Assembly (NCBI GenBank): GCA_944358625.1
Contig: CALVRL010000002.1
Span: 1 to 45,801 of the forward strand
DNA length: 45,801 nucleotides
Reading direction: 5' to 3'
Source of the DNA: an uncultured Bacilli bacterium
GTDB taxonomy: Bacteria; Bacillota_I; Bacilli_A; RF39; UBA660
Shown: positions 1-45,801 of the stretch, piece by piece
Numbering within the stretch: the stretch's first letter is position 1
Layout of the letters: the number at the start of each line of letters is the position of its first letter
Position numbers and translations under genes: made by a program
Notes under the pieces: generated by a model
Database searches by the model: none
The model's input: only the letters and a program-made list of their open reading frames with translations
What the model was told of the DNA's origin: nothing

Positions 1-100
1 TTCCGTGAATTGCGAAGCAGTCATCTACTACTACTGATACGATACCACGCATACGGTTTTCACTGTCGACTTTACGTACGTTGACTGATGTGATTTTCAA
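1..100 (-). CDS. spoVG: SpoVG, 5' end only (gene runs off the left edge)
   Basis: Not in the ORF track. The minus strand from TTG at 100-98 (SD GGGAGAGG a few nt upstream) reads MKITSVNVRKVDSENRMRGIVSVVVDDCFAIHG. This matches the conserved SpoVG N-terminus (B. subtilis [36 protein letters not shown], recalled from memory). The frame is open to the window edge and the segment is less AT-rich than its flanks. Confidence 0.8.
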   Translation of the reverse strand, partial: MKITSVNVRKVDSENRMRGIVSVVVDDCFAIHG

Positions 101-187
101 GCTAACCTCTCCCTTCTAGCATGATTTCATTTTCATTGTACAATAATTTATTTTAAAAATCAAGTAGAAGTTGTCTTTAAACGTATA

Positions 188-430
188 TTATTCGTATATT
201 TTTATGGTTTTTGTAATAATATCGGTATAGGAAAAGGATTTTACTGCTTTATTTTCTTTTAATTCTATTAAAAAAACACAGTTATATAGTTTGATTATTT
301 TTGCTTCATATGTTTCATATTTGTTTCTTCCTAGGTTGTATTTTATTTTGACTATTTTTCCTAAATATGGAATTAGGGCTTTTTTTATTGTATGTATCGT
401 ACAACTACTTTTAACGGGGATAACCAACAT
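188..430 (-). CDS. veg: Veg family protein (DUF1021)
   Basis: 80-aa ORF. IKKALIPYLGKIVKIKYNLGRNKYETYEAKIIKLYNCVFLIEL...SFSYTDIITKTIKI parallels B. subtilis Veg ([43 protein letters not shown]...VSYSYADILTETVEL). It sits next to yabG as in Bacillus. Confidence 0.75.
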   Translation of the reverse strand: MLVIPVKSSCTIHTIKKALIPYLGKIVKIKYNLGRNKYETYEAKIIKLYNCVFLIELKENKAVKSFSYTDIITKTIKIYE

Positions 431-1205
431 ACATTGTTCCTTTCGTTATTATTCCTCCCATTCCGTCTTTACCGTATTTTGTTTTATCTAGTATATCTTT
501 AATATCTATATCTTTATTTATGTCTGATAAACTCATTTTGGCTGCTACTATTGCGGGATCTAGGGCATGTATGTTTATTCTTTTTGGACTTGATGCGAAA
601 TTAGCTCCTGCTCTGATTAACTCTTCATAATATGATGAGCATCCTCCTGATATTATTATTAATTTTTCATGACTATTTTCATATTTTCTCGCTTCTTTGA
701 TGGCGTCTGAAAAATACTTGCTATTTTTATATGCTTCTATATTGTTTGTTTCTCCTTTTCTTTTATAATAGGCATCGTGACCTGTAATAACTACTATATT
801 GGGTTTATATTTATTTAACCACTCTCGCATATGTTTTGGCATGTTTTTTTCTTCTTCATTTATTCCCATAGCCCATATGTTTATATCTTTATAATAGTCT
901 AAACATCTTTTTAAAAAATCTTTGTCGCTATCTATGTGAAGTATTTTCCCTGGTAAATAGAAAAAATCATTTCTATCTAGCTCTTCTTTTGTCTGTATTC
1001 TTTCTAAAAATGTTTTTTCTCCTTCAATATCTCCTCCTTCGTATTTTTTTAAATCTTCTACTGGACTATCTACTAATAATCTAACATTTATTCCTTTTAA
1101 TTCACATGTGCTTTCTTCTATTTTTTGTATTTTAAATACAATATCGTTATTATGTGAATTTCGGGTTACTAAATCACCTATTTTAAATTCCATATTATCA
1201 CCCAA
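411..1205 (-). CDS. yabG: sporulation-specific protease YabG
   Basis: 264-aa ORF. The N-terminus MEFKIGDLVTRNSHNNDIVFKIQKIE resembles YabG (MQFQIGDMVARKSY..DVLFRI). Size and yabG-veg synteny fit. Confidence 0.75.
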   Translation of the reverse strand: MGDNMEFKIGDLVTRNSHNNDIVFKIQKIEESTCELKGINVRLLVDSPVEDLKKYEGGDIEGEKTFLERIQTKEELDRNDFFYLPGKILHIDSDKDFLKRCLDYYKDINIWAMGINEEEKNMPKHMREWLNKYKPNIVVITGHDAYYKRKGETNNIEAYKNSKYFSDAIKEARKYENSHEKLIIISGGCSSYYEELIRAGANFASSPKRINIHALDPAIVAAKMSLSDINKDIDIKDILDKTKYGKDGMGGIITKGTMYVGYPR

Positions 1206-1259
1206 ATAAGTATATGTTAGAAAATTTTTTTTATCACTATAAAAAGTTCCAAAATGGAA

Positions 1260-3764
1260 CTATTTATTTAATATGGCATCTATTGGTTTAATTCTATTTA
1301 CTCTACTAATTGAAATAAATGTTATTACTAAAGCTATTATAATTGTAAAGATAAACATACCTAATGGAACTAATGGACTTTTTATTATTCCGTTTAAGGT
1401 ATAATACATGTTTCCAAACATACTTTTATTTAATAAATTACAAGCATATATCCAACCTATAACTGATAATATCCATGATATGAAACCGATTATTAATGAT
1501 TCATAGGTAAATATTTTTAAGGTATCTTTATTTCTAGCTCCTAGGGCTCTTAAGATTCCTATTTCTTTTTTAGCATATGATATTGATGTTCCTATGAAGT
1601 TTGAAAATAGTAAAATAGCAAATAAAACAAAGATTAAACTTACTACTAATATGTATTTATATAGTGCTTTATATGTACCAATAACCGTAGATATATCTGA
1701 CTCATGAGGTATACTATAGGTATAATATGTTCCATTTGGAAAATCTCTTATTTGATTAAATTTATATTTGTTAAAAATTTCTTTTAGATTTTTAATGTTA
1801 TTATCATAAATATATACTTCTTCTAATGTTTTGGTTTTTGGTGTATATTCTTCTACATATTCGTTACTGACATATGAATTATCTTCTAGGGTTACTCCTA
1901 TAGTGTTTATAACGATATTATCTGTTTTACCTGTTTCTTGATTATATTTTTTTAGTTTTATTTTTAATGCTTTAAAACTATTAGTATTTAAATAATTTTG
2001 GGTATAGGTTTCTACAATGTCATTATATGAGAGTGTGCTGTTATTTTTTGAATAATCTTCTAACCCTTGATTATAATTTGGATCTAGTTTTTTTAAATCA
2101 TTTATAGATAATATTACTTCATTTTTACTTAATTTGTTTACTTCTTTTAATCCTTCTTTGGTAATTATAGTTTTATTTTCGTTTAAACTATTTAAATTAA
2201 ATGTGGATATTTCTTCTGGATTAATATTATCATTATCTATTATATTTGTAATAGACATTTTAGTTAATATTTCTCTTTTATCACTATTTAATTTAGCTAC
2301 ATTTGTAAAACCTTTTACGTAAACGGTGCATGATGGTTCAATATAATCATTTTGTATGTAATTTCTTAGGTCATAATTATTAATCGGATTTCCATTTTTA
2401 TATTTTTTAAACTGACTATTATCGTCATCTACTACTCCTGATATAGTGACTTTGTTATCACCTAATTTTAATTCATGTTTTGAATTTACAAGCTCTTCAA
2501 TACTTTTTGGTTTATATAAATTATTTTCACTATCGATAACACCATATTTAATTATGTATTCGGCAAAATATTTATGAATGATTAATTCTTGATTTGTCTC
2601 TGGAAGTTTACCTATTAATTTACCTACTACTTTATCATCTGTTATTTCAACGAATCTGATAATAGCTGGTTCATTCATATAATAATCTGGTTTTTCTATT
2701 TCTGACGCACCTAATTCAAATGTTAAAATTGAATTATTATCATATAACATATAAGCTTTGTTTAAGGTACTTTGGGTATCTTTTTCAATTTGTTTTATGT
2801 CTTCTTCTTTTAATTCATATGTTCTTTGATCATATAATCCATAATATTCTGTTTTATTTACGGTATAGACATATTGGTTATTTTCCTTCATGGTGTTGGT
2901 CATTAAATCTACTTTATCAAATATTAAACAGTTTACGGTAAAGCCCATAAAGATTAAAGCCATGGCTGTTAATATGCAAGTCATTAAAAGTTTTAATGGT
3001 TTTATGGTAAGGGATTTTAATGCTAATTTAATACTATAGGAAAATGGAAGTTTTGATTTTTTTAATTTTAACTTTTCTTCTTTTTCTTCTATTTCTGGGT
3101 TTGTATCTTTTATAATATTTCCGTCTTTTAGTTCTATTATTCTATCGGCATATTTATTTGCGAATTCTATATCATGTGAGACAACTATTACTAGTTTTTC
3201 TTTAGATATTTCTTTTAATAAATCAAATATTTGTTTTCCGTTTGTTTGATCTAAATTACCTGTAGGTTCATCGGCTAGGATTATTTGGGGGTTTTTAATT
3301 AAAGCTCTAGCAATGGCAACTCTTTGTTTTTGTCCTCCTGATAATTCGTTTGGTTTTCTTTGCTCTAAATCTTTTAATCCTAAACGATTTAATAAATTTT
3401 CTACTTCATCTTTTTGGGGTTTTTGATTTTGCAGTCTTAAAGCTAGTTCTATATTTTCATAGACACTATACTCTTCTAAAATATTAAATTCTTGAAAGAT
3501 AAATCCTATATACGCATTTCTATATGAATCATACTGTTTATTTTTAAATTTACTTATGTTTTGATTATTTATTAATAATTCGCCACTTGTTATATTATCT
3601 AATCCACCTAATATATTTAACATGGTGGATTTTCCACTGCCTGACTTTCCTACTATAAAAACTAAACCGACATTTCCTATTTTTAAATTTATATTATTTA
3701 AGGCTTTTGTCTCTACTCCTTTTTTTGTTTTATAAGTTTTACTTACATTTTTAAACTCTATCAT
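1260..3764 (-). CDS. ABC transporter, fused ATP-binding and FtsX/MacB-type permease protein
   Basis: 834-aa ORF. N-terminal ABC ATPase with Walker A GKSGSGKST, signature LSGGQKQRVAIARAL and Walker B ILADEPTGNLD. This is followed by a TM helix, a long extracytoplasmic region and a C-terminal FtsX-like 4-TM bundle. Confidence 0.85.
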   Translation of the reverse strand: MIEFKNVSKTYKTKKGVETKALNNINLKIGNVGLVFIVGKSGSGKSTMLNILGGLDNITSGELLINNQNISKFKNKQYDSYRNAYIGFIFQEFNILEEYSVYENIELALRLQNQKPQKDEVENLLNRLGLKDLEQRKPNELSGGQKQRVAIARALIKNPQIILADEPTGNLDQTNGKQIFDLLKEISKEKLVIVVSHDIEFANKYADRIIELKDGNIIKDTNPEIEEKEEKLKLKKSKLPFSYSIKLALKSLTIKPLKLLMTCILTAMALIFMGFTVNCLIFDKVDLMTNTMKENNQYVYTVNKTEYYGLYDQRTYELKEEDIKQIEKDTQSTLNKAYMLYDNNSILTFELGASEIEKPDYYMNEPAIIRFVEITDDKVVGKLIGKLPETNQELIIHKYFAEYIIKYGVIDSENNLYKPKSIEELVNSKHELKLGDNKVTISGVVDDDNSQFKKYKNGNPINNYDLRNYIQNDYIEPSCTVYVKGFTNVAKLNSDKREILTKMSITNIIDNDNINPEEISTFNLNSLNENKTIITKEGLKEVNKLSKNEVILSINDLKKLDPNYNQGLEDYSKNNSTLSYNDIVETYTQNYLNTNSFKALKIKLKKYNQETGKTDNIVINTIGVTLEDNSYVSNEYVEEYTPKTKTLEEVYIYDNNIKNLKEIFNKYKFNQIRDFPNGTYYTYSIPHESDISTVIGTYKALYKYILVVSLIFVLFAILLFSNFIGTSISYAKKEIGILRALGARNKDTLKIFTYESLIIGFISWILSVIGWIYACNLLNKSMFGNMYYTLNGIIKSPLVPLGMFIFTIIIALVITFISISRVNRIKPIDAILNK

Positions 3765-3849
3765 TTTGACCCCTACTTTCTAGTTTAATTTTACCACATT
3801 TTTAGAATTAAATATATTAAAAACTCTGAAATTAATCAGAGTTTACAAA

Positions 3850-4770
3850 TTATATTTTTAAATATTTTCTAACTGCTCTCCATGATCCAAACATACCTAC
3901 TAAAATACCTATACCTAAAAGTAATAGTGATGTTGTATAAACGAATGGTACTGGTTCGATTAGTTTGATAAATTCAGAAAATAGATGTCCATCAAAATTT
4001 CTATATAATGCGTTATAGCCATAAATTGTCGTTAATATTGGAATTATTGATCCTAATGCACCTAATAATAATCCTTCTATGATAAATGGGATTCTAATAT
4101 TTAAGTTAGAAGCGCCTATTAAACGCATGATACCAATTTCTCTTTGTCTAGAATTAATAGTAATTTTAATGGTATTTGAAATTAAGAATGCTGTAACTAA
4201 AATAAGTGCGACAACTGCTCCTAAACATATTTTATGGATGAAATCAAATGTAGATATTAATTGTTCTACCATTCCTTCTCCATATTTAACTAATGTTATA
4301 CCATCTATTTTTTCTATGGAGTTAGCTGTTTTATCTATTTTTTCAATATCTTTAACTTTTACTTGGAATGTATTTTGGATTGGATTTTCTTCATCTGTCC
4401 AGTTTTTCATAATGCTATCGAATGTTTCTGATGAATCTCTCATGTCTTTTGTGATGTCTTGTTTTGAACGAAATTCGTATGATTCTACATTGTTTATAAC
4501 GCTTATTTCATCTTTTATTTCGTCTATTTGTTCATCACTATATTCGTTATCTATAAAAGCTACTATGGTTACGTCTCTTTCTACTAGTTTTGTAAAATTA
4601 TCAACGTTATTTGATAATACCATTGATACGGCTACGACTATTAAAGTTATAGTTATGCAGGAAATTGATGCGAAAGATAATGAAAAGTTTCTAAATACTC
4701 CTTTAAAAGCATCTCTAAAATTTCTTCCAATAATTCTAAATGTTCGCATTGCTATATGTTCCTTTCTCAT
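3850..4770 (-). CDS. ftsX: cell-division ABC transporter permease FtsX
   Basis: 306-aa ORF directly downstream of and overlapping ftsE. N-terminal TM, large extracellular loop and C-terminal 3 TM (FtsX topology). An alternative start ATG at 4749 (MRTFRIIGRNF...) is preceded by AAAGGA. Confidence 0.8.
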   Translation of the reverse strand: MRKEHIAMRTFRIIGRNFRDAFKGVFRNFSLSFASISCITITLIVVAVSMVLSNNVDNFTKLVERDVTIVAFIDNEYSDEQIDEIKDEISVINNVESYEFRSKQDITKDMRDSSETFDSIMKNWTDEENPIQNTFQVKVKDIEKIDKTANSIEKIDGITLVKYGEGMVEQLISTFDFIHKICLGAVVALILVTAFLISNTIKITINSRQREIGIMRLIGASNLNIRIPFIIEGLLLGALGSIIPILTTIYGYNALYRNFDGHLFSEFIKLIEPVPFVYTTSLLLLGIGILVGMFGSWRAVRKYLKI

Positions 4771-5431
4771 AATCTTTTAAAACTCTTCCGGCATCTAATA
4801 CTATAACTCTTTTGTTCATTTTTTTAACTATGTTGATGTCGTGTGTAACCATTATAATTGTCGTACCTAATTTGTTGATTTCTTCTAAAACTGACATGAT
4901 TTCCATTCCTGTTGATGGGTCTAGGTTTCCTGTAGGCTCATCACATATTAATAATTTTGGCCCATTAACTATGGCTCTTGCTATGGCAACACGCTGTTGC
5001 TCTCCGCCTGATAGCTGTGATGGATAACTTTTTATTTTATTTTTTAATCCTACTAATTCTAATACTTTTAATACTTTGGCATGTATTTCGTCTTTTGGTA
5101 AGCCAAATATTTCTAGGGCAAAAGCTACATTTTCATATACTGTTGATTTTGGAAGTAATTTATAATCTTGGAAAACTACTCCTATTTTTCTTCTTATTTT
5201 ATAAACTTTTCCGTTTCTTAATTTTCCAACATCTATTCCTCCTACAACTATTTGTCCTGATGTTGGTTTTTCTTCACGGTATAACATTTTAATTAGAGTA
5301 CTTTTTCCACAACCTGTTGAACCTATTATAAATACAAAATCTCCTTTTGCTATGGTTAAGTTTAAATCTTGTATGGCTGTAACTCCTGTCTTGTATGTTT
5401 TTTTGACTCTTGTCATTTTTATTAAATCCAC
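4736..5431 (-). CDS. ftsE: cell-division ATP-binding protein FtsE
   Basis: 231-aa ABC ATPase with GSTGCGKST, LSGGEQQRVAIARAI and LICDEPTGNLD. Coupled to ftsX. Confidence 0.9.
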   Translation of the reverse strand: MDLIKMTRVKKTYKTGVTAIQDLNLTIAKGDFVFIIGSTGCGKSTLIKMLYREEKPTSGQIVVGGIDVGKLRNGKVYKIRRKIGVVFQDYKLLPKSTVYENVAFALEIFGLPKDEIHAKVLKVLELVGLKNKIKSYPSQLSGGEQQRVAIARAIVNGPKLLICDEPTGNLDPSTGMEIMSVLEEINKLGTTIIMVTHDINIVKKMNKRVIVLDAGRVLKDYEKGTYSNANI

Positions 5432-5445
5432 AATATCACTTCTTT

Positions 5446-6330
5446 CTATTTATGACCTTTTATTTCATATGTATCTATTACTATGACAAATGCTTCGGGA
5501 TCAAGTTTTTTTATGGCTTCTGTGGCGATAAAGTATTCTCTTGTTGGTATCGCACATAATAATACTTTTTTCTTTTTACTTGTGTATCCACCTTCTGCAT
5601 CTATTTCGGTTACTCCATGATTTAATGTTTTAATTATAAAGTTTTTAATTGCTTTTTCTTCTGTTGTTATTATTTCTAATGTTTTATATTCGGATATACC
5701 TAATATTACTCTGTCACTTATAATTCCTGATGAATATAGGGTTATAATTGAATATATAAATGCTGGCCATCCAAAGAATATTCCTCCGGCTAACATTATT
5801 AATCCTTCTGAATATAGATTGGCCTTACTATATGGCATTTTACCATAATGTGATAGAATTTGTTTTAAAACATCTGTTCCGCCTGTTGTAAAGTTATTTT
5901 TAAAAACAAATCCCGTCCCTATTCCACTTATAAGTGCGCCACAAAGGGCGATAACTATCATTTCAGTATTTCCTAGATCAATATAATTTGGAAAAAATTC
6001 TGTTAATTTTATAAAGACTGGATACATTATTGATCCTATAATTGTAGGTCTTGTCTTGTCAAACCCTAGGAAAACAAAACTGGCTATTAGTAAAAGTACG
6101 TTCCCTAATAAAATAACTAATGATGGATCAATCTTAAATAGCTTTTCGGTAATTATTGAAAATCCACTGACACCGAATATTAAATTGCATGGTTTTAGAA
6201 AAACGTTGAAGGCAAAAGCTGATAAAAAAATTCCTATAAAAAACATTATATAACGTCTGATTTTTTTACTGCTTGTAATCTCTTTTAAAAGATTAATGTC
6301 ACTCATTTGCTTTTTTTTAGCAAATATCAT
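5446..6330 (-). CDS. YitT family membrane protein (DUF2179 C-terminal domain)
   Basis: 294-aa ORF with 5-6 TM helices, a GGTDVL motif and a soluble C-terminal domain (VTEIDAEGGYT...VIVIDTYEIKG) typical of YitT/DUF2179. Confidence 0.7.
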   Translation of the reverse strand: MIFAKKKQMSDINLLKEITSSKKIRRYIMFFIGIFLSAFAFNVFLKPCNLIFGVSGFSIITEKLFKIDPSLVILLGNVLLLIASFVFLGFDKTRPTIIGSIMYPVFIKLTEFFPNYIDLGNTEMIVIALCGALISGIGTGFVFKNNFTTGGTDVLKQILSHYGKMPYSKANLYSEGLIMLAGGIFFGWPAFIYSIITLYSSGIISDRVILGISEYKTLEIITTEEKAIKNFIIKTLNHGVTEIDAEGGYTSKKKKVLLCAIPTREYFIATEAIKKLDPEAFVIVIDTYEIKGHK

Positions 6331-6343
6331 TATTCATTCCTCC

Positions 6344-7442
6344 CTATTCTCTATTTTTTCTTAAATTTGCACTTATGAATTTGTCTATGTCTCCATCCAT
6401 TACTTTATTTACGTTTGTTTCTTCAATGTTCGTCCTATGGTCTTTTACTAATGAATATGGATGCATTACGTAACTTCTGATTTGAGATCCAAAATTGATG
6501 TCTTTTTGCTCTCCTTTTAATTCTTTTAATTCATTTCTTTTATTTTCTTCCTCTATTTCGTATAACTTACTTTTTAGTATCTGCATGGCTTTTGCTTTGT
6601 TTTGAACTTGACTTCTTTCGTTTTGACAAGTTACAACTATACCTGTTGGTAAATGGGTTATTCTAACTGCACTATCTGTTGTATTGACGCTTTGTCCACC
6701 TGCTCCTGAACTATGGAAAACATCTATTTTTAAGTCTTTTTCGTTTATATCGACTTTTACTGTGTCATCGATAACTGGTGTGACGCTTACTGAGGCGAAT
6801 GAAGTATGTCTTCTAGCTCCTGAATCAAATGGAGATATTCTGACTAGTCTATGTATTCCTTTTTCATTTTTTAAATATCCATAGGCATATAATCCTTTTA
6901 TTATTAATGTAATACTTTTGATACCTGCTTCTAATCCCATTTGTTTATCTATTACTTCTAATTTGTAATTTTTCTTTTCGGTATATCTTGAATACATTCT
7001 ATAAAGCATGTCGGCCCAGTCACAGGCTTCTGTTCCTCCGGCTCCTGAATGTATTTCTAAAACGGCATCGTTTTTGTCATATTCACCGTTTAATAATATT
7101 AAAGTTTCTTCTTCTTCTATTTTTTTATTTAAAGTTTTACTTTCATTTTCAAGCCATTTTATGCTATCTTCGTCTACTATTTCTGTTACTTTGGCCATTT
7201 CTAAATAATCTTTTGTCTCTTCTAATAGGTTTTGGACTTCTTCTAGAACTTTTTTTTCATTATTTAAATTTGTTATTACTTCTTCACTATGTTTTTTGTC
7301 ATCCCAAAAATGTGGTTTTGATATTTCTTCTTCTAATTTTTTGATTGTTTCTTTTCTTTTCTCTGGGTCAAAGTGACCTCCATAATTCATTTAGTTTTTT
7401 TTGATATTTTTCGTATGTATTTATTATTTCTTTAAGTTCCAT
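6344..7442 (-). CDS. prfB: peptide chain release factor 2, needs programmed +1 frameshift
   Basis: The 348-aa ORF (6344-7390) carries the RF2 motifs SPF (RISPFDS) and GGQ (SGAGGQSVNTT). Its true N-terminus is a 24-codon frame-0 ORF from ATG 7442 (MELKEIINTYEKYQKKLNELWRSL). That ORF ends at the classical shift site CTT TGA C, with an internal SD-like GGAGG just upstream. Confidence 0.9.
7367..7381 (-). promoter_or_regulatory. RF2 autoregulatory +1 frameshift site (GGAGG TCA CTT TGA C)
   Basis: On the minus strand, CTT is at 7373-7371, the in-frame TGA at 7370-7368 and the following C at 7367. The SD-like GGAGG lies at 7381-7377. This matches the canonical prfB recoding signal. Confidence 0.85.
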
Positions 7443-7530
7443 TGGTTAGCCTCCTATCATTAATTAATTATAACAAATTATTTAATTTTTTACTAGCTTA
7501 TTTAGCCTCAAAAAAAATATAAATTAATCT

Positions 7531-7806
7531 TTATATTTTTTTTAGTATGAAATACTTACAATCGTATGCCCCATTTTCTTTTATATATTCTTCAGTTTTA
7601 TCTATATCGTTTATTGGTTTATATTTTTTATTTTTCTTATCACAAAAACCTTTTAAACGTAATTTCCCATATGCCCAGTCACCTAGTATGTAATCATAAT
7701 CCTCAAAATATTCTGTATATCTTTCTTTTACGGTTTCAAAATCAAAGGCATTTTTATAATCTTTAATTAATTCATAATTATTATTTTCTATTTGATATGT
7801 TTTCAT
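7531..7806 (-). CDS. YutD-like protein (DUF1027)
   Basis: 91-aa ORF. ELIKDYKNAFDFETVKERYTEYFEDYDYILGDWAYGKLRLKGF matches the YutD signature (DKYDYIVGDWGYGQLRLKGF). Confidence 0.7.
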   Translation of the reverse strand: MKTYQIENNNYELIKDYKNAFDFETVKERYTEYFEDYDYILGDWAYGKLRLKGFCDKKNKKYKPINDIDKTEEYIKENGAYDCKYFILKKI

Positions 7807-7839
7807 ATTTTCTTCACCAGTTATATTATAACTTATATT

Positions 7840-8583
7840 TTAATTATTTGGAAGTGTTATAGATGGAGTTGCTGTATTTAAGTTTCCATAATAACTTGGT
7901 ACTTTACCATTTACTAATTTTATGGCTATTGGAACTTTAGTTTCCAATTCTATTTCTTTATCATAAAAGGGCAAGATGATGTTTTCGGTAATTTTTATGT
8001 TGGCATACACTTTTATTAATGCATTATTTATTCCATAATTTGTTACTTCTGTAGATATATTACTTACTACATCACCTGTTAGTGATATTTTTATTGGAAT
8101 TTGAGCACCAAAGTTAGCAAATATTGGATTATTAAATATAAAACCGCTATTTAGGTAATATATAATTCCTTTTTTTAAGTTTTCTTCATCATAATTTTCT
8201 AATAATCCTGCTTGATATTCTATTTTATCTATATTTCCTTCTTCTATATATTTTAAGTTTCTTTGTATGCTTTTGGTCGCATCTGTAAGATAACTATTTA
8301 TGAGTGCTGTGTTGAAGTCTATTGATTCTATCTCATTATTATCTTGTGTAATTAAAAACAAATTATTGATATCTACTTTTTCTGTAATATATTTATCTAT
8401 GGCATCATTTATTATTATGCTGGAAAATTTTTTGGCTTCTAATGAACCATATTTAAATAGACTTGGCATTATTTTTTCTTTGATTTGATTAAATACTATG
8501 TATAGGCTTATCAAGGTTAATAATAGAAAAACGGCAAATATGTTTATTGGTTTTAATTTTCTTTTTAAATGGATTTTTTTCAT
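7840..8583 (-). CDS. yunB: sporulation protein YunB-like
   Basis: 247-aa ORF with one N-terminal TM. The following region (EAKKFSSIIINDAIDKYITEKVD...ESIDFNTALINSYL) and the size resemble YunB. Assigned from memory of the family. Confidence 0.55.
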   Translation of the reverse strand: MKKIHLKRKLKPINIFAVFLLLTLISLYIVFNQIKEKIMPSLFKYGSLEAKKFSSIIINDAIDKYITEKVDINNLFLITQDNNEIESIDFNTALINSYLTDATKSIQRNLKYIEEGNIDKIEYQAGLLENYDEENLKKGIIYYLNSGFIFNNPIFANFGAQIPIKISLTGDVVSNISTEVTNYGINNALIKVYANIKITENIILPFYDKEIELETKVPIAIKLVNGKVPSYYGNLNTATPSITLPNN

Positions 8584-8614
8584 ATTTAATTATATTCAAA
8601 AAAACTAGTATTAA

Positions 8615-9937
8615 CTAGCTTTTTCGGTATCTAAATTTATAAGTTACTTCTAATTTATAATTATTATTTGTAGCAAACTGTGGAATAGTCATTTTTACTT
8701 TTTTTTCAAAGTCTTGACGGTTTAATGGTTCATCTAAAACTTTTAAAGATAATATATCGTATTTTATTCTAAATCTTGTCATTATTTTTCTTTCTTCTAC
8801 TCTGTATTCTGATGTCTCTGCACTCGAATGACTTTCTGAATCCCAAGATGTTGGGGTTCCTAAAGTTTCTGTTTCTTCATCTTTAAATGGTTTATCATTA
8901 GGCTGTCTTGAAGTATATGAACTATATTTTCTTTTTTGGCCATTATACCATCGCCACATTTTATCTCTATATCTATATAATGTAGTTGTATCGTCATCTC
9001 TTTGGTCATATTTGTCTGTATCTACATCTTCTTGTGCGCTATATTGACCACTATTATAATATACTTTTTCGCCATCTTTATTTAAATAGTAAAACTTGTA
9101 TCCTGTTGTACTTTGTATTGTACGGTAATCTTTTTCTTCTGGGTAATTTAAAGAATAGTCTGTCCAATTAGTATATATTTCACTACCTTCATCTTTATTT
9201 ACATATCCTTGAGGCTGCTCTGATGAAAAGTCCGAATAGTCTCCCTCTATATCATACCACTTCCATGAGCGGTCTCTATATCTATAATAATATGTTGTAT
9301 CATTTTCTATATTAGATATTTCGGCTTCTTTTGGTATACTTGGTAATTTTTCTTCATCTAATGGTAATCTAATTCCATATTTTGATGTTTCATCTTGGAG
9401 TTCTGAATCATCAAAATAATCTGTCCAACCTGTAGTACTTGTATCTTTTATGTAATAGTTATAATATGGGATAATATCTACAATGGCTTTGCCACTTGGA
9501 TATGATGTTTGTTCTTTACTCCATTCACCATATTTTTTATTTACTGAACACTGACCACAATTTCTAACATCTATGGTGTATAAATAATCCTCTTTGTATT
9601 TTGTTATTTTTACATTTCCTGAACATAAACTATTATTTGTATTTGCACTTGATAAATATTTGTCATTATATAAATCATCTAACCTAACTGTTGTAGTTTC
9701 GCCTTCTAAAGTTGGTAAATTTCCTTGGTCTTTAGCATATTTTAAACTTGCGTTTTCAATACTTTTATATACATTTAAACAGTTACCATTTTGAATTAAA
9801 GCAACTATTATAAAAATTATAATTACTACAGGTAAAACTGTACCTATAACAAAGAAAAAACGTAATAATGGTTTTTTATTTTCAAAAGACTGATTTATTG
9901 TATTTCCTTCTTCATCTACATATCCTCTTCTTTTCAT
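8615..9937 (-). CDS. membrane-anchored hypothetical protein with duplicated Y-R-Y-R-D-x-x-W-x-W-Y motif
   Basis: 440-aa ORF with an N-terminal TM (FFFVIGTVLPVVIIIFIIVALI), a Cys-containing extracellular head and two copies of DTT..YRYRD(R/K)xW(K/R)WY...S(E/R)QP. No family recognised. Confidence 0.6.
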   Translation of the reverse strand: MKRRGYVDEEGNTINQSFENKKPLLRFFFVIGTVLPVVIIIFIIVALIQNGNCLNVYKSIENASLKYAKDQGNLPTLEGETTTVRLDDLYNDKYLSSANTNNSLCSGNVKITKYKEDYLYTIDVRNCGQCSVNKKYGEWSKEQTSYPSGKAIVDIIPYYNYYIKDTSTTGWTDYFDDSELQDETSKYGIRLPLDEEKLPSIPKEAEISNIENDTTYYYRYRDRSWKWYDIEGDYSDFSSEQPQGYVNKDEGSEIYTNWTDYSLNYPEEKDYRTIQSTTGYKFYYLNKDGEKVYYNSGQYSAQEDVDTDKYDQRDDDTTTLYRYRDKMWRWYNGQKRKYSSYTSRQPNDKPFKDEETETLGTPTSWDSESHSSAETSEYRVEERKIMTRFRIKYDILSLKVLDEPLNRQDFEKKVKMTIPQFATNNNYKLEVTYKFRYRKS

Positions 9938-9995
9938 TTTGTCACCCCTTGTATTATAATTTTATCACATATATATTTTTTTTAAAATATTTTAA

Positions 9996-10024
9996 AGAAA
10001 AAAAGTCTCGTAAAGACTTTTTTA
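9996..10024 (-). terminator. intrinsic terminator after the lipoprotein gene
   Basis: The minus strand reads AAAAAAGTCTTTACGAGACTTTTTTT. It has a 5-6 bp GC-containing stem (GTCT..AGAC) followed by a T-run, just 3' of the stop at 10032. Confidence 0.6.
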
Positions 10025-10031
10025 TCTTATG

Positions 10032-11216
10032 TTATTTATTTTCTGGTGAAGTATTAAAAATATCTTGTGTAACTGTTTGATTTGGTGTTTCTTTAGTTTC
10101 TTCTAATGTTTCTATTTCATTTGAATTACTATTATCTTCGTTTAAACTTGGAATTGTTTGAGTATTTATATTATTTTCTACATTTGCTTGAATGTCTTCA
10201 GTATTTACATTATTCTCCGTGTTTGTTTGAATACTTTCTTTGTTTGTATTATCTTCATCTAAATTTGAAATTGTTTGAATATCTACATTTGCTTGGTTAC
10301 TAGGTGTGTTATTTATAGTGCTTTGGATATCTGTACTTCCTTGTATATTTTGATTATTCAATGGTTCTTCTTTATTTATTGTCTCTACTGGCATTTCGTT
10401 TGGAATATTTGGTTCAATAACTGAATCATTTACTAAAACTGGTGTAACTTCTTTAGAATTTGGTTTCTTTTTGTTCATTATAATAATTACTATAATTATA
10501 ATAACCAGTACTCCTATAATACCTACTGTTAAATAAATATTATCCATGTTATATAATTCAAACTCAAATTCAATATTTTGAAGATTTTGATCCATTAAAT
10601 TCCATTCTAATTTTTTTCCTTCATTTTCAGTAGTTGTTGCATTGCTGTTTATAGGTTTATTTGGTAAATTAACTGTGAATGTTAAATCCATACTTGATGT
10701 AAGCATAGATAAGTCCGTATCACCAAATATATTAGATGAACTACTGTAATCACTTGATGAATCACCATATAAGCTTCCTAAATCCATTTCATCTTCCATT
10801 TCAGTTGCGGTATTGTTTTGCATTTTTACGGAATATGTGTTTTTGAATAATCCTTTTTTAACGGTAAATACTTTGGCTTCTTCACCATCTAACAATTTTT
10901 CTAAATCAAATATAGTTTCTTTTTCATCACTGATATTATCGATGTTTGAAAAACCTTTTGTAAATTTGTAACCTGTCATTGAACCATCAGAATAATTTTC
11001 TACTTTAAATCCGCTTTCTTCTGCTTGTTTTAAATCACTTTCATCTAATGCTGTATCTGTCCCACTTTGATTCATCAAACTATTTGCAAAAGCAACTACA
11101 TATGATAAATTCATACTCTTATCTTTGTTGATACTCATATCAACATTTAACTTCATACAACCTGATGTCATAAATATAATTAACATAAGACATAAAACTT
11201 TAAAACTTCTTTTCAC
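10032..11216 (-). CDS. putative lipoprotein with C-terminal TM helix and N/T/Q-rich repetitive tail
   Basis: The long ORF (to 11333) overlaps nrdG. GGAGGA plus 5 nt precedes GTG at 11216, giving (M)KRSFKVLCLMLIIFMTSGC, a signal peptide with a lipobox-like SGC. A late TM (LTVGIIGVLVIIIIVIIIM) is followed by a low-complexity tail. Confidence 0.6.
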   Translation of the reverse strand: MKRSFKVLCLMLIIFMTSGCMKLNVDMSINKDKSMNLSYVVAFANSLMNQSGTDTALDESDLKQAEESGFKVENYSDGSMTGYKFTKGFSNIDNISDEKETIFDLEKLLDGEEAKVFTVKKGLFKNTYSVKMQNNTATEMEDEMDLGSLYGDSSSDYSSSSNIFGDTDLSMLTSSMDLTFTVNLPNKPINSNATTTENEGKKLEWNLMDQNLQNIEFEFELYNMDNIYLTVGIIGVLVIIIIVIIIMNKKKPNSKEVTPVLVNDSVIEPNIPNEMPVETINKEEPLNNQNIQGSTDIQSTINNTPSNQANVDIQTISNLDEDNTNKESIQTNTENNVNTEDIQANVENNINTQTIPSLNEDNSNSNEIETLEETKETPNQTVTQDIFNTSPENK

Positions 11217-11298
11217 TTTATCCTCCCCTACTTTCATATTAAGAATATCAAATTGTTTTTTTACTGTCAATGAAAAAGAAAATAGTTTTTCTATTTTC

Positions 11299-11850
11299 TT
11301 ATATGTATACATGTTTTTCTCTTGGCACTTCAATAATGTGATTACGCTCTTTCATATATTTTTCTAATATTATTACTTTGTTTTCTTTTAAGCTTTGTTG
11401 AACATCTATTATTCTTTGATTTCTGGATCCTCTAAAATCTAAATTTAAACTTAATTCATCTATTTTAAATTTTCCATCAACCAAAACGTCTACATATTTT
11501 AATAAATTTAACATATCTTTAGATTTTAATACTTCTTCATATGTAAAACCTGTATAACACCATACATTTAACCCTATTTCTTTTGCATGTTTAGCAATAA
11601 TAGCACATGCTTTGGCTTGAAACATTGGATCACCACCTGATAGGGTAATTCCTTGCTGACCTAAAAGACTATCTAATTCTTTGTTTACTTCATCAGTACT
11701 GACAGAAAAACCGCCTTTAAAATCATGGGTTGATGGGTTGTGGCAACCTTTGCAATTATGACTACACCCTTGAGTCCAAATGACGGTTCTTATACCTGGT
11801 CCATCTACTATGCTATCTGGCTGTAAGTCACTAGCTAGGCGTATATTCAT
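11299..11850 (-). CDS. nrdG: anaerobic ribonucleoside-triphosphate reductase activating protein (radical SAM)
   Basis: 183-aa ORF. DGPGIRTVIWTQGCSHNCKGCHNP carries the NrdG-type CxxxCxxC cluster motif. It lies directly downstream of nrdD. Confidence 0.9.
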   Translation of the reverse strand: MNIRLASDLQPDSIVDGPGIRTVIWTQGCSHNCKGCHNPSTHDFKGGFSVSTDEVNKELDSLLGQQGITLSGGDPMFQAKACAIIAKHAKEIGLNVWCYTGFTYEEVLKSKDMLNLLKYVDVLVDGKFKIDELSLNLDFRGSRNQRIIDVQQSLKENKVIILEKYMKERNHIIEVPREKHVYI

Positions 11851-12017
11851 TATTTTGCAGCTTTCATAAGACCAGCAGTACTATGTTTTACACGGTCGTG
11901 CTCTTCAGCACGTTTAGCATTATTAAATCTATCTGTAGTTCCTACTAAATATCCTGTAATTCTTCTAATTCTTTCGAATTTTACTCCTTCTCCAACTTTT
12001 TTTTCGTCTGCTTTCAT
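11850..12017 (-). CDS. stand-alone glycyl-radical domain of class III RNR (55 aa)
   Basis: Not in the ORF track. ATG at 12017 is preceded by GGAGG plus 8 nt. It reads MKADEKKVGEGVKFERIRRITGYLVGTTDRFNNAKRAEEHDRVKHSTAGLMKAAK. RRITGYL is the NrdD glycyl-radical motif. Its TAA overlaps the nrdG ATG (TAATG). It is in the same frame as nrdD, 4 codons after the nrdD TAG. Confidence 0.7.
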   Translation of the reverse strand: MKADEKKVGEGVKFERIRRITGYLVGTTDRFNNAKRAEEHDRVKHSTAGLMKAAK

Positions 12018-12029
12018 TTTAATTTCCTC

Positions 12030-14327
12030 CTATCTTCCTCCACAAGTATTTAAACTTGCATTTTTTATTCTTTCCATTGGTATTCCTTCGCCATCTTTTC
12101 TTCCGCATCCTGGACAGAAGTCTCCGATTACTCCAGTATATCCGCAAACTGGGTCTCTATCTACTGGATGATTAATAGCGCCGTAGCCAATTCCGTTATC
12201 ATGCATTACTCTAATAATTTGTTCAAATGCATCTACATTCATAGCAGTATCGCCATCTAATTCTACATAAGTGATATGACCACCATTTGTAAATGCGTGA
12301 TAAGGTGCTTCTAACTGAATTTTTTTAACAGCTGAAATATTATAGTAAACTGGTACGTGGAATGAATTTGTATAATATTCTTTATCTGTAACACCTTTTA
12401 TTTTTCCATAAATTGCTTTATCTATATTTGTAAATCTTCCTGATAAGCCTTCGGCTGGTGTTGCGATTAATGAGAAGTTTAAGTTGTATTCTTTTGTATA
12501 TTCATCTGTTTTCTTTCTCATAAATCCTATTATTTTTAAGCCTAATTTTTGGGCTTCTTCACTTTCACCATGATGTTTTCCTATTAATGCTTTTAAACAT
12601 TCGGCTAGTCCAATAAATCCTATTGTAAGTGTGCCGTGTTTTAAAACTTTTCTTAATCTATCATTTGTTTTTAATTTTTCGCTATCCATCCATACTCCTT
12701 GTCCTAATAAGAATGGGAAATTGTATATTCTTTTTGAACATTGTATTTCGAATCTTTCTAGTAATTGGTCTTTGACTAAATCCATTAATTCTTCTAGTTC
12801 TTTAAAAAATCCATCTAAATCTGTTTTTCCACTTACTATACCGTGTTTGATTCCAAGTCTTGGTAAGTTAATTGAAGTAAATGATAAATTTCCTCTTCCT
12901 GGGGTAATTGGATGATCTGATGTTACGTCTGCTAAAACTCTTGTTCTACATCCCATATATCCTACTTCTGTTTCATAATCGTTTGGATCATAATATTCTA
13001 AATTGAATGGTGCATCTATGAATGAGAAGTTAGGGAATAATCTTTTGGCTGAAACTTCACAAGCTAATTTAAATAAATCATAGTTTGGATCTTCTTGATT
13101 ATAGTTAACTCCTGATTTCACTTTGAATATTGAAATTGGGAATATTGGTGTTTCGTGATTTCCAAGTCCAGCATCTGTTGCTAGTAAATAATTGTGTATT
13201 ACCATTCTTCCTTCTGGTGATGTGTCTGTTCCAAAATTGATTGATGAAAATGGTACTTGCGCTCCTGCTCTTGAATGCATTGTATTTAAGTTGTGAATAA
13301 ATGCTTCCATTGCTTGATAAGTTTGTCTATCTGTTTTTTGATAAGCTTTTTCATAAGCTTTTTTAAATAATCTTTCTAGTTGAGTTGAACCTTTTGTATA
13401 TTGTTCAAACATGCTTAAATCTATTTCTATTGTTTTTAATTTGTCTATTTCTTTGGCTATTTTATCCATATTTATATAGTACTCAAAATCTGTTAAATCT
13501 AAATAATCGTATATTGACTGTTTTAATTGTTTTTTGAATGTTGCTAGTACTCCTGGTGCCATATAGTAATCAAATGCTGGTATGGCTTGGCCACCGTGCT
13601 GATCATTTTGATTTGCTTGTATAGCTATGGCTGCTAATGCTGTATAACTCATAATATCTTTTGGTTCTCTTAAGAAACCATGTCCTGTTGAAAAGCCGTT
13701 TTTAAATAATTTTTTTATATCTATTTGACAACAAGTTGTTGTACCCATTGGTAAGAAGTCCATGTCGTGGATATGAATATCTCCACCATCATGTGCTTCG
13801 GCAAATTTTGGTTTCATTAAATATGCTTTAGCAAATTCTTTTGATACTGTTGATCCATACTGAAGCATTGTTCCCATGGCTGTATCACCATCGACATTAG
13901 CATTTTCTCTTTTAGCATTTTCTTCATATGATGATTTTAATCCTAAACTTTCTAATGCTTTTAAGAATTTATGTTGTTTCTTTTCTCCAAAGAATATTTG
14001 TCTTGAAACATTTCTTCTTTCTCTATAATCCGAAAATTCTTTATAGACATCTGGATATCCTTGTTTTTGTAATTCTGCTTCTATTAAATCTTGAATTGCT
14101 TCTATTTTTATTTTATCTTCGTTTTTATATTCTTTTTCAATGCGTTTAATAACTGCGTTGTAAACTTTATTGACGTCTTTTTCAGAATAATGTTTTTCTT
14201 CATCTTTTTCTAAACTGTCAAAAGCTTTTTTAATGGCTATAGCTATTTTTGTCCCATTCCATTCTACTTTTTTACCACTTCTTTTTATAACTGTTAAGTA
14301 GTCTAATTTTTCTTCTTCAATTGTCAT
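12030..14327 (-). CDS. nrdD: anaerobic ribonucleoside-triphosphate reductase, large polypeptide lacking the glycyl-radical tail
   Basis: 765-aa ORF with an N-terminal ATP-cone (VIKRSGKKVEWNGTKIAIAIKKAF), the class III RNR core and a Zn-ribbon region (DPVCGYTGVIGDFCPGCG). It ends ...GEGIPMERIKNASLNTCGGR-TAG without any RxxGY motif. Confidence 0.9.
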   Translation of the reverse strand: MTIEEEKLDYLTVIKRSGKKVEWNGTKIAIAIKKAFDSLEKDEEKHYSEKDVNKVYNAVIKRIEKEYKNEDKIKIEAIQDLIEAELQKQGYPDVYKEFSDYRERRNVSRQIFFGEKKQHKFLKALESLGLKSSYEENAKRENANVDGDTAMGTMLQYGSTVSKEFAKAYLMKPKFAEAHDGGDIHIHDMDFLPMGTTTCCQIDIKKLFKNGFSTGHGFLREPKDIMSYTALAAIAIQANQNDQHGGQAIPAFDYYMAPGVLATFKKQLKQSIYDYLDLTDFEYYINMDKIAKEIDKLKTIEIDLSMFEQYTKGSTQLERLFKKAYEKAYQKTDRQTYQAMEAFIHNLNTMHSRAGAQVPFSSINFGTDTSPEGRMVIHNYLLATDAGLGNHETPIFPISIFKVKSGVNYNQEDPNYDLFKLACEVSAKRLFPNFSFIDAPFNLEYYDPNDYETEVGYMGCRTRVLADVTSDHPITPGRGNLSFTSINLPRLGIKHGIVSGKTDLDGFFKELEELMDLVKDQLLERFEIQCSKRIYNFPFLLGQGVWMDSEKLKTNDRLRKVLKHGTLTIGFIGLAECLKALIGKHHGESEEAQKLGLKIIGFMRKKTDEYTKEYNLNFSLIATPAEGLSGRFTNIDKAIYGKIKGVTDKEYYTNSFHVPVYYNISAVKKIQLEAPYHAFTNGGHITYVELDGDTAMNVDAFEQIIRVMHDNGIGYGAINHPVDRDPVCGYTGVIGDFCPGCGRKDGEGIPMERIKNASLNTCGGR

Positions 14328-14354
14328 AAGTACCTCCTCATATTTTCTAAACTG

Positions 14355-14383
14355 ATTATATACCGCTATGGTGGTTTCGTCAA
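14355..14383 (-). promoter_or_regulatory. sigmaA-type promoter of nrdD
   Basis: The minus strand reads TTGACG (14383-14378), a 17-nt spacer, then TATAAT (14360-14355). It lies about 25 nt upstream of the SD GAGGAGG and the nrdD ATG. Confidence 0.55.
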
Positions 14384-14461
14384 TAGAAATGTTCGTATTT
14401 TTTTGAAAAAAATTATCGATTTTTTATAAGCCTTTTATTTTCAACATTTTTTAAAAAAATA

Positions 14462-14483
14462 AAAATGTAAACTTTTACATTTT
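14462..14483. repeat. palindrome AAAATGTAAA-CT-TTTACATTTT (copy A of a shared intergenic module)
   Basis: Read directly from the sequence. A near-identical palindrome and downstream TTTTTGATTTTTGA(A)TTTGTTAT motif recur at 25301-25360. Confidence 0.6.
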
Positions 14484-14760
14484 TTGTATTTTTTTATTTT
14501 TTTGATTTTTGAATTTGTTATTTTATGTACTTTTAACACCATTTTAGCTTTGTTTTATAAAGGTAAAATCAATTTTATTTATTTTTTTTTATTTTTTTAT
14601 TTTTTTGTTTTTTTCGTTTTTTTTGTTTTTTTATTTTTTATAATTTTTGATTTTTTTGATTTTTTTATTTTTATGTGTTTTAGAATATCAAAAGGTAAAA
14701 TGTTCGCTTTTTATGTATATTTTGTACAAACATTTCATATAATTTTTTGGGTGGTTTTCG

Positions 14761-15972
14761 ATGAAGAAAATATTAATTTTATTAATTTGTATTTTATTAA
14801 TGGGGTGTGAAGATAAAAAGAGTCTTGTAAGTTATATTAATCAAGACGAAGCTCTTATATCTATTAGTTATCCTATTACTAACATCAATGTTTTAGATGA
14901 TAAAATTACTGGGTATGTTAATCAAACTTATAGTGAATTTAAAAATATGGTCTCCAGCAATATTCCTGAACTTAATATTTCCTATACTTATAAAGAGGTC
15001 AATACCGATATTGTTAGTGTTAGTTTGCAAACTGAAATTATAACTGACAAAAGAGTTAATAAAATTAAAACTTTTACTTATAATAAATCTAATGATAAAT
15101 TTTTAACCATGGAAGATATTGTCGGTGATTTAGATGCTTTAGACTATGATATTAAAAAAGAACTTCTTATTAAATACCAAGATGCGGATATGGATTATTT
15201 AAGTAATATTAGTTATGATTATTTTACTGTAGATGATGAAAATTTAACCATCTATTTTAACCCGACTGAAATTAAAAGTAATTATGATAATTTGATATAT
15301 TTAGATATTCCTTTGAATAGTATGGACTTACTTATAGATGTTGATAAAAGTGAGGAAGAAAAGACTTACTTATCTATAAAGAAGAAAAACGTATCTTTAG
15401 ATGATAAGGTGGTGGCTTTAACTTTTGATGATGGTCCTAGTAAATATACTAATAAAATTTTAGATGTTTTGAAAAAATATGATGCTTGTGGGACTTTCTT
15501 CGTGGTTGGTAATAGGGTGAATTTTTATAAAGAGCAGTTAAAGAGAACTTTGAATGAGGGTAGTGAAATTGGAAATCATTCTTATGATCATAAACTTTTA
15601 ACTAGACTTTCTAAAGAGGAATTTCAAAGTGAGGTTAATAAAACGCAGGAGCAAATTGTAAAAGCTACTGGTTTTACTCCTACTTTGTTTAGACCTACTT
15701 ATGGGGGATATACTAATACTTTAAAGGGCTATACGGATTTGACTTTTGTTCTTTGGGATGTAGATTCTAGAGATTGGCAGGTTAAATCCAAAGATAAAAT
15801 TTTGAAAAATGTTTTACCTAATGTCAAAAGTGGTAGTATTATTTTAATGCATGATGGCCTTCCTTATGGTTTAAATGCTTTAGAGGATGTTTTAAGTGAT
15901 TTAAAAAATAAAGGTTATAAATTTGTTACTGTTAGTGAACTTTTAGAACTTAAAAAGTTAAGGGAAAGCTGA
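14761..15972 (+). CDS. polysaccharide/peptidoglycan deacetylase lipoprotein (PdaC-like: N-terminal DUF3298-like domain plus NodB domain)
   Basis: 403-aa ORF with lipoprotein signal MKKILILLICILLMGC. The C-terminal NodB motifs are VALTFDDGPS, GNHSYDH and LMHD. Confidence 0.8.
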   Translation: MKKILILLICILLMGCEDKKSLVSYINQDEALISISYPITNINVLDDKITGYVNQTYSEFKNMVSSNIPELNISYTYKEVNTDIVSVSLQTEIITDKRVNKIKTFTYNKSNDKFLTMEDIVGDLDALDYDIKKELLIKYQDADMDYLSNISYDYFTVDDENLTIYFNPTEIKSNYDNLIYLDIPLNSMDLLIDVDKSEEEKTYLSIKKKNVSLDDKVVALTFDDGPSKYTNKILDVLKKYDACGTFFVVGNRVNFYKEQLKRTLNEGSEIGNHSYDHKLLTRLSKEEFQSEVNKTQEQIVKATGFTPTLFRPTYGGYTNTLKGYTDLTFVLWDVDSRDWQVKSKDKILKNVLPNVKSGSIILMHDGLPYGLNALEDVLSDLKNKGYKFVTVSELLELKKLRES

Positions 15973-16355
15973 TGACTAATTATAATTTAGAAGAAGAAAG
16001 ACTTGTAGAAATTCAAATTGTTTTATCTACTATTTTACTTTTTTGTACTATTATTTCTATTTTTCTATCTTATAATTTTCTTTTGTCTTTGAAAAATGAA
16101 AAAACTATTTATAGTGATGAAGATAGCTATAATATTTTAATTTTTAATAGAACTGTTATGTTTATAGTGGCTTTAATTTTTATTTTAATTAATCTAAAAG
16201 ATAAATGTGTAAAGGAAAAATATGGTATAAAAGATGATTTTGCAGATTTACAAATATTAGCTAGTATTTTTAACTTTATAGCTACTTTTATTGTTTTATA
16301 TGTTGGTATTAATTCTTCTATTAATATAACTAGTGAAGAAAATCCTACTATTTAG
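15972..16355 (+). CDS. small membrane protein, unknown function
   Basis: 127-aa ORF whose ATG overlaps the upstream stop (TGATG). It has three predicted TM helices. No family recognised. Confidence 0.5.
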   Translation: MTNYNLEEERLVEIQIVLSTILLFCTIISIFLSYNFLLSLKNEKTIYSDEDSYNILIFNRTVMFIVALIFILINLKDKCVKEKYGIKDDFADLQILASIFNFIATFIVLYVGINSSINITSEENPTI

Positions 16356-16408
16356 GTCACTTTCTACAAAGACTGTCATTTTTTTTAAAAGTGTAAAGGA
16401 AAAGAAGC

Positions 16409-17962
16409 CTATTTGGCTTCTTCTGTTACTCTTGTTTCTCTAATTACAACTACTTTAATTGTTCCTGGATATTGGAGAGTTTCTTCTATTTTATTTTTAA
16501 TTTCTCTTGCTATCTTGTGGCTTTCTAAATCATCTATTTCTTCTGGTTTAACAATTACTCTAAGTTCCCTACCAGCTCCGACTGCAAATGTTTTTTCGAC
16601 TCCTTCCATATCATCTCCGATTTGTTCTAATTCTGTTAGTCTTTTGATATAGTTTTCTAATGAATCATTTCTAGCTCCTGGTCTAGAGGCTGATATGGCA
16701 TCAGCTATTGCTACTAGGGTACTGATAACGCTTGTTGCTTCTTTATCTCCATGATGTGATTCAATAGCATTAATAACTGTTTCATTTTCACCATATTTTT
16801 TAGCTAGGTTAGCTCCTATTTCAACGTGGCTTCCTTCTATTTCATGGTCTATAGCTTTACCTATATCGTGCAAAAGTCCTGCTCTTTTAGCTAGGGTTAT
16901 GTTTTCCCCTAATTCACCAGCTAAAAGTCCTGCTAAATTGGCTACTTCTATAGAATGTTTTAATGCATTTTGTCCATAACTTGTTCTAAATTGTAATTTT
17001 CCTATTGTTTCTACTAACTCTGGCTCCATTTTAGTAATTCCAAGTTCAAATAAGGCGTTGTTTCCAATTTCAATTAAATTTGCTTTCATTTCTTTTAATG
17101 TTTTATCATAGACTTCTTCTATACGACTTGGATGGATTCTTCCATCTTTAATTAGTGTTTCTAAAGTTAGTCTTGCTATTTCTCTCCTATAAGGATCAAA
17201 ACTTGATAAAACTATTGCTTCTGGAGTATCATCGATAATTAAATCTACTCCTGTTACAGCTTCTAATGTTCTGATGTTTCTACCTTCTCTACCAATGATT
17301 CTTCCTTTCATATCATCGTTTGGTAAAGTAACTACAGTTACTGTTTGCTCACCAGCAATGTCGGCGGCATATCTTTGCATTGTTCCAACTAACATTTCTT
17401 TTGAATTTTTATCTGCTTGTAGTTTTGCTTCGGCTTCACGGTCTTTAATGTATGAAGCAATTTCTAAATTCATCATGTCTTCTACTTTTTTCATAATTTG
17501 TTCTTTAGCTTGTTTTTTGGTATAACCAGCTATTTTTTCTAGTTGTTTTAATTGTTCGTTTTTTGTCTCTTCTAACTCCATTTGCTTTTCTTGTAGTTCT
17601 TTTTGCATAAGTATTAAATTATTTTCTTTGTCTTCTAACATTTGTTCACGATTTTGAAGATTTTGGTCTCTACGATCCACACTCTCTTCACGGGCTAAAA
17701 GACGTTCTTCGGAGTCTTTAATTTCTTGTTTTTTTTCTTTTGTTTCTTTTTCTAACTCATTTTTTAATCTATGGTTTTCTTCTTTAGCTTCTAAAATGCT
17801 ATCTCTTTTTAATTTATCTGCTTCTTTTTTTTTTTTTTTAATTAAATTTTGTACTTTTTTTGAAGCGTTCATTAATTTAATAGAATTTAAAATTATCATA
17901 AAGATAATACCAACAAAAAGACCAATTAGGATTAGCAATATGGAGAAAACAATATTATTCAT
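16409..17962 (-). CDS. rny: ribonuclease Y
   Basis: 517-aa ORF with an N-terminal TM, a K/E-rich coiled coil, a KH domain ([12 protein letters not shown]) and an HD domain (LLHDIGKA...ESHHGD). Confidence 0.95.
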
Positions 17963-18092
17963 ATTTTAACCTCCATATGGGATTTCATCCCTAAATATAT
18001 TGTAATGGGAATATGTGAAGAAGTCAAGTAAAATAATTTGTGTGTTTTATACACCACTTGCTTTAAATTTAATTTTATGTTATAGTGTATAT

Positions 18093-18219
18093 AGATGAGA
18101 AGTTTCTCATATAATAAAAAGGGAACATTCAGTTTTCCATGTTGAATGTCTAACTAATAGTTGGCCTATGGGCACTTATTCGAAGACACTTATTCTAATG
18201 AATGAGTGTCACTTTTTTA
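18093..18219 (+). ncRNA. candidate antitoxin sRNA 1 (convergent with toxin-1 mRNA); ends approximate
   Basis: Promoter TTGCTT (18058-18063), 17-nt spacer, TATAGT (18081-18086). It has a 5' hairpin ATGAGAAGTTTCTCAT and an internal hairpin CATTCAGTTTTCCATGTTGAATG. The terminator is an 11-bp stem (18185-18195 with 18200-18210) followed by T6. Its 3' end overlaps the stop codon of the minus-strand peptide ORF. Confidence 0.55.
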
Positions 18220-18301
18220 TAACAATTATTAAAAAAATAATTAGAAATAAAATGATAGAAACGAGTTTTAAAAACTTTATTATAAAAGTCTTTAAAGTCA
18301 T
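18209..18301 (-). CDS. candidate type I toxin peptide 1 (30 aa, single TM)
   Basis: AGGAGG (18316-18311) plus 9 nt precedes the ATG at 18301. It reads MTLKTFIIKFLKLVSIILFLIIFLIIVIKK then TGA. The promoter is TTGTAT (18393-18388), 17 nt, TATAAT (18370-18365). It is below the ORF-track size cutoff. Confidence 0.6.
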   Translation of the reverse strand: MTLKTFIIKFLKLVSIILFLIIFLIIVIKK

Positions 18302-18466
18302 TTTATCAAACCTCCTCTCTATAAGAGATTTGGTAGACACTCAAAACTGATATTCCCTATTTAAATTATATAATATAACTATTAGTTATACAAGAGAATG
18401 TTTTATAATTTTATTATTTGTAAAATTTAATTTGAAAATAACTTAATTTTATGTTATAGTGTATAT

Positions 18467-18582
18467 AGATGAGGAGTTTCTCATATAATAAAAAGGGAAT
18501 ACTTAACAACCCAAAGTTGAGTACTTGCCAATATTGGTTCGCACTTAATCTACGGAATGTAAATTGAGTGCTTTTTCTTTTT
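18467..18582 (+). ncRNA. candidate antitoxin sRNA 2; ends approximate
   Basis: Promoter TTGAAA (18432-18437), 17-nt spacer, TATAGT (18455-18460). It has the same 5' hairpin as sRNA 1 (ATGAGGAGTTTCTCAT). The terminator stem GCACTTAAT/ATTGAGTGC (18541-18571) is followed by TTTTTCTTTTT. The RNA ends about 9 nt before the toxin-2 stop codon. Confidence 0.55.
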
Positions 18583-18590
18583 ATAATTCA

Positions 18591-18665
18591 TTATTTAAAT
18601 AATAAAATTATAAGTAGAAGGATGATAATGATTAAAGAAGAAATTAAAATATCTTTTTTAGTCAT
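18591..18665 (-). CDS. candidate type I toxin peptide 2 (24 aa, single TM)
   Basis: GGAGG (18677-18673) plus 7 nt precedes the ATG at 18665. It reads MTKKDILISSLIIIILLLIILLFK then TAA. An anti-SD hairpin CCTCC-GAAA-GGAGG (18686-18673) occludes the SD. The promoter is TTGTAT (18748-18743), 17 nt, TATAAT (18725-18720). Confidence 0.6.
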   Translation of the reverse strand: MTKKDILISSLIIIILLLIILLFK

Positions 18666-18768
18666 TTCACCACCTCCTTTCGGAGGCAAACACTCAACTG
18701 TTAAATATTCCCCATTTAAATTATATAATATAACTATTAGTTATACAAGCGAACATTTTAAAATTTAA

Positions 18769-18799
18769 CAAAAAAGGCCTTATGTTTTTATATAAGGTC
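18769..18799 (-). terminator. intrinsic terminator of greA
   Basis: The minus strand reads GACCTTATATAAAAACATAAGGCC followed by TTTTTTG, immediately after the greA stop codon. Confidence 0.65.
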
Positions 18800-19270
18800 T
18801 TAATTAATTGCTAATACTTTTACTTGATATTCACCATTTGGACTAGTTACAGTTGCAATATCGCCAACTTTAGCTCCCATTATTGCTTTCGCAATTGGTG
18901 ATTCATTAGAAATTTTATTAGTGAAAGGATCTGCCTCTTTGATACCAACGATAGTATACGTATCCTTGTCATCTTCACCAACATATTCTAATTCAACAGT
19001 ATTACCAACTGAAACTTTATCGGTTTTAACGTTCTTAATAACGATTGCTTTTTCAATTTGTTTTTCTAATGTAGCAATACGATTTTCTGTTTCTGATTGT
19101 TCATTTCTAGCTGCATCGTATTCGGCATTTTCGCTTAAATCGCCTAAGGCTCTGGCTTCTTTTAAAGCTTCAATAACTGCCGGTCTTTTTTCCATTTTTA
19201 GATATTCTAATTCTTTTTTCATGTCTTCTAAACCTTGTTCAGTTACGTAAACTTCATCTGTATTTGTCAT
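18800..19270 (-). CDS. greA: transcription elongation factor GreA
   Basis: 156-aa ORF with the N-terminal coiled-coil motif ...AREAGDLSENAEYDAA (here ARALGDLSENAEYDAARNEQ) and a C-terminal FKBP-like domain. Confidence 0.95.
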   Translation of the reverse strand: MTNTDEVYVTEQGLEDMKKELEYLKMEKRPAVIEALKEARALGDLSENAEYDAARNEQSETENRIATLEKQIEKAIVIKNVKTDKVSVGNTVELEYVGEDDKDTYTIVGIKEADPFTNKISNESPIAKAIMGAKVGDIATVTSPNGEYQVKVLAIN

Positions 19271-19329
19271 TGTTTTTCACCTCACGCTCTATTTACTCCA
19301 TAAAATATTACTACATATTTTAGGCTTTG

Positions 19330-20511
19330 TCAACATATTTTCATCATGTCGTTTACACTTACTTCTTTTGGCATTTTAAGATATACTATTTGTTTAGGAT
19401 GTCTTACTATTTCAATTGGTTTTTTATCTTCATCATATATTTCTTCTATTTTAAAATTAAAATCTTTATCTGGTCCAAAAATTTCGACTTTATCACCTTT
19501 TTTGAAATAATTTCTTTGTTCTACTTTGGCTAATTTTGTTTTTTTATCGTATTCTAACACTAATCCTAAAAAGTCTTGGTTTGTTATTTCTTGTCTTCCA
19601 TTATAGTACTGAACATCTTTACCATAATTTCCATTAAAAAACTGTGCGATAGAATCTCTATTGGCTACCTTTTTTAGTATACCTTCATACTTTAAATTAT
19701 ATTCATAATTTTTAGTATTGTTACAATAACCATCTATTAATTTTCGGTAAACTTTGACAACTGTTGCTATATAGTATATAGATCTCATTCTACCTTCTAT
19801 TTTTAGACTATCTACTTTCATATTTATTAATTCTGGTATATATTTTGCTAATGATAAATCTTTAGTACAGAAGGTGAATGGTTTTTCTCCTTTTAAATGA
19901 TTGTTTTCATCATATAAATCAAAATCCCATCTACATATTTGACTGCATCCTCCTCTATTGGAATCTCTATTTGTTAAAAAATTTGATAAAACACATCGGC
20001 CACTATATGAAGCGCACATTGCTCCATGTATAAATACTTCTAGTTCTATGTCTATATTATTTTTGATATCAATTATATCTTCTTTAGTGCATTCTCTAGC
20101 TAAAACTATTCTACTTACTCCTTCATTTTTCCAAAATTCTATGGCCTCTTTGTTTAATGTTGAAGCTTGTGTTGATAGATGTATTTCTAAATTAGTTTCT
20201 TTGGCTAATTCTATTATTTTAGGATCGCTTACTATAATTGCGTCGACATGAATTTTATCTAGTTTTAATAAGTAGTCTTTTATTTTTTTTAACTCTTTAT
20301 TATGCATGGCAATATTAACGGTAACATAAACTTTTTTGTTTAATTTGTGAGCATACTCTACACCCTTTTCTATTTCTTCTAATTTAAAGTTGTCTGCGTT
20401 TGCTCTTAAATTAAATGCACCACCGATATAAACAGCATCTGCGCCATAAGCAAAAGCTATTTTTAATCTTTCTAAATCTCCTGCTGGAGCTAATAACTCT
20501 GGTTTTTTCAT
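19330..20511 (-). CDS. peptidase U32 family protein (YrrO/TrhP-like)
   Basis: 393-aa ORF. MKKPELLAPAGDLERLKIAFAYGADAVYIGG and the E..HGAMC motif are typical of U32. Its position next to yrrN/yrrM homologues matches B. subtilis. Confidence 0.85.
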   Translation of the reverse strand: MKKPELLAPAGDLERLKIAFAYGADAVYIGGAFNLRANADNFKLEEIEKGVEYAHKLNKKVYVTVNIAMHNKELKKIKDYLLKLDKIHVDAIIVSDPKIIELAKETNLEIHLSTQASTLNKEAIEFWKNEGVSRIVLARECTKEDIIDIKNNIDIELEVFIHGAMCASYSGRCVLSNFLTNRDSNRGGCSQICRWDFDLYDENNHLKGEKPFTFCTKDLSLAKYIPELINMKVDSLKIEGRMRSIYYIATVVKVYRKLIDGYCNNTKNYEYNLKYEGILKKVANRDSIAQFFNGNYGKDVQYYNGRQEITNQDFLGLVLEYDKKTKLAKVEQRNYFKKGDKVEIFGPDKDFNFKIEEIYDEDKKPIEIVRHPKQIVYLKMPKEVSVNDMMKIC

Positions 20512-20513
20512 AT

Positions 20514-21296
20514 CTACTTCACCTTATATATCGTTTCTTTGTATAGAAAACCTGTTTCTTTTGGAAATTTGTTTTCATTTTTTAAAACTTCTATAAAATC
20601 TTTATCATTTATAAAAGTGGAATTAAATACTAGATAATCTACTTTCAAATCTATATCTAAAGCATTTAAAATATAGTTAGAATAAACTGTTGTTCCTAAA
20701 TTAGTGTCTATAATAGGATATTTTTTCCCTTCTTTTTCAATAAAATTATTATGTTTACTTTTTAAATTAAATGTTTCTAAATAATTATTTACTAGATGTC
20801 TTTGAGAGGTAAACATTGGTATATAACCAAAAACATTTACAAATAGTTTTGATTTTGTGTTATTTTTTATTTCGTCTATTTCTCTTTTAGTTAACTCTGA
20901 TGATAAATATGCGTATTTTACATTTTTATCATACCAATAATTTACTGTACCATAATTTGTGGTGAGGTGTTCCTCGGACCAAACTAATGGCACTTTTAAA
21001 TTTAATTTTTGTTTTAAATTAGGTATGGCAATATCATAAAAAAAGATTCCACTTATATTTAATTTTTCTATTTTTATCAGTGCTTTTTTTAATTTTTCTA
21101 CTTCGCTATTATGAATATTTTTATTTAAAATTATAAAAATTTCTTTATTTAAGTCTTTTAGCTTTTTTATATCTTCTAAACTAAATGTGTTTGGATAATT
21201 TATACTTAAATCTTTTAATGGCAAAAGATAGGCATCTATATATTCTTGAATATCTTTTGCTTGTTTAATATTACTTATTATAGCTGCTTTTTTCAT
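20514..21296 (-). CDS. peptidase U32 family protein (YrrN-like, short form)
   Basis: The ORF extends to 21350, but GGAGGTATATC precedes the ATG at 21296 (MKKAAIISNIKQ...). It is paired with the larger U32 gene as in B. subtilis yrrN-yrrO. Confidence 0.75.
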   Translation of the reverse strand: MKKAAIISNIKQAKDIQEYIDAYLLPLKDLSINYPNTFSLEDIKKLKDLNKEIFIILNKNIHNSEVEKLKKALIKIEKLNISGIFFYDIAIPNLKQKLNLKVPLVWSEEHLTTNYGTVNYWYDKNVKYAYLSSELTKREIDEIKNNTKSKLFVNVFGYIPMFTSQRHLVNNYLETFNLKSKHNNFIEKEGKKYPIIDTNLGTTVYSNYILNALDIDLKVDYLVFNSTFINDKDFIEVLKNENKFPKETGFLYKETIYKVK

Positions 21297-21353
21297 GATA
21301 TACCTCCTTTGGTCTATAATTATAGCAGAAAAAAAAGTCATATTCAACATGAC

Positions 21354-22082
21354 CTAATCTTCAATTATTTTAACGTCTTTTTTTATCTTATCATAGAAGT
21401 TAACTAAACTTACTCCAATATATGGTATTAACCATAAATATAGTATTCCTAATGTGAATAGTCCTGCAAAGGCCCAACCTATAAAACTTACACATAATAA
21501 TAGGTAATCTGCTTTGTGTCCTTCCATCATATCCATACTTAATCTAAATATATCTCCTAATGGCATATCTTCATTATCATATAATATATAATAGCTTTGT
21601 GATAGACATAGCATCAATATTATCCAAAATACGGCTATAGCAGCGCTTAAGATAATTCCGGTTACTATCATGAATGAAGATAAAGCTATATTTAAATCTG
21701 TTTGGTATGTTATAAATACTATTAGTGAATTAATTGCTGTAAATTCTAATAGTGCGCATATAGCGTTGATAGCTAGAAAGACAATTGTTAAAGCTGCACA
21801 TCTAAAAAATGTATCGGTTCTTTGAAATAATTCACTATATTTTACTTTTTTCCCTCTAGCTATTTTAACTGTCATTTGTACTAGTCCCATATAAAATAAA
21901 CTTGTTATAATAAGACCTAGGAATATCATCATAGCTGGATCTTTAATATAAGCTGCGGTTCCGTAGCACATTCCTCCTAAAAGAATATAAATTAAAATGG
22001 CTATAACTATATCTTTATATTTTCCATTTAAGCTTTTTCTGGCATCTTTTCTTATTTTTTTGATATCTACACTTTCACGCAT
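21354..22082 (-). CDS. DUF975-like integral membrane protein
   Basis: 242-aa ORF. The N-terminus (IKKIRKDARKSLNGKYKDIVIAILIYILL) followed by 5-6 TM helices resembles DUF975. Confidence 0.55.
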   Translation of the reverse strand: MRESVDIKKIRKDARKSLNGKYKDIVIAILIYILLGGMCYGTAAYIKDPAMMIFLGLIITSLFYMGLVQMTVKIARGKKVKYSELFQRTDTFFRCAALTIVFLAINAICALLEFTAINSLIVFITYQTDLNIALSSFMIVTGIILSAAIAVFWIILMLCLSQSYYILYDNEDMPLGDIFRLSMDMMEGHKADYLLLCVSFIGWAFAGLFTLGILYLWLIPYIGVSLVNFYDKIKKDVKIIED

Positions 22083-22154
22083 ATTTTTTTACCCCTTTTC
22101 TACTATTAACATTATATCATACGTAAAACTTTTTTTGACAAAAAAATTAAAAAT

Positions 22155-22733
22155 TTAATCTTTTGTTAATACTTTTTCTTTTGGCTTAATAAAGTGTTCA
22201 AATGTTTTTTCACATATAAGATCTTCTACTGGTATTTCTCTTTCTAATGATTCTACTATTAATTCATCTAAATTTTCATATAAATTCAAATAGTACTCTT
22301 TGGCTTTTCTAAATTCATTTGAATATGAATAATATGGCATATCTTTATTTAAATAATAATCGTATCCTATTTTTGGAATGGCTAAAATACGTTTGTTTTG
22401 GTATAATTCATCTACTTCTTTATATGTCATATTGGTTATTTTTCCACAATGAAGACACATGCATTCATAATAATCTATACGCACTGGAGTATCATAGTTA
22501 TAACAAACATACATAGGGTGTGTACAATTTCTTTGCATATTTGAATTATATTCGTGTAGGGCACTTTGTTTATCTTGCTCTGTTTTTTTTATTTCTTTTA
22601 AAACCTTAAAATACATCTTCACTACTTCATCATTTAAAAAATTTTTTTCTTCTTCTTTTAATTTTTCAATTTTTAAATCGTATGCTAGAGCTATTTCTAA
22701 CATTTCTTTACTACATACTACTGGACTTTTCAT
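22155..22733 (-). CDS. hypothetical protein with Cys-rich (CTHP..C..CxCxxC) putative zinc site
   Basis: 192-aa ORF with consistent coding potential. No family recognised. Confidence 0.5.
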   Translation of the reverse strand: MKSPVVCSKEMLEIALAYDLKIEKLKEEEKNFLNDEVVKMYFKVLKEIKKTEQDKQSALHEYNSNMQRNCTHPMYVCYNYDTPVRIDYYECMCLHCGKITNMTYKEVDELYQNKRILAIPKIGYDYYLNKDMPYYSYSNEFRKAKEYYLNLYENLDELIVESLEREIPVEDLICEKTFEHFIKPKEKVLTKD

Positions 22734-22793
22734 TATTTCACTCCTATTATAATTTTAGCACACCTTTTATCTTTGTTGAAGAAAAAATGGAAA

Positions 22794-23372
22794 TTAATCC
22801 ATTTTGCTTACTGAAATACCGTCCCCTTTTTCATAAAAATTTGTTTTAAATTCTTTGTTTTCTTTTAAAAATTCTTTATAATTATTGATTTTTCTAACTA
22901 ATGCTTTTAAATTTTTACTGTGGATTTCTTCTGGGTTATTAGCTAAACCGTGAAAATTTAAATTATCTGTTATAATAGCACCATTTTCTTTTAAATTTGA
23001 TTTGTATTTTTCAAAAAATTTAATATATTGTGCTTTGGCAGCGTCTATGAATATCAAATCATATTTATCTTTTATTTCTGCTTCTAAAGCATCAGCATAT
23101 ATGATATTTATTCTTTTTTCTAGATTAAAATCTTTGACGTTTTTTGTAGCTAGTGAAAACATTTCTTTATTTCTTTCAATAGTTGTTATTTTGATGTTTT
23201 CATCAATTAATGCCATACTTATAGCGGAATATCCTATAGCTGTGCCTATTTCTAATATTTTTTTTACCTTATTTTCTTTTATGTAATTTAATATAAAATT
23301 TAAACCTTCTTTTTGAATAATAGGAACATTATTTTCTTCGGCATATTTTTCTAAAGCTTTTAAGCGGCCCAT
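22794..23372 (-). CDS. SAM-dependent O-methyltransferase (YrrM/TrmR-like, class I family 3)
   Basis: 192-aa ORF. KKILEIGTAIGYSAISMAL and DLIFIDAAKAQY match B. subtilis YrrM (KKILEIGTAIGYSAIRMAL, DVIFIDAAKGQY). It overlaps the mltG 3' end by 13 nt. Confidence 0.85.
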   Translation of the reverse strand: MGRLKALEKYAEENNVPIIQKEGLNFILNYIKENKVKKILEIGTAIGYSAISMALIDENIKITTIERNKEMFSLATKNVKDFNLEKRINIIYADALEAEIKDKYDLIFIDAAKAQYIKFFEKYKSNLKENGAIITDNLNFHGLANNPEEIHSKNLKALVRKINNYKEFLKENKEFKTNFYEKGDGISVSKMD

Positions 23373-24439
23373 TTTCCTTCATCCTTTAGTTTAGCTATTA
23401 TTTGGTCATGTTCAGTGGCTGTTTTTGTAAAATAAACTTCTTTGTTTGTGTCGGCTACAAAATAATAGTAATCATTTTCTTTTGGATGTATAGCGGCTTT
23501 TATAGAACTTATGCTTGGGTTATCTATTGGTCCTACTGGTAAGCCTACCATAGATGTACATCTAGTATTATATCCATTACAGGCTATTAAATCGCTTTGA
23601 GTTAATCTTTCTGTCATTGATTTTTGCGCTGCATAATAAGTTGTTGCATCGCAGCCTAATGACCAATTATCTTTTAATCTATTGTATAAAACTCCTGAAA
23701 CTAATGCTCTATCTTCATCTGATACGGCTTCTAATTCTATTATAGATGCAAGGGTTAATATTTGATGAGGGGTGTAAGTGTTATTTTGCATTTCTTCTTT
23801 ATATGGTTCTAATTTTGTCTTTGTATTATCTAGTATTTTTCTTACGATGTCATCAATATTTAACTCGCTTTTTTCGAAATGATATGTATCTGGATATAAA
23901 TATCCTTCTAAAGGATAATATATTTCAGGATTATCTATATCATTTGTTATAAACCAATAATCTTGTTTTAATTCGTTTAAATATTCTTTGTCTGAAAGTT
24001 TATTTATGAAATCTTCTTCTTTAATATCTGTCTTTTCTTCGACAATTTTTGCCATTTGTGTAATATTTAAACCTTCTCTAAAGGTTATTTTTAGTGTAGA
24101 TGATCGATGATTTTCATCACTTAATACTTTAACTATTTCTGGGACACTCATGGCTTCGTTTAATTCATAGTCTCCTCTTATCAATGTTTCTGGTTTAGTA
24201 AACTTTATATATACTTTATAAAAAGCTTCTGAACGAATTAGATTTTTTTCTTTTAACTCACTAGCAATTGTATAATAATTGTCACCATCATCTATGGTAA
24301 TAATTTTAGAGTCTGTATTTTTACTTACTGCGCTTATCTCATATTTGTATATACCTAACATAATTAAAATTATTATAATGATGAGTAACAATAAAAAGAG
24401 TAAGAATTTACCTACTTTAAATTTACGAACTTTTTTCAT
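23360..24439 (-). CDS. mltG: endolytic murein transglycosylase MltG (YceG-like)
   Basis: 359-aa ORF with an N-terminal TM, a LysM-like region and the YceG core (ILTLASIIELEA...VLYNRL). Confidence 0.9.
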   Translation of the reverse strand: MKKVRKFKVGKFLLFLLLLIIIIILIMLGIYKYEISAVSKNTDSKIITIDDGDNYYTIASELKEKNLIRSEAFYKVYIKFTKPETLIRGDYELNEAMSVPEIVKVLSDENHRSSTLKITFREGLNITQMAKIVEEKTDIKEEDFINKLSDKEYLNELKQDYWFITNDIDNPEIYYPLEGYLYPDTYHFEKSELNIDDIVRKILDNTKTKLEPYKEEMQNNTYTPHQILTLASIIELEAVSDEDRALVSGVLYNRLKDNWSLGCDATTYYAAQKSMTERLTQSDLIACNGYNTRCTSMVGLPVGPIDNPSISSIKAAIHPKENDYYYFVADTNKEVYFTKTATEHDQIIAKLKDEGKWAA

Positions 24440-24461
24440 GGTAAAACCCTACTCAGTTTTC

Positions 24462-24797
24462 CTAATTAGCTCCGTTAGCTTCTGGAGTATTGCTAGCAGA
24501 TTCGATTTGTGATTGCATTTCGTTTAAAATGGTTTCGATAATTTTCCATTCTTTTTCTGTTTCAATTGGTTTTAAAGGTAAAGCGGCAAATTCATTATTT
24601 TCATCTGATTTTAGATCTTTTGGATCATAGATTGAAGCGTATACTTTGGTATTTCCTTCATTATCTATTGAATGATCTGTGTAAACTATGTAATTTTTCT
24701 TTGTCTCTGGTGATTCAAATAAGAATAGTGCCTCACAATCTAATTGTCTTCCTTCTTCATCAATTGCTTTGAATTTTACTGTTTCGTTTTCTTGCAT
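24462..24797 (-). CDS. DUF1292 protein (YrzB-like)
   Basis: 111-aa acidic ORF. DEEGRQLDCEALFLFESPETKKNYIVYT...EWKIIETILNE fits DUF1292. It lies between ruvX and mltG as in Bacillus. Confidence 0.75.
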   Translation of the reverse strand: MQENETVKFKAIDEEGRQLDCEALFLFESPETKKNYIVYTDHSIDNEGNTKVYASIYDPKDLKSDENNEFAALPLKPIETEKEWKIIETILNEMQSQIESASNTPEANGAN

Positions 24798-24802
24798 TTT
24801 TT

Positions 24803-25231
24803 TCAGTCCTTTCTTTTATCCAAATATGTTTGTAAAATGATATTAGCAGCTAAACTATCTATTTTTTTCTTTCTTTTTTTTCTAGATACATCTGCTTTTA
24901 TCATATAATTTGTGGCTTCTTTTGTCGATAGTCTTTCATCTTGCATTTCTACTTTAATATTAAAAGTATCTTCTAATTTCTTTTTGAAATCTAATGTTGC
25001 TAAAGCCCTTGGGCCTATTGTTCCATTCATATTTTTGGGAAAACCTAAAATGATTTTTTCAATAGGCTCTTTTTCAATAATAGTTGATAGTTTACTTATG
25101 GCTTCTTCGTAATTTTCTTCCTCAAAATGAATAGTACCATAAGTGGTTGCAACTGTTTTTGTCGTATCAGATATAGAAACGCCTAATGTCCTTGTTCCTA
25201 GATCTAAACCTAAGTACTTCAATATAACCAC
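24803..25231 (-). CDS. ruvX: Holliday-junction-resolvase-like putative pre-16S rRNA nuclease RuvX/YqgF
   Basis: 142-aa ORF with LGLDLGTRTLGVSISD and DERLSTKEA motifs. Confidence 0.9.
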   Translation of the reverse strand: MVILKYLGLDLGTRTLGVSISDTTKTVATTYGTIHFEEENYEEAISKLSTIIEKEPIEKIILGFPKNMNGTIGPRALATLDFKKKLEDTFNIKVEMQDERLSTKEATNYMIKADVSRKKRKKKIDSLAANIILQTYLDKRKD

Positions 25232-25311
25232 CCTCTATTAATGTATATATTAATTTTACCATTTATTTTTGTTTTTGTATAGATGTATGGATAATTTTTT
25301 GAAATGTAAAT

Positions 25312-25331
25312 AAAATGTAAATTTACATTTT
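25312..25331. repeat. perfect 20-bp palindrome AAAATGTAAATTTACATTTT (copy B of the shared module)
   Basis: Read directly from the sequence. It is preceded by an extra half-site AAATGTAAA (25302-25310) and followed by TTTTTGATTTTTTGATTTTGTTATCTTAT, as in copy A. Confidence 0.6.
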
Positions 25332-25509
25332 TTTCTTTTTGATTTTTTGATTTTGTTATCTTATCTTACTTAAATATTACTTTTATATATTATTATAAGT
25401 CATATTCTCCAAAGACTTTCATTTTTTGACAACCTCTCAATTATAATTATTTATTTTAGTAATAGTATATTGATAAGATTAATGATATAATGTTCTTAAA
25501 GGTGATGAT

Positions 25510-26463
25510 ATGTATTATACTAAAAAAAGAAAGATTAAAAAGGGGCCTATAATTTTTATTGCTGTTGTTATTTTTATTATTATTTTAATTATTGTATGCA
25601 TAAATTTATATAAGCATTATACTAGTTTTGAATATAAACTTGGTGAGGCTGGATATAATGAAAAGGAAATTAAAGAAATTCTTAAGTTTGATAATAAATA
25701 TATAGAGTATGCTATAGAAAATAAATACGAAGATGATTTTATTCCTCTTTTAAAGCAAAAATATTTTATTTGGAAGAATTATGATAGATATATTGAATAT
25801 ATTAATGATGTATATGGTGACAAAAAAGTAGATTATGAAAAAGTTGTTTCTTTGGTTAATGTTGGGGCTGATAACGATCCTTATACACATACTAAAAAAA
25901 CTGATATGGATAAAGAATATGCTATTTTGGTTAATAAGTATAACTCACTTCCTGAAAAATATGCTCCTGATGATATAGTCGAGATGAGTAACTGGTATGC
26001 TTATCCTGATAATAGAATTAGGCAAACTGTATATGATGCTTTTAAGGAAATGAGTGAGGGTGCTAAAGAAAGTGGCTACACTTTAATTGTTAATTCTTCT
26101 TATAGGTCTTATGAAGAACAGAAAGAAATTTATGATGATTATGAGAGAAATAGGGGTAAAGAATATGCGGATAAATATGCGGCTAGGCCTGACTTTTCAG
26201 AGCATCAAACTGGGCTTTCTTTAGATATATTTTCTCCTGGCGCTAATATGAGTAATTTTGCGGATACTGAAACTTATAAATGGCTTAAAGATAATTCTTA
26301 TAAATATGGTTTTATTTTAAGATATCCTTTAGGCAAAGAGGATATTACTGGTTATAATTATGAGGCATGGCATTATAGATATTTAGGTAAGGAGCTTGCT
26401 AAAAAGGTTTATGATAGTGGTTTAACTTATGATGAGTATTATGCTTATTATTTGGATAAATAG
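25510..26463 (+). CDS. membrane-anchored D-alanyl-D-alanine carboxypeptidase, peptidase M15B (VanY-like)
   Basis: 317-aa ORF with an N-terminal TM. The VanY motifs are SSYRSYEEQ, SEHQTGLSLDI and EAWHYRY. Confidence 0.8.
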   Translation: MYYTKKRKIKKGPIIFIAVVIFIIILIIVCINLYKHYTSFEYKLGEAGYNEKEIKEILKFDNKYIEYAIENKYEDDFIPLLKQKYFIWKNYDRYIEYINDVYGDKKVDYEKVVSLVNVGADNDPYTHTKKTDMDKEYAILVNKYNSLPEKYAPDDIVEMSNWYAYPDNRIRQTVYDAFKEMSEGAKESGYTLIVNSSYRSYEEQKEIYDDYERNRGKEYADKYAARPDFSEHQTGLSLDIFSPGANMSNFADTETYKWLKDNSYKYGFILRYPLGKEDITGYNYEAWHYRYLGKELAKKVYDSGLTYDEYYAYYLDK

Positions 26464-26471
26464 GTGATGGT

Positions 26472-27536
26472 ATGAAAAGGGTTTTAATTATTTTATTTAT
26501 TTTAATTATTGCTGTCACTTTCTTTTTTATATTTTATAAAAAGGATTTAAGTTATGAAGATAAAATGAAAAATTTAGGGTATTCTTCTAGCGAAGTTAGT
26601 CTTATTTTAGATAATGTTTCTTCACAAAATTATGATTTAGTTTTAGAACTTGGTTATGATAAAAGTTTAATTAATATTTTAAATTCTAATGATTATAAGG
26701 AAAATAATTTTGAAAATTACATAAAATATTATATGAAAAACAAAAAAGCTAATATAGGTGATATTATCAGTATTGTAAATTCTAATTATGATTTGATGAA
26801 TTATCCTGCTTCTGGCTTACTTGCTAATTTAGTTAAAGAAAAATATTATATAAATGCTAATGTGGCCCGTTATTTAGATTATGGTAACAGTCATGATGTT
26901 AATAGTAAAAAAATTATTTCTATTGTTAATTCTAAAGCTGATTTGGAATTTTATAGTGAAAGTTACGATAGTAATTTGAATGATAATAATTTGATTTTGG
27001 TTAATAAATTTTATCATTTAAAAGAAGATTATGTCCCTAATGATTTGGTTACTTTATCTGGTCAGTATAATAAAGGGGCAAATAATAAAATGAGAAAAGA
27101 TGCTGCTTTAGCTTTTATGGAAATGGTCGATGCGGCTAAATTAGATAATATTATTCTTTATAATATGTCGGCTTATAGGGATTATAATTATCAGGTTAAT
27201 CTTTATAATAAATATATTCAAAGGGATGGTAAAGAGGCTGCTGATAAATATTCGGCTAGACCTGGATATTCTGAACATCAAAGCGGATTATGCTCTGATT
27301 TAAATAATATTAGTGATTCTTTTGATGGAACTGATGAGGCTATATGGCTTAAAAATAATGCTTATAAATATGGGTTTATTTTGAGATTTCCTAAAGATAA
27401 AGAGGATATTACTGGGTATAAATATGAACCTTGGCATTATAGATATGTTGGTAAGGATGCTGCTAAAATAATTTATGATGATGATATTACTTTAGAGGAA
27501 TATTATGCTTATTATATAGAAAACACTTCAAATTAA
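26472..27536 (+). CDS. second VanY-like M15B carboxypeptidase (tandem paralogue)
   Basis: 354-aa ORF with an N-terminal TM. The motifs are SAYRDYNYQ, SEHQSGLCSDL and EPWHYRY. Confidence 0.8.
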   Translation: MKRVLIILFILIIAVTFFFIFYKKDLSYEDKMKNLGYSSSEVSLILDNVSSQNYDLVLELGYDKSLINILNSNDYKENNFENYIKYYMKNKKANIGDIISIVNSNYDLMNYPASGLLANLVKEKYYINANVARYLDYGNSHDVNSKKIISIVNSKADLEFYSESYDSNLNDNNLILVNKFYHLKEDYVPNDLVTLSGQYNKGANNKMRKDAALAFMEMVDAAKLDNIILYNMSAYRDYNYQVNLYNKYIQRDGKEAADKYSARPGYSEHQSGLCSDLNNISDSFDGTDEAIWLKNNAYKYGFILRFPKDKEDITGYKYEPWHYRYVGKDAAKIIYDDDITLEEYYAYYIENTSN

Positions 27537-28558
27537 TTAGAAGTGTTTTCTAGTATTTGAAATGGTGAGGTTTTTGTACCATGACCAGTTAATTTAACAG
27601 AAGATTTCAAAAAAACTACAGGACGGGGGGCAAATAATTCTTTAACATCACCATAACTAACATACGGATGTGAGGTTCGCATAGAAGCAAACCAAACACC
27701 TCTTGAATTAGAATGTGACTCTAAATTATAAGGATTTATTAACCAGAAATAAGTTCCTTCAGAATCATCATTATTTAATAAATAATTATTGTTACAAAAA
27801 GTTATATCTCCGTATTCTGCATTATCCCAAGAACTGGTAGCAGAAGTACAAAGTGGATTGATACTTGCTCTTAAGATATCTGATACATTCGCTAGTCCAA
27901 CATTCCCGTCCCATGTATACATTTTTTCTCCAGCTATATTTTTTTCTATACTGTCACTTGAACTATTATTTAATCTTTCTACTCCTCCAATATTAAATGT
28001 ATGTGATGTTATTTGGTTTTTAGCGATTTCGTTTATATTATTTACATAATATTCATTATTTAAATATAATTTTATGCTTGAATCTTCAGTTACTGTTCCT
28101 TTTTGTGATCCACTTGGAGTAGAAAATTCTCCTGATATTGCTGCATATACTGCGCAGCCAATTTGTGGATATAAGCAAAAACTATTATTAGCTGTACTTC
28201 TATGATTTACTTCGTCGTATACTCTATTTTGAAGTGTATCATTTCTTATTATTTTATATGTCCCATCTGCTTCCTTGGCTATTATTCTCCATAGTTCTTC
28301 ATTAAATAATATATAATTATCTGGTTTTTGTCCTCTGTAGATATATCTGTTTTCTTCGTATTGATCTTTGTAGAGCCCATCACCTTCTGCAACAATACTA
28401 TCTGTAATATCAATGCTTTTTATATTTCCTTTAGCCGTTATGGATAAATTTGTTTGAAAAGCCGCATACCCTACACATAAAAATAATAGCAACGCTAGAC
28501 TACTTATTATAATTATTTTCTTTTGTTTTTTTCTTTTTAACCTTCTCATTATTATCAC
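27533..28558 (-). CDS. secreted/anchored hypothetical protein
   Basis: 341-aa ORF, probably starting at MRRLKRKK (28549). It has a basic N-terminus plus a TM ending VGYAAFQTNLSITAKGNI. The C-terminus carries YFWLINPY...APRPVVFL. No confident family assignment. Confidence 0.5.
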   Translation of the reverse strand: MIIMRRLKRKKQKKIIIISSLALLLFLCVGYAAFQTNLSITAKGNIKSIDITDSIVAEGDGLYKDQYEENRYIYRGQKPDNYILFNEELWRIIAKEADGTYKIIRNDTLQNRVYDEVNHRSTANNSFCLYPQIGCAVYAAISGEFSTPSGSQKGTVTEDSSIKLYLNNEYYVNNINEIAKNQITSHTFNIGGVERLNNSSSDSIEKNIAGEKMYTWDGNVGLANVSDILRASINPLCTSATSSWDNAEYGDITFCNNNYLLNNDDSEGTYFWLINPYNLESHSNSRGVWFASMRTSHPYVSYGDVKELFAPRPVVFLKSSVKLTGHGTKTSPFQILENTSN

Positions 28559-28662
28559 ATCCTATAATAGAAATAACATATTTTTTAATTTATGTCAATT
28601 TAAAACATCACATTGATAATGTAATGTCAATATGAAAATGTTACTATTTTATTGGTGATTTT

Positions 28663-28953
28663 ATGATAGCTGAAAAGATAAAAATATTAAGAGAAAATAA
28701 AGGTTTATCTCAAAAGGCTTTAGCTGATAAGCTTGGAATTACTAGGTCTAGTGTAAATGCTTGGGAAATGGGTATTTCTGTTCCTTCTACTCAATATATT
28801 GTGGAACTAGCTAGTTTATTTGATGTTTCTACTGATTATTTATTAAATTTTAATGACAGAAAAGCTATCAATATCGAGGGCTTATCCGATAAGGAAATAA
28901 AAATTGTTTTAGAATTAATTAATTATTTTAAAAATAATAAAACCTCAGATTAA
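28663..28953 (+). CDS. XRE-family helix-turn-helix transcriptional regulator
   Basis: 96-aa ORF. IKILRENKGLSQKALADKLGITRSSVNAWEMGISVPSTQYIVELASLFDVSTDYLL is a canonical HTH_3 domain. Confidence 0.85.
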   Translation: MIAEKIKILRENKGLSQKALADKLGITRSSVNAWEMGISVPSTQYIVELASLFDVSTDYLLNFNDRKAINIEGLSDKEIKIVLELINYFKNNKTSD

Positions 28954-28961
28954 CTGGGGTT

Positions 28962-30089
28962 TTATACTGTTTCAATATCTTTTTCTAATACTTCTATTAT
29001 TTTTTTGTTCATATCTTTTGTATATGGTTCGTTTGAAACTAGTCTACTTAAGAATCTTTTTTGTTTTGTTGGATTATATCCTAATGATTTATAAAACCTA
29101 TCTTTGGCTTTGATTAACTTTGAATTATCTAAACTATATCCTAAAATATTTTGTAAGTTTATCGCTATTTCTATTCCATCTTCTACTTTTAAATGATTTA
29201 TTATTTCATCATATGCTTTATCTTCGGCTATTTCTAATAGTGGTTTATATATTTCTTTTAAATGATTATCTAATTCATTATATGTTTTTTCAAATGATAA
29301 TAAATCATATATGTAGGCTGTTATGCATGATGAATATGTGTGTGTTTTTTCTTTATATAAAATTCCTTTTACTGTTTTAATTACTGGGAGTAATGTATAA
29401 TCTTTTTCTTTAGATAACTCGTTTAGATCTAATATATTATCTTTTAAGTCTATTTCTTCTATACTATTTTCTTTTAGTTTTATGAGTTTTGAATCTTTAC
29501 CTAAAAATAAATCTTTGTTTTCTAAAGCTATTGTTGATAAAATGTTATCATATTTATCATAAAATATATAATATATTTCTTTACTATGTTTATTTATGTA
29601 TTCTTTTTTATAACCGCATTTAAAACCTTTTTCTTTTAATATTTCTAAAGCTTTTTTGATACTAATATTTGGATATAAATCTTTATTTTGATTATTTTCT
29701 TTATGCATAATTATACTTTCTCTTTCTTTATCTGTAAATAAGTATTTTTCACTATTTTCTTTTCTTTCTAAAGATGTTCCATCATATACTGCTTTATATA
29801 TGCATAAAGGGGCAGATAGCTCATTTAATTTTTTTATATCTTCTAACTTTATATTTAAAATTTTATCATATAGTTTATCTATATTTTCATCTGTCATTTG
29901 ATATAGAAGTTCTAGTTGTTTACCTCTAATATTCATGTCATCTAATAATATCAATATAGCAAGGGTATTAGATTCTCCTTTATTTTCAATTAGACTATCT
30001 ATGACTTTACTGGCAACTGAATTATTTTCAGTCATTTCTTTAATTATAGCTGGTAATGAATTAAAATCTAGTGTCTCTCTTTTGTTCAT
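28962..30089 (-). CDS. hypothetical protein
   Basis: 375-aa ORF, K/E/N-rich, with no recognisable motif. It is convergent with the XRE gene. Confidence 0.45.
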   Translation of the reverse strand: MNKRETLDFNSLPAIIKEMTENNSVASKVIDSLIENKGESNTLAILILLDDMNIRGKQLELLYQMTDENIDKLYDKILNIKLEDIKKLNELSAPLCIYKAVYDGTSLERKENSEKYLFTDKERESIIMHKENNQNKDLYPNISIKKALEILKEKGFKCGYKKEYINKHSKEIYYIFYDKYDNILSTIALENKDLFLGKDSKLIKLKENSIEEIDLKDNILDLNELSKEKDYTLLPVIKTVKGILYKEKTHTYSSCITAYIYDLLSFEKTYNELDNHLKEIYKPLLEIAEDKAYDEIINHLKVEDGIEIAINLQNILGYSLDNSKLIKAKDRFYKSLGYNPTKQKRFLSRLVSNEPYTKDMNKKIIEVLEKDIETV

Positions 30090-30141
30090 TTATGGCCCCT
30101 CCTTATATTTCATTATAGCACGTTAATATATTTATTGTAAA

Positions 30142-30774
30142 TTATTTCTTTATGAATTTTAAATGTGGAAAGGCGTTTAATAATCTTTTATTAAATAATG
30201 ATTTATTTTTAAGAACTTTTTTGACTTCTTCATTGGCTATTTCTGTTATATCTTTTATGTTGGCAAAATTTTCTTTTTTAATATTTGTAATTATTTTAAA
30301 TGAAATAATTACATCACTTACGAATATTAGTAAAATAATTATCATTACTGTATTGAATAATATATTTGGTATGTTACTGATTATTTTTAAGAAAAATGGG
30401 TTGAAAACATATACTAATATTACACCTAATAAACCAAATCCTAAAGATGTTGTTAAACTTACTCTTCCGTTTATATGAAATTTATGATTTGTATAATCCC
30501 ACCATCTTGCTTTAAATATTTTTTCCATTAAATAACTTGTTATATATTCTAATATAGTTCCAAGTAAAAATGACATAATGAATAAAACAATGGGATCTTC
30601 ATAGTATTTTTTTAAAAGTAAGGTTACAAATAAAGCTCCGAAGCCATAAATTGGACACCATGGGCCTATTAAAAATCCTCTGGCTGTAATTTTTCTTTGT
30701 TGAAATGATACTAGTAATACTTCCATTAACCAACCTAAAAACGAATAAATTATAAATATGTAAAAATACTTCAT
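30142..30774 (-). CDS. putative ABC-transporter type IV / CmpB-like membrane protein (PF06541-like)
   Basis: 210-aa ORF. IIYSFLGWLMEVLL and GPWCPIYGFGAL are the hallmark motifs of this family. It has 5-6 TM helices. Confidence 0.7.
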   Translation of the reverse strand: MKYFYIFIIYSFLGWLMEVLLVSFQQRKITARGFLIGPWCPIYGFGALFVTLLLKKYYEDPIVLFIMSFLLGTILEYITSYLMEKIFKARWWDYTNHKFHINGRVSLTTSLGFGLLGVILVYVFNPFFLKIISNIPNILFNTVMIIILLIFVSDVIISFKIITNIKKENFANIKDITEIANEEVKKVLKNKSLFNKRLLNAFPHLKFIKK

Positions 30775-30797
30775 ATACTACCTCTTTTTTAGTAATT

Positions 30798-30908
30798 TTA
30801 CACGTTATTATCTCTTTTTTCAAGGTTTATTTTTTGTGATGTTAGTTTCATATAGATAACATCTTCTAACATTTCTTTGAATATTTCGTTTATTTTATTT
30901 CTATCCAT
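30798..30908 (-). CDS. possible small ORF (36 aa)
   Basis: AAGGTG plus 7 nt precedes the ATG at 30908. It reads MDRNKINEIFKEMLEDVIYMKLTSQKINLEKRDNNV. The only support is the SD and the open frame. Confidence 0.25.
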   Translation of the reverse strand: MDRNKINEIFKEMLEDVIYMKLTSQKINLEKRDNNV

Positions 30909-31001
30909 TTATTTTCACCTTTTTTATAATACCATTATATTATTTTGTTTAATATGGATTCGACAATACTAGATATATTTAGAACTTTTGTTTTTATGAA
31001 G

Positions 31002-31030
31002 TTGGCAAATTTTCTTAATTATAGTATAAT
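31002..31030 (+). promoter_or_regulatory. sigmaA-type promoter of recU-ponA
   Basis: TTGGCA (31002-31007), a 17-nt spacer, then TATAAT (31025-31030), about 15 nt before the recU ATG. Confidence 0.5.
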
Positions 31031-31045
31031 TATGGTGGTGTTAAT

Positions 31046-31612
31046 ATGGAGAAAATGATGGGGGCTAGAAACAGTTTTAAAAATATAAATACTTATGCAA
31101 ATAGAGGTATGACTTTAGAGGCTGATTTAAAGGCTAGTAACGATTATTATCTAGTTAATGATATTGCAGTTATATATAAAAAACCAACGCCTATTACTAT
31201 TTCTAAAGTTAATTATCCTTCGAGAGTGGAAGCTGTTATAAAAGAGGGATATTTTAAAACACCATCTACTACTGATTATAATGGTATTTATAAGGGAAAA
31301 TACATTGACTTTGAAGCTAAAGAGACTAAACTTAAGACTTCTTTTCCTTTAAATAATATCCATCCTCATCAGATTGAACATTTAAAAAAAATTTACAAAC
31401 ATGGTGGAATTGGTTTTTTAATTGTAAGATTTACTGTTATTAATAAAACTTTTTTGCTTACTATTGAATCTTTAATTAAGTTTTTAGATGAAAATAAAAG
31501 AAAATCTATTCCTATTTCATATTTTGAAAAATATGGGTATATAATTAAAGATAAGTATAATCCTAGAGTTGATTATATCGATATTTTAAATAAGGTTTAT
31601 TTTGGAGGTTAG
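31046..31612 (+). CDS. recU: Holliday junction resolvase RecU
   Basis: 188-aa ORF. YANRGMTLEADL...NGIYKGKYIDFEAKET...HQIEHL are RecU motifs. The recU-ponA operon arrangement matches Bacillus. Confidence 0.9.
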   Translation: MEKMMGARNSFKNINTYANRGMTLEADLKASNDYYLVNDIAVIYKKPTPITISKVNYPSRVEAVIKEGYFKTPSTTDYNGIYKGKYIDFEAKETKLKTSFPLNNIHPHQIEHLKKIYKHGGIGFLIVRFTVINKTFLLTIESLIKFLDENKRKSIPISYFEKYGYIIKDKYNPRVDYIDILNKVYFGG

Positions 31613-31615
31613 TTT

Positions 31616-34603
31616 ATGAATGAAATAAAAAATTTTTTTAAGAAAGACCCTTTTAATTTAATTATATTTGTTTTATCTATTATTATTTTATTGATAGGAA
31701 TTTTTGTTGTTAATTTTTGGATTGGCTTACTTGTGTTTATTTTAGTTAATTTAATATGGGTAATTCCTTTTATTAAATGGCATAAAAAGCTAGAGGATAG
31801 GAAAAGGCCTAAAACAAAACCTGTTAAGAATATAGAAATTTTAGATATTCCTGATAAATCTAGTAAATTAGAAAGAAGTGATAATGTGGCTAAAAAGAAA
31901 ACGGGTAAAAAAGGTAAAAAGAAACTTGGTAAAAAAATTTTACTTGGATTTTTGATTTTCTTTTTGATATGTATTATTGCTGGTATTGCTTTCTTTATAT
32001 TTATTGCTGTTACGGCTGGTAAATTTAATCCTGATAAACTTTATTCTAAAGAAGCAAGTACTTTGCTTGATAGAGATGGTGAAGTGTTTGCGAAGCTTGG
32101 TACTCAAATGAGACAAAAAATCGATTATGAAGATATGAGTGAAGAACTTGTTAATGCTATTGTTGCAACTGAAGATTCTAGATTCTTTGAACATAATGGT
32201 TTTGATTTACCTCGTTTTATGAAAGCTTCTTTTGGTCAGCTTTTGGGTCAAAATGCGGGTGGTGCTTCTACTTTAACTATGCAGGTTTCTAAAAACCAAT
32301 ATACATCTGATGTTGCTACTGGTTTTGCTGGTATTAAACGTAAATTCACAGATATTTATATTTCATTATTCCAAATAGAACCTAATTATTCTAAAGAAGA
32401 AATTTTAGAGTTTTATGCGAATTCTTATTATTTGGGTAGTGGCGCTTATGGTGTAGAACAAGCTGCGGAAACTTATTTTAATAAAGAGGCTAAAGATTTG
32501 AATTTATCTGAAGCTGCTATGATCGCTGGATTATTCCAGTCTCCTGTTTCTTACGATCCTAATATCAACCCTGATAGAACTGAATCTAGAAGATTAACTG
32601 TATTAAGTTTGATGAAAAGACATGGTTATATAACTGATGAAGAATATGAAATTGCGAAAAAAATGACTGTTGATAAGATAGTTATTAAAGGTAGAAGTGC
32701 GCATACTAGTAATGCGAAATATCAGTCATTTATCGATAGAGTGGCTGTTGAAGTTAAAGAAAAAACTGATTACGATCCTTATTCATATTCTATGAGAATT
32801 TATACTACTATGGATAGAGATCAACAAGATAAAATTTCAGCTATTATGGATGGTTCTAATTATGAATGGGAAAATGATAAGGTCCAGGCTGGTATAATTG
32901 CTATGGAAACTAAAACTGGTGAAATAGTTGCTATTGGCGGTGGTAGAAATAAAACCGATGCGAAGTCTTATAATAATGCGACTGATATAGAAAGACAAAT
33001 TGGTTCTACGGCTAAACCTTTATTTGATTATGGTCCAGCTATTGAATATTTGGACTGGAATACTAATCACCCTATTATTGATGATAAAACTACTTATAGT
33101 GATGGTACAGAGATTAACAACTGGGATGGTAGATATAAAGGTATTATTACTATTAGAGAGGCTTTAGGTGATTCTCGTAATATTCCGGCTTTAAAAACAT
33201 TCCAAAGTGTTCCTAACGAGGATATTAAGGATTTTGTAACTAAGTTAGGACTATCACCTGAGGTTCAAAGTAATGGTAAATTACATGAGGCTCATGCGAT
33301 TGGTGGTTATACTGGTGAATCTCCTATGACTGTGGCTGCGGCTTATGCGGCTTTTGGTAATAATGGTACTTATAATGAACCTCATTCTTTTACTAAAATT
33401 GAATTTGATGAAACTGGTGAAGTTTATGAAAATGAGGTTAAAAAGACAAAAGTAATGAGTGAAGAAACTGCTTATATGGTTACTGATATGCTTGTTGATA
33501 CTGGTCAAGATGCTCTTGGTAGATATAATAATATTAATGGTTCACAGTTTGCTGCTAAAACTGGTACTACTAACTTCGATGAAAAAACTATGGAACAGGC
33601 TCATTTACCTAGTAATGCGGTTAATGATTTATGGGTTGCTGGTTATAACTCTGAATATTCTATTGCTGTTTGGTATGGTTATGAAAATAGAAACGATGGA
33701 TATAATAGATTTGGTTCTAGTCAAAATTCTAGATTATTCCAAACTGTTGCGAAAAACTTCTTTGATAAGGATGCTACTTTTGAAAAACCTGATGGTGTGG
33801 TAGAGGTTACTGTTGAAAGAAATACTGGTTATTCAATGCTTCCTAGTGAAAATACTCCTAATGATATGAAAACTACTGAATTATTTAAGGAAGATAGTAA
33901 GCCTACTGAAGTTTCGGCTAGATTTAATAAACTTTCTAATGTTACTGGTTTAAAAGCTAGTGTAAGTGGTAATAAGGCTACTTTAAATTGGAAAGCTATT
34001 GGCACTCCTGATGCTTTAAATAAGAGTTATTGGAGTCCTTTGGTTGCAAAGGCTTTCCATTTATCTAAAGATCAAAACACTTATTTATCTTATATTATGT
34101 CATTTAATAATGGTAGACTTGGTAATGTTGTTTATAATATTTATAGTAAAACTTCTAATGGTTTAAAATTGCTAACATCTGTTTCTGGTAATTCGGCTAC
34201 TGTTACTTTACCTAATGAAGCTTCACCTACTTTGGTCGTTAAATCTAGTTATTCTAATTATAATGGTTGTGAAAGTTCTGGTGTTGAGGTTAAAGTTGAA
34301 TATGATGGCGTTTCTGCTAGTGATGTGACGGCTACTTTGATGGGTGATAGTACTGTTAGTTTAAAACTTGGTGATTCTTATAGTGAACCTTTAAATCCTG
34401 TTAAAGTTACTTTAGAGGGTGAAAACATCACTGATAGTGATGAGGTTGAAATTAGTTTGACTGTCTTATCTGCTGGTAATGATGTCACTAATTCTTGGAA
34501 AACTCTTATTACTTCTACCCCTGGAACTTATGAATTTAACTATAAAGTTACTTATAATGGTGTTATAGTTACTACTTTAACTAGAACTGTTACTGTTGAA
34601 TAA
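31616..34603 (+). CDS. ponA: class A penicillin-binding protein (PBP1; glycosyltransferase plus transpeptidase) with long C-terminal extension
   Basis: 995-aa ORF with an N-terminal TM. The GT51 motifs are EDSRFFEHNGFD and RKFTDIY. The transpeptidase motifs are STAKP, SRN and KTGT. About 250 aa of Ig/FN3-like tail follow. Confidence 0.9.
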   Translation: MNEIKNFFKKDPFNLIIFVLSIIILLIGIFVVNFWIGLLVFILVNLIWVIPFIKWHKKLEDRKRPKTKPVKNIEILDIPDKSSKLERSDNVAKKKTGKKGKKKLGKKILLGFLIFFLICIIAGIAFFIFIAVTAGKFNPDKLYSKEASTLLDRDGEVFAKLGTQMRQKIDYEDMSEELVNAIVATEDSRFFEHNGFDLPRFMKASFGQLLGQNAGGASTLTMQVSKNQYTSDVATGFAGIKRKFTDIYISLFQIEPNYSKEEILEFYANSYYLGSGAYGVEQAAETYFNKEAKDLNLSEAAMIAGLFQSPVSYDPNINPDRTESRRLTVLSLMKRHGYITDEEYEIAKKMTVDKIVIKGRSAHTSNAKYQSFIDRVAVEVKEKTDYDPYSYSMRIYTTMDRDQQDKISAIMDGSNYEWENDKVQAGIIAMETKTGEIVAIGGGRNKTDAKSYNNATDIERQIGSTAKPLFDYGPAIEYLDWNTNHPIIDDKTTYSDGTEINNWDGRYKGIITIREALGDSRNIPALKTFQSVPNEDIKDFVTKLGLSPEVQSNGKLHEAHAIGGYTGESPMTVAAAYAAFGNNGTYNEPHSFTKIEFDETGEVYENEVKKTKVMSEETAYMVTDMLVDTGQDALGRYNNINGSQFAAKTGTTNFDEKTMEQAHLPSNAVNDLWVAGYNSEYSIAVWYGYENRNDGYNRFGSSQNSRLFQTVAKNFFDKDATFEKPDGVVEVTVERNTGYSMLPSENTPNDMKTTELFKEDSKPTEVSARFNKLSNVTGLKASVSGNKATLNWKAIGTPDALNKSYWSPLVAKAFHLSKDQNTYLSYIMSFNNGRLGNVVYNIYSKTSNGLKLLTSVSGNSATVTLPNEASPTLVVKSSYSNYNGCESSGVEVKVEYDGVSASDVTATLMGDSTVSLKLGDSYSEPLNPVKVTLEGENITDSDEVEISLTVLSAGNDVTNSWKTLITSTPGTYEFNYKVTYNGVIVTTLTRTVTVE

Positions 34604-34605
34604 TA

Positions 34606-34640
34606 AAATAGGTTTTCGAATTTTGAAAACCTATTTTTTG
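34606..34640. terminator. bidirectional intrinsic terminator between ponA and nth
   Basis: ATAGGTTTTC-gaatttt-GAAAACCTAT (34608-34634), flanked by an A-run and a T-run. The nth stop codon lies inside the stem. Confidence 0.7.
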
Positions 34641-35242
34641 TATTTACATATTGTTTTTAATTTACATTCTTCGCATTTTGGATTTCTGGCTAAACAGTGA
34701 TATCTTCCAAATAAAACTAATTGATGATGTCTTTTGCATAAATCTTCTTTTTTGAATTTTTTAGTTAGCTTCTTTTCAATTGTTAAAACATCATCTTTTT
34801 CTTTGGCTAGATTTAATCTTTTACTTACTCTTGCTACATGGGTATCTACGGCTATACATGGTACATTAAAGATATTACTTAATACTACATTGGCTGTTTT
34901 TCTTCCTACTCCTTTTAAACTTTCTAGATATTCTCTGTTGTTTGGAAGTTTTCCATGATAGTCTTCTTCTAATCTCTTTGCTATTTCTATTAAGTTTTCT
35001 GATTTTTTATGATATGTTCCTATTGGTCTAATAATATCTTGAATATCTTTTATATTGGCGGTTGCTAGAGCCTTTAATGTTGGATATTTTTTGAATAATA
35101 CTTTTGTTACTTCATTTACTCTTTTGTCTGTTGTTTGAGCACTTAACATGGTTGCTAGTAAAAGTTCATAATCTTTTGTGTAGTTTAATTCACATCTGGG
35201 ATTTGGATATAATTCGTCTAGATATTCTTCAATCATTTTCAT
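34631..35242 (-). CDS. nth: endonuclease III
   Basis: It carries an HhH-GPD motif (LKGVGRKTANVVL) and a C-terminal 4Fe-4S cluster (CxxxxxxCxxCxxxxxC). The likely start MKMIEEYL at 35242 (or 35236) overlaps the dnaD stop. The ORF-track start at 35314 is inside dnaD. Confidence 0.9.
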   Translation of the reverse strand: MKMIEEYLDELYPNPRCELNYTKDYELLLATMLSAQTTDKRVNEVTKVLFKKYPTLKALATANIKDIQDIIRPIGTYHKKSENLIEIAKRLEEDYHGKLPNNREYLESLKGVGRKTANVVLSNIFNVPCIAVDTHVARVSKRLNLAKEKDDVLTIEKKLTKKFKKEDLCKRHHQLVLFGRYHCLARNPKCEECKLKTICKYKK

Positions 35243-35861
35243 TGAGCCAGTCATAATCAAATACTTCTTTCTTTGGTTTTTTTGTGTGTTTTTCTCTTTC
35301 TTTTTTGATATCACTTTCTGTTTGTATTCCTTTTGAATGCCACTCTGTTAATATTCTATCAATATACCTTAAATTTTTTACTCCATTATAGATAGCTTCT
35401 TTTAAGGCTAGGGTTATTAAATTTTCTGGATAATTATCTTGCCATGCACCTATGATTTCGTATTCTGTTGGGCTTAATGTTCTACCAAACTCTTTTTCAA
35501 ATATATCATATATTGTTGTTTTATTTTCTTCTTGTTTTTCATTGATCATGGTTAAAGCAAGTTTATTGTATAGTTCATCTAAATTAATGTATTCTTCACA
35601 TACTTTTCCTGATTTGACTGATATTTTTAAAATATCTTTATTTGTTAAACTGTCTATTAGTTTTAAAATATCTGTTAGTTTAATATTTAAATCGTTTGAT
35701 ATTTTTTCTGGGTCAAATTCATTATTCCCTAATAGATATATTAAAACTATTAGTTCTTTGTCGGTTATTTTTAATTTTTTGTAATTTTGAAGTAAAATTT
35801 TGGGTATAACTATGTGCCCTTCTTTTAGTATCTCTATAATTTTTCCTGTCATAAATATCAC
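35229..35861 (-). CDS. dnaD: replication initiation and membrane attachment protein DnaD
   Basis: 210-aa ORF. The N-terminal winged helix and C-terminal DnaD domain (FEKEFGRTLSPTEYEIIGAWQD...RYIDRILTEW) match the family. The dnaD-nth synteny matches Bacillus. Confidence 0.8.
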   Translation of the reverse strand: MIFMTGKIIEILKEGHIVIPKILLQNYKKLKITDKELIVLIYLLGNNEFDPEKISNDLNIKLTDILKLIDSLTNKDILKISVKSGKVCEEYINLDELYNKLALTMINEKQEENKTTIYDIFEKEFGRTLSPTEYEIIGAWQDNYPENLITLALKEAIYNGVKNLRYIDRILTEWHSKGIQTESDIKKEREKHTKKPKKEVFDYDWLNEND

Positions 35862-35937
35862 CCTTGCATTTTATTATAACTTAAATGTTCATATTTTTAC
35901 AATGAATATATGGAAAAATGTCCATTTTTTGGACATT

Positions 35938-37029
35938 TTATTTATATTTGTTTATTATATAACTTTTTAATTCTTCTTTTTCATTTTTTAAATTACCATT
36001 TAAGATTTTATCTTCTAAATCTGATAAAATTGGTTTTAAAAATGATCCTGCTTCTTTGTTTAAAAGTGTGCATATTTCTATTGGTGTTATACTTATATCT
36101 AATCTTCTTTTAATTGGTATTTTGGAATACTTTTCATTTATTTTTTGCTTATCTATCCCTTGTAATTCGGCGGCTAAAGTACATACATATAATCCATAAT
36201 TATAAAGAACGTGATTATCTAGTAGGTCTTGATTTTTTACTTCGTTTATCTTTCTTATTGTTTCTTTTTCTATGGCGTTAAAGTTATATTTATCTAAAGC
36301 ATCTAGCTCGGCCCATGTTACTATCATAGATGGTGTTATTTTGGCTTTTTTTAAGTTTGGTATTTCTAGATGGTCAGCTAATTTTAATTCTATTAATAAT
36401 TCTATTCCATAGGCTTTATTTGGACTTGCAAATATTAAGTCTAATTCTTCTTTTTTTCTATCTTTAGATATCTTTCTTAATAAGTGTCCATATTTTTTGA
36501 TATATGTCTTTAATTTTGGTTCTAAAGTGAAGTTTAGGGTTGTCGCAAATCTTATGGCTCTTAATATTCTTAAGGCATCATCTTTTAAACTTATTTTAGG
36601 ATTTATTACTGTTCTTATTATTTTATTATCTAAATCTTGTTTAGCCCCTATTAAATCTATTTGATTGCCATTTTTATCTATACATAAGGTATTAATAGTG
36701 AAATCTCTTCTTTTGATGTCTTCTTCTAGGGTATCTACATATTCTATTTTTTCTGGTCTTCTATGATCTTTATATTTAATATCTTTTCTAAAGGTCGTAA
36801 TTTCAAATTTTACTTTTTCAAATACTATGGTTACTGAACCGTATTCTGAATTTGTTGTAACAACTTCGGAAAATATTTTGTGTAATTCCATTGGTGTAGC
36901 ATCTGTACATATGTCTATATCGGTAAAGGTTCTTTTTAAATATAAATCTCTAGGATAACCTCCTACCATATAGGCATCATAACCATAACTATTTATTTTT
37001 TCTAATAATCTAATTGCAGTTTCGTACAT
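35938..37029 (-). CDS. cca: CCA-adding tRNA nucleotidyltransferase
   Basis: 363-aa ORF. GGYPRDLYLKRTFTDIDICTD (the GGxVRD...DxD polymerase-beta motif) and RRDFTINTL are present. Confidence 0.8.
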   Translation of the reverse strand: MYETAIRLLEKINSYGYDAYMVGGYPRDLYLKRTFTDIDICTDATPMELHKIFSEVVTTNSEYGSVTIVFEKVKFEITTFRKDIKYKDHRRPEKIEYVDTLEEDIKRRDFTINTLCIDKNGNQIDLIGAKQDLDNKIIRTVINPKISLKDDALRILRAIRFATTLNFTLEPKLKTYIKKYGHLLRKISKDRKKEELDLIFASPNKAYGIELLIELKLADHLEIPNLKKAKITPSMIVTWAELDALDKYNFNAIEKETIRKINEVKNQDLLDNHVLYNYGLYVCTLAAELQGIDKQKINEKYSKIPIKRRLDISITPIEICTLLNKEAGSFLKPILSDLEDKILNGNLKNEKEELKSYIINKYK

Positions 37030-37045
37030 TTTATTCCTCGGATAT

Positions 37046-37066
37046 TAAAAAAAGGCGTAAAGCCTT
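37046..37066 (-). terminator. intrinsic terminator of the HU gene
   Basis: The minus strand reads AAGGCTTTACGCCTT followed by TTTTTTT. The stem overlaps the stop codon. Confidence 0.65.
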
Positions 37067-37337
37067 AGTTTAATGCATCTTTTAATTTTGCGCCAGCTTT
37101 GATAGAAACAGCTGTTCTTGCAGGAATAGTTACAGCCTCACCAGTTCTTGGATTACGACCTTGTCTAGCATCTTTATGTTGAGCAGCAAATGTGCAGAAA
37201 CCTGTTAATGTAACTTTTCCTTCACTTTTTAAACCTTCTACAATTCCATTTAATACTGCATCTAATGCTCTAGTAGCATCTGCTTTAGTCATTCCTGTTT
37301 CTTCAGCAATATAGTTTACTAAATTTTGTTTTGTCAT
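37065..37337 (-). CDS. hup: DNA-binding protein HU
   Basis: GGGAGG precedes the ATG at 37337. It reads MTKQNLVNYIAEETGMTKADATRALDAVLNGIVEGLKSEGKVTLTGFCTF...RNPRTGEAVTIPA, the canonical HU sequence. The ORF-track N-terminal extension is unlikely. Confidence 0.9.
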   Translation of the reverse strand: MTKQNLVNYIAEETGMTKADATRALDAVLNGIVEGLKSEGKVTLTGFCTFAAQHKDARQGRNPRTGEAVTIPARTAVSIKAGAKLKDALN

Positions 37338-37521
37338 TTCAATATACCTCCCTTGTATTGTTAAGCTATCTTGCTTACATTTACATAGTACCATTTTTAT
37401 TAAGAAAAATCAACATTTTTTAAGGTTTTTTACGTTTTTCGTGTTAAGGTGTGTACTGTAGGTTTATGATTTATTTTATAAAGTTTTATTTATTTTGAAT
37501 CATTAGTAATATTTTTGAATG

Positions 37522-37806
37522 TTAAATAACTATGGCAAATAGGTTTCCTGAACCTTTATTTACAAGTTTTGATAATGTTTGTTTTAGTTTGAATCTAACA
37601 CTTTCTGGCATTAATGATAGTTTTGCTTGTATTCCTTCTTGAACTATAACATCTAAACTTCTTCCGAATATTTCACTTTTCCATATGTTTTCTGTTCCTG
37701 AATCTTTATCTTTCATCAGATAGTTTATTAATTCTTTACTTTGTATTTCTGAACCTATTATTGGTTCGAATGTGCTTTCAACATCTACTCTAATCATGTG
37801 TATAAT
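37522..37806 (-). pseudogene. spoIVA: stage IV sporulation protein A, 3'-terminal segment only (gene split by the integrated element)
   Basis: IHMIRVDVESTFEPIIGSEIQSKEL...IFGRSLDVIVQEGIQAKLSLMPESVRFKLKQTLSKLVNKGSGNLFAIVI aligns with the C-terminus of B. subtilis SpoIVA (IHMIKVDVESEFAPIIG...GIQAKLSLMPENARYKLKETLERIINEGSGGLIAIIL, from memory). The N-terminal ~400 aa are absent from the window. hbs is adjacent as in Bacillus. Confidence 0.85.
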
Positions 37807-39433
37807 ACGAACAAGAAGGATGCGTTTTATTTTTAAAAGAAATACTGTAATTATCTCCAGTATTAAGTATAATTCTTAACTTTATAAAATCTTTGTCTTT
37901 CATCTTATAGACTTCTATCTTCTCTAAAAATTCATAAATCAAACTATCAATATCGGCTTTCTCATACTCAAGTAGTTCTTTCGCTTTTTTCTTGACACTT
38001 TCTAAATATCTCTCATCTTCTAATAAATGATTACTTTTTTCTTCTAAAATAGTTATTTCATCTTCAAGTTTATGAATTTCGTTAACTATTTTCTCTACTT
38101 GTAGTTTAAAGTCATCTTCATTAATTAAGTCTTTTAGAATTAGGTCAAGTATTTTACTTTTCTTCTTTTCTAACATTTCTATTTTCTTCTGTTTTACTTC
38201 TATCTCATCTTTAAAATCCATATTACTTTGAAGTTCTTTGTACTCTTTCATTAAATCATCAATGACATTAATATTAGATACGTAACTTAATATTGTTTTA
38301 CCGACAATTTCTCTTAATTCATTATCATAAAGAATAGGACCATCACAACCTTTAGTATTATGTTTTAAAAACTCACTACATCTCCAAGTAACTACCTTTT
38401 TCTTTTTTATACCACTACTTGTATTTACTTTTCTTCTATATGTCGTATTATGCTCCATACAATAAATCTTTCCACTAAACGGGTACCTATTTTGATATAC
38501 TGTTTTATCTTTAGATAGCTTTTTACTTCTAGCTTCAATAATATTTTGGGCTTTTTCCCATATAGAAGCACTTACAATAGGTGGAACACTCTCATTATCT
38601 TCATAAAGCTTCCAGTCATCTTTTTCAATATTTACTCTTTGTTTAGAGTGATAGTCAATAACTCTTGTCTTATTTCCACAGTAATAACCTTTATATTTAG
38701 GATTAGTAAGAATATTTTTAATTGTATTTTGAGTGAAAGGTTTTCCATTACTATTGTAATAACCTAAATCAGCTAATTTATGTCCAATAGTTCGCATACC
38801 AATATGTTCATTAACATACATATCAAATATTCTTCTAATAATTTCTGCTTCTTCCTCTACAATAACTAACTTACAATTATCTTTTTTATAACCCCATATG
38901 GCATTGTTACCTAAAACATTTCCTTTTTCAATAGACCTTTGAAAACCAAACCTTACTCTTTCAGATAGTTTTCTAACTTCCTCTTGTGCGATAGAAGCCA
39001 TAATAGTTAATCTCAATTCAGAGTCAGGATTAAAAGTGTTTATATGGTCGTATTGGAATAAAACACCAACACCATACTCTAATAGTTTTCTTGTATACTT
39101 TATACTATCTAAAGTATCTCTTGCGAACCTTGATATTTCTTTAGTTATAATTAAATTAAATTTTTTATTTTTAGCGTCTCTAATCATACGTTTAAAATCA
39201 TCACGTTTAGCTGTTGAAGTACCAGTAATTCCCTCATCAACATAACCATCAACAAAAGTCCAATTTGTATTTTCTCTAATAAAATGTTCGTAGTAGGTTA
39301 TTTGATTTTCCAAAGAGTTTAACTGGTCGTATTTATCAGTAGATACCCTAGCATAATAAGTAACTTTTAAATGTAAATCAAATATAGATACACCATTAGC
39401 TAGGGCATTTCTGATTTCAAATAATGTTAGCAT
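37790..39433 (-). CDS. large serine recombinase (SpoIVCA/SprA-like)
   Basis: 547-aa ORF. The N-terminal resolvase domain has YYARVSTDKYDQLNSLENQ (catalytic Ser) and ISRFARD. A recombinase domain follows, then a zinc ribbon (CMEHNTTY...WRCSEFLKHNTKGC) and a long coiled coil. Confidence 0.9.
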   Translation of the reverse strand: MLTLFEIRNALANGVSIFDLHLKVTYYARVSTDKYDQLNSLENQITYYEHFIRENTNWTFVDGYVDEGITGTSTAKRDDFKRMIRDAKNKKFNLIITKEISRFARDTLDSIKYTRKLLEYGVGVLFQYDHINTFNPDSELRLTIMASIAQEEVRKLSERVRFGFQRSIEKGNVLGNNAIWGYKKDNCKLVIVEEEAEIIRRIFDMYVNEHIGMRTIGHKLADLGYYNSNGKPFTQNTIKNILTNPKYKGYYCGNKTRVIDYHSKQRVNIEKDDWKLYEDNESVPPIVSASIWEKAQNIIEARSKKLSKDKTVYQNRYPFSGKIYCMEHNTTYRRKVNTSSGIKKKKVVTWRCSEFLKHNTKGCDGPILYDNELREIVGKTILSYVSNINVIDDLMKEYKELQSNMDFKDEIEVKQKKIEMLEKKKSKILDLILKDLINEDDFKLQVEKIVNEIHKLEDEITILEEKSNHLLEDERYLESVKKKAKELLEYEKADIDSLIYEFLEKIEVYKMKDKDFIKLRIILNTGDNYSISFKNKTHPSCSYYTHD

Positions 39434-39606
39434 TAAATAAGTGATAATTCCTTATTTAATGTTTCTATTTTTTCTAATAGTGATGACTCCATCTGTTCAT
39501 AGATACTACTACTAATAACATTACTAGAAAAAAGATTTTTATTGATGATAAGTTGTAACTTAAATTTACTTATTTTATCTATAATACTCTTAACATTATT
39601 TTCCAT
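39433..39606 (-). CDS. 57-aa helical protein translationally coupled to the recombinase gene
   Basis: Not in the ORF track. GGAGG (39620-39616) plus 9 nt precedes the ATG at 39606. It reads MENNVKSIIDKISKFKLQLIINKNLFSSNVISSSIYEQMESSLLEKIETLNKELSLI. Its TAA overlaps the recombinase ATG (TAATG). Confidence 0.45.
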   Translation of the reverse strand: MENNVKSIIDKISKFKLQLIINKNLFSSNVISSSIYEQMESSLLEKIETLNKELSLI

Positions 39607-39642
39607 AAAATAATTCCTCCTAGTAAAACTTTATTAAGAAGG

Positions 39643-39686
39643 ATAGAAAAATATCATTGTTTCTTTATGACAAAATATTTTCCTAT
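39643..39686. repeat. imperfect inverted repeat ATAGAAAAATAT...ATATTTTCCTAT upstream of the small-ORF/recombinase operon
   Basis: The arms at 39643-39654 and 39675-39686 match at 11 of 12 positions. An inner TCAT...ATGA symmetry is also present. Confidence 0.45.
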
Positions 39687-39734
39687 TCTTTTTTATGTGG
39701 TATATAATATACCCTTTTTTAAATAACGTACATA

Positions 39735-41477
39735 TTAGGTTATCAGATTATCAGTATTTTCATTTAAGGTTTGATAATCTGTATCATTTTCTAAAGTCCA
39801 ATACCATTTACCTTGAACTTGTATGCTTTTAACATCAAGTTCTTTTTTAGCTCTATTTAAAGTAGAAGAGTTAATATCATTTTCTTTCGCTCTTTCAAAC
39901 ATATCAGCAGAAGCAACCATGTTATTATTTTCTTTAAGCATTGATAATATATACTCTTTCGCTTCTTCTCTCGCTTTCAATTTAAGTTTTGACATATCTT
40001 CTTCTTTTTCATCAAGCTGTTCTAAATACTTAACCCCATCATCAGTTATTTCAAATAAAATAGTATTACCCTTTCTTCCAAGTGAAGCTTTAACATGAGA
40101 TATTATTTTATTGCCACCCTCGCTTGGCCCAATTTTAAGCATAGAACGAGCTATACCAACAAAATCAATACTTCCTAATGCACGATAAATATCATCCTGT
40201 TTGGTTTTATTCATGTGCATAACTAATATAAGTGCGAAATTATATTTAATAGCAATATTCCCAATAGGTGCAAGTAATTTTCTAACTTCAGTTGCAGAAT
40301 TCATAGATATATCTCCCAAATATCTTTGTAATGGGTCTATAACGACCAATTTAGGAGACTGTTCTTTAACAGCTTTTTCAAATCTCGTTAAATCTTCCAA
40401 ACTGAATATAGGATTATCTATTTCATTAATAATGAAAATATTTTTTTGATTTGCTTTTAACATACATAATCTTTCTTTAATGGTATCAGATATTCCATCT
40501 TCTCCGTTTTGATAAATAACTTTTGATGGATATACATAATCTTTATTTAATATTTCATCATGAAAGGGAAATGGCTCACCTCTTGATAGTCTTGAAGCCC
40601 AGTCAAGTACTAACATTGACTTACCACTACCTGGGTCTCCAACAACTAATGTTATTCTACCCAAAGGTATATAAGGATACCAAAGCCAGTCAACATTTTT
40701 CTGTTTTACATCTGAAAGACATATTAAGTCTATATCAGCATTGTAGTTATCATCATAAACAGCACTATTGCCTTTTAAGTTATAATCTTTAGCTCTTTTA
40801 CTAAATGATTCCACTTCATTATCACTTAATGGCTCTTTAAAGAGGTTTTTATTAATAAAATTACCTATCTCTAGCAATTGTTCTGACTTGAATTGATATT
40901 TATTATAAACTTCTCTTATGTGATTAAATAAAGCCGTGTTTCTTCCGTCGTGCTCTTTCATATTTATAAAACAAGTTTTTAAATTAACATTATTATGTAA
41001 TGGGTAACAAAGTATTGGTAATTCTGGTAAATTTTTAATAACCTCATCTGTTAAATCTTCTTTAGCCTCTCTCATTACACCATTTACTTTTACAACAGCC
41101 GTTCCATTATTCTCACACCTATAATCAACTTGAAAACCACCACAAGTAAAACTATCAGCCCAATTATATATTTTTACACCTTTAGGTTTTTTAAAATATA
41201 AGTGATAGTGATTACTTTGAGACTTGATCCAATATGGATTATAATTTTTAATTAAATAATTAATCAAAAAAGACTCTTTATTAGTAATAATGTTACCCTC
41301 TTTATCTTTAGTAACATTGTCTTCATCAAAATCAATAACTACTACATCTTTTGGGACTAATAATGAAGCAGAAGCAAAAGTATCACAATTATCTTTTGCG
41401 TACTTTTGCTTATCTTCTTCTGTTTTAAAGGGATGAATGGGTTGTTTTTTTTCGTTAATTTCAATAAATCTTAACAT
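39735..41477 (-). CDS. bifunctional prim-pol (AEP primase-polymerase) / RepA-RecA-like P-loop NTPase replication protein
   Basis: 580-aa ORF. The N-terminal AEP motifs are VVVIDFDED and NHYHLYF. The central P-loop has VVGDPGSGKSML (Walker A) and LVVIDPLQRYL (Walker B, AAA_25-like). Confidence 0.8.
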   Translation of the reverse strand: MLRFIEINEKKQPIHPFKTEEDKQKYAKDNCDTFASASLLVPKDVVVIDFDEDNVTKDKEGNIITNKESFLINYLIKNYNPYWIKSQSNHYHLYFKKPKGVKIYNWADSFTCGGFQVDYRCENNGTAVVKVNGVMREAKEDLTDEVIKNLPELPILCYPLHNNVNLKTCFINMKEHDGRNTALFNHIREVYNKYQFKSEQLLEIGNFINKNLFKEPLSDNEVESFSKRAKDYNLKGNSAVYDDNYNADIDLICLSDVKQKNVDWLWYPYIPLGRITLVVGDPGSGKSMLVLDWASRLSRGEPFPFHDEILNKDYVYPSKVIYQNGEDGISDTIKERLCMLKANQKNIFIINEIDNPIFSLEDLTRFEKAVKEQSPKLVVIDPLQRYLGDISMNSATEVRKLLAPIGNIAIKYNFALILVMHMNKTKQDDIYRALGSIDFVGIARSMLKIGPSEGGNKIISHVKASLGRKGNTILFEITDDGVKYLEQLDEKEEDMSKLKLKAREEAKEYILSMLKENNNMVASADMFERAKENDINSSTLNRAKKELDVKSIQVQGKWYWTLENDTDYQTLNENTDNLIT

Positions 41478-41948
41478 TTATATTCTCCTTTCAAATGATT
41501 TATGAATTTGCACTTCATTTTTTCGGTTCCCTTTACTATTAAGTACTTGACTTATTGTAACAGGCGAACCTATCAAAAATTTAAGTGAATCGCATATTGT
41601 TGATACACTAGTCCAATTAATATCATTTTTGTACAGATTGTTAATCTGTTGTATTAGCTGGACTAGTTTGGTTATATACCACTCGTCATATTCACCTCCA
41701 AAAGTATAAGTATCAGCGACATTTTTTGAAATACCGTCGTCATCAACTTCATAAGAAATGACTAGTTTTGTATAGTTTGTTTCTTCTATAAAGATATCTT
41801 TTACTATACCTTCATATTCTTTTCCTATTTCTAAGTCAGCTGATAATTGGGCATAAGCCCTGTCTGCTAACTCCTCAAATTTACTTTTTTGTGGAGAAAC
41901 TTTGTAATAAGTTTCTCCATTTAAAATTTCTTGTTCTATATTCATCAT
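41478..41948 (-). CDS. hypothetical protein (replication-module neighbour)
   Basis: 156-aa ORF whose stop abuts the prim-pol start codon. No family recognised. Confidence 0.5.
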   Translation of the reverse strand: MMNIEQEILNGETYYKVSPQKSKFEELADRAYAQLSADLEIGKEYEGIVKDIFIEETNYTKLVISYEVDDDGISKNVADTYTFGGEYDEWYITKLVQLIQQINNLYKNDINWTSVSTICDSLKFLIGSPVTISQVLNSKGNRKNEVQIHKSFERRI

Positions 41949-42343
41949 TTTTCCTCCTTATTTTCTAGATTACTTAACTTGTTTATATAAGAGTATTTTT
42001 CTTCATTTACAATCTTTTCGTAATTTATTAATTCTCTCTTATAAACATTTTTATAAAGATAAGTAGCATTGCAAAGTGCTTCTTTACCAATTAATTTTTT
42101 TAATTCATTATTTAGATATTTAGGTGTAATAAAATGTTTCCTTTTTACTTTAATATCAAAATCTTCTAATAAGTCTAATATTTCTAAAGTTGTAAGATTT
42201 TTAGACTTTTTACTGAAGAAATTGTTTGAATAAACAATTCTTCCATTTTCATCTTTTTTACATTTGATTTTTATACAAGGATAACCTTGTGCTGTTTTAG
42301 TTAATATACTATCAAATATTTTAACTTTATAAGTCATGTTCAA
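41945..42343 (-). CDS. hypothetical protein
   Basis: 132-aa ORF with SD AAGGAGG upstream and a 4-nt overlap with the next ORF. No family recognised. Confidence 0.5.
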   Translation of the reverse strand: MNMTYKVKIFDSILTKTAQGYPCIKIKCKKDENGRIVYSNNFFSKKSKNLTTLEILDLLEDFDIKVKRKHFITPKYLNNELKKLIGKEALCNATYLYKNVYKRELINYEKIVNEEKYSYINKLSNLENKEEK

Positions 42344-42377
42344 TTATATCCTCCTTCTTTAATTTTTTTTGTTTTTT

Positions 42378-42490
42378 CTTTGTCCCTAAACAGTGTCACT
42401 CATATTTTGGAGACGATACTAATATTTATAATCAACGGAAACAAGTGTTCTTAAGGTAAATTATATGAGTAACACTACTTAAGGACAAAG
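42378..42490. repeat. long inverted repeat (28-nt arms, 24/28 complementary, 57-nt spacer)
   Basis: The left arm is CTTTGTCCCTAAACAGTGTCACTCATAT (42378-42405). The right arm is ATATGAGTAACACTACTTAAGGACAAAG (42463-42490). A third CTTAAGG copy lies in the spacer (42450-42456). Confidence 0.7.
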
Positions 42491-42589
42491 CAATTTTTAA
42501 TAATTTTTATTATTATGTCATAATATCATCGCCTTTCTTGTTTCAATTATCACAAATTTAGATAACAAAATATATGATAATATTTTTTT

Positions 42590-42639
42590 CGGAATATTCG
42601 GAATATTCTATTGATTATTTTTTATTATTCCAATATAAT
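42590..42639 (+). promoter_or_regulatory. tandem CGGAATATTC repeats abutting a sigmaA-type promoter for the 430-aa gene
   Basis: CGGAATATTC occurs twice (42590-42609), each copy containing the palindrome GAATATTC. Then come TTGATT (42611-42616), a 17-nt spacer, TATAAT (42634-42639), SD AAAGGAAG and the ATG at 42667. Confidence 0.5.
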
Positions 42640-42666
42640 AATTACTCATAGAGAAAGGAAGTTTAT

Positions 42667-43959
42667 ATGAATGAAGAAACATTTACACTTAAACTAAATC
42701 AAGTTAATTTAAACCCCGACAATTTTTTATTAGAAACTGCTTTTCCAAACAAAACTAAAGATATAGAAATATATATTAAAAAAAACCAAATAAAAATGGA
42801 GTCAACTGTAGACTCCTATACAAGAACAATATCAACAAATTTTATAGATAAATTTAATCTAATAAAAGAATTAGGAAACAAATTATATAATAATTTAGAT
42901 TTAATATCAGAAAATTATACGATTGTCACTTCATCTGCAGAAATTAACACTAAATATCAAAAAGAAAGCTCTTTTCAAAAAAAAATTTTCTTTTTTAGTA
43001 AACCTTATTTAAATGAGTATAGTATAAATATTTTAAAAGAATATTTCATAAAATATGGTTACCCTTATTTAACTTCTGATATTTTGTTAAAATTATCACA
43101 ATTAAAAGATAATGAAACTTATACTTTAACATTAGATATTACTTTTTTTGTTTATTATTGTATTTCTATATATATAATAAGTGAAACTCATTTTTTAATA
43201 TTACATAACAAAGGAAATGAAATCAAAAAATTCCTACCTATATATATTATTAATAATGCTAAACATAATAAAAGTATAATGTGGTTATGTACTAGAGGAA
43301 TAATGTTACTCATAAATAACATTAACAGTCTAATAGCTCTTCTTTCACAAGAATATAGTTTTTATTTATCTAGCATCCAATATTTAGATTTAAATTATTA
43401 TGAAAATATATTAAATAGAAATTATGAATATGATTTACCAAATAATGTGTATATAACTAAAGATGGACGTGAAATGAAAAGAAAAGGAAATAAACTATAT
43501 GATACTTATAATATAGAAAATTTAAGTTATAGTGAATATAAACCTACTGAATTGTTGTCTAAACTTATAAAAATAGAACATAGTTTTTATAACAATATAA
43601 TTATTCCAACATATAGTCATTTAAAATATATTTTATCTAATTCCAGTAAAAACTCTGGTTATCATTATTGTATTTATTGTCACAGTTCTTTTTTTGGGAT
43701 AGGTAAGGAATGTGAAAAATGTCATAAATTAAACTCAATAGAAAATAAGAAAAAATTTTCTGATAATAAACGATATGAAAAAATTACTGATACTTATAAA
43801 GTATTGTTAGAATTAAATAAAAATTATAATAAACTTACCAAAGATGAAGCTACCTATTTAAGTAGTATTAAAAGTGTATCTACTTTTAAAAAATTATATA
43901 CTAAGAATAAAGATAAAACAAAGATAGATGATTTAATAAAAAAAATGAGTAATCAGTAG
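42667..43959 (+). CDS. orphan 430-aa protein with C-terminal CxxC...CxxC zinc-ribbon-like motif
   Basis: It is the only plus-strand gene in the element and has its own promoter. The sequence is N/K/I/Y-rich with a hydrophobic central stretch (ITFFVYYCISIYIISETHFLIL). The Cys motif is HYCIYCHSSFFGIGKECEKCHK. No family recognised. Confidence 0.55.
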   Translation: MNEETFTLKLNQVNLNPDNFLLETAFPNKTKDIEIYIKKNQIKMESTVDSYTRTISTNFIDKFNLIKELGNKLYNNLDLISENYTIVTSSAEINTKYQKESSFQKKIFFFSKPYLNEYSINILKEYFIKYGYPYLTSDILLKLSQLKDNETYTLTLDITFFVYYCISIYIISETHFLILHNKGNEIKKFLPIYIINNAKHNKSIMWLCTRGIMLLINNINSLIALLSQEYSFYLSSIQYLDLNYYENILNRNYEYDLPNNVYITKDGREMKRKGNKLYDTYNIENLSYSEYKPTELLSKLIKIEHSFYNNIIIPTYSHLKYILSNSSKNSGYHYCIYCHSSFFGIGKECEKCHKLNSIENKKKFSDNKRYEKITDTYKVLLELNKNYNKLTKDEATYLSSIKSVSTFKKLYTKNKDKTKIDDLIKKMSNQ

Positions 43960-43993
43960 TATTACAATATTACTTATTACTCATAAAAATATA

Positions 43994-44602
43994 CTAATTA
44001 TTTGAGTTTAATTTCAATATTCTATCTAATTTAGGACGACTCCAATTCATTAATCTAGCGAACTCGCTTTTGTTAATTTGTTTTGTTTGATATAAATGTA
44101 AGTTTTTATAAAAAGTATCTGGTATATCATTTTTAGTTAATTTAGGCCTACCTATTTTATGGCCTTTTTCTCTAGCATTAGCTTGGCCTAATTTAATTTG
44201 CTCAATTCTCATTTTTCTTTCCATTTCTCCAAAGACAGCACTTATTTTTAACATTGACTCAACCATTACATCTAGTTGTTCGTTGCGACAGTCAACTACT
44301 AAAGAGCCGACAATTAAACAAATGTGATTTTCTTTAATAAAATCTAGTATCTCACAAAAATGAGATGTAGAGCGACTTAATCTTGTAATGTCTGTTACTC
44401 TTAAAGTATCTTTAGGTTTTAAAATAGACATTACTTTTTTTAATTCTGGTCTATTTTTATCAGCTCCACTAGCATATTCCAAATATATATTTTCCTCCTT
44501 AATACCATAATCTAATAATGCTTTTTTTTCATAAGTATAGTCTTGAAAAAGTGTACTACATCTACCATATCCATAAGTTGTAGGTGTTGATTTTTCTTCC
44601 AT
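43994..44602 (-). CDS. small serine recombinase (resolvase/invertase family) with C-terminal HTH
   Basis: 202-aa ORF. YGYGRCSTLFQD has the catalytic Ser in the GYxRxS context, and VTDITRLSRS is also present. The C-terminal HTH is INKSEFARLMNWSRPKLDRIL. Confidence 0.85.
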   Translation of the reverse strand: MEEKSTPTTYGYGRCSTLFQDYTYEKKALLDYGIKEENIYLEYASGADKNRPELKKVMSILKPKDTLRVTDITRLSRSTSHFCEILDFIKENHICLIVGSLVVDCRNEQLDVMVESMLKISAVFGEMERKMRIEQIKLGQANAREKGHKIGRPKLTKNDIPDTFYKNLHLYQTKQINKSEFARLMNWSRPKLDRILKLNSNN

Positions 44603-44746
44603 TTTTCTCCCCCTTAATGTAACTAAAATTATTAATTTAATTATTATTACAAGAAGTGTTAAAAAAGTACATAATTTTTAACACTTTTTATATTTTTCTT
44701 CTTTTTATAAGATGAAACAATAAATAAATGTTTTTTGTACATATAC

Positions 44747-45034
44747 TTAATTATCTTTGACTAAACCAACTTGTTTCATTAGTTTATTTAACTCTTGTTC
44801 TAATTCTTCTTTTGCTTCGTTTTCTAAATATTCTTTTACTTTAGTTGGATTTAATCCTAAACTTTCAACATATAAGTTAAAGACAAACTCATCATAATCA
44901 TTAGTATTAACCATATAATTACCACCAACTTTTATAGCTTTTAGCTTTCCATTATGTATATACCTACGAAGTGTCGCTGTTGATAAATTAAGTCTGTTAG
45001 CCACATCTTTTAATCGTATTAGTTCTGTAACCAT
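44747..45034 (-). CDS. excisionase/MerR-type helix-turn-helix protein
   Basis: The likely start is the ATG at 45034 (GAAAGGA upstream). LIRLKDVANRLNLSTATLRRYIHNGKLKAIKVGGNYMVNTNDYDEF is an HTH_17/Xis-type domain. Confidence 0.7.
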   Translation of the reverse strand: MVTELIRLKDVANRLNLSTATLRRYIHNGKLKAIKVGGNYMVNTNDYDEFVFNLYVESLGLNPTKVKEYLENEAKEELEQELNKLMKQVGLVKDN

Positions 45035-45121
45035 AGTATCAGTCCTTTCGTTAACTTTCTTGTACTTTAATAAAAAGTCGTTCAATATCATATATAAAAA
45101 GAGTGTAAAAATAAAACAGTG

Positions 45122-45343
45122 CTACTCAACACTGTCTTTTAATAATTCTTGAAATTTTATTTCTTCTTCTATCATATCATCAAACTTATCATACTTATTC
45201 ATTAACTCTTTATCAACCTTATCTAATAGTAATTTATATTTTGACTTAAAGAAAATGGATGAGTAATATTTATCTAAAATTTGATTTCTCATCTTCTCTA
45301 ATGGTTGTATTATTGTTTTACAATATAATTCTAAATAGTTCAT
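45122..45343 (-). CDS. hypothetical 73-aa protein
   Basis: ORF coupled (4-nt overlap) to the upstream ATPase gene. No family recognised. Confidence 0.4.
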   Translation of the reverse strand: MNYLELYCKTIIQPLEKMRNQILDKYYSSIFFKSKYKLLLDKVDKELMNKYDKFDDMIEEEIKFQELLKDSVE

Positions 45344-45789
45344 TGTTCAGCCTTTTCTATAGTTATAATTAAATCTGCATATTCTTTACATTTATCTATA
45401 CTTTTATCAATAGTATATGAACTTTCACAATAACTTACTATAATAACTTTATTTAAATTAACAGCTAATTCTTTTAATAGGCTGAGTAGAGTAGTGGCTT
45501 CTTTATTTAATGAATATGATAATAATTGAAGATAATCTATAACAATAATTTCATATTTATTAATTATCTTATCTATTATTGAAAAGTCATCTATGCGTTT
45601 GAGATATACATCTATGTTATCACTTAATTTTAATCTACTAATAGTAGAACCTTCTAAATCTATGAAACACATTGTTTTGTCTTTTATAGAATTAGATATA
45701 TCTACTAAAAAAGTAGATTTACCACTTCCAGCTTTTCCATTTACTAAAATTAAATTCTTGTTTTTTAATGTCTCCATATATTTTATCAT
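45340..45789 (-). CDS. minimal RecA/DnaB-C-terminal-like P-loop ATPase (149 aa)
   Basis: Walker A is LVNGKAGSGKSTF. Walker B is IIVIDYLQLL, the DnaB-type IDYLQL motif. No N-terminal helicase domain is present. Confidence 0.6.
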   Translation of the reverse strand: MIKYMETLKNKNLILVNGKAGSGKSTFLVDISNSIKDKTMCFIDLEGSTISRLKLSDNIDVYLKRIDDFSIIDKIINKYEIIVIDYLQLLSYSLNKEATTLLSLLKELAVNLNKVIIVSYCESSYTIDKSIDKCKEYADLIITIEKAEQ

Positions 45790-45801
45790 CTCTCTTTCTT
45801 T

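Follow-up and report, generated by a model that had tools for sequence, protein, structure and literature searches.

Two tandem candidate type I toxin-antitoxin modules in the rny–greA spacer of an uncultured gut Bacilli bacterium

Introduction

The locus described here raises a simple question: what is encoded in the 837 bp that separate rny from greA in the chromosome of an uncultured Bacilli bacterium? An earlier note, made from the letters of a 45,801-nt stretch of this DNA (the window, meaning that whole stretch at its full length), had placed there two tandem, paralogous modules of type I toxin-antitoxin character, each with a tiny hydrophobic peptide gene and a converging small RNA, and all the elements that it described are present at that place. 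To our knowledge, the catalogued type I families come nearly all from cultured Proteobacteria and Bacillota. [quoted passage not shown]

Organization of the spacer

Two tandem modules lie inside the spacer (Table 1). In each of them, the minus strand carries a predicted promoter, a hairpin that encloses the SD and a hydrophobic ORF of 30 or 24 aa, and the plus strand a predicted convergent RNA of about 116-126 nt with a promoter, a 5' hairpin and a terminator of its own. The minus-strand promoters TTGTAT-17-TATAAT, the GGAGG SD sequences, the small ORFs and the plus-strand promoters TTGCTT-17-TATAGT and TTGAAA-17-TATAGT can all be read in the sequence at the places given in the earlier note, and the length of the leader needs correction, from about 45 nt to about 57 nt in module 1 and about 48 nt in module 2. 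The promoters of sRNA-1 and of the toxin-1 mRNA come from direct sequence reading, the former within repeat D2, where it is 97% identical to the module-2 copy, and the latter within repeat D1. As -35 elements, the TTGTAT of the toxin mRNAs in both modules and the TTGCTT of sRNA-1 have 3 of 6 consensus matches, and for this reason a generic promoter scan does not list these sites; the plus-strand promoter of module 2 is listed by it.

Table 1. Positions of the predicted features of the two modules, numbered along the window
Feature	Position	Strand	Remarks
Repeat D2	18066-18125 / 18440-18499		direct repeat, 97% identical, spacing 374
Repeat D1	18350-18411 / 18705-18766		direct repeat, 92% identical, spacing 355
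374-bp unit	18101..18474		missing in single-module alleles of the window's species; junction within repeat D2
sRNA-1 promoter, predicted	18058..18086	+	-35 TTGCTT (18058-18063), 17-nt spacer, extended -10 TGTTATAGT ending 18086
sRNA-1, predicted antitoxin	18093..18218	+	about 126 nt; ends predicted
sRNA-1 parts		+	5' hairpin 18095-18110, internal hairpin ~18125-18150, terminator hairpin 18185-18210, U run 18212-18218
Toxin-1 mRNA promoter, predicted	18365..18393	-	-35 TTGTAT (18393-18388), 17-nt spacer, -10 TATAAT (18370-18365)
Toxin-1 mRNA, predicted	18112..18358	-	about 247 nt; ends predicted, 5' end about 7 nt past the -10 box
Toxin-1 ORF, subfamily B	18209..18301	-	30 aa, MTLKTFIIKFLKLVSIILFLIIFLIIVIKK; stop 18209-18211; SD GGAGG 18315-18311
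sRNA-2 promoter, predicted	18432..18460	+	TTGAAA, 17-nt spacer, TATAGT with TG extension; scan match 10/12
sRNA-2, predicted antitoxin	18467..18582	+	about 116 nt; nhmmer match 18469-18580, E = 4.2e-18
sRNA-2 parts		+	5' hairpin 18469-18484, internal hairpin, terminator hairpin ~18540-18572, U run to ~18582
Toxin-2 mRNA promoter, predicted	18720..18748	-	TTGTAT (18748-18743), 17-nt spacer, TATAAT (18725-18720); copy of D1
Toxin-2 mRNA, predicted	18487..18713	-	about 227 nt; ends predicted; 5'-3' long-range helix, SD sequestered; MFE z = -7.18
Toxin-2 ORF, subfamily A	18591..18665	-	24 aa, MTKKDILISSLIIIILLLIILLFK; SD GGAGG 18677-18673

The promoter-bearing repeats are highly conserved between the modules, with 36-nt cores that occur at two sites in the whole window against 0 expected by chance and that, in D1, are identical between modules. 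The number of modules, one or two, varies among strains of the window's species, and the difference is the 374-bp unit, which was defined by aligning two single-module spacers, those of L001 (467 bp) and L004 (463 bp), with that of the window. The unit escapes Tandem Repeats Finder because the module interiors are only 53-70% identical. The two modules belong to different toxin subfamilies, toxin-1 to B and toxin-2 to A. The repeat analysis of the window revealed no terminal inverted repeats or target duplications. The genes next to the site are unrelated housekeeping genes, with greA and the U32 peptidase genes on the minus strand; greA ends in a weak terminator (-6 kcal/mol, z = -1.6), so that transcripts of toxin-2 could arise in part by read-through from this gene.

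Peptide genes

The peptides of the window (24 and 30 aa) are 71-73% hydrophobic and are encoded behind a GGAGG sequence, and their hydrophobic stretch of 19-22 residues, with basic residues on its flanks, looks like a membrane anchor. Toxin-1, matched by the toxin HMM of subfamily B (E = 2.4e-10), has its final codons and stop codon within the sRNA-1 terminator. Toxin-2 is matched by the HMM of subfamily A (E = 4.5e-9) and has its SD within a CCUCC-GAAA-GGAGG hairpin; its peptide is identical in 10 of 10 same-species contigs and has same-site orthologues in the related species L015 and L016. The A and B subfamilies each have conserved motifs, and a conserved proline in the helix is absent from the family's peptide sequences. 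Lysines had been noted at both ends of the two peptides: the basic N-terminus is indeed conserved in subfamilies A and B (as M-x-K-K-D in A), but the lysine-rich C-terminus does not hold as a family feature, as the peptides end in K, KK, Q, N or I.

Differences between homologous ORFs fall most often on the third codon position (0.38/0.16/0.45, 0.34/0.20/0.45 and 0.38/0.12/0.51 for the three positions in three groups), and 54-77% of the single-nucleotide codon differences are synonymous against about 22% expected, a 2.5-3.5x excess. ORF, SD and frame are retained in 90 of 116 modules among the matches listed, even though nucleotide identity is below 70%. By these measures the peptide ORFs, subfamily B included, behave as coding sequence under purifying selection. 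The larger ORFs that an ORF-finding program offers in the spacer had been taken for artefacts in the earlier note, and the plus-strand ORFs of 60 and 66 aa are indeed unconserved: the longest ATG ORF has a median of 34 aa in homologues, and a plus-strand ATG ORF of at least 60 aa is found in 3 of 60 homologous modules among the matches listed.

Structures of the antisense RNAs and of the toxin mRNAs

Both plus-strand RNAs are structured as anticipated, with fold z-scores against shuffles of -4.05 for sRNA-1 and -3.82 for sRNA-2. A scan located the terminator of sRNA-1, with its hairpin (18185-18210) and a T run behind it, and an nhmmer profile of the family matches this RNA at 18095-18218 (E = 2.6e-13). 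The sRNA hairpins also covary: in 60 modules among the matches listed, 95.3% of cells are paired against 31-37% with slid partners, with compensatory changes at 14 of 20 pairs and a covariation score of 0.52, which is at most 0.13 in controls and was reached by 0 of 500 shuffles. The 5' hairpin is found in 60 of 60 sRNAs among the matches listed. Stability of the hairpins favours the sRNA strand in 54 and 49 of the 60 modules, and G-U pairs stabilise the plus strand only.

The toxin mRNAs are predicted to fold upon themselves. The toxin-1 mRNA, whose 3' end was placed in a U run (plus-strand AAAAA 18116-18120), has an MFE fold with z = -6.32 in which the 5' end pairs with the 3' end in a P1 helix (5' arm about 18357-18330, 3' arm about 18157-18121) and the SD lies in a local SD/anti-SD hairpin (about 18331-18305). 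At least 10 pairs, with a median of 26, link the 5' and 3' ends in the MFE folds of 60 of 60 mRNAs among the matches listed, and in 42 of 59 modules among these matches the SD is paired to 75% or more. The mean energy of the 5'/3' duplex is -32.3 kcal/mol for cognate ends, -23.7 for non-cognate and -13.5 for shuffled ones, and P1 covaries, with 89.6% of cells paired against 34-50% for slid partners and compensatory changes at 17 of 26 pairs (60 modules among the matches listed). A hairpin ahead of the mRNA U tract that would be the mere complement of sRNA hairpin 2 is disfavoured, being much weaker on the mRNA (-4.2 kcal/mol) than on the sRNA (-7.8 kcal/mol), and the long-range helix is therefore favoured there.

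The overlap of the two predicted transcripts lies at their 3' ends and is 103-113 nt in extent, which agrees with the layout like that of txpA/RatA and bsrG/SR4 proposed in the earlier note, and the bsrG mRNA shares the P1 helix as well (PMC3834814). In module 2, the sRNA stops about 9 nt short of the toxin stop codon, and the overlap is limited to the 3' UTR. Cognate sRNA-mRNA duplexes of 113 and 103 bp (-193 and -170 kcal/mol) compare with -56 kcal/mol for cross pairs, and strong cross-pairing between the RNAs of the window's two modules is thus predicted to be unlikely. Folding with the 3' region blocked predicts no change in SD accessibility on sRNA binding, and a translational effect through the SD, as seen with SR4, is not claimed. 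Pairing of the two 5' regions in the manner of Fst was rejected, as the 5' part of the sRNA against the mRNA 5' region gave -8.8 kcal/mol, the level of shuffled sequences (-9.3 ± 2.8 kcal/mol).

Distribution of the family

Related modules are found in more than 100 gut metagenome contigs and in genomes of relatives, which are uncultured, CAG:822-like Bacilli of 27% GC. The metagenome scan, with a pattern aimed at the sRNA side, gave at least 120 stretches, and the set of modules among the matches listed comprises 82 non-identical intact ones, 60 of which are below 90% identity. The related species L015 and L016 have homologous modules at this site and the more distant L087 and L088 at a different one, and overall there are 1-4 modules per locus, in tandem arrays and at many unrelated chromosomal sites. 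In a collection biased toward the sRNA, an intact toxin gene is missing beside 26 (about 22%) of the 116 sRNA genes among the matches listed that leave space for one, and no convincing case of an intact toxin ORF without an sRNA was seen in the same sRNA-biased set of loci. The aim of the metagenome pattern at the sRNA side skews this asymmetry of toxin loss.

Searches against known families identified no relative. Rfam has no match at gathering score in the entire window, and with E up to 10 only chance-level hits to unrelated families in 17900-18850. Ten peptides of the family, searched against Pfam and NCBIfam with E up to 10, matched no toxin model and gave chance matches to unrelated membrane proteins, in line with the claim that the peptides fit no known toxin family. 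The claim that the site belongs to the core chromosome holds as well. An exact look-up of ten peptides, the two of the window included, showed that they are absent from a collection of 15 billion proteins, and this absence suggests that gene callers overlook them. Neither blastn of the two-module region nor tblastn of the peptides, in which the low-complexity filter may mask matches, found anything in phage and plasmid records (Bacillus phages included in the latter search); two scans of viral contigs gave 0 matches and a single chance match, L091, that carries no module. The peptide motifs are also absent from the searched literature. When the features of known groups were compared, homology to the BsrG/BsrE/BsrH toxins, to TxpA/RatA and to the Fst toxin was lacking, as was an Fst-type pairing through 5' direct repeats outside the terminator overlap, but the layout of the BsrE/G/H-SR4 group (3'-overlapping antisense RNA, P1 helix and SD in a helix) was found in comparison with PMC3834814, as were in silico the features of the type I class in general, namely a hydrophobic peptide of under 60 aa from a short mRNA, a cis-antisense RNA with its own promoter and terminator, and a sequestered SD or long-distance interaction.

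Interpretation and mechanism

The two paralogous modules of the spacer quite probably form type I toxin-antitoxin pairs and represent a family not described before. This reading rests on the coding signal of the peptides, the covarying hairpins, the SD/anti-SD and P1 helices, the 3' overlap, the dispersal of the modules and the decay on the toxin side; every testable sequence-level prediction that it makes was borne out and no rival fits equally well. A constitutive-type promoter would give a toxin mRNA of about 230-250 nt. Its first ~30 nt and its last ~35 nt would form a P1-like helix, and a local anti-SD hairpin would hold the SD; covariation supports these two structures in silico, and the mRNA would be stable yet poorly translated. 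A converging extended -10 promoter would produce the antisense RNA of about 116-126 nt, in which a predicted 5' hairpin of protective function is followed by an internal hairpin and an intrinsic terminator. The complementarity of this RNA to the mRNA 3' end is perfect over 103-113 nt and includes the 3' arm of the long-range helix. On the model of bsrG/SR4 and txpA/RatA, the first contact is probably between complementary loops and would extend into a long duplex, which RNase III would then cut, leading to decay of the toxin mRNA. Decay is likelier than a translational block, since no change in SD accessibility is predicted with the 3' region blocked. Upon loss of the antisense RNA, the stable mRNA would be translated into a single-helix membrane peptide of 24-30 aa with a basic N-terminus, which would presumably harm the membrane and halt growth.

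The modules might instead encode non-toxic small membrane proteins, such as accessory subunits or stress peptides, that are tuned by a cis-antisense RNA and form no toxin-antitoxin pair. Coding selection and the antisense structure are equally compatible with this, as is the lack of homology to proven toxins, but small housekeeping proteins usually have one copy at a constant site, whereas the modules are multi-copy, tandem, dispersed and strain-variable, about 22% of those among the matches listed have lost the peptide gene and kept the sRNA, and the double lock of SD hairpin and 5'-3' helix is a recognition signature of type I toxins (PMC8594479); we regard this explanation as unlikely. The conservation of ORF, SD and frame in 90 of 116 modules among the matches listed, the 2.5-3.5x synonymous excess, the two peptide subfamilies with conserved motifs and the lack of visible terminal inverted repeats or target duplications speak against non-coding repeated intergenic elements, be they structured repeats or miniature mobile elements, with ORFs that are AT-rich accidents. 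Units that are repeated, dispersed, flanked by highly conserved blocks and gained or lost whole would suit such elements, an origin that we nevertheless hold to be very improbable.

There is similarly a slim chance that the products are exported signalling or antimicrobial peptides, akin to bacteriocins or pheromones, made under antisense RNA control: short, hydrophobic, cationic and strain-variable peptides would fit this role, but they show no leader or cleavage motif, no transporter, immunity or modification genes are adjacent, the neighbours are unrelated housekeeping genes and the stretch of 19-22 residues is anchor-like. That the plus-strand RNAs serve a gene downstream on their strand as leaders or riboswitch-like elements is scarcely credible, even though they are structured and have a terminator at their end, because no plus-strand gene follows either of them (greA and the U32 peptidase genes being on the minus strand), Rfam offers no match and the contexts in other genomes are unrelated.

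The family is abundant in common, never cultured bacteria of the human and animal gut, and it provides at least 60 natural variants of a bsrG-like RNA switch with their covariation data, new small peptides that are predicted to be membrane-active, and a marker that varies between strains of a little-studied gut lineage. Cassettes of this kind are recognisable from sequence alone, and no new principle is revealed by them. Tentatively, and with more doubt than belief, one may picture a lineage-wide type I superfamily of uncultured, small-genome, low-GC gut Bacilli, and specific to them, in which one conserved RNA scaffold, made up of promoter blocks, 5'-3' helix and antisense RNA, carries interchangeable A or B toxins, and recombination in the near-identical promoter blocks lets chromosomal sites gain, lose and exchange cassettes. 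If true, toxin repertoires would differ by strain, which would be relevant to phage defence or strain competition in the gut.

Comparison with known systems

Among Gram-negative systems, hok/Sok and aapA1/IsoA1 also hold the full-length toxin mRNA in an inert state through a long-distance 5'-3' interaction (PMC3834814, PMC8594479), but there the antisense RNA hits the 5' part or the ORF of the mRNA and 3' trimming activates it, whereas the target here is the 3' end. The Gram-positive type I systems Fst/RNAII (par of pAD1) and SprA1/SprA1as resemble the modules in having a toxin of about 30 aa and a convergent antisense RNA on the 3' side (PMC8594479). Functional pairing in Fst-type systems proceeds through 5' repeats outside the overlap, whereas 5' complementarity here is at the level of shuffled sequences, and the Fst toxin models give no match.

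In txpA/RatA, from the skin element of B. subtilis, the 3' end of the mRNA likewise overlaps a convergent antisense RNA, but the sequences are unrelated, no Rfam or Pfam match exists and the site described here is outside a mobile element. TxpA, with 59 aa, is much longer than the module peptides. The expected action, RNase III-dependent decay of the toxin mRNA, would be the same (PMC3531473, PMC8594479).

For bsrG/SR4, from the SPbeta prophage of B. subtilis and a member of the BsrE/G/H group, no similarity of peptide or RNA sequence is detectable, and several details differ. With 24-30 aa, the module peptides are smaller than the 38-aa toxin, and the sRNA, at about 120 nt, is smaller than SR4 with its roughly 180 nt. 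P1 has a 3' arm that leads directly into the U tract with no separate terminator hairpin, and the location is the core chromosome instead of a prophage. SR4 also lengthens the SD helix, from 4 bp to 8 bp, whereas folding predicts no SD change here. In both cases, the genes are convergent, the complementarity between antisense RNA and toxin mRNA lies in the 3' part of the latter and takes in the 3' arm of P1, this helix joins the mRNA 5' end (nt 1-35 in bsrG) to a 3' segment (PMC3834814), the SD lies in a short double strand and the product is a small hydrophobic peptide with a basic end. The hallmarks of the modules match both the criteria for type I toxin mRNAs (PMC8594479) and the structure and mechanism of bsrG/SR4 (PMC3834814).

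Two tandem modules between rny and greA

The spacer between rny and greA (837 bp, in a window with a GC content of 27%) carries two tandem units, one next to rny (unit 1, encoding toxin-1) and one next to greA (unit 2, encoding toxin-2). In each of them a predicted toxin mRNA on the minus strand converges with a predicted antitoxin sRNA on the plus strand. They are framed by direct-repeat blocks, with D1 covering the toxin mRNA promoter and D2 the promoter and 5' end of the sRNA; neither core has a further copy elsewhere in the window, where none is expected by chance. On the minus strand of both units a GGAGG is followed 7-9 nt on by an ATG, after a leader of about 57 nt in unit 1 and about 48 nt in unit 2, which corrects the earlier estimate of about 45 nt. 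The predicted plus-strand RNAs, about 126 nt (unit 1) and about 116 nt (unit 2) long, fold with z-scores of -4.05 and -3.82. When every intergenic region of the window was scanned for hydrophobic ORFs preceded by an SD, toxin-1 and toxin-2 were the only ones returned; together with the repeats, promoters and structured RNAs, this bears out the two modules proposed in the earlier note.

Features of the spacer and orphan-antitoxin loci in related DNA (L-numbers are handles for related genomes and metagenome contigs)
Feature	Position or locus	Strand	Description	Basis
RNase Y (rny)	16409-17962	minus		ORF list
greA	18800-19270	minus		ORF list
Repeat D2	18066-18125 / 18440-18499	direct	97% identical, spacing 374	
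Repeat D1	18350-18411 / 18705-18766	direct	92% identical, spacing 355	
Predicted toxin mRNA promoter, each unit		minus	TTGTAT-17-TATAAT	read from sequence
Toxin-1 ORF	18301-18209	minus	30 aa	ORF list
Toxin-2 ORF	18665-18591	minus	24 aa	ORF list
Predicted sRNA promoters		plus	TTGCTT or TTGAAA, 17-nt spacer, TATAGT with TG extension	sequence and promoter scan
Predicted sRNAs, both units		plus	5' hairpin, internal hairpin, terminator hairpin and U run	folding and scan
Orphan-antitoxin loci, one recurrent locus	L095, L114, L118, L133, L160, L175, L183		sRNA gene intact	
Further orphan-antitoxin loci	L100, L123, L140, L159/L193/L207, L166, L178, L198		sRNA gene intact	

Aligned with each other, the units (18058-18431 and 18432-18790) are 67% identical overall and form a mosaic, with 87-97% identity in the promoter and RNA-5'-end blocks. 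Because the interiors between these blocks are only 53-70% identical, the units are old paralogues whose ends have been homogenised or strongly constrained. Tandem copies in a related genome or contig (L087) likewise have near-identical inter-module DNA, and both observations point to gene conversion, or else to an exchange of cassettes at the conserved blocks.

Several features of the flanks were also recorded. The greA terminator, directly after the greA stop codon (18771-18799, minus strand), is weak (a -6 kcal/mol hairpin with one mismatch, U6, z = -1.6), and read-through from greA into module 2 is possible. Inside rny, a plus-strand homopolymer of about 15 T (about 17825-17840), which encodes KKKKK after the RNase Y membrane anchor, is, at this length, a slippage-prone run in a core gene. 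A 127-aa ORF with several predicted membrane spans (15972-16355) has its ATG (15972-15974) overlapping the stop codon of a polysaccharide deacetylase lipoprotein gene (14761-15972) by one base, and had no Pfam match in the same-species contigs. Upstream of the deacetylase gene, Tandem Repeats Finder marks an intergenic, T-rich low-complexity tract of about 100 nt (14572-14681), in which single A or G residues interrupt the T runs.

Coding evidence and peptide subfamilies

In three length-matched groups of peptide ORFs, codon position 3 is the most varied and position 2 the least (0.45/0.16, 0.45/0.20 and 0.51/0.12), and 54-77% of the codon differences that involve a single nucleotide are synonymous, where uniform mutation would give about 22%. 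Because of these biases, and because homologous modules do not conserve the long opposite-strand ORFs, the peptide ORFs are real genes and the larger ORFs artefacts, as the earlier note had held for the latter. Module 2 belongs to subfamily A (M-[TNSKH]-K-K-D-[FLI]-L-I..., 24-29 aa) and module 1 to subfamily B (M-K-[TK]-[KR]-T-F-I-I-K-V-L...V-I-K-K, 30 aa). Lysines had been noted at both ends of the peptides; both subfamilies keep the basic N-terminus, whereas the C-terminal lysines are no constant of the family. Over an aligned 344 nt, module 1 is 68% identical to A-type modules (blastn, E = 3e-19), so that both subfamilies go back to a single ancestral cassette.

Distribution and loss

Both modules are present in 7/10 same-species contigs (spacer 837-841 bp), and the greA-proximal module stands alone in the other three (463-467 bp). 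The short alleles lack exactly 18101-18474 (374 bp), with the junction inside repeat D2, which fits gain or loss by unequal recombination between conserved blocks. Many gut metagenome contigs encode the identical GreA protein. Uncultured Bacilli MAGs and 'Firmicutes bacterium CAG:822' are the nearest genomes, with complete chromosomes of 1.3-1.5 Mb, and the RNase Y of Candidatus Onthousia is 65% identical. When the modules were compared by blastn with the rny loci of 80 related genomes, a single A-type module turned up at the same site in two (L015 and L016). In the MAG L023 (2675-2738), all that the greA-rny spacer retains of the cassette is a stretch of about 60 nt with the sRNA promoter and 5' end, which looks like a deletion scar. 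L087 and L088 (RNase Y 62-63% identical) carry tandem arrays that lie downstream of rny and face the other way.

A pattern that combined the U tract of the mRNA with the 5' region of the sRNA matched at least 120 metagenome stretches. Among the matches listed, the median GC is 27%, and at least 130 modules were extracted, at least 82 of them non-identical and intact and at least 60 of these below 90% identity. The listed loci hold 1-4 modules each and are scattered over many unrelated positions. Most modules have housekeeping genes as neighbours (alanine racemase, DnaB-type replication protein, topoisomerase I, MurG, ABC-F ATPase, CotJB), and a few have a serine recombinase or Fic protein gene. 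The homologue of the spore coat protein CotJB adjoins a module on one metagenome contig (L101, 3592-4059), a hint that some carriers of the cassette family may be spore-forming.

When all 1.7 Mb of collected DNA was searched with an sRNA profile and peptide HMMs, 142 sRNA genes were found beyond the ten same-species contigs. A toxin gene would fit beside 116 of these; it is intact in 90, and in the remaining 26 the promoter, SD or start codon is gone, a stop codon is present, or the last codons alone are left. The same kinds of damage mark the orphan-antitoxin loci in the table, with an early stop in L140 (TAA at codon 4), and the first copy in L088 has lost the SD and start codon beside an intact sRNA gene. 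The same search yielded no convincing intact toxin ORF without an sRNA. Selection against toxins that lack a guard would be expected to leave such an asymmetry; since the loci were gathered via the sRNA side, the count is suggestive, not decisive.

RNA structure and pairing

The structure that RNAalifold predicts from 60 aligned sequences (A1) contains the sRNA's internal hairpin and its terminator, with compensatory changes in 14/20 pairs. Hairpin cells are paired in 95.3% of cases against 31-37% with partners slid. The covariation score of 0.52 compares with no more than 0.13 in controls, observed values being reached in 0/500 shuffles. All 60 sRNAs also have a 5'-end hairpin of at least 4 bp. 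As the complement of a hairpin can itself fold into one, stability was compared between strands: because of G-U pairs, both hairpins are stabler on the sRNA strand (54/60 and 49/60 modules; p = 5e-11 and 7e-8), an indication that selection acts on the plus-strand transcript. The same bias weakens the local hairpin in the mRNA, in favour of the long-range helix.

Folding from the inferred start to the U run beside the sRNA 5' end pairs the first 30 or so nt of both predicted toxin mRNAs with the last 35 or so (z = -6.32 and -7.18) and locks the SD in a local hairpin (CUCU...GAGAGGAGG in unit 1, CCUCC-GAAA-GGAGG in unit 2), an arrangement that had escaped the earlier note. Across the family, all 60 MFE folds join the first 49 nt to the last 75 by at least 10 pairs (median 26), and the SD is at least 75% paired in 42/59 modules. 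Mean 5'/3' duplex energies are -32.3 kcal/mol for cognate, -23.7 for non-cognate and -13.5 for shuffled ends (60 modules), and the 5' 50 nt, once joined to the remainder of the mRNA, contribute a mean of -21.5 kcal/mol. In a two-end alignment (A2) the helix is paired in 89.6% of cases against 34-50% with partners slid, with compensatory changes in 17/26 pairs and a covariation score of 0.42 (controls at most 0.13). The 5' part of the sRNA resembles the mRNA leader, seen in the DNA as inverted repeats (I6), because both pair with the same 3' segment of the mRNA.

Cognate sRNA-mRNA duplexes of the window modules are predicted to span 113 bp (-193 kcal/mol) and 103 bp (-170 kcal/mol), against only -56 kcal/mol for cross pairs between modules; the 5' regions of sRNA and mRNA have no Fst-like complementarity to each other. 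The sRNA could act by blocking translation or by triggering decay of the mRNA. Because blocking the mRNA 3' region in silico leaves SD accessibility unchanged (0.29 vs 0.30), the models favour antisense-triggered decay over a translational block.

Relation to known systems

Within the reach of sequence analysis, coding selection, sRNA covariation and the 5'-3' helix support the type I toxin-antitoxin reading, and the spacer modules are quite probably such systems. T1TAdb lists 24 families (PMC8594479). Membership in the bsrG/SR4, TxpA/RatA or Fst/RNAII families was rejected, as the peptides match no Pfam or NCBIfam toxin model, which agrees with the earlier impression that they fit no toxin family that could be named, and the modules match no Rfam family. 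Phage and plasmid records gave no match to modules or peptides, with the reservation that low-complexity filtering could conceal peptide hits; the literature searched did not contain the family's peptides, and 0/10 peptides looked up were present in a collection of 15 billion proteins. The evidence thus supports the view that the spacer holds two members, one per subfamily, of a new and sizeable bsrG/SR4-like type I family in gut bacteria of an uncultured lineage. The family is new, its kind is well known, and no new principle comes with it.

In bsrG mRNA, nt 1-35 pair with nt 232-262 to form helix P1 and the SD lies within a 4-bp helix, while SR4 is complementary to the mRNA 3' end, including the 3' arm of P1, and triggers RNase III-dependent decay (PMC3834814). 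This makes bsrG/SR4 the closest described system; the spacer modules, known here from sequence alone, are alike on paper.

Follow-up and report, generated by a model that had tools for sequence, protein, structure and literature searches.

Intervening elements have been described in the sporulation genes sigK, spoVFB, spoVR, spsM, gerE, kamA and yabG (kamA and spsM: PMC4191935, PMC6957869; gerE: PMC5595907; yabG: PMC10747680). They include skin in sigK (SpoIVCA/Skr in B. subtilis, CD1231/CD1234 in C. difficile), gin in gerE of B. cereus ATCC 10987 (GirC/GirX), SPbeta in spsM and phi12-5 in kamA (SprA/SprB), yin in yabG of C. botulinum, vfbin in spoVFB and vrin in spoVR. Our literature search found no published intervening element of spoIVA, in line with the preliminary description of this DNA, which did not count the gene among the described cases. 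In B. subtilis and C. difficile spoIVA is expressed in the mother cell (sigmaE), and its product, a structural ATPase of the coat basement, belongs to the early sigmaE regulon and acts right after asymmetric division. SpoIVA is the sole spore-coat morphogenetic protein kept by all endospore formers (bioRxiv 10.1101/2022.02.25.481979).

In the window (the whole stretch of DNA analysed, 45,801 nucleotides) spoIVA is interrupted by a mobile element at its native locus. The features concerned are:

37065-37394, minus strand: hbs (HU), native neighbour directly downstream of spoIVA (NCBIfam HU-beta, 4.9e-23)
37522-37803, minus strand: spoIVA 3' segment, I and H codons plus a 91-aa ORF (Pfam, TIGR02836, tblastn)
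37777-37825, minus strand: attR (approximate), with P arm 37801-37825 (element) and B' arm 37777-37798 (host)
37796-37803, minus strand: 8-bp core ATACACAT, common to attB, attL and attR (junction comparison)
37790-39433, minus strand: large serine recombinase (LSR), 547 aa (Resolvase 1e-29, Recombinase 6.6e-24, Zn_ribbon_recom 2.2e-6)
39433-39606, minus strand: 57-aa ORF, stop overlapping the LSR start (TAATG), candidate recombination directionality factor (RDF)
39607-39682, minus strand: conserved leader of ~75 nt upstream of the 57-aa ORF/LSR operon (alignment)
39735-41477, minus strand: 580-aa AAA_25 primase-helicase-like replication protein (AAA_25 1.8e-30; PHROG DNA primase/helicase, polymerase/primase)
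41478-42343, minus strand: two small ORFs, 156 aa and 132 aa, conserved in L082-L084
42667-43959, plus strand (opposite to the others): 430-aa cargo ORF, GC ~19%
43994-44602, minus strand: 202-aa small serine recombinase of the resolvase/invertase type (Resolvase 7.6e-25; PHROG DNA invertase 2.7e-36)
44747-45789, minus strand: HTH_17 excisionase-like gene (114 aa), 73-aa ORF and 149-aa DnaB_C/AAA_24-like ATPase module (domain and PHROG searches)

The 3' segment encodes only SpoIVA residues ~400-491, the C-terminal domain. Its 91-aa ORF (37522-37797, minus strand) matches Pfam SpoIVA_C (PF20439, E=2.7e-26) and covers positions 402-492 of the 492-position TIGR02836 SpoIVA model (E=1.3e-31), and in a tblastn search the rejoined SpoIVA described below aligns with the window over residues 399-491 at 100% identity. 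Since two in-frame codons (I, H) beyond the ORF also match, the similarity ends at 37803; the preliminary description had recognised this limit but placed it at about 37806. The LSR gene directly adjoins the 3' segment, and element DNA continues from there as far as the window edge. The native gene order is der-spoVIF-spoIVA-hbs, and hbs is likewise the neighbour of spoIVA in the empty-site contigs; a sigmaE-like motif, TCATATT-N13-CATATATT, was read by eye in the sequence ahead of spoIVA. The window's other sporulation genes, yabG and yunB, are both intact. The earlier reading of a native spoIVA locus reduced to its C-terminus by an element, with an LSR, a second recombinase and an Xis-like gene upstream on the same strand and hbs immediately downstream, is thus borne out by the domain matches, by the HU homologue and by the intact allele in the same synteny; its "prim-pol/helicase" holds for the AAA_25 and PHROG primase/helicase matches, but the N-terminal part of this protein has no prim-pol match in Pfam. 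The identical 91-aa fragment was called on 119 contigs, and 174 blocks of the indexed sequence collection contain it; its carriers include a circular HiFi MAG chromosome of a related host, and the frame is open in all spoIVA 3' fragments.

Contigs of the same species with ~99.5% identical flanks carry spoIVA intact at this locus. Because an uninterrupted allele with flanks 99.4-99.6% identical is found in the same synteny (L022-L025), attB is defined, as the preliminary description had proposed to do from related genomes. Homology between the window and the empty-site contigs begins precisely at 37803 (99.55% over 6,282 bp), and the break falls exactly at the 8-bp core. The window itself holds attR only, and the junction evidence for the far (5') end comes from sister contigs (L012-L021, L083), where the 5' half of spoIVA lies at the element's other end and carries the SpoIVA_ATPase and middle domains with the Walker A motif GAVRTGKSTF, in agreement with the GxVRTGKSTF expected there. 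In other contigs both halves surround elements of 2,804 bp, ~6.5 kb or 13,602 bp. A join at a shared short core had also been anticipated: the core is present at both junctions (attL and attR of L013-L021 and L033), and the halves joined there in silico form a continuous 491-aa SpoIVA ORF, which scores 709 bits over the full length of TIGR02836 (cutoff 459.9) and equals a natural uninterrupted allele, P0121, residue for residue. Two intact alleles, P0121 and P0126, share the C-terminus of the window and were seen in 5 contigs each when 40 of the 232 cluster members were read; by this count the interrupted form, with 119 contigs, is the commoner one. Occupied and empty spoIVA alleles are present side by side in one species.

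The att sites are of the kind used by LSRs, with an imperfect-dyad attP of ~40-50 bp, a less symmetric attB and a short core in common. The reconstructed attP has dyad symmetry about a CA dinucleotide, with 16/22 (L013) or 14/22 (L033) symmetric positions, compared with 1-11 for other centres in the same two reconstructions and 7/22 for attB; the extent of attR given above follows from the ~22-bp symmetric arms of the reconstructed attP and attB. In L083 attR reads ATACATAT and the identity is limited to ATACA; because its attL has ATACAC and its attR ATACAT, the exchange must lie to the left of the differing base, and the junction overlap of L012, CACATGA, also indicates CA. The 2-bp crossover is therefore probably the CA at 37799-37800, the first two bases of a His codon. 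attB lies in a conserved stretch of spoIVA that encodes ...APSIHMI(R/K)VDVESTFEPIIG.

The LSR has the domain order PF00239, PF07508, PF13408 and the catalytic motif YARVSTD (Ser31), and its residues ~400-480 appear heptad-like on reading the sequence. Its gene ends 8 nt inside the 3' spoIVA ORF, with the stop codon within host spoIVA DNA. The nearest curated LSR models score below threshold (CcrB 127 bits, XisF 109.6 bits against a cutoff of 375 for XisF), and the best match among solved structures is 3g13, the catalytic domain of a conjugative-transposon recombinase. A 57-aa ORF precedes every spoIVA-targeting LSR examined and overlaps its start, including a lineage only 47% identical, with 10 invariant columns; AF2 predicts a helical hairpin (pLDDT 97.8), six of eight family members give weak SHOCT_2 matches, and no homology to known RDFs was found. 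Known RDFs are similarly placed, namely Skr (64 aa, overlapping spoIVCA) and GirX (42 aa) (PMC6957869, PMC5595907), and the 57-aa product is the most likely candidate for the directionality factor, being translationally coupled to the LSR.

Since a 13,602-bp relative (L083) is 99.5% identical to window positions 45801-37651, ~5.6 kb of the window's element should lie beyond the edge. The full element also bears an HTH_3 repressor-like gene and a replication initiator. The 156-aa and 132-aa ORFs belong to no family in Pfam or PHROG, and the 430-aa ORF has no match in Pfam, PHROGs or PADLOC; the HTH_17/73-aa/DnaB_C module recurs in other elements beside tyrosine integrases (L003, L026-L029). The commonest form among the sister contigs is a 2.8-kb mini-element reduced to the LSR, the small ORF and a single cargo gene. 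The element is not of the prophage type seen in skin, SPbeta and yin: PHROG searches of the whole 13.6-kb element returned regulation, replication and integration functions and no phage structural, packaging or lysis genes, IMG/VR holds no close relative, and GenBank phages match the LSR at no more than 48% identity over part of its length.

The explanation that we consider probable is that an integrative element in spoIVA is excised precisely by its LSR in the mother cell, with the help of a directionality factor, and that the gene is thereby restored. The element, ~13.6 kb long, occupies codon ~401 of spoIVA in an uncultured gut bacterium of the Bacilli that has a low GC content and forms spores; its LSR would recombine a dyad-symmetric attP of ~50 bp with attB and exchange strands at CA. 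The insertion cuts SpoIVA after the ATPase and middle domains and detaches its C-terminal domain. The same LSR with a directionality factor, most likely the 57-aa helical hairpin, would then reverse the reaction and leave an uninterrupted spoIVA of 491 codons. The parallel cases of skin, SPbeta, vfbin, vrin, gin and yin, together with the population data, suggest that excision follows sigmaE activation in the mother cell, which is terminally differentiated and would make functional SpoIVA, while the forespore chromosome would retain the element. As spoIVA is needed for spores and is cut in two, the element most likely must leave before a spore can be built.

The timing of excision bears on a rival view, in which the element is excisable but not wired to development: excision would be stochastic, or signalled by stress or by the element itself (repressor-controlled, satellite- or prophage-like), and only cured or transiently excised cells of a mixed population would sporulate, as in a phase-variation or bet-hedging switch. 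We regard this as unlikely. When the sequence ahead of the 57-aa/LSR operon was read in elements of the window's type, no convincing sigmaE or sigmaK promoter was seen; the sole CATA box there is missing from the abundant 2.8-kb element, and the leader contains no sigma-70-like site. The lack of a recognised sigmaE/K promoter suits excision outside the sporulation programme, as do the repressor-like gene, replication initiator, primase-helicase and Xis-like gene, which are typical of autonomously regulated elements, the coexistence of empty and occupied alleles within the species, and the finding of C. botulinum yin excised at all growth phases (PMC10747680). However, the LSR operon has its own conserved leader, a terminator-like hairpin insulates the element from spoIVA transcription, and the mini-element on most sister contigs fits a minimal excision unit kept for host sporulation, as in small intervening elements (PMC6957869).

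The second rival, that the insertion simply knocks out spoIVA in carriers that are asporogenous or losing sporulation, with no programmed rescue, we find quite improbable, and here the distribution of the element is informative. In every contig that continues beyond the LSR gene, LSRs with 69% identity or more (six GTDB species representatives and metagenome loci, at least 7 host species) lie beside a SpoIVA_C fragment that starts at residue 398-400, and the 47%-identical lineage occupies the same site. Hosts with divergent spoIVA 3' ends (83% aa identity, dS>1) share an LSR and element that are 95-99% identical. Because near-identical copies occur in diverged hosts, the element spreads horizontally and the insertions are recent; intact frames and dN/dS of 0.07-0.25 therefore reflect mostly the history before insertion and are no proof of selection while interrupted. 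Intact halves would accordingly be expected even in a dead gene, the recombinase operon has no recognised sporulation-type promoter, neither an attP-type junction of the excised form nor an extended LSR form was found in the sequences searched, and some Bacilli, e.g. Erysipelotrichaceae, have a much smaller sporulation gene set (bioRxiv 10.1101/2022.02.25.481979). Against inactivation, interrupted alleles outnumber intact ones in the counts above, joining the halves yields the protein of the natural intact allele, the LSR and small ORF are intact in every copy, as are the nearby yabG and yunB, and the presence of two LSR lineages at one site in at least seven species would be hard to sustain if spore transmission were abolished in gut anaerobes. 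An assembly chimera joining a spoIVA fragment to mobile-element DNA has negligible probability and is effectively refuted, for although the window contig and several others, three long-read contigs among them, end inside the element, the identical junction with its exact att-site structure is seen in over 100 independent contigs, among them the circular HiFi chromosome and contigs running across both junctions, and these stem from several studies and several assemblers.

A broader proposal can be offered, tentatively, as one that is possible but on balance doubtful: non-phage elements of 2.8 to more than 13 kb would spread horizontally among uncultured human-gut Bacilli, using one spoIVA codon as a pan-species safe harbour for exchangeable cargo, including a Fic-type candidate defence gene, and the earliest step of spore-coat morphogenesis would need sigmaE-timed LSR excision controlled by a new class of directionality factor, a 57-aa helical hairpin resembling the integrase's coiled-coil motif. 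If spoIVA does depend on excision, a short list of targets would gain an early, structural and essential gene, and the speed and reliability needed from such rearrangements would be put to a demanding test. The population data are unusual: within one species the site may be empty or hold a mini or a full-size element, the same site is used in many species and by LSRs only 47% identical, and there is evidence of recent inter-species transfer in the human gut. The insertion also explains why MAGs of these Bacilli seem to have a truncated spoIVA or none, and such apparent loss could mislead predictions of sporulation capacity. The new LSR, attB, attP and candidate RDF are also of interest as genome-integration tools.

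We assign the spoIVA element to the skin/SPbeta/gin class of sporulation-gene intervening elements: a mother-cell sporulation gene is split, a recombinase lies beside one att site, an identical core restores the ORF, and attB is empty in relatives. The initial label "skin/SPbeta-style" was apt as to class; its prophage-like connotation was not, the element being nearer the non-phage gin type. The fdxN element of Anabaena heterocysts is also a developmentally excised LSR element of a terminally differentiating cell, and its XisF is among the best (sub-threshold) matches, but phylum, developmental programme and target gene differ and 109.6 bits is far under the 375-bit cutoff. Like yin, vfbin and vrin, the element bears an LSR inside a sporulation gene, its empty attB is conserved in related strains and its RDF is only predicted; yin, however, is described as prophage-like and unique to one strain (PMC10747680), whereas elements in spoIVA are found across many species and samples. 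With SPbeta and phi12-5 it shares a modular attL - rdf - int(LSR) - attR unit that moves between cargoes, and degenerate mini versions kept in some strains (PMC4191935, PMC6957869), but SPbeta is an active 134-kb phage whose RDF is under dual (SOS and sporulation) control, and the spoIVA element has no phage functions. As in skin, the element breaks into the reading frame of a sporulation gene of the mother cell, the LSR gene stands at the element edge with the 3' part of the split gene directly downstream of it, the LSR start is overlapped or preceded by a small ORF (skr in skin), and restoration at a short core is precise and in frame; the target of skin is a sigma factor rather than a structural coat-basement ATPase, and the spoIVA element has no prophage genes and matches curated LSR models only below threshold. 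Closest is gin, also non-prophage, with an LSR and a tiny RDF (GirX 42 aa, the candidate here 57 aa), extra small serine recombinase genes (girA/B, here the 202-aa resolvase) and a short core (9 bp, here 8 bp) (PMC5595907). From gin the spoIVA elements differ in target gene and host clade; they also vary much more in size (2.8 to 13.6 kb and more) and in cargo, have clearly spread between species in recent times and carry replication genes.

ORF listing and profile searches agreed with the preliminary description of the window, in which only the 3' end of spoIVA lies beside hbs and is preceded by recombinase genes of an integrated element. The spoIVA fragment and its host neighbours are listed below.

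37522-37797 (-): spoIVA 3' fragment, a 91-aa ORF (Pfam SpoIVA_C, E=2.7e-26), matching positions 402-492 of TIGR02836, the SpoIVA equivalog model of 492 positions
37065-37394 (-): hbs, mechanical ORF of 109 aa, the first of the genes 3' of the fragment, which are hbs, the CCA-adding enzyme gene, dnaD and nth
7840-8583 (-): yunB, intact
411-1205 (-): yabG, intact (Peptidase_U57, 1.4e-90)

Two more in-frame codons, Ile-His, carry the SpoIVA match to 37803. The true start of hbs is probably at 37337, because homology to HU starts at the internal Met20, as do the gene calls (90 aa) on sister contigs. The intact yabG and yunB genes indicate that the organism retains sporulation genes. The window has a GC content of ~27%; two VanY-type carboxypeptidase genes in tandem (25510-27536, +; annotated via sister contigs) are oriented against their neighbours on one side.

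Since the window is a whole public contig of 45,801 bp, and its 7-kb twin (L001) adds no sequence, the missing half of spoIVA was sought on sister contigs. An exact look-up of the 91-aa fragment retrieved 119 contigs (174 index blocks), and ten long ones carry both halves of spoIVA in the native der-spoVIF-spoIVA-hbs locus, with the 5' half at the far end of the element as the preliminary description had anticipated. In nine of the ten the insert has 2,804 bp and comprises a Fic-domain gene, a 57-aa ORF and the large serine recombinase (LSR) gene; the tenth (L012) bears an insert of ~6.5 kb with different cargo and an LSR 47% identical to that of the window. The expectation that the two halves would rejoin into one frame was borne out: joining those of L013, a contig with the 2.8-kb insert, at their common 8-bp core ATACACAT yields a continuous 491-aa ORF, which contains the Walker A motif GAVRTGKSTF and matches TIGR02836 over its full length (709 bits; cutoff 459.9). 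This protein is exactly the product of a natural uninterrupted gene, P0121, found on five contigs in the same synteny, so that relatives with an intact spoIVA define the empty site (attB), as had also been proposed. The flank of the window is 99.55% identical to an empty-site contig from 37803 onward, and therefore the break falls exactly on the core. Intact alleles with the C-terminus of the window (P0121 and P0126) occur on five contigs each, with 40 of 232 cluster members read, and the split form on 119.

The attB site reads ...GCGCCATCA ATACACAT GATTAGAGTAGATG..., its junction being ..CCATCAATACACATGATTAGAG.., and the junction of the reconstructed element site (attP) is ..CGYAYTATACACATAATAWGTAC..; attL retains the left host arm and attR, the only junction in the window, the right one. 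We infer that the crossover takes place at the CA of the His401 codon (window 37799-37800), because three observations agree. The attP reconstructions of two elements are complementary at 16/22 and 14/22 positions when centred on the first CA of CACAT (all other centres, 1-11); in L083, which holds a complete element, attL is ATACAC and attR is ATACAT; and the junctions of the divergent L012 element have only CACATGA in common. The symmetry of attB is weak (7/22). Elements that are otherwise almost the same but sit in different hosts vary in the base following CA in attR, which fits a host origin of this base. The LSR takes its stop codon from host DNA (37790-37803), and consequently the spoIVA codons of each host shape its C-terminus, which ends before the stop in THD, TYD, TYDSC, THDSSRC or ...RIYLRTNYWIGTSK, the protein having 547-565 aa. 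These variants were considered as possible excised (attP) forms and rejected, since codon differences in host spoIVA explain all of them. In the excised circle the LSR ORF would gain ~40 residues; a search with this predicted extended C-terminus, a weak negative, found only fragments without the extension. The truncated SpoIVA acquires an element-encoded tail of 26-28 aa. Just inside attL, overlapping the right arm of attP, GGAAGCG ... CGCTTCC and then TTTT resemble a terminator hairpin (L013 ~5165-5200; L083 ~95-130), which would end the truncated spoIVA transcript and block read-through from the spoIVA promoter.

The part of the element within the window contains the following genes.

37790-39433 (-): LSR, 547 aa, with YARVSTD catalytic motif and an 8-nt overlap with the spoIVA ORF, identified as a large serine recombinase by its Resolvase, Recombinase and zinc-ribbon domains
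39433-39606 (-): small ORF, 57 aa, whose stop overlaps the LSR start
upstream of the LSR (-): 580-aa AAA_25 protein with phage primase/helicase-type matches
upstream of the LSR (-): two small ORFs, function unassigned
upstream of the LSR (-): small serine recombinase, 202 aa
42667-43959 (+), opposite strand: 430-aa ORF, GC ~19%
44747-45789 (-): HTH_17 excisionase-like protein, 73-aa ORF and 149-aa DnaB_C/AAA_24-like ATPase

Pfam, PHROGs and PADLOC give no match for the 430-aa ORF, which is at least 90% conserved in 13 cluster members and occurs only in the element type of the window. PADLOC revealed no convincing defence system in the window cargo; its only match was the Fic gene of the 2.8-kb element (L013 5306-6046), the sole cargo there, which hits the candidate defence families PDC-S04 (1e-37) and SoFic (4e-28). 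Three contigs (L082-L084) were found through the exact 580-aa protein, and one of them, L083, matches window 45801-37651 at 99.5% identity and carries the 5' spoIVA fragment, with attL at 73-80 and attR at 13675-13682. The element thus has 13,602 bp and continues for ~5.6 kb past the window edge, where it encodes an HTH_3 repressor-like protein, a DnaD-like replication initiator, a G5-domain membrane protein and five uncharacterised proteins, of which one has a SHOCT domain. Genes for phage structure, packaging or lysis, or for conjugation, are absent across the element, and prophage origin was rejected, no close relative being found in IMG/VR or among GenBank phages. The element is small and integrative, looks capable of replication, and is not a prophage.

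The second element lineage at the same spoIVA site, on the same-species sister contig L012 (3528-10002), carries HTH_3, DUF4352, small resolvase and DUF6076-like genes. The module of the 149-aa ATPase, 73-aa ORF and Xis-like gene recurs on six other contigs (L003, L026-L029, L044), beside a tyrosine integrase or a small serine resolvase depending on the contig, and the L026-L028 elements also bear a group II intron reverse transcriptase. This recurrence, in particular beside tyrosine integrases, suggests mosaic or nested elements; a repeat search found no nested att-like repeats inside the element, only AT-rich chance matches. Several contigs end inside the element, including three long-read assemblies (L026, L027, L028) and the window at its right edge, which fits assemblies broken by strain heterogeneity or by modules that recur.

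The scan covered one genome for each species, and metagenome contigs were scanned apart from these. All LSRs at least 69% identical to that of the window adjoin a SpoIVA_C fragment starting at residue 398-400 wherever the contig passes the LSR gene, and those at most 43% identical are not beside such a fragment. Besides human-gut contigs, there are six carriers among species representatives: an "uncultured Bacilli bacterium" with a circular 1.26-Mb HiFi chromosome, "Clostridium sp. CAG:914", "uncultured Tenericutes bacterium UMGS1402" and three more "uncultured Bacilli bacterium" MAGs (L030, L031, L033). The broad host range is explained by the highly conserved target peptide, ...SIHMI(R/K)VDVESTFEPIIG. 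Elements 95-99% identical reside in hosts that share only ~83% identity in their spoIVA 3' ends, where synonymous divergence is saturated, and have therefore spread horizontally in recent times.

Every family member has, ahead of the LSR gene and overlapping it, a small ORF of 57-64 aa; in the L012 lineage it forms the C-terminal portion of a longer ORF (92 aa) that keeps the conserved hairpin motif. The alignment has 10 invariant columns, SHOCT_2 matches are weak only, and AlphaFold2 models the 57-aa protein as a helical hairpin (pLDDT 97.8). Foldseek returned just generic helical hairpins, all with E >0.3; among them was the coiled-coil motif of a Listeria innocua phage integrase (5uae; TM 0.87, E 2.1), which raises the idea of a recombination directionality factor (RDF) that might mimic the integrase coiled coil. 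We regard the product as a candidate RDF by analogy: its ORF is positioned like that of Skr, which overlaps spoIVCA (PMC6957869), and GirX is comparably small (PMC5595907). The leader of ~75 nt upstream of the small ORF and LSR is conserved. Hand reading for sigmaE/K motifs gave GAATAGG-N12-CATAAAGA in the window type, which is lost in the 2.8-kb element, and GGAATT-N13-CATATTAT in L032, but none persisting across elements. There is no enrichment of sigma-70-like sites, and the leader contains none. The region upstream of spoIVA itself, unlike the LSR leader, has a good sigmaE-like motif. Excision could be stochastic or controlled by the element instead of being developmentally wired, which we hold to be improbable.

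The insertion, its att architecture, the exact restorability of the gene, the strict site specificity and the mobility of the element are established. That excision in the mother cell restores spoIVA during development is our inference from several lines of evidence: the split allele predominates in natural populations, the 2.8-kb element retains a minimal unit of small ORF and LSR, neighbouring sporulation genes are intact, and the C-terminal domain of SpoIVA is required for its localisation and assembly. Simple inactivation of spoIVA appears somewhat less probable still than stochastic or element-controlled excision, and an assembly artefact may be practically dismissed. The dN/dS of the 3' fragments (0.07-0.25) was rejected as decisive proof of selection while interrupted, the insertions being recent. 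Developmental excision also has a precedent in seven other mother-cell genes with such elements (PMC4191935, PMC6957869, PMC5595907, PMC10747680). Full-text literature searches, with subscription journals outside their coverage, turned up no description of spoIVA being interrupted by a natural element. The class of mechanism is already well known; new here are the target gene, the host clade of uncultured gut Bacilli with small genomes, a mosaic cargo that is not of phage type, and the spread across species.
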